DNA from: Lingula anatina
Taxonomy: Eukaryota > Animalia > Brachiopoda
NCBI GenBank assembly: GCA_051362555.1
Contig: CM120642.1
Location: forward strand, 30,256,001 to 30,320,000
Length of the DNA: 64,000 nt
Direction: 5' to 3'
The notes under the pieces are model-generated. The model saw only the letters and a list, made by a program, of their open reading frames with translations, did no database searches and was not told the DNA's origin. The position numbers and the translations under genes were made by a program. Shown here piece by piece: positions 1 through 64,000 of this stretch; position 1 is the stretch's first letter; each line of letters starts with the position of its first letter.

Positions 1-231
1 CCTAATCTGTCCGTATTAGTTACAGACTGGGGACCATTTTGGAAATAATCGCCACTATATAAGCATTTCATATCGAAATAACTTGACACAAGCATTTGTA
101 ATATCTAATATAAACTTTGTAACGTATTTATCAGATCTGTGTATTTATCTGGTTCCCCTAAGATCATTTCACTGGTGGTCTTGCACTACCTTGATAGGTG
201 CTGCAATAATCACTGTAAAGAATTGGCTGAA

Positions 232-265
<34 letters not shown>

Positions 266-797
266 GGGAGGCGCATGTAATGTTTTCTTACTTAAAAAAC
301 AGGTCGAATACCAAGATTTGCAACATAATTTAGCTTTAAATATTGACAACCGTTGCACTATTTCAAGAAAATATCTCTCACAGCACTAAATCATGTAGCA
401 ATGAGCGATATAACGAATTCTTTTACAGGATAAATAAACTTATATTGCCGTTATAAATTGCACACCCGGCGGCGTCATGTAATGCGAAAAAAGGGAGTGC
501 AAATATCAAGGAAAGCGCAGTTTTAAAACCTCAATTTCAATTTTGAGAGACACTGCCGAATCCTTTTGTGCACCTTTTAACTGTTGAAATAAATGACGTT
601 TTTCGCTTTTTTCAGACATTAGTCGCTCTGTTGGAGACATTATACATGTATGTTGAATGAAAGTATTTTAAGATTGCTATACAAACAAAAAAAATATAAA
701 ATACAATCATACATCGATCTTAAAATGTAATTGCAATTTAGAAACCTGCAAGCTATTAAAAAGGAGATATCTTTGGACCTCTTCCACCCCCACTCCC

Positions 798-802
798 CCA
801 CC

Positions 803-834
<32 letters not shown>

Positions 835-838
835 CACC

Positions 839-870
<32 letters not shown>

Positions 871-890
871 CACCAACACCACCACACACA
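798..890. repeat. compound (ACC)n/(AAC)n microsatellite
   Basis: seen directly; explains the poly-T/N and poly-V/L/G ORFs. Confidence 0.9.
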
Positions 891-1520
891 CATATCCATT
901 CACATTCTCTCGTACAACATTTCCATTGCTCTTGGGAGATCATAAATGCCTTCCCTTATCAACCCTTACAACATTGTCAGTATGTACACAGCAGATTACC
1001 ACTGGCCTGGGTTTACATAGAGGCTATGTACTCCTGCTGGCTTACAACCATGGGAGAGAGAACAGCGCCAGTATTAAGACGTATTTTTAGTTAACTTGGG
1101 CCCGTTTTACTGAGTGAGATAGTGTTAGTACGATTTTTTTCACCGCAGGAGACTATTACCGATACACGACTTGCCTCAGAAGTCGTGCCGATGTGCGGAG
1201 CGATAAAGAATTTATGCTTATGGTTACACATTGTACCCGAGCGAACTCAGTGATGGTACGTTGAAAGTTAGACCGTCGCAACTGGACTAGAAATGAAACT
1301 GTATACTTCCGCTTCCCGGACATTAGGCATCATCGCAGCACACGGCTGTACGTGGTGTAGTTAAACCAGCCAGGATTTAAGTCAATATTGCACATGAATT
1401 ATTACTGGTGCTTTAAAGTGTGGCAAGGCTCATCACTTCAAAGTTAACTCGCACGGGTATATAATATATAACAATAATTTAAAGTGTGCTATTGCTGCAA
1501 CGCACGCAGCTCTATCGAAT

Positions 1521-1657
1521 ATGGTTCAGCTATCGAACGTGAAAAGTTCGTCTGCTGGAGTGGTGTTAGTGACCCTGCTTCTGAAGGTGTTAATGAACTG
1601 TGAATTCACCAAGGCGGCTGCGTTTCCAGAGGACGCTATGTCAGGACATTACCTCAG
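1521..1657 (+). CDS. NAGPA: NAGPA exon 1 (signal-peptide-like)
   Basis: MVQLSNVKSSSAGVVLVTLLLKVLMNCEFTKAAAFPEDAMSGHYL; donor AG|gtaagt; phase 2 matches exon 2. Confidence 0.7.
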
Positions 1658-2730
1658 GTAAGTTTTACCCTCTTCCAGGGTCACAGATACATTTTTCACT
1701 AGAAATTCACAGATATCTACATGTATGACACAATTCTATGACGTGAGAAAAGTGTACGTAATTTATCTGCGTCCTTGGTAGAGGGAAGGTAAGTCCTGGT
1801 ACTTCGAATTTTGGTGTCTGGAAATGTTTTTATTTTTCTGACAAAAGCGAGACAGTGTTGACAAATGTTTCATTTTGGGGCTGATATTCTAATATTTTGG
1901 TGAGTCTGCACTTAGAACTTTGGACTCGGGACGTGTCGTGTATACGAGCTCCCTTCGTCTGAGATTACATATGTAAAACCGATGTATGAACAATAGCCGT
2001 GGCATGACACGAGATGTTGACTTTTCATAGCTGTCTGTCAGGAAGAGCAATAAAATGTGCATGCCATTTTAAGGTATCTCTGATTTTCTCTCTCTCTCTC
2101 TCTCTTTCTCTCTCACACGCACGCACACATAGGCCTACACACGCACGCGTGAGCAAGCACATATACACACATGCATACACACACACACACTCATACACAT
2201 CCGCGAGCATGAACACGTGCAAGCGTAAATACACTTTAAAATTGATCGCTCGTTTATACACTTATATACAATGTCCATCTGGCTTCACACACTCACGAAT
2301 ACAAACACGAACGCACATGCAAACGACACAGAACACAGCCATATAGTTGCATGTACATGTATAGCCAGTCGCGAGTCCTATTTTGAGGGTAAGCGTGCAC
2401 CCGTATCCGCATGCTATTCCATTTTAACTCTCTCCACAAACCAGCTCTAACTAATAACTACAACAAGTTGAACTCGACCTTGTAGTAGTGGTTTTGTGCA
2501 AGTTAGGATAATACTTCTTTTTACTTCAGCAGTGCTAAAAGCTATTTTCTCAATTATAATGTTTTCTCGGTTTGCTTGATTGATGTATGTGCAAATAGAT
2601 CAGAATTACAGTAGGTTTTGTATAGTGTATTATAACGTTTCCCCAAAGCCGATTTTCCCGTTATCTTATCCGAAGTTAACCTAAGGAGTCGGCCCGTGAG
2701 AAAATCATCTACTTTTCTTACAAATAAACA

Positions 2731-2796
<66 letters not shown>

Positions 2797-4574
2797 TACA
2801 CATACACACACACACACACACCTTTCTCCTTAACATCTTATGAAAGCCAGCTTCACTTGCCATTAGCCAAAGCTAGACAGGTAAACAGATGCAAATTTTT
2901 GTCGTACTAATGCCCACAGCAATTTTTAATCTTCTGTACACGTTGGCAGCCTAAAAGGTTTACATAAAAAAGACACGACGTTGGACTGAAAAACGGAGGT
3001 GAGGCTTTAGTCATCGTACCAGTGACCGTATTCAACTCATAAACGTAAAACTTCTTCAAAGAGATACAATAGTCAGGTGAAACTTGGAGCAAAACGTACA
3101 GTTAAATATCACTTTATATTTTCTAACTCTTTTTGAATTCATGTACAGATTTTCAGACTCACCGCTAGACGAAGATGATATTTTACAACCCTACCTACAT
3201 CGCCACGGTCCACGTCATCCACATCGTTACGTCAGGGAATGTCAGCCAATCAAATACGGTAACGTCACACATGAGACCAAACCAGCGCTGAATGACAATT
3301 CCCTACCACTCATAGATGTCAAATATTTTGTAAACCAGTTCTGGAATAGGACAACGTTTGGACACGTGGCATATATCAACAATGCCGCAGAAACAGTCGC
3401 GGTTCTGGAGCCAGGTCGTCCTGGCACGTGCTCACTGGCGTCTGGGGAAAGAGCCACCGTCAAGACGTCTGCGCGCCAGAAGAACTGTATTTACGCAGTG
3501 AACGCTGGCTTCTTTAATACCACAAATGGAGGCTGTTACGGTGCGCCATAAAGTTGCTATTTTATTTTGTTTTCACACAATATAAATGATCAGATGTTTA
3601 GAATAGTTCTACTTTGTAGTCAAGCTTTGCATTGCAGCATCGAAAAAATGTATGTTTTTGCTTTTTTCCAGAGCGCCACATTCCATTTAAAATATCCGCA
3701 AGGAACAAAACAACCTTCTCTGATGCCCAAAAATATCTTCCCTTTCCTAATATGCTGTAGCAGAACAATAATTTACCAGAGCAGCCTTCCACTTTGATTA
3801 CTGTTTCTTCATGAGACATATCTGTTGAAAGTTTACTCACAGACATTCTGTTTCTGGTTTTGTCTTCCCCAGGTAACGTGATAACAGACGGAAAGTTGCG
3901 GGTAAACACAGGCGGCATACAAAACGCGCACTTTGGGATAAGGAAGGACGGGAGTTTGTATGTTGGGTGAGGTACCTAGTACACACACTAGCTTAGAGTA
4001 TGGATGTTTCTTATCGGCAATATCACTATTTCAATATCAAGTTGTATGATCCAAATTAAGATTAGATATGTATAGATTTGAATTGACCCTTGATTTTAAG
4101 ACACCTTTAATGGTAACGTAGATCAGGAGCCACTGGTATCAACGATATTGATCCATTGAAAAATAAATATTCGTAATTTTCCTTAGAAACCCTCAAAAAT
4201 CTATTTGCTTTTGCTTTAAGATAACGATACGACGCAGTCAGGCTATCAGAAAATGGATTCTTTATAAGACTCCTTAGTTATCACATTTTTACTCTTTTAT
4301 ACAATGTGCTGTTTATTTATTTATTTTTTTATTTTTTTATTTTTTTGTAAGAACTGTATTGTCGACCCCTAATGTTTTTACTCTTCTTTAATTCAAAAAA
4401 ATTTATAGAAAACTGTTGTATTGCATGATGCAGTTATATAACAGAAGAGGAAGTGACAAGCGGCGAGTTTTCACAGTTAGTGGGCGGGGTCTTGTGGATC
4501 GTCCGAGACGGAGAGGTTTACATCAACGACAGCTTGAAAGCTGAATGTTCGGATGTGCAGGAAACGGGTATGCT

Positions 4575-4638
<64 letters not shown>

Positions 4639-6520
4639 GCACATGCACACGCGTGCATATGTACACGCTTGGGCGAACGAATACAAGCATTGAACTGTTG
4701 TGAGCACGCTCACATACACCTGCGTACATAGACCAAAAGAAGCAGAGAGCAGGCAGAGTCTGGAAGAAAAATGAATTCTATTCTGAAATGCACATTCCAA
4801 AACAATTTTTAAAATATGTGGATACCATTAATCTCAGTAAAATCGTTTTAAGTGCGACAACACATTTGCGCACTAGACGAAGAAATTGAATTTGTGGTTG
4901 AACATACGTTGCCTTAAATCTCTAGCTCAGGCACATGCTATTTCAACGTTTTAATTTTTAGATATTACCAATTTTTTTTAACAACTTATTATGGCAATAA
5001 TTTATATTGTGACTGCTGGTGCCTAATAAAGATCCTTATATTCTTTAGAACCGCACGCACTAATGGGTCGAACTCTCCGAGTAATTAAAAACATTTTTAT
5101 ATAAATCTAATCAATTGTTGCTGTATAATTTATTTCACTGTTCTTTTTTTCAGGTACTTTGTTGAAGTTTGTCAATGTGTTGTCGGCCAGGACTGCTGTT
5201 GGTTACGACGCGACTGGAAGAGCAATGATCGTGCAAATAGACGGGAGGACTCTTCATCGAGGGTATACGCATCTACTTCCTGCTTCAAGTCGACGTCTTG
5301 ATTAAGATTTGTCTTCCAAACCTGAATAACCTTGGCCATTTTTTAGCCATGCGCACATAGCCGTGTCTCTTACCTGTGTTCGCTTATGTTTTAAAATGTG
5401 TTTCTTTTGTCTTTTAATACACTAATCTTCTCAAGAAAACTTTTTTCTACACCAATTTGCTTTTCTCTGTCACACCTCAGTATGTGGTTGCTTCACATTT
5501 CTATTTACTTGATTTGTGACATTTTACCTCCTCCTCAATTTCACACCACGTGATTATTCATTAATGTTTATCATTCGTTTCGAATACATTCTTCTTCTTT
5601 TTCGTCAATAAGTTGCTCCGTGTTACAAATCTCAATAAAAAAGACGTTTTAAAAATCCGCCATCCCACATTCCAGCGCCACTCTCTGGGAGTTCGCCGAG
5701 TTCCTGATCCGGTTGGGAATGGTGAACGCAATCAACCTGGATGGCGGCGGCTCAACTACCACAGTGATCAACGGCACTGTTGCCAATTATCCCACAGATA
5801 GATGGTAAGGCCGCTTCCATTATTATGGCGCATTTGATTTACTTTAAATTAGTCCACACATTAAAAACATGGATACATACATTAATGGGTTTTAAATGAA
5901 CTGGTAATGAATTTATGAGCTTTAAAATCTATAGATCTTCTTTCAGGTTTTGACATCTATTTCCATTTGCTCCTCTCTCATCATGTTCAGCTGAAAATCA
6001 ATATCTTTAAATTTATTATCCATAATGATAATTCTTCATCAATAGAGGTTTCTTTTCTTAAACTAGCGGGGAATTTACTTGTGCAAGGAAGGTATCAACG
6101 GCAGTGTGCGTCTTCGACCCCAACCAACAAACCTCGGGAAGCATTTGTATACACACGTGTGTAACAGAAACTCTTTTATCTATCTAAACTGCGAAAAATG
6201 ATAAAGAATGAAAATAAAGAGAATAAAAAGACAAAATAATGTACAATAATAATAACAATAATCATAGGCAATGTGAAATAAAATAATTATTTTGGATAAA
6301 AAGTTTCTTTTTGGCTTCTTTATATTTTTTATACTTTGGCAAACTAAATCAATAATTTGGTAGCTCATACGCGATCTGTTAGATATGACTCTATAAGCTA
6401 TATATGTAATGTTAACATAAATGCGACTTCGTTTTACATTACAGATTCAGCATATTCGACATTGTTACCATGGTAACCGTTGCCTTTCTTCTCAGCAGAG
6501 GACAAGGAGGCGTTCAATGA
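1521..6520 (+). CDS. NAGPA: N-acetylglucosamine-1-phosphodiester alpha-N-acetylglucosaminidase (uncovering enzyme), multi-exon gene, ~386 aa
   Basis: join(1521..1657,3149..3540,3873..3966,4434..4567,5154..5262,5676..5804,6067..6156,6445..6520). All introns are GT-AG and phases are consistent (1161 nt). The translation carries NAGPA motifs: RYVR|EC furin-like site, AVNAGFF, GGIQNAHFGIRKDG, KFVNVLSARTAVG, VNAINLDGGGS, CARKVSTAVCV. The first and last exons are less certain. Confidence 0.9.
1668..1785. mobile_element. small (~120 bp) MITE, family with CCCTCTACCAGGG-type TIRs
   Basis: ccctcttccaggg ... ccttggtagaggg; related copies at 10685-10805 and 57987-58105. Confidence 0.55.
2735..2821. repeat. 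(CT)n(CA)n microsatellite
   Basis: seen directly; similar tracts at ~4575-4638, 22329-22392 and 47087-47152. Confidence 0.9.
3149..3540 (+). CDS. NAGPA: NAGPA exon 2
   Basis: acceptor tacag|; FSDSPLDEDDILQPY...RYVRECQP...VAVLEPGRPGTC...CIYAVNAGFFNTTNGGCY; donor G|gtgcgc. Confidence 0.9.
3873..3966 (+). CDS. NAGPA: NAGPA exon 3
   Basis: ttccccag|; GNVITDGKLRVNTGGIQNAHFGIRKDGSLYVG; |gtgagg. Confidence 0.92.
4434..4567 (+). CDS. NAGPA: NAGPA exon 4
   Basis: tgcag|; YITEEEVTSGEFSQLVGGVLWIVRDGEVYINDSLKAECSDVQET; |gtatgc. Confidence 0.92.
5154..5262 (+). CDS. NAGPA: NAGPA exon 5
   Basis: ttttcag|; GTLLKFVNVLSARTAVGYDATGRAMIVQIDGRTLHRG; |gtatac. Confidence 0.92.
5676..5804 (+). CDS. NAGPA: NAGPA exon 6 (NLDGGGS motif)
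   Basis: ttccag|; ATLWEFAEFLIRLGMVNAINLDGGGSTTTVINGTVANYPTDR; |gtaagg. Confidence 0.93.
6067..6156 (+). CDS. NAGPA: NAGPA exon 7 (may instead read through to TAA at 6187)
   Basis: aactag|; CGEFTCARKVSTAVCVFDPNQQTSGSICIH; putative donor AC|gtgtgt. Confidence 0.75.
6445..6520 (+). CDS. NAGPA: putative NAGPA terminal exon encoding a short hydrophobic tail
   Basis: ttttacattacag|; phase-compatible; FSIFDIVTMVTVAFLLSRGQGGVQ*. Confidence 0.5.
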
Positions 6521-7073
6521 AGATGTCATACCAAGGGCATGATGTAGGGCATGTGTCGTTGACAAAAATTAAAATGTAAACATTAAAAATCTGAGTAAAT
6601 GTTCAAATATTTTGTCTTACATTGGTAGTAATTGATGTTGATAGCGTACACACTACTATTGGACTTAGTCTACTCTGTATACCAGTAGGCAAATCTAACA
6701 TCTGTTAGACTGACAGATATTCAAGTTGATTTTATTAAATTTTAAGGTTTTTAGCAAAGGCATATATTAAGTAATTGAGATGATTTCTGAATGTCTGAAG
6801 ATAGTATTGTCTTTTATTGTATTGTCTTGTATTGTATTATATTGTACATGCACTTGTTCATGTGTCTATTTGGCTCAAGATTTTGAGTGAATTTTTAATT
6901 TCTTTAGATATTCAAAATGTGTATGTGAACCTCAATTCAGGCAATAAATGAAACACATTACTGAAAGAATTACAAATTAAGATGATTATTTCATGCAATA
7001 TTTGAATACATATCAGATAAAAACACTGCTGCAATGAAAAGTATGTGTGAACAGTAGAAACACTGGTGGCAGC

Positions 7074-7079
7074 TTTATT
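7074..7079 (-). terminator. candidate polyadenylation signal (AATAAA) of stomatin gene 1
   Basis: tttatt on +; GT-rich sequence follows on the - strand; implies a ~2 kb 3'UTR. Confidence 0.45.
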
Positions 7080-8303
7080 TACAACACCTATTAACAGAAA
7101 CAACATTTATTACAAATACCACCTCAGTACCAGTTGTTGTTTTTTTATTTTTGTTTTTAAACTGTTCATCAATTTTCTCTACATTTTTAAAGATACAGTT
7201 TAAGCTCTTGATTAACATGAATTGTAGGCGAGATGCCAAGAACAATTTTTCTAGATCTGAACCAAATACCCTGATAAGTACCAAGCATAGAAACTTAATA
7301 AGATATATTTCCAGTAAATTGTTCAATAAAATAGCAAGATAAAAAAGACAATGAAAAACATTTAATACATCCAAGTACTTGTCATTAAATTCATATTTCT
7401 TTCCTTATACAGATCCTCATTATTTTCAACAACTCAAAATTAAAGTGAACCCTGGCTTTAGCAGGAGACAGAAAGCAAATAAAATATTCTAAGCCTTCTT
7501 TTTCCCATTCCTGATATTGACTGAATTGCACACCTTAATACTTTAAAACAAGAAGACTAACAATAGTTTGTCACAACAAATCCACCACCATAGCAGGGAT
7601 TATAAACAACCAGTATCAGTAAAGATGACTGGGACAGGACAGTCAGCCGATTATACACATAACTGACAGCACATTTCTCCTGCTGTGAAAATATCTTCAT
7701 TCAAACTAAGTGACATTACTACAGTACCTCGCTTACTTTTTTGACTTGGTCACAGGAGCAAGAGAAAATTGGGATGTAACTAGTATTATACACTTTGTAG
7801 TCTTTGACTTTACTTATACAACTTGAGACAGGGGAGAAGTCTTGGAAAGGCGGGGTTCACCCATTTTGGTGCTCAACCACAATATTTATGACACTTAAAA
7901 TTAAAAATACAAGCATATGATTTTAAACATAAAGATTCTTGTTCGAATTTAGTCACTGTAACTTTTTTAATAAGAACTCAAGACCTACTAAAGAGCATAT
8001 AAAACTTTCACTTGTGCAAATACATTAACATACTTGACAAGGCTGTCTTAATACATTAAGTCATATTGTACTCGCACAAAATGTTTGAATCTGGCTGCAT
8101 TTTGATTTGACAAAAAACAACAACAATAAAAAAGATTCATTTTATCAATAATTTATCTAAAAAGTTCAGATTTCACTTTACACATTATTTGATACAATAA
8201 ATTTGTGGCAGTCAAAGTAGTCTAGGATTCTAGATACTAATTAACTTTCACCTAAATATTTTACCCCTATAAATGACAAGAAGACGATTACTACTATTGC
8301 ACA

Positions 8304-8487
8304 CAAGCCCGTAGCCAGCAATTTCAAAGGTGGCCAGTGGGGAGGGGAAACTTTTTCTAAAAATGTGGACCTTTAACCATGTAACCTTCGTGTACCTAAG
8401 TATATCAAATTTTACTAACAGCTGACCCATTTCCCAGGAAAAAGGGTGGTTCGTTTAAATTACCCCCCCTCTCCAGCTACGGGGCTG
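8304..8487. mobile_element. hAT-like MITE with 5-bp TSD in the 3'UTR of stomatin gene 1
   Basis: termini caagcccgtagc / gctacggggctg; TSD gcaca at 8299-8303 and 8488-8492. Confidence 0.65.
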
Positions 8488-9125
8488 GCACAAGAGGTTA
8501 CAAGGTGTTTGAAAGAGGTGCAAATTTTACATCTAAAAAATACATATTCTGTACAAACATTCGTATACAGATTCAAAAATGTTAACAGGTACGTATTTAG
8601 TATGCATAAGAATTTTCGGATTTCTTTTTTGGTAAACGTCTGTACCCTCATATCAAACTGTTAATCTGTATATCAATGCTGGAATATTATATTATCTGTA
8701 TAAAGCAACCATATATACTAGCCAATTATGCAATATATAATACAAAACATCTAAAAAGTAACTATTCTATATGGATTAATGTACACATATTTTTAGAAAT
8801 GACACTTATTTGCCACAAATTCAGACCACCCTCACCCCCCAATTCTAGAAAAAATCAGTTGCTCTTTTATGGAAAATACAGATGGCTGCCCAAGGTGATA
8901 CCAGGTCCCTCATCAAGTGCCCTTTGAAAAAAAATTTCTTATTCATACAAGTTTGATTTTGTATCCCCCCCCCCCCCCCCCCAAAAAAAAGGTCTATGAT
9001 TTGGCAAAACAAGATGAGGTTTCTGTATATAACATTACAATGCACTATCTAGGGTTTCTAGTGTAGGCATACATAAAAGAAGAACGTTATGAAGATAACA
9101 AATTACAAAAATGTCTCATTTTTTT

Positions 9126-9335
9126 CTATAATTGAGCACTCTGAGTTGACCCTGGCAATAAACCTCTCATCATCTCCATTGGCAGCGGGAAAATAATTGT
9201 TGAATTTTTCTCGGCCGAGATTGTGTTCAGGGTCTGAAGATAGCGCAGCTGGAGGGCTGATGGTGACTCTGCGATAACGTCGGCAGCCTCCTTCAAGGCA
9301 CGAGCAGCCTTCTGTTCTCCCTCTGCTGCGATAAC
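9126..9335 (-). CDS. stomatin paralog 1 last exon
   Basis: ttcag|[69 protein letters not shown]. Confidence 0.95.
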
Positions 9336-12300
9336 CTGAAAAACATCAAAGCATTGGAAATGATTGTAACCATATTTCCTGTCCTCGAAAGGTTACATTT
9401 GCAACAAAAATTCATACTTATTCTCTTTTATATTATAATATCTGTATGAAAAAAAATTGCATCAACACATGCCAAAACATCTTACCTTAGCTCTGGCCTC
9501 TCTTGATGCCTCTGCTTCAGCCGCCATGGCTCTCTGTAACTGAACAGGCAGGCGGACATCTTTGCTGTAATCAATATGAAAAATCATTGTTGTCATTATC
9601 AAAAACAATATATACTGACAGGCAAAATGTCCAACTATCATAAAATCTATGTGACCAGTTCATTTCATTTCATTTTACTTAATGTTTACCAGTTCAAAGA
9701 TACTGGCCCCTGTATAATTGGGATGGTACAATCTGATTATTCCTTAGTTTGCACAATACAAACACCAAAATTATATACCACAGATAAAATTAGTCTTAAA
9801 AGAGAGTTTAAAAAAAACCTGTTCCTGTGAAATGAAAAAGTGAATGCAGTGATAGTGCCCTGTTAATAACTATACATCTAAGTTCGTGAAATTCCCCAGA
9901 GAAACAACAACCCTCTACAGCTCTGTAACATTACTATCACACATCCTAACTTCATAACGCAACATGCAAAACAAAGTTTTCAATTTGAAAAGGTCACTGT
10001 TAATATATATATTGGAAAGTGATATTTTCTCAAATTGTCATGACTCATAGGGGGAAGGGGGAGGGGGGGCAATGCAAGAGAGTAACAAAGGGTATATTGA
10101 TTCAGGTTATATCATCCTTTTGCCAGGGGGAGTAACACAGAAGTAATGATGTTGCAATGTAAAGTGATTATCCCCCCTCCCCCATCGGTTACATCCCTAT
10201 ACGTCCCCGCACCGGTACGTCCCCGCACCGATACTCCCCCGCAGTATCAATGCGGGAAAGCTATGATGTGGGGGAGTAACGGTGTGGGGGAGTAACGATG
10301 CCCCAACATCGGCAACTTTACTGGGGATGTATCGATGCAGGGATCTATCAGTGTGGGGGTCGTATTGATGCGCATAATACTCAAAAATTTACTAAGGGGG
10401 TTTATTGGCATGTGGGAGTATCGGTACGGGGGAGTAACAGTGCAGGGGGGTATTGGTGCGAGGGAGTAACGGTGCGGGGGAGTATCAACATGCCCCCCCC
10501 CCCCCCCCCCCATCAAAGATATTGCACAGCTATAAATATTGTTCTATATACTGATGAGTTTCAGTGAACAGTGATTAGCTCATACAATGCAGGTTAAACA
10601 AGCAAATGGGCAATGAATATATGGATCTACCAGTTAGTAAAACATGCCATCATGACCTAAAGAAATCCCGCCCATTCTCTTAAACCTTTCTACCAGAGGC
10701 CAGCAGCTAAGTTTCTTGCTGTACACTGTCCAGGAATGTGCACAGAATCAGCCAGAAAAATATCTGTGGATGTCTGCTAAAATTTTTTGTGTCCCTGGTA
10801 GAGGGAATCCTAAACCCAAGTTTTGACAGAATTACTTATAAAACGTTTGCAACTGTGTCTTCTTAAAAAGGATTACTTTAACTCACTTGAAATTCTGACT
10901 GATTTTGGAATTTATCTGAATCTATCTGACTTTCTGACTTTGTAACAAATATTTTATCAGTCTTAGCTTTACTGTACTTAATGTCCCTGAACTGGTATAG
11001 TTGAATTTATATTCATTTTGAAGAATTATATTTTTGTTTGTGACCCCAATCAATAATGTGTTTCATGAAAATACAATATAACAATGAACAATGCACAGTA
11101 ATGATTTTGTAAATCAAGAGGTAAACGAATTTAATAACATTTTCTTGATAATAATTTCCAAACTTTTTCTCCAGTCTAAAATTACCAACTTTAATTACAA
11201 AATATAAACAGGAACAATTTTCATTTTCATTAACATTATGGTGACCTTCTTTTTATTTAATTTTTCTTTTAAATGAAGAAAAAATCAACATGACAATTAA
11301 GCCACAGTCCCCCTTACATTTCAACACGCTCCACTTTCACGCCCCATGGATCTGTAGCTTCATCCAACGTAGTCTAAAATATATAAGGTTATACTCTACA
11401 TTAAGCAAAGAGGAGAGTTAACTGTGCTCAAACTACATGCCCACTGCGTCATGGCGTAAAAAACGTGCTGTTCTTATTCCTACTGGTGCAGACCTAGTCT
11501 CAGGTCATGATGAAGAAATGAAAACCACATGTAGCTTGAAGGCAAAGCAAAAAAACAAACAAAAAAATCCAGCAATTCTTAACCCTCTCCCTCTCTTATC
11601 AGCAGTATATGAAGGAATGCCATACTACCTGGCCCATAGGTTTCATGCAGTGTGAGAGAGAAAGGGTTAATTTAGCTTACATTTCTACTCTCTCGACCTT
11701 TACGCCCCACGGATCGGTGGCTTCGTCAAGGGTAAGCTGGAAATAAAAACAGGAAAATGACCATGATAAATATGAAATAACAAGATCTATTGTCATATGC
11801 AAAATAATGCCTTTATCTAAACTTGAATATAATGATGTATCTAAATAACATAAAACAAAACAAAAAAATGATCATTCAAACCTGCCAAAAAGGGTCTTAG
11901 TTTTAGTTTCAAGATCATGAGGGAAAAGTAGGTAAGATGGAAATAGAATACCCACAGACTGCTTTCTTAACAGATAATCTTTGACATTTCAATCACCTGA
12001 GTGAAACGTAAAAAATCATCAAATTGTCTTTTTTTAATCATACAAGAAGGATGCCCTTCAAAACCAAAATGCAATTGGACACATGATGACGTAAAGTCTT
12101 CAGCCCTGCAGCTAAAACTGCAGCAATCTCATGTCTAGACATTTCACCTGTGTTTCCCATCTCACGGAATCTTACATTATCAGCTGGAATGATCATGTTT
12201 ACACAGCACTTGCAACACCAACTTTCACACCTGTGGTCTGCCAATAAAATATTTTGTCGACAAGTTCTATCTATCTGTGTGCTTGCCAGTCTGTCCGACT

Positions 12301-15300
12301 GTCTTTTTTTTTAACAAATCTAGTTCACCCATATAAATCAGTCTCTTTTCTCTCACACAACATATTATCCCACTAGTCAACATCAATTTCCACTGTCAGT
12401 ATTTTCCTCTAAGTGCACAAATACCATTGCTAAATTTCTGAAATAACAACCAATGAACTTCAAAGCGTTTGAAAAATACCTTCAGAAGAGATAACCCAAA
12501 GAACATCTGCTGGGAAAACAAATATCTGAGAAATTCACAAATTATACTTTATACTACATGCCATGATTGATGAAAAAGAAAAAACAGCAGGTTCACACTG
12601 GCCTAAAATATTACCATGTAGCAGTCCTGACATATTCTTTATGATATCATCAACTGAGTGAAATGGTCAGATGGTCACAAGCCCAGCAGCAGGTCAACTG
12701 AGTAATTAGAAAGCAGCAGTGTAATAGCTGACTACAAGGTATAACATAAAACCAGTTTTGAAGCATTCCACTTGACATCATGATCATTGTAATGAGGAGG
12801 GAGCTAGGCACCAATCTAGCAGTAGGACAAATGAGTGAATGGACATAGATGACCACTTAATGTCAGAATTCTTAAAAACCTGATGTAGTTTTGCAAGTGT
12901 GAATTAAGGGATAAGCCTGCTGACAATAAGAAAATAATCTCAGGAACAAGTGATAGTATCCATCCTTAGGCAGTTTTCTATTTCTTGACCAATAGAAATG
13001 AATGCCATGCTCCAAACACATGCAAGAGAAGTATTAAGGTTAAAGGCACAATAAAAAACCAAAAAAAAGAAGAAAAAATGCAGCTGCTATGGAAAATGTC
13101 ATGAAGCTTCATCAGCACGAGAAGTAGCATATACCCAAAAGGTATTCAATATTTTTTTTTTTTACACCTGCAAGATCAACATTCTGATCCAATCAGCGCT
13201 CACTTTCACCTAAAAATAAAAGGTAGATAAGAAGAAAGTGGGAACTGACTTTGGAGGTAAATGATAAGAGCCAGTTCACTAATGTACAAAGTAAAGATAA
13301 AAGAAGTCAAAACTTTTTTTAAACATCAAGATCAAAGTGAAAAGAAAGGATGGCTAAAATCAAGACAAGACTGCCACAAGATCGTTTGCACTTGCAGTCT
13401 TTACTCCACCTCTGTGAACTAGAAGCCAGAGTTTGGTTTCCACAGAAATAAGTATCCTGGTGCTGTAATGGTCTAAGGAAATACTACAGGAAATTAGAAA
13501 AACATTTAATGAACAAAAATATCCTTTCACTCAGTCAATTTTCAGATCTATATCTGTCTCTTAGTGCTTGTGCACTGTGCTATGGCGTGTGAGTAAATGC
13601 TGAAATATTTATATCTTCTAACAAGCATAAACTGAAATAAACTTCAATAAACAAAGTTCTGCAATTAATTTTGTATAACATGCTCTGTTAGCTAAAGACA
13701 AGAAGTTGTTAAAAATATAAATATATATAAACAGGTAAATGTCACACCATGAAAACAATCTAAAGGTAGTAAACAACCAAGTGAAAACAATAACTTAACC
13801 ACTTTTTGTAAGGGTTGCAATTTCTTAACTCATTCTTCAGATTTTAAAAAACTTTAAATTACTCCAAAGTATTTCCTTAAACTGATGGCCAAGGTTAAAG
13901 GTCAAGAGCACAATGACAATGTCACTGGCAAGGCAGACATATACAGTACCTGCATTGTGTGGCTGATATGTTCTCTGTCTGTCAACAGCTCGCTGAGGTT
14001 CTTGGTTCCCAGAACGTTACGCAACGAAGTCGATGCCAGGAGACGTGTTGAACGAGCAGCGTCTTCGACGTTGGTGATGGAAATGGTGGCATTCTGGACT
14101 CTGTAGTAAACCACGGCATCCACGGCCACTGTCACTGAGTCCTTCGTCAAAATCTAAACAATCATGGAAAATGAGTGTCAGAAGAGTACATAGCTCCGAT
14201 TATCAATAGGTCTAGCTCCTGACAAAGCAGAACCCGTTATAATTGCTTCACAAAGGCTTTCATGGAACATGTTCTTCAAATGCCCAATTTCAGCAATACT
14301 TTCACCATTTTCAAATTATTTAAATAATTTTTTTGCTTAGCATATATGTTAAATAATGGAAAATTTACAAAAAAAGTTACAAAATCAATTATGGTACAGA
14401 AGTAAACTATTGATGAAAAACTTGAGCAAGAGAAAACAAGATGTTGATAAATGTCAGAGGACAGAAAAGATGTGGGAAAGGAGACTTGCCTCTTGTGGAG
14501 GTACATCAAAGGACACAGTTCTCAGGTCAACCTTCTTGTAAGAATCAATACATGGGATGATGAAGAACAAACCTGAAGATGAACAACATTATATATAACT
14601 TGTAGATAGCGTCACAAAGCCATGGTAACATAGCACTTATTTGAAATGTCACTGGCTTCATTTGAATCCCTGTGCATTTGGATCATATCATACTAACAAA
14701 CCCTGCCATCTGTTCTACACCAACATCAGGATCATGATGAGAACATTAAACACCTATGATTCCTAAAACAGAATGGAGTAATAAAAATAAATCAATCGCA
14801 AAAATATAACAAACTGAATGTTTTTAGCAAAAAGATAACTTTGTTCCACTTGAATGTGTTGATGATGATTTACAATTCTAAAGAGTGGAAAAAAGAACAC
14901 CACATCAGCATTTCCCATGGAAGTTGATCTATACATTACTCAACTGAACAGTAAGTGATAATTCACTTCAGTGTTCATCTTGAAGCAATGCTCAGTTTGA
15001 TAGTGTCACTGGGGAGGGGGAGTCCATTTTAAGGCATCAAGTGCTATGTACAAACAGCTTTAATACCTAATAACAAGTTTCATTTGGGGATCTAACCATA
15101 AATTCTTAGCACACATTCAATCTCCCAGCTTGCAAGTATACAATAACCATAGCATCCCTGTTCTAAAGAGATGAAGTTGTACTCAAAATATCATACTAAT
15201 CTACTTAAGCTACATACTGAGTTGTCATGGTAATACCTACATATCACCATGGCAACCAAGCAGGTTTCCAATATCACTGCTATATCATTACTTACAGAGT

Positions 15301-15588
15301 TGTTTCCAGGTACATAGATATGAAATTACAATGTAATTTTTCCATGATAACATATATATGCTATACCTAAATAATGGATATTTTTTTCTTCAGCATTAGC
15401 AAAAGCCATTTTTCCCCACTTCAACTAAGAGGATCCCTAAACAGCCCTGTGGAATATAATCAATAAAATGCAATCATGTCAAATTGGATCTAGTCCCTGG
15501 AGAAAGTTGGTATATCATTAACCAGAGGTCTTTACCAGGGTTATTATTTATTGTAAAAAAAATATATATTTTTTTTTTGGGGGGGGGG

Positions 15589-15627
<39 letters not shown>

Positions 15628-18600
15628 CCTTTTTCTCTTTCTGCATGCATTATATTTTCAGCTGCAAAATGAATTTTGTTATAACAACATCAGTGAACAG
15701 CAACTGACACTCAGATGAGTCATTTGCACCTATAAACATTCAGTTTAATGCACTTTTGTTCTTGATCATCATACTAGTATATTAGTGAAATGTAAGGTGG
15801 AGAAGCTTTTATAATATATTGTTGATAAAAAAACTATGTAGCAGTGTTATCTCCAAGAACAATGTTCTGTGTTTGGTAAAAGGTTTACTTTACTTGGGAC
15901 TCTAAGCAGAAAAGGTGTTTTTTTTTTTCATAGATGAATCTCAGACTGAATGTTATAATATTTCCAATCAATACTGCAATAAAATCTTGCCACGAGAAAC
16001 CAAGTTATGGAAAACTGCATGTAATGTTTATTTAAGAGAAAGTATTTTTCCAGTGTCATTCTTATAGTTCAACAATTGCTGCCAGTCCTAAAAAAAATTA
16101 TAATTTGCTTTGTGATGCATTATTTTTTAATAAAATACATACCAACCCAACTCAAGTCTGTTTAAAACATAATTGCTTTGGGCTCTGGCAATCTGATTCC
16201 CTAACCTGCAATTTGTTTCAAAACAGCAGGGAAAGTTTGCAATTTGCTTTAGGAGTCAAAGCATTACCTGTGATTATACCAATTTCACATCTTTTTTCTG
16301 TGAGAGTATATTGGAAACAACTTCCCTTCAACATTCATCCCAGACCCTTCTACTGTAATTACTCGAACTACCAAACACCTCAGAAATGAAGTTTATTGTC
16401 TTGTGACTTATCCCTGGAGTTCCTTTTCAACATAAACCGTATTCCCTTTTCAGAACCCAATTTCAACTAAGTCTCTAATCACTAGGTAGTAATAATGTGT
16501 CAAAATTGAGGAAATACATTCATTCCATCAATGATGTATACATTTATTTACATATTTCCATGCCAAGTTATAATTTCACATAGCTCCATGTTGCTAGGTT
16601 ACTCCAGGGAACTCATAAGCAGTGTCTGAGGAAAAATCTCATCCTTCCTATTGCCAAGTGATTTTCAAAATAATTAATAACAGAAAAGATAGCCTGACAG
16701 GACCATCCAAAGTAATCACTTCTGTTTACACAGCTAATCAAGCACATCTGAAGAAACAAATTACTTTCCACCATGTTGGCCCACAATATCATATATTCTG
16801 TTTAACTTTCTCAGCAGGCCTAAAAACTTTCATCTTCATCATGTTACACAAAGAGAATACAGTATCAGTGTGTGTGTGTGTGCGTGTGTGTGTGTGTGCG
16901 CATGGATGTATGTGTATATGAGTGTTTATCATCTTTCCAGCACAAAAATGATTTTACTTTAACCAACTCGTCTGTATGCTAGCAAAGATGTTTATCTTTA
17001 TTAGAAAATCCACACTGAGGGATGCCATGCCCCCATGATGTCACTTGATAATTTAATTTCAAAACCCAAAATATACCGACAATACCCAGGGATGGGATAA
17101 AAATTCCTTCACCCCCCCCCCCTCCTCCTTCACCCAAAGTTTTTGTTAATTTTCTGTTTTTATAATTTCAGGCAAAACCTATCTAAGCTCTCTTTCACAC
17201 ATAAAAAGGAGAAAAAAATCAACCCAAATGAGCTAGGACATTTCCCTTATCATCAAACAACAAAACCACAATGTCATATCTCCTTTAGTGGTAAATTTAG
17301 CAAGATGAGTGAAACCTTTCATTTTTTTTTTTACCAGACTGAACACAATAATCTAATAAAGTAATTTCCTGTCACTGTTTAGAAATGGTTCAAGTCCAAT
17401 AGGAACATCCTATCTACTCCATCCATCACTAAATAATAAAATGATTGAGTACAAAAAAAAAACATTATATCAAGTAATTCCTGGGATAAATGGATTTGAA
17501 GAGAAATGTATGGGATGAAATACATAGTTTTGACTTTCTAAATGATTGCAGCGATTGAATACCTTATTCAAAAAGTTCAAATCCAATTCAGCCATCACTC
17601 TAAATAATGAAATGACTGAGTAGGAAAGAGAATGTTATATCCTGCTATTCAAAAGGATTAACTGTTTTGATGACAGATATATGAATTGAAATATGTAATT
17701 TTCTTTTTAAAAACGAGTACAATAAGCGAATACCTTATTCTATTAAGCTAAAATGCCTCAATGTAAATTGGAATTTCCCTCATTTACCTGGTCCCTTAGC
17801 TCCTCCGGGTAACAGACGCCCAAGTCTGAAAATGACAGCTCGTTCATATTCTTGAACCACCTGCAAAAAATGACATTACACACGTATTTCACCTAATTCA
17901 ATAGTAAGTAATTCATCTCTGACATTTGAAAGAATGACTCTTTAAATGATCTATCTGCAGTTAAATAATGCTATTTGATAAAACTGGGAGTGAATGCAAA
18001 ATTTAATATTTATGGGGCATGCGCACGTGAATGCATACACACGCACACAACACAGAACCTTCTATCTCTGGGAGGTTTTTGACAAATACACTTCAATTCC
18101 ATTCCACTATCCAAAGATAATGGTGCACATGCCATTTCCGATGGGTATGTTTGCATGGCTATTTCCAATGACACATACATGACCACAAACAACTAGCTGA
18201 AATGGATACTGTGCAGGCACGTCACTGGAAAGAGGCATGCACATTAGACAAACAGAAATGGGCTGACCGTGCATGCGCATCATTATCTGAAGAAAGGTGA
18301 ATAAAATATGAATCCGTTCTTTCTCACACAGTGATTAAGAAATAGCATCGAAGTTTTCAGTATGTATTCCAAATCAACATACATGTGCAAATTCTTCCAT
18401 CATACTATTCGTATACAAAATTTTTAAAATCATCATCCTACTTTCACACACATGCACACCATGCACGCACACACACACACATACAAACACCTACCTTAAT
18501 GCACATGCACAAAGAAAACGGCAAGGTACAGCCAATGAGAAGGTAGGAGATCCCCATTAGAATGTAACCACAGCAACCAATGCTCCCTCCATCATCAGGA

Positions 18601-19002
18601 CCTGGAAAACAGACAAAACATGTGTCAGGCTAGAAAGAAGTTTGTAGAACTTTCAAAATCATTTTGGGTTGTTGAGTTGAGATGCTTCTCAGCGAATTTG
18701 AAAAAAATTTGAAATACCTGCAATCCCTCAAAAGTTTGCAATTGGTTCTAGGACAGACTACCTTTACTTTTATGGTTTCCACGATGTTATCTAGTTGCAA
18801 ACAGCACTGTACAAAACAATATGTCCAGAATTTATGTGTCTGGTTACATAATGCAATTTACAGAGATATGTATGAGGAGAGAGAGGTACACGATGTATAA
18901 TATAATATAATATAATATAATATATGTATAATTTTATTTCATATTTTTTATCTATTTCACTTATTCTTTAATTGGTTTATTTTATAATTTCATTTATGCA
19001 TC

Positions 19003-19052
<50 letters not shown>

Positions 19053-19688
19053 ACTAGCACCAAGCAACCCTGATACATAAAAGCTTGAAGCAGGGACTCC
19101 AAAGTAGCTGAATATTTCATCAACAGTTTAATGTAAATTATAACAATCCATTTGAAATCAAATTACTATTTCAGAACTTCCACTTCAAAGGGAAGTATAT
19201 TAAACCCTTTGGTTATTTAATTACCTAAATAATAATTCCACACAATTATCAAAGAGCCACATCTACATGGTAACAAACATGCCTACAAACTTTTTCCAAA
19301 TATTTTCCCTCTTAACATTTCTTTTGAAGAAATGTACACATGCACAACAGACTTGAAACTTTTTTTTTTACCCACCATCTACTTTCTTGTCCATTACACA
19401 ACATAAATTCTCCTCATAGACACATTCTATTTAAGTAACAGATCATCCTTATTAACCTAGCTATCCTCATCTTTCATTGAAATAAAGAAATGATTTTTAT
19501 AATGTCAAGCAAATCACCATTTAATGCAAAATGGTATCTAGCTGTTTCATGGACAATATCCCTGGGGTATAAATACATGTAGTTTAAAACAGATATATCT
19601 TACTAAAATTATGCGCAGTCCTTTTATAAGCTGGCTCTTTTCCATTCACGACTGTCTCCAACGCAATATCTGTGCTCTCTGCTGCCAT
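9126..19688 (-). CDS. stomatin / MEC-2-like SPFH (band 7) protein, paralog 1, ~298 aa (proximal-promoter isoform)
   Basis: complement(join(9126..9335,9486..9564,[11318..11373 or 11681..11736],13950..14153,14490..14572,17788..17860,18495..18601,19604..19688)). Motifs: GCCG plus hydrophobic hairpin (LPFS), [85 protein letters not shown]. Confidence 0.95.
9486..9564 (-). CDS. stomatin paralog 1 exon 7
   Basis: [26 protein letters not shown]; flanked by tacag| and |gtaag. Confidence 0.95.
10186..10493. repeat. GC-rich element built of ~15-16-bp units in opposing orientations (probable non-autonomous DNA transposon)
   Basis: left arm acgtccccgcaccg x2-3; right arm repeated cggtgcgggggagtaa variants. 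Confidence 0.5.
10685..10805. mobile_element. small MITE (same family as 1668-1785)
   Basis: cctttctaccagagg ... ccctggtagaggg; internal similarity to the other two copies. Confidence 0.5.
11318..11373 (-). CDS. stomatin paralog 1 mutually exclusive exon 6B
   Basis: ttttag|ACT ACG TTG GAT...GAA AT|gtaagg; [18 protein letters not shown](I); 56 nt. Confidence 0.92.
11681..11736 (-). CDS. stomatin paralog 1 mutually exclusive exon 6A
   Basis: tttccag|CTT ACC CTT GAC...GAA AT|gtaagc; [18 protein letters not shown](I); 56 nt. Confidence 0.92.
13950..14153 (-). CDS. stomatin paralog 1 exon 5
   Basis: [68 protein letters not shown]; 204 nt. Confidence 0.95.
14490..14572 (-). CDS. stomatin paralog 1 exon 4 (GC donor)
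   Basis: [28 protein letters not shown]|gcaagt; 83 nt, as in paralog 2. Confidence 0.93.
17420..17760. repeat. degenerate ~170-bp tandem duplication
   Basis: ccatcact(c)taaataat.aaatga.tgagta ... gaataccttattc occurs twice. Confidence 0.55.
17788..17860 (-). CDS. stomatin paralog 1 exon 3
   Basis: [24 protein letters not shown]; 73 nt. Confidence 0.95.
18495..18601 (-). CDS. stomatin paralog 1 exon 2 (membrane hairpin)
   Basis: [35 protein letters not shown]; 107 nt. Confidence 0.93.
19604..19688 (-). CDS. stomatin paralog 1 proximal first coding exon
   Basis: [28 protein letters not shown] + A|gtaaga; phase 1 fits exon 2; TATAAA on - near 20140. Confidence 0.7.
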
Positions 19689-20645
19689 TACTGTAATTTA
19701 CTAGATGAACTAAAATATTTAATATATCTTCAAAGGTCCTTGGAACTTGAATAAACCCTATGAAGTCGACTAAATTCAATCTGCCACAGAAATGACAGCT
19801 GCAGGAATCCTCCGTGCCTCTCTCTGTCTATATCACCAGTACAGTGATGGCCGATTATTCACCGATTATTTGATTCCAGGAAATTTGTAATATTGTTCCA
19901 AGTAGCATATAGCTCCCAGGCAACTTCCACACAAGATCTGCTGCAATGTCTTCTTGGATTGTGTAGTCTAGTGTGAAGAATTTCCGCAAGAATCTGGTCT
20001 CAAGCTCCCAAATATCTCTGGCAGATAAAAACAAGGAATCCAGCAACAATCACGCCAACAAAAAGCCTCACAAATGCTGTCAGCTTGTCAGTTAACATAA
20101 GAACTCTCCAATTTGTGCGACCTTCAGTAAGACTCGATATTTATACAAATGAGCTCCTGGGAAGAAACATTAATGCTGAAATATGCACATGCACTGACTG
20201 AGGCTGCAATAGCACTTGCCAGTACTAGCAATCAATCCTTCAGTTCTTGGAGTTCAGAAGTTCCCACATTGCCCTGTATAACATCTGTAACCTACAGGTA
20301 GCTTACTGCACAGACAAACCTCCTGTTGGGCTGGGATTAACAATGTTTTTGCAACATTAACAGTAACATATCTTACAGCATCAGGCAAGATTTCGCACAG
20401 TAGAGACTAAATGCAAAGCTTCTGACAGGGCCTAACAGGTAACCCTTTTTCTCTCCTTTTCAATCAAGGCAAATCATTAACACCCATCCCGACAGTGAAC
20501 AGGATAAGGTTCACACAGTGAGCCGTAGATTGAGAGGGTTTCTAAAACCTGGACATTATTATCATTTAACTCTCATACCTGTGCTGCATACGGTAACTAC
20601 TCTAATATTTCCAACACTTCACATTCATTCCATTTCTTATTCTTT

Positions 20646-20892
20646 GGGCGCATTCCCAATGAAACTATCGTGCTATATAGATCGATCTAACTTGTGGGGA
20701 CTCTCACTGAATGTTATTAGATTAATACACCCCCTTCTGTCGTTAAGTAGAATACAGAAAAGCTGGTGATCATACGAGTATGTTGGAAACAAGAGGAGGC
20801 GTGCAAATCTACTAATCTGATTGCATTCAGCGAGAGTCCCCACGACGTTGGATCGATCTATGTGGGCCAATAGTTTCACTGGGAATGAGCCC
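20646..20892. mobile_element. PIF/Harbinger (Tourist-like) foldback MITE
   Basis: gggcgcattcccaatgaaactat ... atagtttcactgggaatgagccc; long imperfect inverted arms; related copies elsewhere in the window. Confidence 0.7.
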
Positions 20893-20955
20893 TTATTTAA
20901 GTTACAAAAACTTACTAGAATCTGACAAGAACCTAAGAGACTTCTCAGAAGTTTT

Positions 20956-20957
<2 letters not shown>

Positions 20958-21013
<56 letters not shown>
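20958..21013. repeat. (TA)n microsatellite
   Basis: seen directly; another at ~49727-49791; (CA)n at ~21274-21318 and 57075-57115; (TAT)n at ~19005-19048. Confidence 0.9.
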
Positions 21014-21021
<8 letters not shown>

Positions 21022-21272
21022 TTTACTTATTTATATACCCTTGCACTTCTTTTAAAAATATTGCTGTAGGAAACATTTTTCCAGTTCACTGAGAATGATA
21101 CTCATGATTTGATATGATGATAATATTCATGTGCAATTTTCTCTGTGGATCAATGGAAAGCACAATGCTAAGACTGTATCGAATAAAACCAGTATATGCT
21201 ATCGACATATGAACATTCAACTGGTCATTATGTAGCTGCTTTACACACACATTTGCACACATACACATACAG

Positions 21273-21321
<49 letters not shown>

Positions 21322-22323
21322 CATACACAAACAAACACATGTGCATACATATACACATAGACATGGACATACACACACATATGCATACAGACACAGGCAC
21401 ACAATTACATGTTTGGTCTTAAAAAGCTGGGCTAAAATGCTAAAATGATTGAATTCAGACAATTTACTACAGGTGGAGATAATAAGCACATTTAATTGGC
21501 CACAAAATTAATTCAAGACAAATATTGTCATCCTTCCACTTCTACTTCCCTCAGTTCACTTACTTCCAACATCTCTGCTGTATTTTACCCTGCTTCCCCT
21601 ATTATCTGCCATATTTACTTTAACGATTTCTGCTAAAATATTCCTAAAAAAACTCCACGTGTAGGTTTCTCTTTAAACAGGTGCCAATATGAAGTCACTT
21701 TTGCTTTGTTTATCTTTTAAGTGTATGACCAAAGTGGAATTTTAAACACACGTGACAATGGACTCAGATATCACATGACCCAAATCTACCGGGATAAGAG
21801 ATATTTACACAGGAGTTAAATCAACAACCACAAGGTATGCTGATCAGAAGCCATGTGACTGTGAGTTTATCAGTTAATCCGTACCTATACACCCTATGCC
21901 CACATTGCTCAATCAAAATTCAGTTTCACCAAATATTTGTCAATAGTCATGTTCTGTTTTGCAATACAGATTTCGAAATGAGGTAGGTAAGACCAGTACA
22001 TGATGCTTCCCATGTGCTACAACAGGTCTTGTTTTACCAAAGGTTATATTTGGGGTAGGGAGGATGGGGTGAAACACTTTTCAATTATCACCCCCCCCCC
22101 CTCCTTTATCATATATATTCAATAAAAATTGTATATATAACCGAGAAACGAGAGATGATAGAAAAAAATTAAATAAAGAACAACTGAATAATTTTCAATT
22201 CTAAAATAACATGCCAAACAACGGTGGAAAATGCACAATTTGACAAAATAACAGTTCTAGCTCATTGCTGTACACAGTTTGTCTTTTTTGTACTTCCTGA
22301 CCCTTATATACCCATACAATCTC

Positions 22324-22393
<70 letters not shown>

Positions 22394-22698
22394 TTGACTA
22401 TGGGACTTACTTCCACTTTACTACGTAGGCTAAACTCTGTGGCTACTTTTAAAAGGGAACTCAAGACTTACTTTAAAAAAAAATTCAATAGAATTTTTAT
22501 AATCAATTTTTTTAAGCAAGTGATAAAGTAGCATTTTTTATCATTTCTTTTACTAGCCTTTTTTATTATTTATTCACCTTACATTCTACAGTCTACTGAA
22601 CAAATCTGAATTTAGACTCAAATATTATTAATAACAGTACTATTATTTATCATTAATCATTTATCAAATGGTCTGTCAAAAATGAAAGCTGTGAGAAA

Positions 22699-25600
22699 AC
22701 TAGAGGATCAGAGAGGCGATACCGCCTCCGAATATTGTACCACCAGCTGGAGCAAGCGCATTCGTATAGACCCCCACATACACAAAATAAGAGACACAGC
22801 CACCAGTCTTATGCTTGACAAGCTATAAAAATGCAATCAACAAGAATTTTCAAAATACGCAAAAAATATATACAACTTAAAATGGTACAATCAAAATTAA
22901 GTTCATCGTAAGGTAGGTCAAAGGTCAATTTCAAGGTCACAGAAAATTGCCAGTATATGACTTCCTATTCAACTTCAATAATAACTATGGACCTATCTCT
23001 GCCAGGTTTGGAGTTAAAAGAGAAAGAAATTAGCAGAGTTCAGTTCATGATTATAAGTAGGTCAAAGGTCAATTTCAAGGCCACACTTAGATTGCCAGTA
23101 TATGACTTCCTATTCAAGTTCAATAGTAACTATGGACCTATCTCTGCCAGTTTTGGAAATAAAAGGGAACCAAAATTTGCAAAGTTCAATTCATGATAAA
23201 AAGTAGGTCAAAGGTCAATTTCAAGGTCACATTTAGATTGCCAGTATATGACTTCCTATTCAAGTTCAAAAGTAACTATGGACCTATCTCTGCCAGTTGT
23301 GGAGATAAAAGGGAACCAAAATTTGCAAAGTTCAACTCATGGTGAAAAGTAGGTCAAAGGTCAATTTCAAAGTCACATTTAGATTGCCAGTATATGACTT
23401 CCTATTCAACTTCAATAGTAACTATGGACCTATCTCTGCCAGTTTTGGAGATATAAGGGACTAAATGTTATAATTTTGGAGTTACCATGTGCCATAAATT
23501 TCCTACGGAAAAAATTAATAAAAATAAAGAAAAGGTCATTTTGGTCAAAATTCTTGAAATGGGAGGTGCTCTGAAGTTCCAGATGTTCTAATTTGATGAA
23601 ATAATGTCATTTTTGACCACAAGTTGTCTGCTTTGCCAAGCCTTATTCCGGAGTTCAAAATTTATTATCCATTACTGTACTGCACATTTTGCTTTAACCA
23701 CCAATATGTACTTTTTGATACAGCGTAACTTTGGAGATAAAAGGGAAGCAAAATTTGCAAAGTTCAGTTCATGGTGAAAAGTAGGCCAAAGGTCAATTTT
23801 AGAGTCACATTTAGATTGCCAGTATATGACTTCCTATTCAACTTCAATAGTAACTATGGACCTATCTCTGCCAGTTTTGGAGATAAAAGGGAAGCAAAAT
23901 TTGCAAAGTTCAGTTCATGGTGAAAAGTAGGTCAAAGGTCAATTTCAAGGTCACAGTAAGGTTGCCAGTATATGACTTCATATTCAAGTTCAATAGAAAG
24001 TATGGACCTATCTCTGCCAGTTTTGGAGATAAAAGGAAGGCAAAATTTGCAAAGTTCAGTTCATGGTGAAAAGTAGGTCAAAGGTCAATTTCAAGGTCAC
24101 AGTAAGATTGCCAGTACATGACTTCCTATTCAACTTCAATAGTAACTATGGACTTATCTCTGCCAGTTTTGGAGATATAAGGGACTAAATGTTATAATTT
24201 TGTAGTTACCATAATGTGCCATAAATTTCCTATGGAAAAAATTAATAAAAATAAAGAAAAGGTCATTTTGGTAAAAATTCTTGAAATGGGAGGTGCTCTG
24301 AAGTTCCAGATGTTCAAATTTGATGAAATAATGTCATTTTCGACCACAAGTTGCCTGCTTTGCCAAGCCTTATGTTTTATTTTTCCGGAGTTCAAAATTT
24401 ATTATCCATTACCGTACAGCACATTTTGCTTTAACCACCAAAATGTACTTTTTGATACAGCGTAACTTTGGAGATAAAAGGGAAGCAAAATTTGCAAAGT
24501 TCAGTTCATTATGAAAAGTAGGTCAAAGGTCAATTTCAAGGTCACAGAAAGATTGCCAGTATATGACTTCCTATTCAAGTTCAATAGTAACTATGGACCT
24601 ATCTCTGCCAGTTTTGGAGATAAAAGGGAACCAAAATTTGCAAAGTTCAATTCATGATAAAAAGTAGGTCAAAGGTCAATTTCAAGGTCACATTTAGATT
24701 GCCAGTATATGACTTCCTATTCAACTTCAATAGAAACTATGGACCTATCTCTGCCAGGTTTGGAGTTAAAAGAGAAAGAAATTAGCAGAGTTCAGTTCAT
24801 GGTGAAAAGTAGATCAAAGGTCAATTTTAAGGTCACATTTAGATTGCCAGTATATGACTTCCTATTCAACTTCAATAGTGACTATGGACCTATCTCTGCT
24901 AGTTTTGGAGATAAAAGGGAAGCAAAATTTCCAAAGTTCAGTTCATGGTGAAAAGTAGGTCAAAGGTCAATTTCAAGGTCACATTTAGATTGCCAGTATA
25001 TGACTTCATATTCAAGTTCAATAGAAACTATGGACCTATCTCTGCCAGTTTTGGAGATAAAAGGGAGGCAAAATTTGCAAAGTTCAGTTCATTATGAAAA
25101 GTAGGTCAAAGGTCAATTTCAAGGTCACAGAAAGATTGCCAGTATATGACTTCCTATTCAAGTTCAATAGTAACTATGGACCTATCTCTGCCAGTTTTGG
25201 AGATAAAAGGGAACCAAAATTTGCAAAGTTCAATTCATGATAAAAAGTAGGTCAAAGGTCAATTTCAAGGTCACATTTAGATTGCCAGTATATGACTTCC
25301 TATTCAACTTCAATAGAAACTATGGACCTATCTCTGCCAGGTTTGGAGTTAAAAGAGAAAGAAATTAGCAGAGTTCAGTTCATGGTGAAAAGTAGATCAA
25401 AGGTCAATTTTAAGGTCACATTTAGATTGCCAGTATATGACTTCCTATTCAACTTCAATAGTGACTATGGACCTATCTCTGCTAGTTTTGGAGATAAAAG
25501 GGAAGCAAAATTTCCAAAGTTCAGTTCATGGTGAAAAGTAGGTCAAAGGTCAATTTCAAGGTCACATTTAGATTGCCAGTATATGACTTCATATTCAAGT

Positions 25601-26952
25601 TCAATAGAAACTATGGACCTATCTCTGCCAGTTTTGGAGATAAAAGGGAGGCAAAATTTGCAAAGTTCAGTTCATGGTGAAAAGTAGGTCAAAGGTCAAT
25701 TTTAAGGTCACATTTAGATTGCCAGTATATGACTTCCTATTCAACTTCAATAGTAACTATGGACCTATCTCTGCCAGTTTTGGAGATAAAAGGGTAGCAA
25801 AATTTGCAAAGTTCAATTTATGGTGAAAAGTAGGTCAAAGGTCAATTTCAAGGTCACAGTAAGATTGCCAGTATATGACTTCCTATTCAACTTCAATAGT
25901 AACTATGGACCTATCTCTGCCAGTTTTGGAGATATAAGGGACTAAATGTTATAATTTCGGAGTTACCTTAATGTGCCATAAATTTCCTACAGAAAAAATT
26001 AATTAAAATAAAGAAAAGGTCATTTTGGTAAAAATTCTTGAAATGGGAGGTGCTCTGAAGTTCCAGAAGTTCAAATTTGATGAAATAATGTCATTTTTGA
26101 CCACAAGTTGTCTGCTTTGCCAAGCCTTATGTTTTATTTTTCCAGAGTTCAAAATTTATTATCCATTACCGTACTGCACATTTTGCTTTCACCACCAATA
26201 TGTACTTTTTGATACAGCATAACTCGAAAACCGTATGGAATACAAAAAAACGGAGACCACCTCCAGTGTTGGGCTTTACATGCTCTACAAAATGCAAAAA
26301 AGAATGGGTCTCTAGCATTAACGGTTCCCGAATTAGAGACAGTTTTCAGTTTCGGTATCTTATGGCCGCTACACCTGTGAAAATGCACCGATTGACCCCA
26401 AATTCACACAGATGAAAGATGACCTGAAGGGTAACATTTTCCAATAATATTATTGGTTAAGTCTGTGTGGTGTCTGAATAACAGCGCAAATAATTTTTTT
26501 TTCCTAAAAAAATTCATTTTTTTGAAAATTTTTGCCCGTTTGACCTTGAAATAAAGGTCAAAGGTCAAATCCAAGGGCATATTTGAAATCTACACATATG
26601 ACTTTTGGAAAGCCGTCTGTAGAAATTTTTCCCATAATTCCTTCCGTAGGGTAGATAATTAGCATTTAATTTTGCCATTTTTGGACAAGGGTGCATTGCA
26701 ATGAGTGCCACACCTAGACCCCAATACCGACAAAGCCCAAATTTTACGTGGAACGAGTTGAGATTATAGGTGACCTAAATCCAAGAGATGGGTATGGGGG
26801 CCCTTACCGTCTAGGAGGAGAAGCGGTAACGGTAACATGCCGGCGGAGCCGGCGGAGCCGGCGGAGCCGCAGGAGCCGGCGGAGCCGGCGGAACGGACCG
26901 GACGGGACTAAAACCATGTGTACCGCCAGCGCTAACGCTGGTGGTACAATAA
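22699..26952 (-). mobile_element. non-autonomous Helentron / HINE (DINE-1-like) element with internal satellite
   Basis: 15-bp subTIRs tattgtaccaccagc (22733-22747) and gctggtggtacaata (26937-26951); hairpin 26919-26948; 9-bp microsatellite at ~26838-26890; terminal hairpin gaggcg-atac-cgcctc (22713-22728) followed by CTAGTTTT on -; central tandem array. Confidence 0.8.
22905..26222. repeat. ~146-bp satellite array (about 17 monomers) interrupted by three ~280-295-bp blocks
   Basis: gtaggtcaaaggtcaatttcaaggtcac recurs every 144-146 bp; arrangement A4-B-A3-B-A10-B; identical ORF fragments at 24709 and 25292 show a 583-bp higher-order duplication. Confidence 0.95.
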
Positions 26953-27184
26953 TTAAGGGCTGTAAGAGAGCACCAGCACTGATATATAGTACCCATGCCT
27001 GCTACTTCAAATACATTCTCATAGTGCCAGTTATGACAGAAACATTACAAAACCAGAATTAAACTTTTCAGCCCTGTGATGATGAGGATTCATAAACACC
27101 AGTAGCTCACGAAAGGTCTTCCTCCAATCGACTCAGGAACTACCATTAATTACAATGATTTATATAACAATAAGGAGACCTTAT

Positions 27185-27911
27185 ACTAATTAACCCATGT
27201 GCTGAACATTTTGATGTCTTCTGCTCAAAGACTGGATTCTGACTTGATGTGCTTTGATCATATTCCACTTCAACCTTAGATGTAATCACTCAATTTAATG
27301 CCAGTCCAGCCTTTTTTTCTCAGTGTTGATAGCTTAATTTGCAGGTGCAATGAAAATGTACAATATATGCTAATCTCTTCCAAGAAAGGCTAATACTAGT
27401 CAAGAAAGACTCAGGCTTGGATTTAAATACCTGAACAACTTTGAACTCTAATCTTTTTCAATGGTTTTCTGTAAAAGCCTTTGCAAATGTGTGTTTTAAA
27501 AACTTCTTAGCTGTGCAACCTAACTTTTATGTCAACCAAGAGGTTCTTTATATAAGTCAAAGACTAAGCTATGACAAGAAATATAAGCTGTCGTATCAAT
27601 AGATATTTAAGACTGAATTTCGCAACAATGAGTGAGATCAGCACATGCTTTTAACTTAATTATATACATGCACATGTATGTGACATATTCCTTTCATGCA
27701 ACTTGCATAAATGTAATCAGTTTTGGTCAACAGCAGTGAACTGTTGTGCATGTTTAAAAGTGTTTCATAAACATAAAACAAATGAATGGTAAATTTTCAA
27801 GTTTTAAAAAAATACAGGCTAAATAATGATAGAAAATGTATAATTTTGGAAAATATCACATTTACTGTTATACACAGTTTGTCGTCTTGTACTTCTTGAC
27901 CTCTACATTTA

Positions 27912-27945
<34 letters not shown>

Positions 27946-28760
27946 TACCCACATACACACTTTACTGATTAGATTACCCCCCCAAAAAACTCTTCAGTAC
28001 ATGTTGCAACTGAGTTATATGTTATATGTAAAAATACCTTTAAAAAAACGGATCAAATGAAGTTCACACATTCAAAAAATAAAACTTAGGAAAAGGTTTA
28101 TAAGCACATATATATCACTCCTCAGGTAGTTTTATCCCTAGCCTAAGTGGAAATAAATAACCTTTCTGTGTTCCAAATAATGAAAAATCATGTACAAATA
28201 GGTGAGAATATAACGTATAACAATGAGAAGATTATATATACTAACCCATTTGATGAACATTTTGCTGTCTTCTGTGCAGAGCCTTCTGACTTGATGTGCT
28301 TTGATCATACTCCATTTCTATTTCAACCTTAGACATGAACAGTCTCTCACTTCAATGCCAGTCCCTTTCTTTCCTGGTGTGATGATGGCTCTATTTGCAG
28401 GTGCAATGAAAATGTACAACACTAATCTCTCCCAGGCTTAAAAGAAAGAGTTACGCTGAGCTTTGACTACCTGAACAGCCTTGAACTATGACCTTTTTCA
28501 ATGGCTTTACATAAATGCCTAATGCAAATGTTTGTTGCTTAGCTATGCTACCCACCCGAATGTCAACCTAGCTTCTTTAAATAACCTTGTGACAAGAAAG
28601 ATAAGCTTTAATAACAATAGATGTGTAATATGCTGGCTTTCGCAACAATCAATGAGGTCAGCATTATGCTGTAAACACATACATGCACACACACACATAC
28701 CTGTGCATTCCTTCCATGCAGTTTACACAAATAAGTTATAATTTTTGGTCAACTATTTCC
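27185..28760. repeat. old imperfect direct duplication (~550 bp; 27185-27740 vs 28235-28760)
   Basis: shared strings tctgacttgatgtgctttgatcata, ttcaaccttaga, tttgcaggtgcaatgaaaatgtacaa, ttcgcaacaat, ttttggtcaac. Confidence 0.8.
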
Positions 28761-31369
28761 AATTTTAACAGGGAGTATACCTGATTGACAAGTTTATAGC
28801 CTGCATGGTTATCAAGAAAGACATTTTAAACTAAATGCCCCCCCCCCCCCCAACGTTCTGACATGTTCAGTTAATCAACAGCCGCTCAAACAGAAGATAA
28901 TTAATTGCCAAAGCACACTCCCCTTGTAGTTTAATTACAAAACACCTTCAGACACATTGGTTTTGAAAGACACATCAATGTCAGTCACTCATGTAGTCCT
29001 TAATAAATAAAACGCTGATCAACACTTGGCTCTACCAGTTGAGAGGTTTTAGAAAGACTTCATACCTTCTTACGCTCCAAATGTTAACAACAATGCAATG
29101 CAATGCAGTCAAAGAATGCTAAAGACTTTGTTTACTTAGGAAGTATCATGTCTTTGATACACATGTCAATTATTCCAGAAAGTTTGCTCCTCTCTAAAAA
29201 TAAATTTGTATTTAACAATGGTTCAGGGAGAGCATGGACTGAAGAATACTTAAAATGAACTACGATATTCTGAAAACAAAGTGTATTCAAACTACTTTCA
29301 GCAACTTTTTTATAATTAATTCAAATCAATTTGGATATGAAACATGTATAGCATCTAGGATTTAGATTAATAAAACAAGGACATTTTCTAAATATATAAC
29401 AGAATAGTATAAATTAAATTGAAATGTGACAAAAAGGGTTTATGCTCTTCAGATACCCGTTCTCTCTGATTTTGGGATACTCAATGTAAAATGAAAATAG
29501 CTTTTTAATCAGCTCTCAAAAATTCAAGAAGAATTTATAAAATTGCAGTAGTTGTGACATCACAGCAACCAATTCTGCCCTAGGTGCTCTGCAGTAAAGG
29601 CCTGCAGTTCCAACAAAAGAACCACTGTTGAAAGTTAGTCAACATACTTTTGAGTTTACTTTGCTCAGAAATAAACCAGACACGGTCTACTTAAGTGTGT
29701 TTTGGTTTTGTTTAACAAAGAATAAAAAACAGTTTTTGCACAATTAATCATTTTTTAAATAATTTTTCAAATTTCTACTGTATCAATGCAGTGGAGTAAT
29801 TTTTTCAGTCATGAATAATGTTAAGACTGGTTTTTCATATTAACCCGAATTTCAAAGGGTGGCAGCAAATAGGACTTGAGTGACTGGTACTATGGTGCAA
29901 AAACACTCAGTTTTGTCTAAAAATTATTTCAAGATAAACTTAATACAAACTTTTTCAACCCACACTTTTAAGAATCTGAATGTCTACTCTTTCAACTTCT
30001 CAAAACACCAGTGGTGAGGACTACATTTATAAATGCATGTATCGCATGTATTAATAGCGATCGTTGCCAAAGAAGTCTGTGAGATTGGTCTACCTTCAAA
30101 TCAGTGTTTTCCTTTTGCCATGCTGCTTGTGTATAAGCAGTAAATCATCCATTTCAGTGTCTAAGAAATCCATAAATTATTTAATTAATAATTTATAATA
30201 TTAATGAAGTTAATTAATATCAGTGATTGTCTTGTTTGTAATATATGCACAGTTACTACACGCAACATTTATCCAAGTTGAAGAATGTAAGCGTTAAGCC
30301 ATAAGAAAATCAGAATTGCTAATGTACTTTTCTTTCTCTTTTATTTATTGCCTATTGCCTTAAGGAAACCTCAACCCTTTACACATTCAGACGTAACATA
30401 AATACTTCAAAATAAATTCTGCTTAATTAACCTCTTTAACTATAACTAAGCTATTAAAAGTAACTGAAATCATTTAAGCAAGCAAGCCACCATACTACAC
30501 ACCCAATTCCATTCATCAATACAGAAATTACGTGTATCGATCAGAGACCATTAATTCTGCCCTGAATTCTTGATAGCTTTCTCCCCTTCTTTAATTAACA
30601 GTTCCTTATACACTCTTTCTTGCAGGTAATTCCACTGATGAGTTTGATAAAACAGACCTAGTATAGCTTGGCTTCATGCCCATTCTGTGTTGTATACCCT
30701 GCCTCCTCTGTACTTGCATATGTAGTCCTCTATAAATGGAATACCTTTTGCATTCCACGTGATTGGTCTTATTTTTCTAGCATGATACGTTATTTGAGCC
30801 CAATATTCTGCATGAAACTTGATTCAGGAATTCTTGGTGATTGACCTGAATATATCTAAAATATTTGTTATTGGTGATTGAGCTGTTTTAATTCTTGGTG
30901 ATTGGTGATTAAGGGGGGGGGGGGGTATTCCCTACCTTCTTTTATAGCACCCAAGGCCAGTATTGCAATGTCTCCAGCTTTTTATAGCCAACCTTACAGA
31001 TATGCTAAAAACTTTTTTTTAAAGCCAGATATAATTGGACTTGCTAGATTGAAGGATTTTTGACCTTAAATTTTTTACTGGTTCTTGAAAACTCCTCCAT
31101 GACAGGAAAGACTGACACTTTCAGCATGTCTGATATTCTGTGTGTTGATACATGTAATACAGACCAGTGAAACTGCTCTCAGAGAGTGTATTGACATAGA
31201 CTATACATAGGAACCTTCACCCAAAACATCCACATATCTCTCCTACACAGTAGCACAGCGTACCACAATTTTACAATAAATCAATGTGACATCCATTACT
31301 CTCCTCTCTGTAGCCGGCTGGTTATCTACCCAGTCCACTCAGTCCAAGACAGACACTTTTCAGGAGTAA

Positions 31370-31465
31370 GGACCCATTCCCAATGAAACTACTGTTCTGC
31401 GTAAATTGATCCAGCTTTGCAGGGACTCTTGTGAATGCAATCAGATTGACAAATTAACATGCCTC
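31370..31465. mobile_element. partial Harbinger-like MITE (single arm)
   Basis: gacccattcccaatgaaactactg...gggactcttgtgaatgcaatcagatt, similar to the arms of 20646-20892. Confidence 0.55.
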
Positions 31466-32736
31466 TTTTTTGTTTTTTCTGAAAATTATATGGAGTATAA
31501 TTTTAAATGAATAATTTCAGACCAAATATGCAATGTATTTCAATTATCTACCATCTGTTCTAGATAATGAAGTGTTTTCATCCTGAGTGTTTTGGTATGT
31601 TGCCAGTGTTTTGGTATCTTCCCTCTAGTTGTTTTATTGCTGCCTTTGTGACAAGCTCTAGAAGGTAAACTTTTCCTGATGTACTATGCATAGCTACCTT
31701 TACACCCAACACAGCTGATTTAGGAGACTTCCTTAGAACCAAACTACATTTCTTGTGCTGTTAAGACATGTCTGAGATCTCTTAATCAGGTGCAATGTAT
31801 CCATTTCTATCATCTCCATCTCCTCCACTTCACCTTTCAATTACCAGTGGTGAAACCACAGCAAGCCTGAACTTGGAACATGGTCCTGACTTCCTGTGTT
31901 TTATTTTTGTGGATTCATAGGTAAAAGCTTTTTATTGTTCGAAATAGCTTGGTTATGCCAGACATCAGTTTATGCTAGCCACTACTGAATTGGAATATAG
32001 GAGTGATGAGCTGAACGTGCCCGAATGCCTGTTTTTTGTTTTTAAACGTATATATCTAAAGTAGCTGAATAAACTGATAATTACCATGGCATAAGCTAGG
32101 TGGGTTCTGCAAAAAACACTTTTGTGCTTTTTGTGATGTACAATTTATCATTATTCTGCTGTGGGGTGCATGGGAGTGGAGGTGGGGCTACCCCCCCCCC
32201 CCCCCCCCCCCAAGAGATATTTTGGGCAGGAATATCTTCAAGTGCAATCAATTCTGACACCTCTACTGAGAAGATTCTCAAGACTTCATATAAATTCTCT
32301 CACAATATTATCCCATCATCCTAAGCACAGAACCAACAATAATTGATAAGGGCAAAATAAATGCGCTCGTGAGAACAGTCGCTGAACAGAGTACAAACAA
32401 TGCTTTGGATATGTTGTTTATTCCTAAGGGCTATCATTCAGCTACTAGTCCTAATGATAACCATTATCAGATATGGTAATGTTCTCTATTGTTTCATGAA
32501 GGATAGTGCACCACAGGTCAGGTTCATCATCAATTTACAGATGCAAAATATAGTCTAACTCACGAGGATAATTATTATTTCATTTTATTACCAGTATATA
32601 CACTTCTGAGCAGGGATTAGGTTATAGCACTGTAGCTAGGATAGTTTTCATTTCCCATTTGGAACACAAACATTTCATCACAAAAGTTCAAATTAGAGGG
32701 CCTAATTCCAGGAGTTCTATCTAAAAACGAGATTAA

Positions 32737-32961
32737 GACCCCATTCCCATAGATTTTTGATTGATCTATCCCTGTGGGGAGTCTCACTAGATTACTGTCA
32801 GCTTAGCCAGCTTAAGCGTCTGTCCCGCCTACTAAAAGCTGTAAGGGGGTAATTGACTATGGTGCACGCTCGGCTGACTGCAATTTAGCGTGAACCCCCA
32901 GGGAGTTAGGTCGATATAAATCTAAATCTCTGGATCAACCTAAATCTCTGGGAATGCACCC
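32737..32961. mobile_element. Harbinger-like MITE, TSD TAA
   Basis: gaccccattccca ... tgggaatgcaccc flanked by taa on both sides; reverse-orientation relative of 57579-57789. Confidence 0.7.
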
Positions 32962-32968
32962 TAAAACT

Positions 32969-33179
32969 GGGTTCCCATACCTACATCTATCGATCTCCGA
33001 GGAGTTTCATGCTATATTGCTTTCAGCTTAAGCGGCTTAGAAGTCTGACACACCTACCAAAGCTGTTAAACGATAGCGTGACAGACATCTAAGCTGCTTA
33101 AAATGATTGCAATTAAGCTAGAATCCCCTAGGAGATAGACCTATCCACAGTTAGTACGATAGGGTCTGGGAATGGTACC
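32969..33179. mobile_element. Harbinger-like MITE adjacent to the previous copy
   Basis: gggttcccat ... tgggaatggtacc; internal inverted arms; resembles 52753-52984. Confidence 0.6.
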
Positions 33180-34184
33180 TTATTTAAATGGTGCTGAACG
33201 CAACCAAGTGGAGCAACTGAAGGGGGGAGGGGGAGAAGGAGAGGCATATATTACAGTTATTACAAATGCCTTTATATGGGTCACCACATAAATTCTTCCA
33301 CTGGCCATTATACTGAATCAATTACCTAAGTGAATTGGCATCTCCCTCTTGGGAATCAGAAAATATGAACAACTACAGAGAAAAGATATATGAATCTCTT
33401 CATAGGAGAAGAAAACTGGTAGTCAAATGACTTTTGTCTTCGTGATAAGACAAGATCATTTTTAAAAATAGATAAGATAACAATAATATAATAATCATAA
33501 TGATAATAAAGACAATTTAATCACATTTATTGCAAGCAAATGAGGCAACATAATTAAGAAAATGATACAAATATAATCCCATCAAGCTTTTTTCAAACTT
33601 GAGCTACATGTTAGTCCATGTTTGAATCATGTATTCTTGCATGAAAATAATGAGTTACAAGGGCAGTTGCAGCAATGATAATGGTAACAACAGACACTGC
33701 CACATTAATGATGGATATACCGGGTATGTCATACATACACCCAGTGTCTCTCCATAAAAGGCTACATACTGTAACTTGAAATATGCACTTAACGATACCC
33801 ATCAAACATGTTAAGGGAGAAAGAGGGAATTGAACAAAACCATAGAAATATGGCAACAATTTTTAAATACAATATGCTTCCCAAAAGCCTGATTAAATAA
33901 AGAGATTAAGTGCAGTGCCCTACTGTTGATGCAGTATTGGCTTTTTGGGCCGAAAAATTAGAATATTAATAAGCAACCAGAAAAAATATACCATTTTCCG
34001 TTTTAGGATGTTCTTTAGCAAATATATCCTGTCTGTTGTTATTATCCAGGCTGTTTATGGATATTTTATCTCTGTGTCATCAGAGTTAATGTCACTCTCC
34101 ATCCGTTAATTGTGTGTATAATTTTCAAATGTCTGCAGGTGCCCTTGAATACTGATTACAAATTCTTGATAATGTCTTAACCCT

Positions 34185-36658
34185 CCCAGATAGCAAGCAT
34201 ACGTTGGGCCAACGTTGGGCCAACGTTGCCTTGGTTTACCGTGCAACGTTGGCCCAACGTTGGGTTTCCATCTAAGTGCTCACTTTGGCCAACGGTTGGC
34301 TGAACGTCTTTTTAATGCCAACGCATTGCCAACGTATTCCCAACCAAACTGCGTTGGCCCTACATTGGGCCAACTAATAACCAACATTGGTTCAACAATT
34401 ACCCAACCTGTAACCAACAGTGTATTGACGTTGGTTCTACTTATAACCAACGTCAGTCCAATGATTTCCCAACCAAACTGCGTTGGCCCTACATTGGGCC
34501 AACTAATAACCAACATTGGTCCAACAATTTCCCAACCTGTAACCAACAGTGCATTTACGTTGGTTCTACTAAAAACCAACATCAGTCCAACAATAACCCA
34601 ACAAATAATACAAAAAGACAACAAAGAAAATTTTTATAAAATGTTATAATATTGTATTTAAACATTAATAAGTGTGTCTTATATCAATTGTTACATGATT
34701 CACATCAAGAAAAAATATCAACAGTCCTATGACTTTTCACTTATTCCTGGAGTCAAGGCATTTTTCTACTAGTAAAGTCTTTTTTTGCCTCATTTCAATT
34801 TTTAAAAATATTTTCATTAAATTGAATTTTAAACCAGAAACCCTTGTTAATGTCAGGTAAGATGCTTTTCATAAGTTACATGTCAAGTCTATAAAATCAC
34901 AGTCTCTTCCTTCAGGCAAAATCTCAGACATTGTCTCTTTAAAAATCAAGTCAGTGGTCATATGAGTTCAATCTTTGTGTTTTTTCTCTCTTTCCTGTTC
35001 TGCACCTGTGTGATCTTTGGCAAAGCACAATTAGTTGGATGTATCCTCAATATATTTGTCTAACCAGTCACAGAAGAGTGTGCTGCACCTACAAATTTAA
35101 ATATTAAAAACACTTGAAATATAATGCTAGAATTGGTATGGTACATAACATGACTGTACCTCTTCCCCCATCACTGTTTTCATATACAAACTAGTGCTAG
35201 TAGGTGTGTATTATATGATAATGTCCCTACCTTTTCTAAGTTAGGCAACAGCCAATATCTTAACTATAAATGTGTGTGTCTTGTGTGCAGTAATTTATAG
35301 CGATTTATTTAAATTAGTTCTTACGTGTACACTTGGCAATGAATTCAGTTTTTAGACAACTGTAATGTACCACTAAATTCCACACCATTTAATCATTCCA
35401 ACAACTCTATCACATAATTTACTGGCCAGGATTCATACAGACACATAAGAACAATTGGCTTCCAAGGACTTTTAAGGCTCTAATTCAAATCATTTTCAAT
35501 GATTTTTAACTAATGAGGGCAAGTTATACATGAATACAGTTATTTTAAAGTGTACATAACAAAGGAAAAAGGACTCATTTCATTTAAACTTTGTCTTTGT
35601 AACACATTGATGATGAAAAGTTGAAAATAAAAGTACAAGTAATGATGTATTAAAATGTAAGGTATACCCCCATCTGTGAATCATTGTCTGTATTCATGTC
35701 AATAAACTACAAAGTTTTAAATAATATTTTTACAAAGACAAAATGCTGAAATGCAAACCTTTTTCAAGCCTAATAGCATTTTCAAGTACTTTTCAAAGTT
35801 ACATTTAAACTAGTCCAAAGTGCTGAACTAAATTTGAACATTTTTCAAGGCTGTATGGATCCTGGTGCATCAGTAAATAATGGGAAAATACACAATTAAA
35901 AAGTCACTTACCAGTACATGCTCACTTCTTATCCTGTCTCTTTATCTCTTCATTTCCAATTTCCAAAAAGATGTCTTCTTTTTATATCCAGAAATCAATG
36001 CTTTCAGTCGTAATTCTTGCCTCTTCCTTAGAACATTTCTGACCTTCTGGCTTAGATTTTTGAATTGGCTCAACTGACCGCGCGCGCTTAAGACTGTGCT
36101 ATGTATAGTTATTTGACCTGTTTGAGCAGGCAGTAGGCAAACTGTTTATATCAAACTGACAGTTAAGATAAACACCTGGCTTGTAATGAATCTGGTCCAG
36201 TGAAAGTTACCGGTTTACTTTAATCAAAAGTCAATTGATGCTAACTATAAAGTTTAAAATTTATATATTGTACAATTGTACATTATAATAAGATTTCAAT
36301 CATTTGTCTGATTTCAATAACAATAATAATAATAGCAATAATAAAAAATATGTTTCACAGCATTATTTAAAAATATAAATCTGTTCACTCAATAGAAATG
36401 AATAATGTTTCTGTTATAATTAAAATATTTCTGTATTAATTAAAATTGGATACGTTGGCCCAACGTTAGGCCAACATATGCAATAAATATACACACGTTG
36501 GCCCAACGTTGGGCCAACGTGAGCATATTGCAGTTATGTTGTGCATATTATGATGTGGTTGGGCCAACGTTGGGCCAACGTATTACTACCAACGCCAACT
36601 ATGTGCCAACAAACCAACGATTCCCCTACGTTGGCCCAACGTATGCTTGCTATCTGGG
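34185..36658. mobile_element. non-autonomous EnSpm/CACTA(CMC)-like TIR transposon, 2474 bp
   Basis: perfect 31-bp TIR cccagatagcaagcatacgttgggccaacgt; 2-bp TSD ct; many subterminal acgttgggccaacgt near-palindromes; internal ~130-bp direct repeat (~34337-34596); no transposase ORF. Confidence 0.85.
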
Positions 36659-37223
36659 CTATATGTAAAATAGCAGACCAGAAGAAATCCCCTCACCCAG
36701 GGGAAAGAAGAGCACTTAACACTAAACAAACCAGCTTATAACAACCAGCAAGTTGCATCCTCTAAATGGTTATAAATTTATTAAATGAGTTTGTAAGAAT
36801 CCAATTCACCCCCCTCCCATTCCCAGCCCTTTGTTGTCTAAACTGAAGAAGTTACATGCTCTCATTAGCAGCCCACCACCTGTCAATGTCATCGATTTCT
36901 CCAGTGCAATAACATTACTTAGGTGTATCAATGTCAATGAAAAGGCGATCAAAAAGGACAACAAAACCCGCACGCATCCGACAACCCATAGAACATGATG
37001 CTGTTGTACATGTCCAACTACACTGTATTTAGATGCTCTTACTACTAAAATATCACCCTGTGCAAAAACCCAGCTGTGCGTCCCACATGTATTGTAAAGT
37101 GGTGGACGCATATAGGCTATTTTTAGCTCTTTGTGTGTTGTAAACAAGCTATGCACATATAGATGAGTCACAGTAATCTTATGTTGTTATTATATCGTCT
37201 TCTTCCAAATGCTATGTACTCAC

Positions 37224-37305
37224 CGGTTGTAGTGCGGCCGTGGTATCCACCATTATCAGCCTCACTCTCCATAACTGGTTGAAATTCGCCCTTTTTAGAT
37301 GCCAT
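37224..37305 (-). CDS. stomatin paralog 1 distal alternative first coding exon
   Basis: MASKKGEFQPVMESEADNGGYHGRTTT + G|gtgagt (consensus donor, phase 1, joins exon 2 in frame); CpG-richer context. Confidence 0.65.
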
Positions 37306-37339
37306 AGTATTGCTCTGCTTGCTCGCTGTGTGTGTGGTC

Positions 37340-37470
37340 GCACAATAAACGTGTTACAATTGTCGATTGACACCCAACCGACACAGTTTCGCTCTCATTG
37401 GCAAGAGCAAGGTCTATCGATTATGGCGCTGTTCCAAGAACTGCTACCACTCCACTCACGTCATAAAAGC
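37340..37470 (-). promoter_or_regulatory. candidate distal promoter of stomatin paralog 1
   Basis: CCAAT (attgg ~37397) and CRE-like TGACGT (acgtca ~37457) on -, upstream of the distal ATG. Confidence 0.35.
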
Positions 37471-37959
37471 ATTTGAAGGCCTATTCTGCCCTCTTTATTT
37501 AGATCTTGGACATAATAATTATTTTGTCCATGTTTAGATCATCCTCTGCGTAATTTTTGTCATTTTAAATTATGTTAAAATCGGAAAATACATATGTTCA
37601 GTCAATACATTTAAATGAGAACTCTTATAGCTGTTTTACATGTGCACGTGGCAATAAAATTCTCAGTCTGTAGGCCTACTATTTACTAATTTTACATTTA
37701 GTCTTGTCTTGACAGTCAACAAAAAAGAAAAAACAAAATTTCAGTGATATCTCCTTGCATACGGTGACGAAGTACTCTACTTATAAATGCACGTAATTAT
37801 CTATTTATGTAAACATGCATGATGTTCATTTATATGCTCATTTATTTGTGTAACGGTGGAGTTAGATCTTTATCAAGTATCTCCATAATTATACCTTTTG
37901 CGTGAAGGCGAATAAAAAATCTGGATCTGGCAATTCTGATGTCGTTCAATGCAACCTCT

Positions 37960-38107
37960 CAGGGCCGTAGCCTGAGCAAAATGCCAGGGGGGGCAGTAAG
38001 CGGACACGAGGGGGCGAAGCTACCGAGGGGGGAGGGTGTGGTGTGTAAAATTCCAAATTCCAGGGGGGGCAGCTGCCCCCCCTGCCCCCCCGGAGGCTAC
38101 GGCCCTG
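37960..38107. mobile_element. hAT-like MITE with 5-bp TSD
   Basis: 14-bp TIR cagggccgtagcct / aggctacggccctg; TSD cctct on both sides. Confidence 0.75.
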
Positions 38108-39859
38108 CCTCTATATCATTTTTTTCATATAATGACGAATAATTAACCTTTTAATTCTAATCTCTATCTAGTTTTAAAACATTGAAAAAGAAAATTATGA
38201 AAAGAAAAAAGAAAAGAAAACGAATAGCCCTTGTACAACAGTTTAATTCATGAATTTGAAAAACCTTTCACTGTAACAGGTTAGATACCGGTAAATATCA
38301 AATAAAAATATTGGACACTTGTGCCAGTAGGTTCAAAATGTAAAAGAGGTACAAAATTGGCATCATGTTTTGCCTCTGCCAGCATGACTTCTTGCCGCCG
38401 TGTTTATTGAAATTGTTTTTTTTTTTTTTTTTTTTTTTTTCATTTTATGAATAAAACAAAGCAGTGTTAATTATATTTGCTTACTCGATTCATTACAAGA
38501 GACTCTGATTGCTATATGCAGATGAGAGACAGTATTTGATTTAAAGTATGCTATCCGCGTTTGAAAATGTCCTGGAGTCATATTTCTAGACCATATTCAG
38601 TGCAAAGCTGTTTATCATTCTCAAGACCTTAAGAAAAGATAAAACTCCTGATGTCGATATTTCTTTATGATTGAAAAGTACAGATTGAGAATGACGTGGA
38701 GTTCCAAGTGACTGGTCAGCAATTTACAACTAAATTTTTCAATTAAAAATTGTATAAGTAGGCCTAATCATATCCAAGACCTTGCTTAGACAGGCCGTTT
38801 TGACGAGATCTAGGAAAGTATGCTTTTGAACTTTACAGGGAACTGTTTTCTCTATGAAGAGCTTGCAAAAGTATGTTAAAAACTGGTCGCGATTGGAGTT
38901 GGAGACCCTCAAAGTTGTGAGCAAAAGGAAGCATTGCACATAACGAGCAAGGCCAGAACACTACATTTGGAAACTTTTAAAACTTTCTTTTTAACTTTCG
39001 GCTCAAATGTCGATGAAACAAAAGATCTGGCGCTCAGCATCCTGACCAAAGATTCGCAAACGCAATCTTCTCATTGCATGAGCGGAGAACCCTTGCTGCC
39101 GTTCAAACACATGCAGCTGTGCTTGTAGTATTTTGAAGCTGTTCATACTTTTTTAGGACAGTAGTTTCGTAAATACATGTCCAGGTATTACACCCACCTG
39201 TATAAGGCTTACACTTGACCGACTTTAGCAAAGGTGGATCGAGGATGAGAAGCAGATTTTACTTTACCAGCAAAAAATAATAAATAAAAAAGGAAGAGTA
39301 GCTCATTCTTTGGAAAAAACTGAGCGTGGATACATGTAGTGTTCCAAATGACACAAAGCAACTGTTTGAGTAAGCAATCGTACCAAGTAAATATCAGGAA
39401 ACTATAAAACGAATCAAATATGAATTAAGGTTGATTTGAAGACGCCATTAGTTAATTGATATTGATTGTGCCTTTAAATTTTTTCAGAACTAATCCAGTG
39501 TCAACTGGACATTAATCTGGGCATTTGAAGTTTATCGCCCAAGAGCAATTTGTAAAATTTTCATGGTTTTTATTAACATTTATCACCGTTTCTTGCCTTT
39601 GGCCTGTCTAGATTTTCTTATAAATAACAAAGTTTGGGTCTAGATTTAATGTTTTATGAATTCCATTACAATTTTTACAAAATCGACCTGATTGTGCATA
39701 GTTTTTCTTTTTACTCTGACAAGTTAAACAAAATATACTTAAATGAAATATACATATAAACTAGGAGTCAATAGCCATAGATCCATACTGAGTCCTAATA
39801 AATAAATGAGAAAAACTGGTAACCGCAGCACGGCACCTCCACATTGCTGTCACAACTAC

Positions 39860-40031
39860 CGCATTGTATTCTGATTGGCTGTTCCCAAATTATTTAAGTC
39901 ACATGATATAGCTAGCGACACAAAATACATTCTGCGCATTCGGGCATAACATAATAGGTGTTGGTGTACGATATCTGGTCAAAACAAATTTGGAAATAAG
40001 GTCACCGTGATCTTATCATTTCGTACAGTAC
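39860..40031 (+). promoter_or_regulatory. candidate promoter / 5'UTR of stomatin paralog 2
   Basis: NF-Y box ctgattggct (39871-39880); E-box gtcacatgat (~39898). Confidence 0.35.
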
Positions 40032-40137
40032 ATGTCTGTAGGCAGTAACAGAGTTACACCGGAACCAGATACACAGAACCTAATGGCGAGTTACGGGAGT
40101 CGCGGGGAAGTTAAAGACCAAGTTACGATTATTGGAG
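40032..40137 (+). CDS. stomatin paralog 2 exon 1
   Basis: [35 protein letters not shown] + G|gttagt; phase 1. Confidence 0.7.
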
Positions 40138-43100
40138 GTTAGTACTGTGTCTGTGGTCACTTGATAAAATAACCCTCGATAAATATACACCTATACAAAC
40201 TGCGAACTCGTCTTTTGTTGTTTTACAAGCTCCAGAGACTGTGGCTTATAGGAGAAAGAAGGGCGTCGTCGCTAGGCGGTGTTTGAGGATTATCTCTTGA
40301 ATGCAAACCTCAAATGACGCGAGTTCACCGACAGTCTTAAAATGCTCTGCTCTCTCTGTTTTAAAAAGGATTGAATGCTATAATCATTATTAAAAAAAAA
40401 GTATGTGTATGTCTTTTTCTGTTTTGTTTAAATATATTGTGTGTGTGGCGGGGGAGATGCACGCACTGCTCTGGAACACTGTTTTGATGGAACGAGCCAA
40501 ATTTCGAGCCCGTTATGCATAATTGATCAGCTTAGCATTAATGATTGCGAAATAGTCATCGACGTTCCCAGACTTTTGATGAGAGAAAGAGGTCTCTTTT
40601 GCAATAGAGACTGTATTTTAACTGAAGTCCAGGTTTCGTAATATCAACCAACAATACAGAGCAATTGTTATTAATCATATTAACTATCAACTGATTAATT
40701 TATTTCACCCAAAATACTTTACCAATTTAACCAGAAAAATTATTTTCACAGGTGATATCTAAAAAACATGACCCCCCTCCCTCCCACACACACTCAAAGA
40801 AAATAATCAATCTAATCATATTTTATGAGTACTTTTTAGATTAGTAGTAACTTGTAGGTTGACAAAATGGGATGTATTTGTAACTATGAGTGAGAAATAA
40901 TCTTGTGACCAGTAAAGCCTAGCATTTATGATTGTGAAATAGTCATCGACGTTCCCAGGTTTTTTGATAAGATAAAGAGGTCTCTTTTGCAATAGGCACT
41001 ATAATGTTATTAAGTCCAGATTGTGTAATATCAACCAACAATACAGAGCAATTGTCATTAATCATGTATTTGATTTATATGATCGAAAATACTTCTACCC
41101 ATTTAACCAGAAAAAAATATTTCCACAGGTGATATCTATAAAACATGACCCCCTTCTCTCCACACCCACACACTCAAAGATAAAAAACAATATCAGTCCA
41201 ACAGAATTTTATTAGTACTCTTTAAATAAGTAATAACTTGTAGGTTGATGTAGGATAACAGCATGGTATTTGTTATTATAAGTGAAAAATAGTCTTGTGG
41301 CCAGAAAAGAAGAATTAAAGGTTAAGAATATTTGTAATACTAGTTTATGATAACATGCAAACATGCAATTGTCAATATTTAGAAGTACAAAGATTTTGGC
41401 ACTGCCACCTTTGACACTTTAAATTTTATTAATCTATTACTTATTTTATTTTCATTTGATTTTTTTATTTTTATTTTATTTTATTTATTTGTTATTGCTA
41501 TCTTTTCAATTAAAAACATTAAATTAAAAAAATGAAGTGTCATTTGATATTTTAACTTGTATCATCCCTTTCATTGCTAGTGAGTGAATTTCTATGTAAA
41601 TATGTGGTAAACATTTTTGTTTCACAATTTTTTCATCAATTTATCTTAGGACAAGAAGTTGAGGAGGACATAGGCTGCTGTGGTTCAATACTTGTGTTCA
41701 TATCATGGGTGCTGGTTGTCTGCACATTTCCATTTTCTCTTTGTTCCTGTGTGAAGGTGAGGATTTTTTTTATAAGAAACACTGGCTGATGATTGATGAT
41801 TGAACGGAGGACCACACCCCCAACACACACACACGCATGCGCACACACGCACACACACTGTTCCAAAAATATAGATGTAGTTAAATCTTCAATTTCTATG
41901 AGTAATGATATCAATCAAATTATATAATAATGTTCAAGTTCATAAAATGTAAGGAATAAACAAAATTGCAAAATTGGATCGTTAAAAGAAACTGTATGTG
42001 ATTCTGATTCAAAAGAAAAATGTTGACTTCCATTTACTTGGTACTTAAAGACTATGATCACTATTTTGAGATTCAAATTTTTCTTGTCAAGGTAATAGGG
42101 GCACTGTTTTTTCACTGTGTAGCACCCTGTGTGAAAAGTGTACTGACTGGAAGTTTACCCACTATTCCACTGTTAGCCAGATCTGGTTTAGTTTCTAAGT
42201 GACAAGAAAATCCATTTTTTATCGTGGCATTTTAAATTGTGTAAGCCAAAATTGCGAAGTACAAGTATGGATTTTCGGACTTGAAGTCAGTCAAAGTATA
42301 ACAAAAAACTTTCAAGCTAGATTTTAACAAAAAATTCTCTTTATCGAACACAAGCCCATGATGTATGTACTTAACAGTGACCTAATGTTGAAATCCCCAC
42401 TCCAAATCCATTATATAAGCACAGCACAGTCAAGCAAACACTATACACTACAATAGGTGGTCATATGTTCTAATGGAAATACCTCATCTGAAAAGGATCT
42501 TTATTTGACTTTTATTGATAGGTGAGAGTTTCGCCGGTCAAAAACTGTTACTGGCTGGACTTTGTTTTGTTTGTTGGTAGCTATGGTCAAACGTGCTTAC
42601 TACTAGAGGTTAAATGAGCAACTCTGTTTACAAAGTATGAGAAGGCTGACCGTATGACCATCACTAGGTGCTTAAACACTCATCTCATTAGTCTTTTTAT
42701 CAATATTTTCTCTACATAAAGAAAAGAAAAGATCTAAATGTATGATCAATAATTGATTTACTTAAATGTTTATAGTATTGTGGGACATACTTAAGCAGTT
42801 TTCCAGACTTGTCACATTACTACAAAATTAAAGACTATTCTATTCTATATCTACAAATGATGAATTTTAAATTTGTTTGCGATTTTTTATATCTTAAATG
42901 GCATGCAATATAGTATCATAATTTCAACCAAAAATATTTTCCTGGGGTAAAGGATAATTTTCCCCAATGGTTAAAGAAGCCATTCCAACATTCAAAGTAA
43001 ATTCCTTTTTTTTTATCTTAAAAGTTTGCTTTATTGTAATAACCTCTAGAGATTATTACAGAAGATGGCAATTTTTGAAGGTTTTGTGGTCCATTGGCAA

Positions 43101-46100
43101 CCACGGTTTTCAGATTTATTGTGATAACTGCCATTTTGTTGGTAAAATAGAATTTATTACATTTCTATCATAGGAGTTCTTTACAATGTTTTATCGTGAA
43201 ATATGGATATCATACAGAGTTGTTATCTCTTAAACATATCATGAAGTTAGCACTGTGCTGGTATTTGCAATAAGGACCAAAATAAACACCTCTCACATCT
43301 GCCTGTGTCTGATGTTACTTTGCCAGTCATTATTTCTATACATAAATGTGTACATATTATCCCCATTCTCTTCTTTCATCATTACTTCCTTAAATTCATT
43401 TTCTATCATCTGTAGGTTGTTCAGGAATATGAAAGAGCTGTAATATTTCGCCTGGGTCGCCTGGTGGGAGGAGGTGCCAAAGGACCAGGTAAGAAAGCTA
43501 TATGAGATTGAACTTGGGGTGAATGCAAGGGTAAAGCACAGGGGTAGCGCTAGCAATTTTTTTTCACTTAGCCAAATCATTTTTTTTATCAATTTGTTAT
43601 CCAAATGGTTATAATTTGACTAAAACAAGTCAAATCGAGCCCTTTTTGTTTAGTGTAAGTGCTACCCCTGAAAACAAGACTTATTGGTTTGGACTGTTCC
43701 TATAGTGTATATGGATACATGGTGAGGTTAAAGCTGCAGCCGTTTCCCCCCCTTTTATTTTAAGCACCATAGTCATAACCTGAAGATGTTACAGTATTAT
43801 ATAAAATATCTATTTAAATACAGATTATGACACAAATAAGTCTATATATGAATTTAGGTTACATGTTTTCTGTAGTTTTTCTTTGGAATTATTTTGTACA
43901 CTAAAGCCAATTTGTAGACAAATAGACATAAGTAGTTACATTTTTTCCATACTTAAAGTAAAATTGATGAGTTACCTACAGGTAGATGAAATAGATATAC
44001 ATGCAAAATAGAGGTGATAATTATCAGGGCTTGACACTAACTTTTTTCAATACTGGCCCCCCGATATTGGTAAATATTGCAAAGATTATTTGGCACATGA
44101 CATTTTACTTGCTCTTGGGCCAGTGACCTCAGCGATTCAATGGCCCTAGGTCGGTTTTCAGTGGCCCAGGAGCCTGAATATCTCCACTTATTCTCGTAAA
44201 GCATAGCAACAAGTGCTCTATCTGACTTCAACTATGGTTTGACCAGAAAACGACAGTCTGCATGCCACTGTGCTCTATTCTGTATCCATGCCACTTCAAT
44301 GAATATAGAATGGGCAGTCTGTTGTTTTTGCTCGATCCATGGTTTAAGATACAGATAAATGCATAGCACTTTAATACAGAAAAAATAATTCATATAAGAA
44401 TTCTCTCGAAGTTCATTAGACATTGACATTGTGTTATAGATGGAAGGGGAAATAATTAGCCTTACCAAAATCACTATTCTAAAAGCTTTTTTTTTCTTTC
44501 TAGAAGCTCAAACAGGTAAAACGTGTAAACTGTGATGTGCAGCGATCCCTATGCTTATCTGTATATGTACTACAGCATAATAGAATAAAATTACCCTCTA
44601 AACTGAACATACTTTTTATGTCAGCATTCGTCAAAAGTGGATTTTCTCGAGGCATTCTTTATACCATGTTGACCATTTGTTAACTTTTTTCTGACCATTA
44701 AATTCCTATTAGGTACACAGTGTATGCTTTCCAACCTTTTGATATTGTGGTTTATTGAAGTCTATTTTTTGTAATTTACTGCATTTTGTACCTTTTAGAG
44801 ACATGACTTCTGTATCTAGACATGCGCAAAATGTTAAGATTCATTTCATTCAACTATATTAGGTTATATTTTCAAGTTATAGGAAAACATTGAAGAAAAA
44901 CTGAAAAGTATGCTTTCGTCCCAAAAATGCCTGTGTATTTGTTGCCCCTTTTCATTTTTCATCATCAAGAATATTAAATGCTACAGTGAAATTTTGAAAA
45001 AAAAAAATGATTTTCCGTTTTGTTATTTCCAAAGAATCACACTTTGCTGCAGGGTTTGGATAACATGCACAGATCATTATATTGAATCGTCCTGTTTCCA
45101 ATTTGTCATTTTTATCTAAGGTAGTAGAAAGGGTTATAGCAGTTAGACTATTTAAGCATTTAGAAGCAAACAATCTTGTTGAGGAAATGCAGTCAGCCTA
45201 CAAATTCAATCATAGCACAGAATCTGCACTTTTGAGAATTAAAAATGATTTGTTAAGTGGTGTTGACAAACAAATTGCTATGTTATTGGTACTGTTAGAT
45301 TTGTCTGCTGCGTTTGACACAGTAGACCATAATATTTTATTGACATTTCTAGAGCAGAGTGTAGGGGTTAGAGATAAGGCCTTAGATCTTTTACGATCCT
45401 ATCTTGTTGGGAGAATGCATCAAGTTAATATAAATGGTGTGCTTTCTGAACTCTCACAGCTTTTATTTGGTGTTCCTCAGGGGAGCGTGCTTGGCCCGCT
45501 TAAGTTTTGTGTTTACACCTTACCCCTTGGAGCAATTCTGCGTTATCATAAGATAGGTTACCACTTTTATGCCGATGATACCCAGTTGTACACATCTTGT
45601 AACATCCATGATCCAGCATTGTCTGTGAACACAATTGTTGATTGCATATCAGACCTCAGAGGTTGGCTCATTTCAAACAAATTGAAGATAAATGATGGAA
45701 AAACAGAATTTTTAGTCATTACTCAACCCCACAACAAGGGCCTTGCTCATAACTTGCAACTTAAAATTGGAGCTAGTATGGCATTTTCCTCCCCCCATGT
45801 AAAAAATTTAGGAGTATACTTTGATTCTACACTTTCAATGGACAAACAGATCTCCAACATCACAAGGTCTTGTTTATTCAACATTCGGAATATTGGTACC
45901 ATAAGGAAACATCTGAATCAATCTGCTGCTGCTACTGTTATACACTCATTGGTAACTTCCAGGCTAGACTATTGCAATTCTATATTTTATGGATGTCCAG
46001 ATGATAAGATCAAAAGATTACAACGCATCCAGAATATATCAGCACGGCTTTTAATGCTACAGCCTAGGGATTGCCATATCACTCCAATTTTAAAGCATCT

Positions 46101-47084
46101 GCACTGGTTACCAGTTAGGGCCAGAATTTTATTTAAGGTTTTAGTTTTTACACATGCTGCTTTTTATAATCTAGCTCCACCATATATAACTGATTTAGTC
46201 AAACATTATAGCCCTCAAAGATCTCTGAGGTCTGGTGACAAACTTTTACTGAAAGTTCCAAAATCAAGGTTAAAATCATATGGTGACATATCATTTTGTG
46301 TAGCTGCACCAGTAGAGTGGAATAAGTTGCCAATTTTTATTAGACAAATAGAATCACAAGAATCTTTTAAAAAGGAATTAAAAACTCATATTTTTAAGAC
46401 ATTTTATTCATGAATCTTAAATTTTATAATTTTAAAGAAACCTTGGATTTTTTACTTTTAATTACTGTTTATTACAATTAATTAAGTTAGTTTAGCTCTT
46501 ATTTATATAAAATATATCTTAACCATTTTTATCTATAAACTTCTTTGTATTTTATGTTGTACAGTCTATTGAACATTTTATGGATTTTAGACTTGAAATA
46601 AATATATTATTATTATTATTATTATTATATAACAGCCAGCTTTGTGTTACCATGATGTGCAGTTTAATTTATTGCTACAAATGATGAATAATTGCTACTT
46701 ATGTACCGTAACATATTTTGAACACAGTGGTGATTTAAAGAAAAACACAAGTAAAAGGTTAAGGCCTTCATTTATTAATTTGATATGTAATTTTTACTTG
46801 CAGGAATGTTTTTCGTGCTGCCTTGTATTGAGGATTACACCAAAGTGGATCTTAGAACTGTGTCCTTCGATGTGCCACCACAGGAGGTAAATTTTCAAGA
46901 CAGTCTGCATCCTAGACCTGATCTGAGTACAAAGATCTCTATAAACTATATCAAAAAAGGGAGTTGATAATATACTATGTTTACATCCCCACAGCAGCAT
47001 TCCAAACATTCACCTGCTTTAAAACGATTGTATTACCGTTGTGACTTTTCCATATTTATCATGGTGTCATAGTCAGTCCACCAG

Positions 47085-47157
<73 letters not shown>

Positions 47158-49725
47158 CTTTGTTTGTGTAAGCTTTAAAAAAAGACAAGCATCTGCCCTC
47201 TTCTGGCCAAATTTGCTGTTCAGTGCACCAAAATGTTGTCACCACTTTTTATGTACAGACACAGCAAGTTCTGTACATACTGTCAGCAGGCAGGTCTGTA
47301 CGCAAGAACATGTTTGAAATGATCTAGATATAATTTTTAAACTGCTTAATTCAGCACTATGAGTATCTATCATTCATTAAGGTATGTTTGCACACAGACC
47401 ACAAAATATCAAATGAACTCGGTTATATTTCATGATGCTATGAAGTCTGAAATGTGGGATTTTATATGTGTATTATTTTGATTTATTTCTTCATGTAGAG
47501 CTTGTGTGAAAATATAGTCAGAAGTCATATTGCCATTCTGTAAAGCAATCAGTTTTTGCAGTGGAACAGTTAATGTAGAAATAATGGATTTAGTGCAATT
47601 TATACCATCATCTACCATTCCTTAATGCAGAACATGATTTTTTTTCCATATCCATCATATTTGGTATGGGATTGAAGCCCTGTATAGATCTATGCTTTAA
47701 AATTATTGAGTGAATGTCTGAGTAAATTTAGCTGGTGTAACTTTTGAGGCACTCTAGTTTGCCAGCACTGATTAGTTAATATGGGATAAACCTGCAGCTT
47801 GAATACTGTACATATACAAATTTAGCCACTTTGGGTTTTAAATATTTTGAACATCAGCTAAATACATATGAGAAAAGAAAAATTATATAAGGGGCATAAT
47901 TATCATTAAAAATTGGAAATAAAGCATGCTGTTATGTGGCACTATACACAGTGATTAAATTTTATTATTTTTTTTTAGTTTCTGAAATTTAAGTGGATTA
48001 CAGCAAAGGCAACATTGCAGTTAGAAAGCTTGTGGTTTAAGACTCATTTTAATTGAATTTTACTCAGGATTGAAAATTTTATGCTAATGGACCAACTTTT
48101 TGATGAGACAGAACCAGCCTCTTGGTCTATTAGCATTTTACTTATAAACACAGCATGTCTATTAGTCAATCTATATCAAGTGGATAAAAAGGGTGGGAGA
48201 AATGTCATAGCTATGGATACCTGCTGGTTGGAAGTGGAATTCAATGCAAATGCAAAGAGCTAATATTGATAGGTAACTGCAAATTGCCCAACAATTAAGC
48301 TGCATAAAACTTTTGTTGTATATTGATTTTTCATGGCCATATATAACATAGCTTAGTGATCTGGTGGTTATACGAGTTCATATGGAAATGGACAACATTG
48401 TATTGCTTAATCTGCAGAAGATAGTGGATAATGAACAGGTAGAGATTCCTCAAAACATCAAACATCCTCAGAGCTGTTTATTATGCCACTTTACGAAAAA
48501 TGTAGAAGTATTGAAGTAGATACTATAGCTCATTGATTTTACTTTGGGTAATAATAAGTCTTCATGTTTCTGCTCGGATGGATTGTATTGTCTTGCTGCC
48601 ATGGCAACCCACCCTGGTTCCCGTAGCTGAATACAGGCAGCTGTATTGGTATTGAACGGGTCATTTATATTTCCTTTCACTCAGTCACGTTAGGACAGTA
48701 ATAGACATGTTTTGAAATGGATGATGTATTTTTTAACCCAAAGCCCCTTTTAGTCAAGGCTTTCCCCAAATACATGGACAGCAGTGCAGCAGACCTCTAG
48801 TTTATTCAACTAAGAAAGAATTTTTAGAATTTTTACAGAAACAACAGTGTTGTCAGAACATACGATGTTTGGCCCTTGCTGTGAAAGCACCGGTGATGGG
48901 ATAAATGGGAAGTTTAATAAAATGGTGTCATCTATTTATTACTATTTAGCATTTGCACCTTGCAATGTTTTGGAAAGTCTTCAGGGACAGCCCAAAGTCT
49001 TGTGACTTTGAGTAAAATCAAGCAAGATTTAATTTGGAGGAGAATGGGTCAGAAATAGAGTGAAAAAAAAAACAAAAAAAACAAAACAATTTATCCATGA
49101 ATATATTTTCTGGTTGTTTTGTTTTCAGTTCTGTTAAATAACAGTCTGTTACACAGCTTTTTGGATCCACTGTGTTTTGGGTGTCACTTTTGTATTGCTA
49201 TCCAAGACCGCATTCCTAGTGGATAGACTTTCACACATTGCTAAAAAAGCAAAATCCATGGTAAATGGATTCTCACACATTTTCATGTCTGTATAGCATC
49301 ACGCAATGCTGACAACCTCGTTAACAGCTTTCTCGGTTGATTTCCATAGTATATGTTTACACCTCACACTAACACTTCCTTCAGCTGCCTTACATAGATG
49401 GCATCATTTCTAGTCAGGTGTAATAATATAGCTTGTTAGATTAGAGAACGCCTGATTACACAAAAGGCATAGAACAGAGTACATAGACTTTGATTTTTAC
49501 TTACCAGTGTCTGCAAATCCATCCATGGGATTTAAATATTTAGTATCTCAGGATCAATTCTGAATTAGGAAAATAAACATCTGTTGCGATATGTATGGTG
49601 TACATTTTGCAGCTGCTGAACATATTAATTGCCCAGCAAGTTTTCAGGTGCTTTAAAGTAAATGTAAAAAAACTTGTGTTTAGGTACCATTTACTTATTA
49701 TTTATTTATTTTATTTTTGGGATGG

Positions 49726-49794
<69 letters not shown>

Positions 49795-52700
49795 TCAAGA
49801 GAACTGCATCGTTTTGAGCTGTGGTGTGCCATATTTTTGGTTTTGTGATGGATATTGCATTGAAATGGCACAGGGTTGAATGATTCTTGTTCATGTATGT
49901 GCATGATGGGTACAACAAGAATGACCCAATACAAAATGTTACAAATGGATTTATGTGGGTTTATGGCTACTAAAATCTGAAAACAATTTTGCAGAAAAGA
50001 TAAGCATTATCAGCCTTCTTTGATAAACTTGAATATTTGAAACAGAGGCAAAAAATATCCTTGAGCCTTGACAATGCATACTTCATATTATCTGTAGTAA
50101 ATAATGCATTATATATATATTTTATGTTGCTTATCTGAGTTGAACTTCCTGAAACCTAGACAGCCTTAATACAAACTGACTGATTGCTGATTGTTTCAGC
50201 TATAATTATGAAATGTATAAAGCAATGAAATTCACTATAGTGAAGAATAATTTGCAGATATAAAACACTTTATAGCTTTTGCATACTTTCATTGTGTCTA
50301 TGAGCGCATTCTCAACGAATTAAGCCAGGCTTTACAAAGCCGGTGACCTAAAAATGGCGGACGTACATGAAAGAAAAACCGCCTAATCTTTTAATAGTCT
50401 CTCCGCCTCCCCACACGTCGTCCCTACGGGGTACAGTAATTAAATCGCATCTCCGTTCGCCATGCGGAAGCTACCTGAGAAATATTAAGTGCGCATGCTC
50501 ATCAGTTAAACTCGTGGTGAAGAAAGCATGGCGGCTGAAGGCGATCAAAGGAAAAAAGCTCTTCTGTTCTATTATCTTTGAAAACAGAGACGAAAAAGGA
50601 ATAATTTGGCCCGTAGAGCAGCAATGAATCGACTATCTACGGAGATAATATCACCAGAGATATAATATCACCAGAAATATTAATGTTCGGAGCCGAAATT
50701 TAATTACTGTACCCCGCAGGGACGACGTGTGGGGAGGCGTGTGAGAGGCGGAGAGAGTATTAAAAGATTAGGCGGTTTTTCTTTCATGTACGTCCGCCAT
50801 TTTTAGGTCACCGGCTTTGTAAAGCCTGGCTTAATTCGTTGAGAATGCGCTCTATGTACCTTTGGTCCATTGTGTAAGGAAAATCCAGTGGTCTCAATTT
50901 TTTGGGGGGGTGGGGGTTGAGAATGTGTTTTTAACTTTCTGTAGGCTCTAGATCTGAATTTAATCTCCATCCTACATAGTTGGTGTGCACCATATACCAA
51001 AGGAAAGTGTATTACTAGTTTGCATACCTCTCTCTCTCTCTCTAATAGTGTCATCTGTGTTTTTTAGCCTGGCTTTATCTCTGTGTGACTGTAGTTTTGT
51101 TCTGCTGGTCTGTAGTGTATAGTAAGCATGTCTTAGGGACAACATAAACAACATATGGCTCATTTCCTATAAAACTATTGTTCTATCTCCATGGGGACTC
51201 TTGCTGAATGCAGTCACATTAACATATTAACACACTTCCTCGCGGCATTGAATAAAATACATAAAAATTGATGATTATATGAGTACATTGGAAAGAATAG
51301 ACGAGTGTTCATCTCTTAATGTGATAGCATTCAGCGAGAGTCCCCACAGATTTAGATCTATCAACATAGGACAATAGTTTTATTGGGAATGAACCCATAC
51401 TTAGCTCACAGTCTGTACAGGTACATTTTTAGAAGTTCAAGCATGTAGTTATATATATCCTACTGGGGGGTTTTACTCATTAACAGGCTATCTCTCAAAG
51501 GCCTTACTGTGCCTTTGAGCCCTCAGAGCTGTAGTATAGTACTGTATATTTAGGCTTTGAACATTTGTGAACATTAGTCAGCTACTTTATCTAAATTATC
51601 ATCCTTTCTGTCATTTGACTACACCTCGTTTCCTGATGATTATACAATTTCCCCTCTTTATGCACAGGGAGACTTTTAGAAGAATCTACTATTACATGCA
51701 GAATTCTGTCATAAAACCCATCTCTTTCACACTACAGACTGGCATACATTGGTTTTCTGGTCGTTGGTTTGTTCTCTAAGGAAATCCATGTCTGGATAGC
51801 AGTTTCCTTGAAAAGATAATGGAAAAGGTGGATCTCTGCCAGTGAAAGAACACGTGAAATGCATGTGTCTGTAATAAACATCTACAGGTGCTCATTAACA
51901 GATCCATGTGCTCACTGTTATCCTAAGACTGGCATTTAAAGAAGTTGTTTATTGATATCGAAAGGTTATTATCGACATTGAAGCTTCTCCTTTAAGCTAT
52001 TCGCTGTCTCATAAGTATTGTAAGCACTATACTACTGCATCTATTAATATTGGGAAATATTGCCAAGGTGCAAGTAAGATGTTATTGACTAAAAGTAAAA
52101 CATCAGATTATAAAAAGAAATGGTAGATGTATGCGAAATTTGATTATTTGTTTTCACAACATAAGTGGTTTCTTAAACAAAATTCTTAAGAAGTTAACTA
52201 AAAATTAAAAAAAAATTAATTGTGTTGATGTCAGCAAATATTTTTATATCTGTTATTTTATCATTAATTTAGGGTTTTCTCTGAAAGTCAATAAGTATAA
52301 TATATCAGTATAAATATATTTTTTATTTTTGTCTTCACCAATTTTATTATGTTATTACATAAAAAAACACAGTAGTCATGTTTATTAAAAGACATGCTCA
52401 TTTCTAATATCAAAATACAGGCCCTATCTGACTTCTTCAAAGATACTATTCAATGCTTTTCACAATGTGACCTTATGCTCATATACTTGATATAAAATAA
52501 GATTAACAGATTTTCACATATATATGCATATAATTTCAGATTTTGACCAAGGACAGCGTAACAATCTCTGTAGATGCTGTGGTGTATTACCGTATCCAGA
52601 ATGCCACCATCTCCGTAGCCAACGTGGAGGATGCTCATGGTTCCACCAAACTCTTGGCTCAGACTAGCCTCAGGAATGTCCTGGGAACCAAGAACCTGGC

Positions 52701-55700
52701 CGAGATTCTCTCCGACAGAGAGGCTATATCTTCTACAATGCAGGTAGGGTTAGGGACCATTCCCACAGATATTTAGATCAATCCATCTCCCTGGGGAGTC
52801 TCACTTTATTGCAACTTAACAGGCTTAAATGTCTGTCACGCCTAGTAAAGCTGTTGGGGGTAATTATCTTTATCTGATTCAGTAGGTGTGACAGATATTT
52901 AAGCGGGTTAAGTTGATAGCAATTTAGTAAGACTCCCCAGGGAATTAGATTGATCCATCTGGATCCATCTAGGCATGGGAACCCACTGGAACAGCAAATT
53001 TTTGTAAATTTGTTCAATTACTGGCCACTTTTGGCTTCAAAGGGAAGTGAACTAAATGTTTGGGGCTAATATCACCAGCTTGATTACAATCTGGCGTGTT
53101 AATGTGTATATCAAGATGATCAGATAGATCTGAGGCTTCAGAGAATGCATCAAGACATAACTGTCTAATACTAAACAAGGTGTAGAGTGCTCTATCGCAG
53201 CAAGTACCTGTTCCAGTTTCAGTCTTACTGGCACTTGGCTTGGGGCCAGTGGTAAAACCACAGACTGTGTTACCTGCTCACAAATTTTAAACTAAATGGT
53301 TTCAGTTGAGACTGATGTGTTGAGAGCCCCTGCTTTAAATATTTTTGTTGGCATGAGCATCATCACTTTCCACTGGGTTTTAATGCAATTAGGGCAGTTT
53401 TTCAATTTGTCACAGGCGTGAATGGCTTAGACTATTAAACAGACTGATTAACATAACATACATAACTTGATTGCATCACACAAAAAATTATCAATTTCTG
53501 CTGTACAATGAAAATCTCAGTTTTCTCTTCTTGTATGATAGCAACGGTCTTATTTGTGGTGGCAGTTATGTTTTGGCTGTGAAATTCAAATGTATTTGCA
53601 GTGGGTCTCATTTGGACGCAACCGGCCCTAGGAGTGTTATTTCTGGTGTTGAATAATTGTACTTAGTCATTGATCTGTGCTCTTTCATTCCGCAAGGGAT
53701 TGCAACATCATTATTTTCAATGCACTGGTGATGGTTAGGCACTCTGGCATTACCAAGATGGGGAGATAATTCATGCAGCTTGGAAATAAAATATAACACA
53801 AGGAGGAAATAACTTAAAAAAATAAATTAATAACCCTAGTATCCTGTAAATGTTTGCTACATCTGTAAGAATATAATTGCTTTTCCATATACGGCCAGAG
53901 AGTAAGCTATCACAACACAGTATTAAAAGATGAACCTCATGCCCCATCCCCTCTAAAGAGAGCAATTGCTGAGATGGGACAAAATCAATCTTCCTGGAAG
54001 AACTTGTTTAAATTCTGAGGGAATACATAATAGTTGATGTTACCAAGATTTGGGGAACTTAATCTTTCTGTACATTTGTGTACAACATATCTCAGTGGAA
54101 GATGGGGCAGTTGTGAAGACAGGGAAAAATGATGAAGTTTTGAACTCGAATGAAAATATCCTTTCCATTTGTGTCAGTAGTTTATTTGTGAGAAAAGGAA
54201 GACAAAGTTTGATGAATAAAGCCATAAAATTTGTGTTTTAATCATGTTAATCATAGTAATTTTTGGTATACTTCCCAAAGTACTATAATCTCCCCTTCCC
54301 TCCTGATCATGTACTATGTACATCAGTTTAAGGAGACAAATATAAATATTGATTTATTGGTCAGTATATCTTATGTTCAATGCATGAGTTTTGTCAATGC
54401 ATTTGAAATATTCAAGACACACCCTGGAATGTTTTATATATTTGATGTCCTAGGGCTCCAGTATAACATGGTCCTAAAAGTTCTGTATATCTTATGAACG
54501 GATGACAGACCTGAGTGGCTCTTTTTGAACACAGACCAGAGTAGTGTTTGCCACATTTTTTTTCTTTTAATTAATGGAATCCTTTGGTGAATTTTACCCT
54601 GGAAGATGGTTTTCTGTAAATCATCATCATGATGGCGTTTTGTGCATTTTTGTCCACACAATTTCATCTTAATTCATAGTATACCTTTTAAACTAACACA
54701 AGAAAATACAAGCCACATGTATGTGTAATGAGATCAGCCATAGCAGTGCTGCATATTGCTATATATGGTTTTAAATGAGAATTAAATTCGGCTTGTAGTA
54801 ATGATATCTTTTATGCTTCGCAAAAATGTTTTGCATTTAATGGATGCTCTGGTTAGACCATGAATGTCAAAGATAAAAGTAAGCATTATATTCTTTTGAA
54901 TAGTGAAGTTCATCTTAGAAATGTGGGAAAAACATCCGGAAATACAGAAATTACTGGAAATTAGAAAAGGCGAAAAGCATCCTGGAATTCAGAAATTTCT
55001 GGAAACTGACATCAGGCATAAGATTCTTTTAGTTAGGTTTCTGCTTCATTTTCTCTGAAAGACGGGGTATGTCAGAAAGGTTTCACTGACATTTTAAGGA
55101 AGACATAAACACAAATTAACCCAAGCTTGAAATATTCCTTGTGGCTGTCGTGAAACGTTTGCAGGATCAATACAGCTGAGATGTGGGAAAGTCTTTGAAA
55201 AATTGTCAGCGTGGTACTTAAAATTTTATTACATGACATAATGCGAATGTCTTTGTGATGTGGAATAAGTATATGCAATCTACATAAAAGAAGTTAGATT
55301 TTCACATGTGGACAGCTGACAAAAATACTGGTGATAATTGAACCAATTCCAATTTTCTTTATCAGTTCACTGCAATTTTATGCAGAAATAGTTGTGTCTC
55401 AACTGCCACATTCAGTGTGCCATAGAACATTGTACTTTGCAATATTGTGAAATAAATTATTTGGAGATGCTTAATATGTATATGTGCTGAGTCAAAAATG
55501 AATGTATTCTATTTTCAGTCTGGCCTGGATGAGGCTACAGATCCATGGGGCATCAAGGTGGAGAGAGTGGAGGTGTAAGTAGTCTTTTCAGTATGGATCT
55601 GCCTTGAAATACATTGGCTTATATTTTAGATTCATCCCTCCCCCCGCACCACCACCACCAATCTCTTCTCTAGATAGCACATTATAAATTCTAAATCACT

Positions 55701-56749
55701 GGTTTTTGGAGATGAAATTCAAATTGTTTCTAGGCAAGTTGAATATCACATTGTAAAACTGTCTCAACTGTCACACCTACCGCATTACCAAACTTAATTC
55801 AGCAATATTGAAATATAAATATGTTGGTCTATAATTCTTTGTATGGCCAAATTAAACAGTCCCTAAATGTATGGCTGTTATGATTATTATTATTGAGAAT
55901 GCTGCCATGAATAGTGAAAGCTAATTCAGAAAGTATCATTGAAGGTCTTTGCTTATAAAATTATTTTTGGTAAATGTTCAGTTTTGAAATTAATTTTCCA
56001 ATACTTGTTTACAGGAAGGACTGTCGTCTACCCATCCAGCTGCAGAGGGCAATGGCTGCCGAGGCTGAAGCTGCAAGAGAAGCTAGAGCCAAGGTGAAGA
56101 GATCATATAGATTTGGTTGAAGTTGTACACTTTTGATTTTTTTAAAGTCAATTCCTTCATTTGTTTAGGATGAGACAAAATTTTTGATGTAGAAAATCTG
56201 CAGATATGCATAATGTTTACTGTGAAATACACATTTTTTCTGTGTTATTTTGTAAAATGGTACTGCCAGCTTTTTATACTTGTTACAACTACTTGTCATC
56301 CACTGTATGCTGCTGACTTATCCCCCAGCTGGTGCTTCAAACAATAGGATGAATGCATCAAAGTTTACGAAAGTACAAGCAAGCGTGTAAATGAAATGCT
56401 AGTGCAATTATCCTCTTGTTCATAGGGCTGTCCGTGGGTTATTGTTTGCCATGTCCAACAACAACCTTAAGGAAGCAAAAAGAAAAAAAAATGCTTTCTC
56501 AACAGAACAATTCTGTTGTTACAGTGGCAAATCTTCACATAGCATTTCTTGATTCTTCAGGTTATCGCTGCAGAGGGAGAACAGAAAGCTGCTCGTGCCT
56601 TGAAGGAGGCTGCCGACGTTATCGCAGAGTCGCCATCTGCCCTCCAGCTGCGCTATCTTCAGACCCTGAACAGCATTTCTGCTGAGAAAAATTCGACAAT
56701 TATTTTCCCTCTGCCTGTTGACATGCTGTCAGGGTTAATAAAGAAATAA
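40032..56749 (+). CDS. stomatin / MEC-2-like SPFH (band 7) protein, paralog 2, ~298 aa (281 aa from the second ATG at 40083)
   Basis: join(40032..40137,41650..41756,43416..43488,46804..46886,52540..52743,55519..55574,56015..56093,56561..56749); internal exon sizes 107/73/83/204/56/79 are identical to paralog 1; all stomatin motifs are present. Confidence 0.95.
40531..41305. repeat. ~390-bp tandem duplication in intron 1 of paralog 2
   Basis: aaatagtcatcgacgttcccag, gaggtctcttttgcaatag and atatcaaccaacaatacagagcaattgt each occur twice, ~390 bp apart. Confidence 0.85.
41650..41756 (+). CDS. stomatin paralog 2 exon 2 (membrane hairpin)
   Basis: [35 protein letters not shown]. Confidence 0.93.
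43416..43488 (+). CDS. stomatin paralog 2 exon 3
   Basis: [24 protein letters not shown]. Confidence 0.95.
43539..43670. mobile_element. hAT-like MITE
   Basis: caggggtagcgct ... agtgctacccctg; TSD not clear. Confidence 0.5.
45082..46413 (+). CDS. reverse transcriptase domain of LINE ORF2 (partial, open frame, 443 aa)
   Basis: [67 protein letters not shown]. Confidence 0.92.
   Translation: MNRPVSNLSFLSKVVERVIAVRLFKHLEANNLVEEMQSAYKFNHSTESALLRIKNDLLSGVDKQIAMLLVLLDLSAAFDTVDHNILLTFLEQSVGVRDKALDLLRSYLVGRMHQVNINGVLSELSQLLFGVPQGSVLGPLKFCVYTLPLGAILRYHKIGYHFYADDTQLYTSCNIHDPALSVNTIVDCISDLRGWLISNKLKINDGKTEFLVITQPHNKGLAHNLQLKIGASMAFSSPHVKNLGVYFDSTLSMDKQISNITRSCLFNIRNIGTIRKHLNQSAAATVIHSLVTSRLDYCNSIFYGCPDDKIKRLQRIQNISARLLMLQPRDCHITPILKHLHWLPVRARILFKVLVFTHAAFYNLAPPYITDLVKHYSPQRSLRSGDKLLLKVPKSRLKSYGDISFCVAAPVEWNKLPIFIRQIESQESFKKELKTHIFKTFYS
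45082..46630 (+). mobile_element. 5'-truncated non-LTR retrotransposon (L2/CR1 group LINE) in intron 3 of paralog 2
   Basis: RT ORF followed by an AT-rich 3'UTR, AATAAA (46597-46602) and a (TAT)n tail; begins abruptly at RPVSNL. Confidence 0.92.
46804..46886 (+). CDS. stomatin paralog 2 exon 4
   Basis: [28 protein letters not shown]|gtaaat. Confidence 0.95.
50302..50852. mobile_element. young MITE with ~145-bp TIRs and 3-bp TSD (PIF/Harbinger-like)
   Basis: gagcgcattctcaacgaattaagccaggc... with a near-exact reverse complement at the right end; tat on both flanks. Confidence 0.9.
51157..51396. mobile_element. Harbinger-like MITE (20646 subfamily)
   Basis: ggctcatttcctataaaactattg ... caatagttttattgggaatgaaccc. 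Confidence 0.65.
52540..52743 (+). CDS. stomatin paralog 2 exon 5
   Basis: [68 protein letters not shown]. Confidence 0.95.
52753..52984. mobile_element. Harbinger-like MITE directly after the exon 5 donor
   Basis: gggaccattccca ... atgggaaccc; inverted arms ccctggggagtct / agactccccaggg. Confidence 0.65.
53606..53655 (+). pseudogene. possible decayed copy of the alternative exon 6 in paralog 2
   Basis: [16 protein letters not shown] aligns to [18 protein letters not shown]; preceded by tttgcag; no intact donor. Confidence 0.45.
55519..55574 (+). CDS. stomatin paralog 2 exon 6
   Basis: [18 protein letters not shown](V); 56 nt. Confidence 0.95.
56015..56093 (+). CDS. stomatin paralog 2 exon 7
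   Basis: [26 protein letters not shown]. Confidence 0.95.
56561..56749 (+). CDS. stomatin paralog 2 last exon
   Basis: [62 protein letters not shown]. Confidence 0.95.
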
Positions 56750-57072
56750 TGGGGATGGTAATCAAAGGGAAAATTCAGAGAGCAAGACCCATGCTTTAAA
56801 CAACACGTTTATATAAAACTAGGCCTCTCTTAAATAGTTCCAAAAGGTATTTTTAGTAGTCTAAGAGCATTTTCTCTCTGTTTAATTTTAATTGATGTAG
56901 TGAATATTATATATCTCTCTCAATGTTTTATATCTCACATGTACATTTGTACTTTGTAAGGGGACAGAGGGAGGATGTTTAATTACCAGAAATAGTTAAT
57001 TAAATATGACATTCTATATGACATTCGGAAAATTAAGACTGTCATTTTGGATGACTTTATTTTGAAATGCAA

Positions 57073-57117
<45 letters not shown>

Positions 57118-57578
57118 ACAATGATGCATTGTTGCTCTGTACTGTGATTTCTAGTGCAAACTACTTTTACATTGTAGAATATTTTGATTCTTCACATTGT
57201 GCACCTTTTGAGTTTTTTTGCTACAAGTGTTTTTGAATGTGTCACAAAATGTAATTATGTTAGCCAGTAGCAGTAAAATGTTCCACATTGTGCATAAAGA
57301 CAATGAAGAGGCGATTACTTTAGTAAGCAGCCTGGGAAGGGTAGATGATCCACAAAACTGATGAAATACTGGCATGACATTTTCTTGACCAATGAAGTGA
57401 ATCAAGATCTGACAAATAATTGATTACATTTTCTTAGGCCAGATTTTGTGTCATTGCAATTAGCAAAATGCATGTTGTAAAATATTAATTTTTTTGTAAA
57501 TATTTTGAATAATTGTATTGTATCATTTTATGGGTGATTATTATGTGAGTAATGTGTAGATAATTCAGTGAGATTTTA

Positions 57579-57789
57579 GACCCCATTCCCAGAGATTAGA
57601 TCGATCTACTTTTACTCCCCGGGGGTTCACGCTAGATAGTTGTCAGGCGAGCGGGCATGAAAGTTAATTACCCCCTTACAGCTTGTAGTAGGCGCCGGCG
57701 GGACAGATATTTAAGCCGGATTATCTGACAGTAATCTAGTGAAACTCCCCGTGGGGATAGATCGATCTAAAAGCTCTGGGAATACGCCC
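57579..57789. mobile_element. Harbinger-like MITE (TSD TTA) in the probable 3'UTR of paralog 2
   Basis: gaccccattcccagag ... ctctgggaatacgccc; tta on both sides. Confidence 0.7.
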
Positions 57790-57986
57790 TTACTCTTAGC
57801 TGTTGTCTCTTTAGTACTTTTTTAATACGGGTCTTTCTGTCCACATGACATGTTTCAGCCAAGTTTCTTACATTAAAATTTTTTGTACCTTTCTCTATCC
57901 ATACAGTTCAACATCTACAAAATGGATTGTTTCAACAATATGACTAACCAGAACCATTTAGAAAATATCGCAGTATTAGAACACTA

Positions 57987-58105
57987 CCCTCTGCTAGGGG
58001 TCACAGAAAGGTTCTTTTCAGTAAATATTCTAAGATATTAATCTAGTTAATTCTGTGCACATGTCTGTACGATACACTCAGCATCCAGGTAGCCCCTAGC
58101 AGAGG
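57987..58105. mobile_element. small MITE (1668 family)
   Basis: ccctctgctagggg ... cccctagcagagg. Confidence 0.55.
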
Positions 58106-58403
58106 TATTCCAAGGCAGTGATTATACTTTTTACCTAAGCAGGAAGGGTTAACTTTTATGTCATATATCATGTAGAGACCCTGGACTTTTTTGTAGCATA
58201 TCATACTTGTACAACAGGGGCAATCCAGCAGTTATATTTTACAGGATATATAACCAAGTTAAGGGAGCTATCTGTAATGTCCATTAATGAATTCAGGAAC
58301 TTATTACTCGGAATTTTGTTGTGGAAGTATTTTTATTTGTAACTTGCTAATGTTTGTAAACTTTGAGAAGAATTACTCTTTCTAATTAAATTTGTAGTTA
58401 GTC

Positions 58404-58409
58404 AATAAA
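58404..58409 (+). terminator. candidate polyadenylation signal of paralog 2
   Basis: AATAAA followed by GT-rich tgttgtttgt. Confidence 0.5.
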
Positions 58410-59476
58410 ATTTTGAAAGAAGATGTTGTTTGTAATCTTACTGAATGAGTGACTTGTGTTGATTTACTTTTCCATCTACACAAGACAATCCCCCTCCTCT
58501 CTCAATGATAGATAGCAGGAACATGCCCTAAGACAGATGGTACACAACTACCAGTGTCGTTCTAGCCAAAGGTTATTTTGTTTTCCTAGATACCCAGTAA
58601 CCTTCTAAAATGGCTGGCAGTCGGGTGAGTGATTGATAATCATAGATGATTTTGCCCTTAAAGACAACTGGGAGCCAGGGTATGGTAAAAAAAAGAAAGA
58701 AAAAAAAAACGCACACACACACACACACATATATCAAAACTTGCTCCCAATCTTTCAAAAAAGAAAGTACTGGATTCAACCTTTTAAACAATTTTGAAGA
58801 CCATACTTATGGGTTAGCACTGTCATTATTGTGTAATGATGATTGGTAAAAAAAAGCTAAAGAGCCCGTGAAGAGTGAAAAACATTTACCTCTTTTAGAC
58901 GGACCGTACTTGTTACTGAGGTTGACATTTTTAATTTTTTTTTAATTAAAAAAAATTCAAACGTTTGCCATCTTTCGTTAAATAGAAGTTATTATTTTTT
59001 ATTTGTATTTTTATATTTACTTTTCATTTGTAGACATTGCTGCATTGTTTATTTATCTTCTTTTGTTTTTTATTTATTTTATTCTTTATTATAATTAATA
59101 TTTTTATTATTTATTTATTGCTGCTTGGTGTCTGTATGTTTCCCAGCTTTGCTGTCTAGTTACACGTATGTTTTCAATGGCCCACTATGTCAGCTCTGTT
59201 CAAAAGCTTGTGCAGGTCGCCGATGTCAAATACAGGACTAACTAAGTATCAAGAAAAATTTTGTTTACACAAGATTGTGTCAAACTTGCAGTGATAAAAC
59301 TATTATAAATATAGACTTATTTCAACGTTAATAAAATAAATATTAAATTTTGCTTCCCTTTCACTCCTCTTTAACCAACTCTTCGGCCACTTTAAAAAAA
59401 CGCTATGTGTGCTCTATAGAACTCTAGTTGCCATTATCCGAATAATCGGCCTAACTAGTGCACTCCTATCTGTATA

Positions 59477-59738
59477 GGGAGCGTTCAGATAAATCCATCG
59501 TACTGGCTGGATCGATCCAACTCTAAGGTGGATTCTCCCTATGTCCTATCACTAATCAGCTGAAATGTCGAGCTGCTAGGGGGTCATTAAGCCGAGTCCA
59601 CACGAATGTTAATTACCCCTACCTAATTCAGGAGGTCTGTCAGACAATTAGGCTGATTACACTAAATGCAGTTTAGCCAGAATCCTCTGCAGAATTGGAT
59701 CGATCCAGCTGATTCGATATTTGAATCTGAACGCGGCC
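59477..59738. mobile_element. foldback MITE related to the Harbinger-like family
   Basis: gcgttcagat / atctgaacgc and gctggatcgatccaa / ttggatcgatccagc arms; tata flanks. Confidence 0.6.
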
Positions 59739-61688
59739 TATAATTTCAAATATTTACTTAAGTGCTACAGTACTTTATATTATAGGAAACCATTATCATA
59801 TGAGGAGTGCTAGTGGCGGATAGCCCGCATCATTTCCTAATGCATTTGTCACACTCACTGGTTTCACCGAGACGTTTCTTTAAATACACCTTCTCTTAGT
59901 AATGCCACATTCAACTTTGACCTTACAGTCACTTGGCAGTTTGCAATGCAACCTCTAAGCATGCATGCATTCTGGTTTAAACCGGATCTCAATTATTCTG
60001 GATGCATTAAATAAGAAGTTGTTTTCGTGCATTTGTTGGTGGCTGACAGCTGAGACCCAGAGTTTCTCGTGCAGGTCAACTGAAGCTGCGTTTGATCCCG
60101 GGTGTGAGCACTGTACGTTGGTTTGAGCAACGCCGTCTCTATAACGAAGGGGACAAGGTAAGGTGTTAACTTAACGTTTATCTTGATGTGTGCTTTCAAT
60201 ATGTGTTCAATACTGCACATTGACCGTGCACATGCGCTTATTATAGATTTTTAATATTATCGATTGAAGGGCCAACATAGGTTATATATCTGTTGAAAAA
60301 GGACGGTTAGTACTGCACCCTTATGTAAGCTTATCACAATCAATTAGATAAGAAATGTAGTCACTGACCTCAGATTACGTTCACTTCATCTGTACTTGAC
60401 ATTGTGAAAATTTTATATCATTTTCTGATATACATTGCCATGTTTGAAGTATGTACTAATTTTTTATTCATACATTACAACTGTCATGTACGTACGTCTG
60501 ATTATCTTCATTTTGCTCACCGTATGTCGAGTACATATTATGCTCACCAACCTCTGGGGAGCAAACAACCCCGTCAGCAGTTGAAGATGGAGTGCTGCAT
60601 GATTAGTCATTCAATGCCAAATATTTTATGACCGTCTACCCAAGCGACCCAGTTGTCAGACTTGTCCTCATCTATGCCTGTGTCATAATATAGACTTATG
60701 TTATAATACACTCCCGGACGTTTGGTCCAGCCGGTACCTTGTGTATATAGCCCCACGAGCGGTCCGTGCCTTTTGGCGTTTATAGGTACACCGTACAGAC
60801 CGTTGAAATGCTCGCTGCTTTATCAGGCATGCTAGAAAATCTAAGGAATAGTTTATTGATTTCTCTTTTACATTTAAGGTACAAGAAGTGGGTCATGTAT
60901 ACGTATGTAAACCGAGGGTGTAAAATACGCAGTCTAGGCCATAATTTTTCACAGAGTTACTGGGTACCAGTGTATGTCAGGTTAAGGGAGACATATAATA
61001 AATACACTCACCTGTATTTGCATTGAGTCTAGACTCTCGTAACCCAGATAAGTTATTCCACCAAGAATTTTCGATATGATGCCATACTGAGCGATAGATC
61101 GATACATAAACACAAGTATAAGTAGTATATTACAGATTCTTTCCGAGAAAATCGTGAACAAGCGCAAGAAAGATCAACACCGTGTTCTGCATTAAACAGC
61201 AGTCATCTCTTGCAATTAGAATTGCTGAAATATACAATATTGATTTTATTTCGTAAACCCGAAATACATGGATAAAGTAGGCAAAGGATAACCTTTTTAA
61301 ATTGTTTTTAAAATTCAGCAACGTGTACCATGTAACTCACTTATGTGCGTGTGTTTGTGTGTTTCAATTCAAAATGGTGGGAAAGATCGCACTATTCATG
61401 TGTATTTTTATTCAAAAATCAATATTCAAGCACATAGCGATATGTCAACTTTTTACCCTTTGTTTGTGATCACGAGGAGACCTATTTATTCCTACGCTGC
61501 GTCCTCACGTGGTGTGGAAGTTTGGTGACAAATACTTTTAGGATCTAAGCCAAATCTAATTCAGAGTCAATTATAATGGCAGTAGACTCGGCTTTAAAAC
61601 CCGCGCTCAAAACGAACTGAGCAAAAACAGGCAAAAGCCCATTCATTGCAACTAGTGCTGTGGAACTCCTCAGATATCATCAAGTCTG

Positions 61689-61724
<36 letters not shown>

Positions 61725-62509
61725 GTGTGCGCGCGAGCGTGTGTGTTTGGGGGGGGGGGGTGCATGACAATGGATGTATTTAAAAAGTTGGCAACTGTGT
61801 ACGATAAAATCGCAATGGACAAATGACAATTTTCGAAAAAAAGTCATGTAGATCTCTGTTAAGGACATTAGGATTTCATGTCATATGTTTTCGACCTGAG
61901 CGGAGTCTCTTGGTGTCATATGCACGTGAATCCAGAGTGATCCCAACACGTTACCAACGTGACAAAACACAGTGATTTTGGTTATCTATAGGCCGTATCC
62001 AAAAAGTATTTGATGGTGTCACGGGGTTTTTGAAAAGTAATATTAATAGTCTAGTATAATGTGTGTGGCCAATTTGAATCATCATCACGTGTTGCGAACT
62101 AAAGCACGTGTTGCCCATGTTTCGTTTTTAAATTGACATCTTAATTCGATTGAAATACTGTTGCCAGAATCAAGAGTAGTTTGTGTTCGTGTTGTACTAG
62201 GCCTACTATTGGTCACTACACGATATCCTAGCAACAAAATGAAAAATATGATGTCGTGTCTTTTGCGTGAAAAGTGCATAAGAAACATACAACTAAACCC
62301 ACCTTTGCTGCTGGTCTCTCTTAGCTATGGTTTTTACCTTCAATGAAAGGAGGTACGAGAATTTTTTTAGTCCTTAGTAGCTGTGAAGAATGACATGAAG
62401 ATTTTTCATATAGCTGAGACGGATTTTTTTCACTATAAAAAGGATGAATTTTAGGGGGCTTAGCTAAGCCTGGTAAACTTGGATAGGCAGTGGTGGATTT
62501 AGAGGGGAG

Positions 62510-62541
<32 letters not shown>

Positions 62542-62563
62542 TTCGATTTCTGGTCCCGACGGC

Positions 62564-62635
62564 ACCGATTTTTCTAATGTTAAAAATACATGATTGAGTG
62601 ATATTTGATATTTGTCTATCCATGGAGAGAGTGGG
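62564..62635 (-). mobile_element. short fragment of a related L2/CR1-group LINE RT
   Basis: TLSMDRQISNITQSCIFNIRKIG vs [23 protein letters not shown] in the 45082 ORF. Confidence 0.7.
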
Positions 62636-63874
62636 CTTGGTCCGAAAAAACATTCAAGAGGTTAGAGCTACAACTGAATTTCGACTTCCTGGACTTATAT
62701 GAAGCGACCAATGGAATGCCCAGTGGCAAAGGCAAAGATTTTACGACATATTATCTTGATCTTGAATGATGCAACATGTCGTGTTCTTCTGATGAAGTAT
62801 AAACATTGAATGTTAATTGCAAATTTGTATCCCAATAAATGATTGGCATTTTATTCTCAGTGTTTAAAAAATAAGTTATCATTTTACTGATACAGTGATA
62901 AAATTGTATGCCTTTGGAAAGTTAAGAAACATATTCTTTCCTGTCCAAATTGAACATAGCCCTGTCCTCTATATAAAGCCGTTAACAAACCCACTACATA
63001 CGTACATCCATCGACGCGTTTACAAATCAGCTTGCCTTGTTTAAGGTTAAAAGAATAGCGAAAGAAGACGAATTGTAAACATATAAAAACTAGATTCTGT
63101 AAGTTCTCATTAGAAGAATACTGGTGGAGTCAACCGATATTGTATTGACTTTCTGGTCTAATTTGCTTTATCAGTCTCTGTGTATTTACATTTTTAGTGT
63201 TATCGTGTCGTCTTATGTCAACCTTATACTATAAGCAAATCTTTTGAACTTCAAAATCACTCAGATGTTGGAGTTGAAAAAGCCGATGTCAGATAAATCA
63301 CTATTTGACCCAAGGGCGAAGTTTTAAGGTCAAAGAACGAGATAAGCATCCCGTTGGACAGTTACAAGTTCGTTTCTCTAGTAGTCGAGGTGAGAGAGGA
63401 AATTATATGTTTCTGTATTAAGCATGAGGAAGCTCTTTCATAGTTTTAGCTTTGTTTTCTAAGAAAAAAAAAAAACTAGCAGAGAGATGTTTTGAGAAGT
63501 GCATCCTGCAGCACATACTTAAAATCTTCAGGATGCCGCATTGTGCTTTTTACAATGAAGGTCATTGGAAACAAGTCTTCCTTAACTCATAACAAGGACT
63601 GCATGTTATTCAATACGAGGGTGATTTTTTAAAATATATTCCCCTTCCTGTATTTCACTTTGTTGCAGAGCAGGTGGATGAACAATATTGTATATATTCA
63701 TGACAAACCAGGCTTTATTTAATGGTGCTTTTTATTTTTCTTACTCTACAATTAATATAAAAATTGATAACGAACTGACGTGTTTTTATTTGATTCTAAT
63801 TATATACTCCTGTTTTTGTAGTCCTAAAAAGTAGTTTATTTTCCAGTGCATTGTAAAAACAGACACGGGATAAA

Positions 63875-64000
63875 ATGGATCTTCCTAACAACGAAACAAG
63901 TGATGCTCAGCACAACAAGGAAATTAATAAAAACAACAGCGTTGACATCAAAGACAAAGTTCCACTCGAAGACGTCAACTGCAAAATGGTCAAAGAGAAG
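63875..64000 (+). CDS. probable N-terminus of a further gene (open to the window end); product unknown
   Basis: acceptor tttattttccag| at 63846; aaaATGg context; MDLPNNETSDAQHNKEINKNNSVDIKDKVPLEDVNCKMVKEK without a stop; candidate upstream donors at 60158 and ~63390. Confidence 0.4.
   Translation, partial: MDLPNNETSDAQHNKEINKNNSVDIKDKVPLEDVNCKMVKEK

What the first reader, a model, noticed from the sequence alone, without database searches (positions are those of the whole stretch)
11318..11736. Mutually exclusive exon pair that toggles a single amino acid (Leu/Thr) in a stomatin SPFH domain
Seen: two tandem 56-nt exons, both with AG/GTAAG sites and the same phase, encode [18 protein letters not shown](I) (11681-11736) and [18 protein letters not shown](I) (11318-11373). 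They differ at 15/56 nt, yet only codon 1 changes the amino acid; 11 other codons differ synonymously, so both copies look old and under purifying selection. Including both gives a stop inside 6B ([12 protein letters not shown]); skipping both gives a stop in exon 7. Only one-of-two splicing is productive. Established: stomatin/MEC-2 proteins tune DEG/ENaC/ASIC and other mechanosensory channels, and C. elegans mec-2 is spliced in a neuron-type-specific way. Inference: a splicing switch kept to alter one residue (hydrophobic versus phosphorylatable), or to act through NMD or codon usage, probably cell-type specific.
Basis: partly seen in the sequence, partly recalled or inferred. Interest (0 to 1): 0.88.

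Follow-up and report, generated by a model that had tools for sequence, protein, structure and literature searches.

The report
Swappable twin exons in brachiopod stomatin
A lamp-shell (Lingula) stomatin gene carries two old copies of one small exon that RNA reads show are used one at a time, in proportions that differ between samples; the copies differ by only one or two amino acids, so both are likely kept because different cells use different copies, and molluscs appear to duplicate the same exon with larger changes.

Summary
Observation confirmed. The minus-strand gene is a Lingula anatina stomatin/MEC-2-like gene. Its two 56-nt exons differ at 15 bases and one residue. RNA reads show all four one-of-two junctions; no 6A-6B junction was listed. 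The Leu exon (6A) is 0-1.5% of reads in one study, 30-32% in a second and about 10-20% in a third; tissues are unknown. Both copies are old and under purifying selection. 'One residue' holds only for this haplotype: 6B codon 2 is Thr or Ser among animals. The toggled position (human stomatin 176, helix a4) varies widely across the family and is not a listed pocket residue, so a switch kept for that residue is the weaker reading. Seven mollusc isoform pairs differ only in this same exon (5-9 residues), and two unnamed animal contigs carry tandem copies. Single-residue exon switches are known (SCN2A); none of my nine literature searches listed this stomatin exon pair, and the Lingula RefSeq model lacks both exons. 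This scan earlier noted an exon pair in an arthropod stomatin gene. Verdict: new member of a known kind, interest 0.4.

The parts
11681..11736 (-). Exon 6A, 56 nt, Leu at codon 1; minor form
   Evidence: AG/GTAAG ends; joints to exon 7 in 2/14/11/8 reads and to exon 5 in 1/10/10/6 reads of X1/X4/X7/X8; 4 of 4 read variants synonymous
11318..11373 (-). Exon 6B, 56 nt, Thr at codon 1, Thr or Ser at codon 2; major form
   Evidence: joints to exon 7 in 112/25/48/52 and to exon 5 in 91/25/45/42 reads; variants at 11326, 11347, 11362, 11368 synonymous, 11370 Thr to Ser
11374..11680 (-). 307-nt intron between the two copies; no splicing across it was listed
   Evidence: no joint listed in 4 runs laid on 11150-11900; 23 AG dinucleotides, so no AG-free zone
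11654..11670 (-). 5' arm of a predicted 17-bp hairpin starting 11 nt after the 6A donor
   Evidence: stems this long in 1 of 300 shuffles but 23 of 416 genomic tiles; predicted only
11579..11595 (-). 3' arm of the predicted hairpin
   Evidence: pairing probability 0.98
11644..11649 (-). TGCATG, the Rbfox consensus, 32 nt after 6A in the hairpin loop; candidate enhancer
   Evidence: 0.47 per kb on this strand, so about 0.14 expected in the intron by chance; untested
12334..12363 (-). Upstream intronic stretch able to pair with the 5' hairpin arm, which would loop out 6A; weak candidate
   Evidence: duplex -26.9 kcal/mol, 3 of 200 shuffles as good, but pairing probability under 0.001 against the local hairpin
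13950..14153 (-). Constitutive exon 5 (204 nt)
   Evidence: 100% identical to Lingula anatina XP_013412687; Pfam Band_7; read joints
9486..9564 (-). Constitutive exon 7 (79 nt)
   Evidence: read joints; translation
9126..9335 (-). Coding part of last exon 8
   Evidence: translation; read joint to exon 7
14490..14572 (-). Exon 4 (83 nt) with a GC donor
   Evidence: joint 14153-14490 with CT..GC ends in 4 of 4 runs
17788..17860 (-). Exon 3 (73 nt)
   Evidence: translation; its end matches the loose read ends at 14575
18495..18601 (-). Exon 2 (107 nt), membrane hairpin region
   Evidence: translation; 100% match to P0012; not covered by the read lays
28244..28336 (-). First coding exon used by the RefSeq model; other candidates at 27193-27280 and 19604-19688
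   Evidence: tblastn of P0012; blastn; not covered by the read lays

Best explanation
This is an old tandem exon duplication in a Lingula stomatin gene that is spliced one-of-two, with 6B as the major form and 6A as a minor form whose share differs between samples; both copies are likely kept because different cells or stages are committed to different copies, and the Leu/Thr difference is likely of small effect. Shown: exon anatomy, the four junctions, sample-dependent ratios, purifying selection on both copies. Inferred: (1) 6B is the default and 6A is switched on in some tissues, possibly through the predicted hairpin and Rbfox-type motif just after its donor; (2) double inclusion is blocked or removed by nonsense-mediated decay, since 56 nt shifts the frame and the stop lies 98 nt before the last junction; (3) a cell that selects 6A needs an intact 6A, so selection keeps both copies even if the two proteins work almost alike in the stomatin ring.
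For: Junctions and ratios: 6A share 3 of 206 (X1), 24 of 74 (X4), 21 of 114 (X7), 14 of 108 (X8) junction reads; 0 of 196 (X2), 24 of 81 (X5), 26 of 128 (X7 again) loose-end reads, and depth 5 versus 45-48 in X9. Runs of one study agree (0-1.5%, 30-32%, about 10-20%). Selection on both: pS 0.86, pN at most 0.10; the copies differ at 12 of nt 7-56, like unrelated animal exons (mean 11.3); flanks do not align. Residue looks tolerant: position 1 has S 149, T 106, A 40, V 11, L 10, G 7, E 6, K 3, D 2, N 1, I 1 among 336 of 399 proteins (redundant set); in one unnamed animal group Leu and Ser alternate along with other differences, as expected between species. Pocket residues Leu178 and Thr182 (PMC3433786, passages) are the same in both copies.
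Against: Tissue and stage of the runs are coded, so cell-type partition is not shown; study or population could explain the ratios. No difference was listed at the Leu codon in the 14 X7 reads of the diverged population, which fits selection on Leu. In molluscs the same exon carries conserved differences, so this exon can matter at protein level. SCN2A shows that a one-residue exon switch can be developmentally regulated. The hairpin and the Rbfox motif are near chance level and their conservation was not testable. Junction counts include both mates and reads that span both junctions, so they are not independent.
Confidence: 0.5

Rival explanations
1. The pair is a protein-level switch: Leu versus Thr (plus Thr versus Ser) on helix a4 tunes partner binding, phosphorylation or mixed-ring assembly.
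For: The exon encodes the end of helix a4 and most of strand b3 (a4 167-185, b3 187-198; PMC9157467 passages), next to the pocket needed for ASIC modulation. No change listed at the Leu codon in the diverged population. Leu is rare at this position (10 of 336). Precedent: SCN2A D209N. Mollusc variant exons keep the same Cys/Ile/Arg-His/Ile changes across bivalves and gastropods.
Against: Position 176 is not a listed pocket residue and tolerates many residues; Leu and Ser alternate there in another animal group; 6B codon 2 is polymorphic; neither Lingula copy has the mollusc signature.
Confidence: 0.3
2. The pair works at RNA level: exon choice sets the amount of stomatin through unproductive splicing and decay, or through codon and mRNA features.
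For: Both wrong combinations break the frame; 11 synonymous codon differences; in C. elegans 14 of 19 non-3n clusters rely partly on NMD (PMC4165533 passages).
Against: No double-inclusion joint listed and neither double inclusion nor double skipping among the 15 joints shown (9 weaker ones hidden). Synonymous sites vary freely among animals in both copies. The double-skip stop lies only 31 nt before the last junction, inside the 50-55 nt limit (rule recalled).
Confidence: 0.12
3. 6A is a decaying or neutrally tolerated spare exon spliced by leakage.
For: 6A is absent or nearly absent in 2 of 7 runs.
Against: Up to a third of reads in other runs; saturated synonymous divergence with one amino-acid change; 4 of 4 variants in 6A synonymous.
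Confidence: 0.05
4. The two copies are an assembly artefact (two haplotypes or a paralogue merged).
For: Samples are polymorphic and a paralogue lies in the window.
Against: Copies differ by 27%, far more than alleles (1-4 listed differences per exon and run); both splice to the same exons 5 and 7 within single runs; the paralogue's exon differs from both by 14-16 bases.
Confidence: 0.01

Closest known systems
SCN2A (NaV1.2) neonatal/adult mutually exclusive exons, D209N (PMC7054859, passages)
   Same: Tandem homologous exons spliced one-of-two, products differing by a single residue, regulated use.
   Different: Different protein family; there the timing and the functional effect are studied, here neither is; here the second codon is also polymorphic.
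Tandem duplicated exon substitution events (PMC9741552, passages and one supplement file searched)
   Same: Old, homologous, mutually exclusive exons with mostly conservative changes, arising repeatedly in membrane-protein families.
   Different: Stomatin is not named in the main text or in the one supplement file held; supplementary gene tables that I could not see may list a fly or worm stomatin.
Mollusc stomatin RefSeq isoform pairs (Pecten maximus X1/X2, Argopecten irradians, Babylonia areolata two genes, Patella vulgata X1/X2, Saccostrea echinata X1/X2, S. cucullata X1/X2)
   Same: Same-length isoforms that differ only within the same 19-residue exon-6 peptide.
   Different: They differ by 5-9 residues with a shared Cys/Ile/Arg-His/Ile signature; both Lingula copies are of the ordinary type. 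Seen at protein level only; common origin not resolved.
C. elegans mec-2 isoforms A/B/E (PMC8934639, passages)
   Same: Stomatin-family gene with regulated alternative splicing.
   Different: Those isoforms differ at the C-terminus and share the stomatin domain; mec-2 is not named in the C. elegans mutually exclusive exon survey's main text.
OGDH exons 4a/4b enforced by distant branch points (PMC7969005, passages)
   Same: A branch-point-like TTAAC and a pyrimidine tract lie 11 nt after the upstream exon's donor, in a predicted hairpin.
   Different: The Lingula intron has 23 AG dinucleotides and ordinary branch-point candidates near its 3' end, so the AG-free zone of that mechanism is missing.

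Membership tests
Stomatin/MEC-2 (Band 7, SPFH) family | Band_7/SPFH domain | tested here: met
   Pfam PF01145 above cut-off for P0012 and for exon 5
Stomatin/MEC-2 (Band 7, SPFH) family | Full-length similarity to stomatin with hairpin, SPFH and coiled-coil parts | tested here: met
   Joined translation is open for 298 residues; a mollusc homologue aligns to human stomatin structures at E 5e-127
Stomatin/MEC-2 (Band 7, SPFH) family | One-to-one orthology to nematode MEC-2 or to the mollusc genes with the exon pair | tested here: inconclusive
   Quick tree of 52 rows without exon 6 leaves the gene at an open fork; the careful search did not finish; no nematode row was included
Stomatin/MEC-2 (Band 7, SPFH) family | Modulates DEG/ENaC/ASIC channels; forms 16-mer rings | not testable with these tools
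   From papers on mammalian stomatin only
Tandem duplicated mutually exclusive exons | Adjacent homologous exons of equal length and phase with own splice sites | tested here: met
Tandem duplicated mutually exclusive exons | Each exon spliced alone between the same flanking exons | tested here: met
   Four junctions in 4 of 4 runs; loose ends
Tandem duplicated mutually exclusive exons | Double inclusion and double skipping absent or rare | tested here: met
   No joint listed (threshold 3 reads); neither among the 15 joints shown, where 9 weaker joints are hidden
Tandem duplicated mutually exclusive exons | Tissue- or stage-specific choice | tested here: inconclusive
   6A share 0-32% across 7 runs, consistent within study, but sample identity is coded
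Distant-branch-point (steric) exclusion, OGDH type | Branch point within 50 nt of the donor followed by an AG-free zone to the acceptor | tested here: not met
   TTAAC at +11 but 23 AG dinucleotides in the intron
Docker/selector competing RNA structure | One site pairing alternatively with two partners, conserved with covariation | tested here: inconclusive
   One arm has two possible partners, but the local hairpin dominates (0.98 versus under 0.001); no second genome to test conservation

The most novel reading that the evidence does not exclude
Stomatin exon 6 is an undescribed, Cambrian-old splicing switch shared by brachiopods, molluscs and some annelids. Molluscs use it to remodel the helix a4/strand b3 pocket region, while Lingula has kept two nearly identical copies to synonymous saturation, showing that cell-type splicing alone, or a single surface residue, can preserve a duplicated exon in a mechanosensory scaffold.
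Probability: 0.2. Interest if true: 0.65.

Novelty: new member of a known kind. Interest (0 to 1): 0.4.

Why it matters
It corrects the Lingula gene model, which lacks both exons, and adds the stomatin family to those in which tandem exon duplication recurs. The exon covers the part of the SPFH domain that holds the channel-modulating pocket, so the mollusc and Lingula pairs give natural variants for testing how stomatins tune DEG/ENaC/ASIC channels. The Lingula pair is also a clean case for asking whether duplicated exons can be kept by splicing regulation alone.

Tried and rejected
No whole genome is held for the window, so no other Lingula or brachiopod DNA could be searched. The run search listed no indexed RNA holder; raw-read runs were laid instead. 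Distant-branch-point exclusion: rejected for lack of an AG-free zone. Long-range pairing that loops out 6A: possible on paper but outcompeted in the folding ensemble; no comparable pairing in L025 (54 of 60 shuffles as good). Shared synonymous patterns between Lingula and L025/L107 copies as a sign of common origin: within the background spread. Tree test of orthology: unresolved, quick tree only. Single-sequence structure model of P0094: pLDDT 39, not used; burial of residue 176 was not measured. Reads at 11329-11366 and the variants at 11338, 11340, 11341, 11359 come from the paralogue and were left out of the counts. Two X9 reads joining 11566 to 11849 link A-rich stretches and were treated as mis-mapping. 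No variant exon was seen among the Haliotis, Octopus, Mya, Mytilus, Tubulanus, echinoderm or tick isoforms fetched; these are partial annotation lists. More DNA around L107 could not be obtained, so its flanking exons are unseen. Literature searches listed no paper on this exon pair; the library lacks most subscription papers.

Full report
The observation. On the minus strand, 11681-11736 (6A) and 11318-11373 (6B) are both 56 nt with AG before and GTAAG after, 307 nt apart. They differ at 15 bases; codon 1 is Leu versus Thr and 11 other codons differ synonymously. Either alone keeps the frame between exon 5 (13950-14153) and exon 7 (9486-9564); both together stop inside 6B and neither stops inside exon 7. 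Joining the exons gives a 298-residue protein with either copy. Exon 5 is 100% identical to Lingula anatina XP_013412687 and matches Pfam Band_7. That RefSeq protein reads from exon 5 into the intron and lacks both copies.

Use in RNA. Nine raw-read runs with the same species label were offered; seven were laid. On 9100-14700, joints 6B-exon 7 / exon 5-6B had 112/91, 25/25, 48/45 and 52/42 reads in X1, X4, X7 and X8; joints 6A-exon 7 / exon 5-6A had 2/1, 14/10, 11/10 and 8/6. That gives 6A shares of 1.5, 32, 18 and 13%. Neither 6A-6B nor exon 5-7 is among the 15 joints shown; 9 weaker joints are hidden, and the weakest shown have 6-7 reads. On 11150-11900 no joint at all was listed in X2, X5, X9 and X7. 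Loose ends there give 0 of 196 (X2), 24 of 81 (X5) and 26 of 128 (X7) for 6A; X9 has depth 5 on 6A against 45-48 at the ends of 6B. Runs of one study agree: 0-1.5%, 30-32%, about 10-20%. Tissues are coded, so regulation by tissue or stage is inferred, not shown. The counts include both mates and are not independent.

Age and selection. Nei-Gojobori gives pS 0.86 and pN at most 0.10 (Fisher P 9e-7), and the flanking introns do not align. Over nt 7-56 the copies differ at 12 sites, as much as 106 distinct exons from unrelated animal contigs differ from each other (mean 11.3), so the duplication is old but cannot be dated. Read variants in 6A are 4 of 4 synonymous; in 6B four sites are synonymous and one changes codon 2 from Thr to Ser, fixed in X7, X8 and X9 and in about half of X5's reads. 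The isoforms therefore differ by one or two residues. No change was listed at the Leu codon in the 14 X7 reads that cover it.

Where the residue sits. Mapping a mollusc homologue to the stomatin structures (mouse construct 86-213) puts exon position 1 at residue 176. Helix a4 spans 167-185 and strand b3 187-198 (PMC9157467, passages). The pocket needed for ASIC modulation includes Leu178 and Thr182 (PMC3433786, passages); both are the same in 6A and 6B. Residue 176 is not named in the passages of the four structure papers searched for it. It varies across the family: S 149, T 106, A 40, V 11, L 10, G 7, E 6, K 3, D 2, N 1, I 1 in 336 of 399 proteins (a redundant set). The ten Leu cases belong to one unnamed animal group in which Leu and Ser alternate together with other differences, as between species. 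I could not measure burial (model pLDDT 39).

The same exon elsewhere. Seven named pairs of same-length mollusc isoforms differ only inside this 19-residue peptide: Pecten maximus (9 residues), Argopecten irradians (9), Babylonia areolata in two genes (5, 5), Patella vulgata (6), Saccostrea echinata (6) and S. cucullata (6). The variant type has Cys at position 6, Ile at 12, Arg or His at 13 and Ile at 19; it also appears in Magallana, Ostrea, Lymnaea, Candidula and Nucella models. This is protein-level evidence; I saw no mollusc DNA. Both Lingula copies are of the ordinary type. A pattern scan of about a third of the metagenome collection gave 117 loci. Forty-five hold both flanking exons, and in 13 of those exon 6 is a separate exon; 1 of the 13 (L025) has two copies, 72 nt apart, differing at two residues. 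L107 has four copies in the 554 nt held. The closest named proteins to L025's exon 5 are annelid (Helobdella 91%) but bivalves reach 90%. So duplication recurs but is not universal. A quick tree without exon 6 left the Lingula gene unplaced: one ancient origin with later homogenisation and independent origins both remain open. The second stomatin gene in the window has a single exon 6.

How one-of-two may be enforced. Each exon is 3n+2. Double inclusion stops 98 nt before the last junction and would be a decay target; double skipping stops 31 nt before it, inside the 50-55 nt limit (rule recalled). In C. elegans 14 of 19 such clusters rely partly on NMD (PMC4165533, passages). A branch-point-like TTAAC and a pyrimidine tract follow the 6A donor, as in OGDH (PMC7969005, passages), but 23 AG dinucleotides follow, so that mechanism fails its test. 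The same tract forms a predicted 17-bp hairpin, reached by 1 of 300 shuffles but by 23 of 416 genomic tiles. TGCATG, the Rbfox consensus (PMC12772994, passages), lies in its loop; 0.14 copies are expected in the intron by chance. A rival upstream partner for the arm (12334-12363), as in docker/selector models (PMC6071210, abstract), is outcompeted in the ensemble. These are leads only.

Reading. Most likely (0.5) the copies are kept because splicing commits different cells or stages to different copies, each of which must then stay intact, with the residue difference of small effect. A true protein switch is the main rival (0.3); RNA-level control 0.12; leakage 0.05; artefact 0.01.

Against what is known. 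This is a tandem duplicated mutually exclusive exon pair, a known class that recurs in membrane proteins (PMC9741552, passages; one supplement file searched without a stomatin hit, other tables unseen). SCN2A is a one-residue precedent (PMC7054859, passages). C. elegans mec-2 is spliced at its C-terminus in the passages seen (PMC8934639; PMC12084633 and PMC12084653, passages). Searches listed no paper on a duplicated stomatin exon 6; the mollusc pairs already exist as automatic RefSeq isoforms. Verdict: real, new member of a known kind, interest 0.4.

Noticed in passing
window 41650-56749 (+): A second stomatin gene, divergently oriented, with the same exon sizes and a single exon 6 at 55519-55574; it is expressed in the laid runs.
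   Followed up: partly
window 9176-9335 and 56561-56720: The last coding exons of the two stomatin genes are 91% identical in DNA against 68-75% for the other exons (41 of 51 codons identical), which suggests gene conversion between them.
   Followed up: partly
window 28244-28336, 27193-27280, 19604-19688: Several candidate first exons; the first two are 80% alike, so a first exon is also duplicated. Use in RNA not tested.
   Followed up: partly
window 14489-14490: Exon 4 uses a GC donor, confirmed by reads in 4 of 4 runs; the paralogue has GT there.
   Followed up: yes
window 10035-10780: A GC-rich 16-nt-period repeat with long inverted arms in the intron after 6B; it attracts reads from elsewhere, likely a dispersed hairpin element.
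   Followed up: no
window about 52755-53000, 57580-57790, 59480-59730: Similar palindromic-looking stretches recur in and after the paralogue, possibly a miniature inverted-repeat element (read by eye).
   Followed up: no
L025 (oriented 6549-6731 and 7460-7642): The same gene has two tandem copies of the last coding exon as well as two of exon 6.
   Followed up: no
L107:1-554: Four tandem copies of exon 6; the last three are recent (3-6 differences) with repeated flanks.
   Followed up: partly
L015; proteins P0013, P0028: Three tandem versions of the first part of exon 5 in a crustacean-like contig and two in Daphnia and copepod models: a second exon-duplication site in stomatin genes.
   Followed up: partly
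runs X7, X8, X9: These runs carry many fixed differences from the window in coding exons, suggesting a diverged population or cryptic species under the same label.
   Followed up: no
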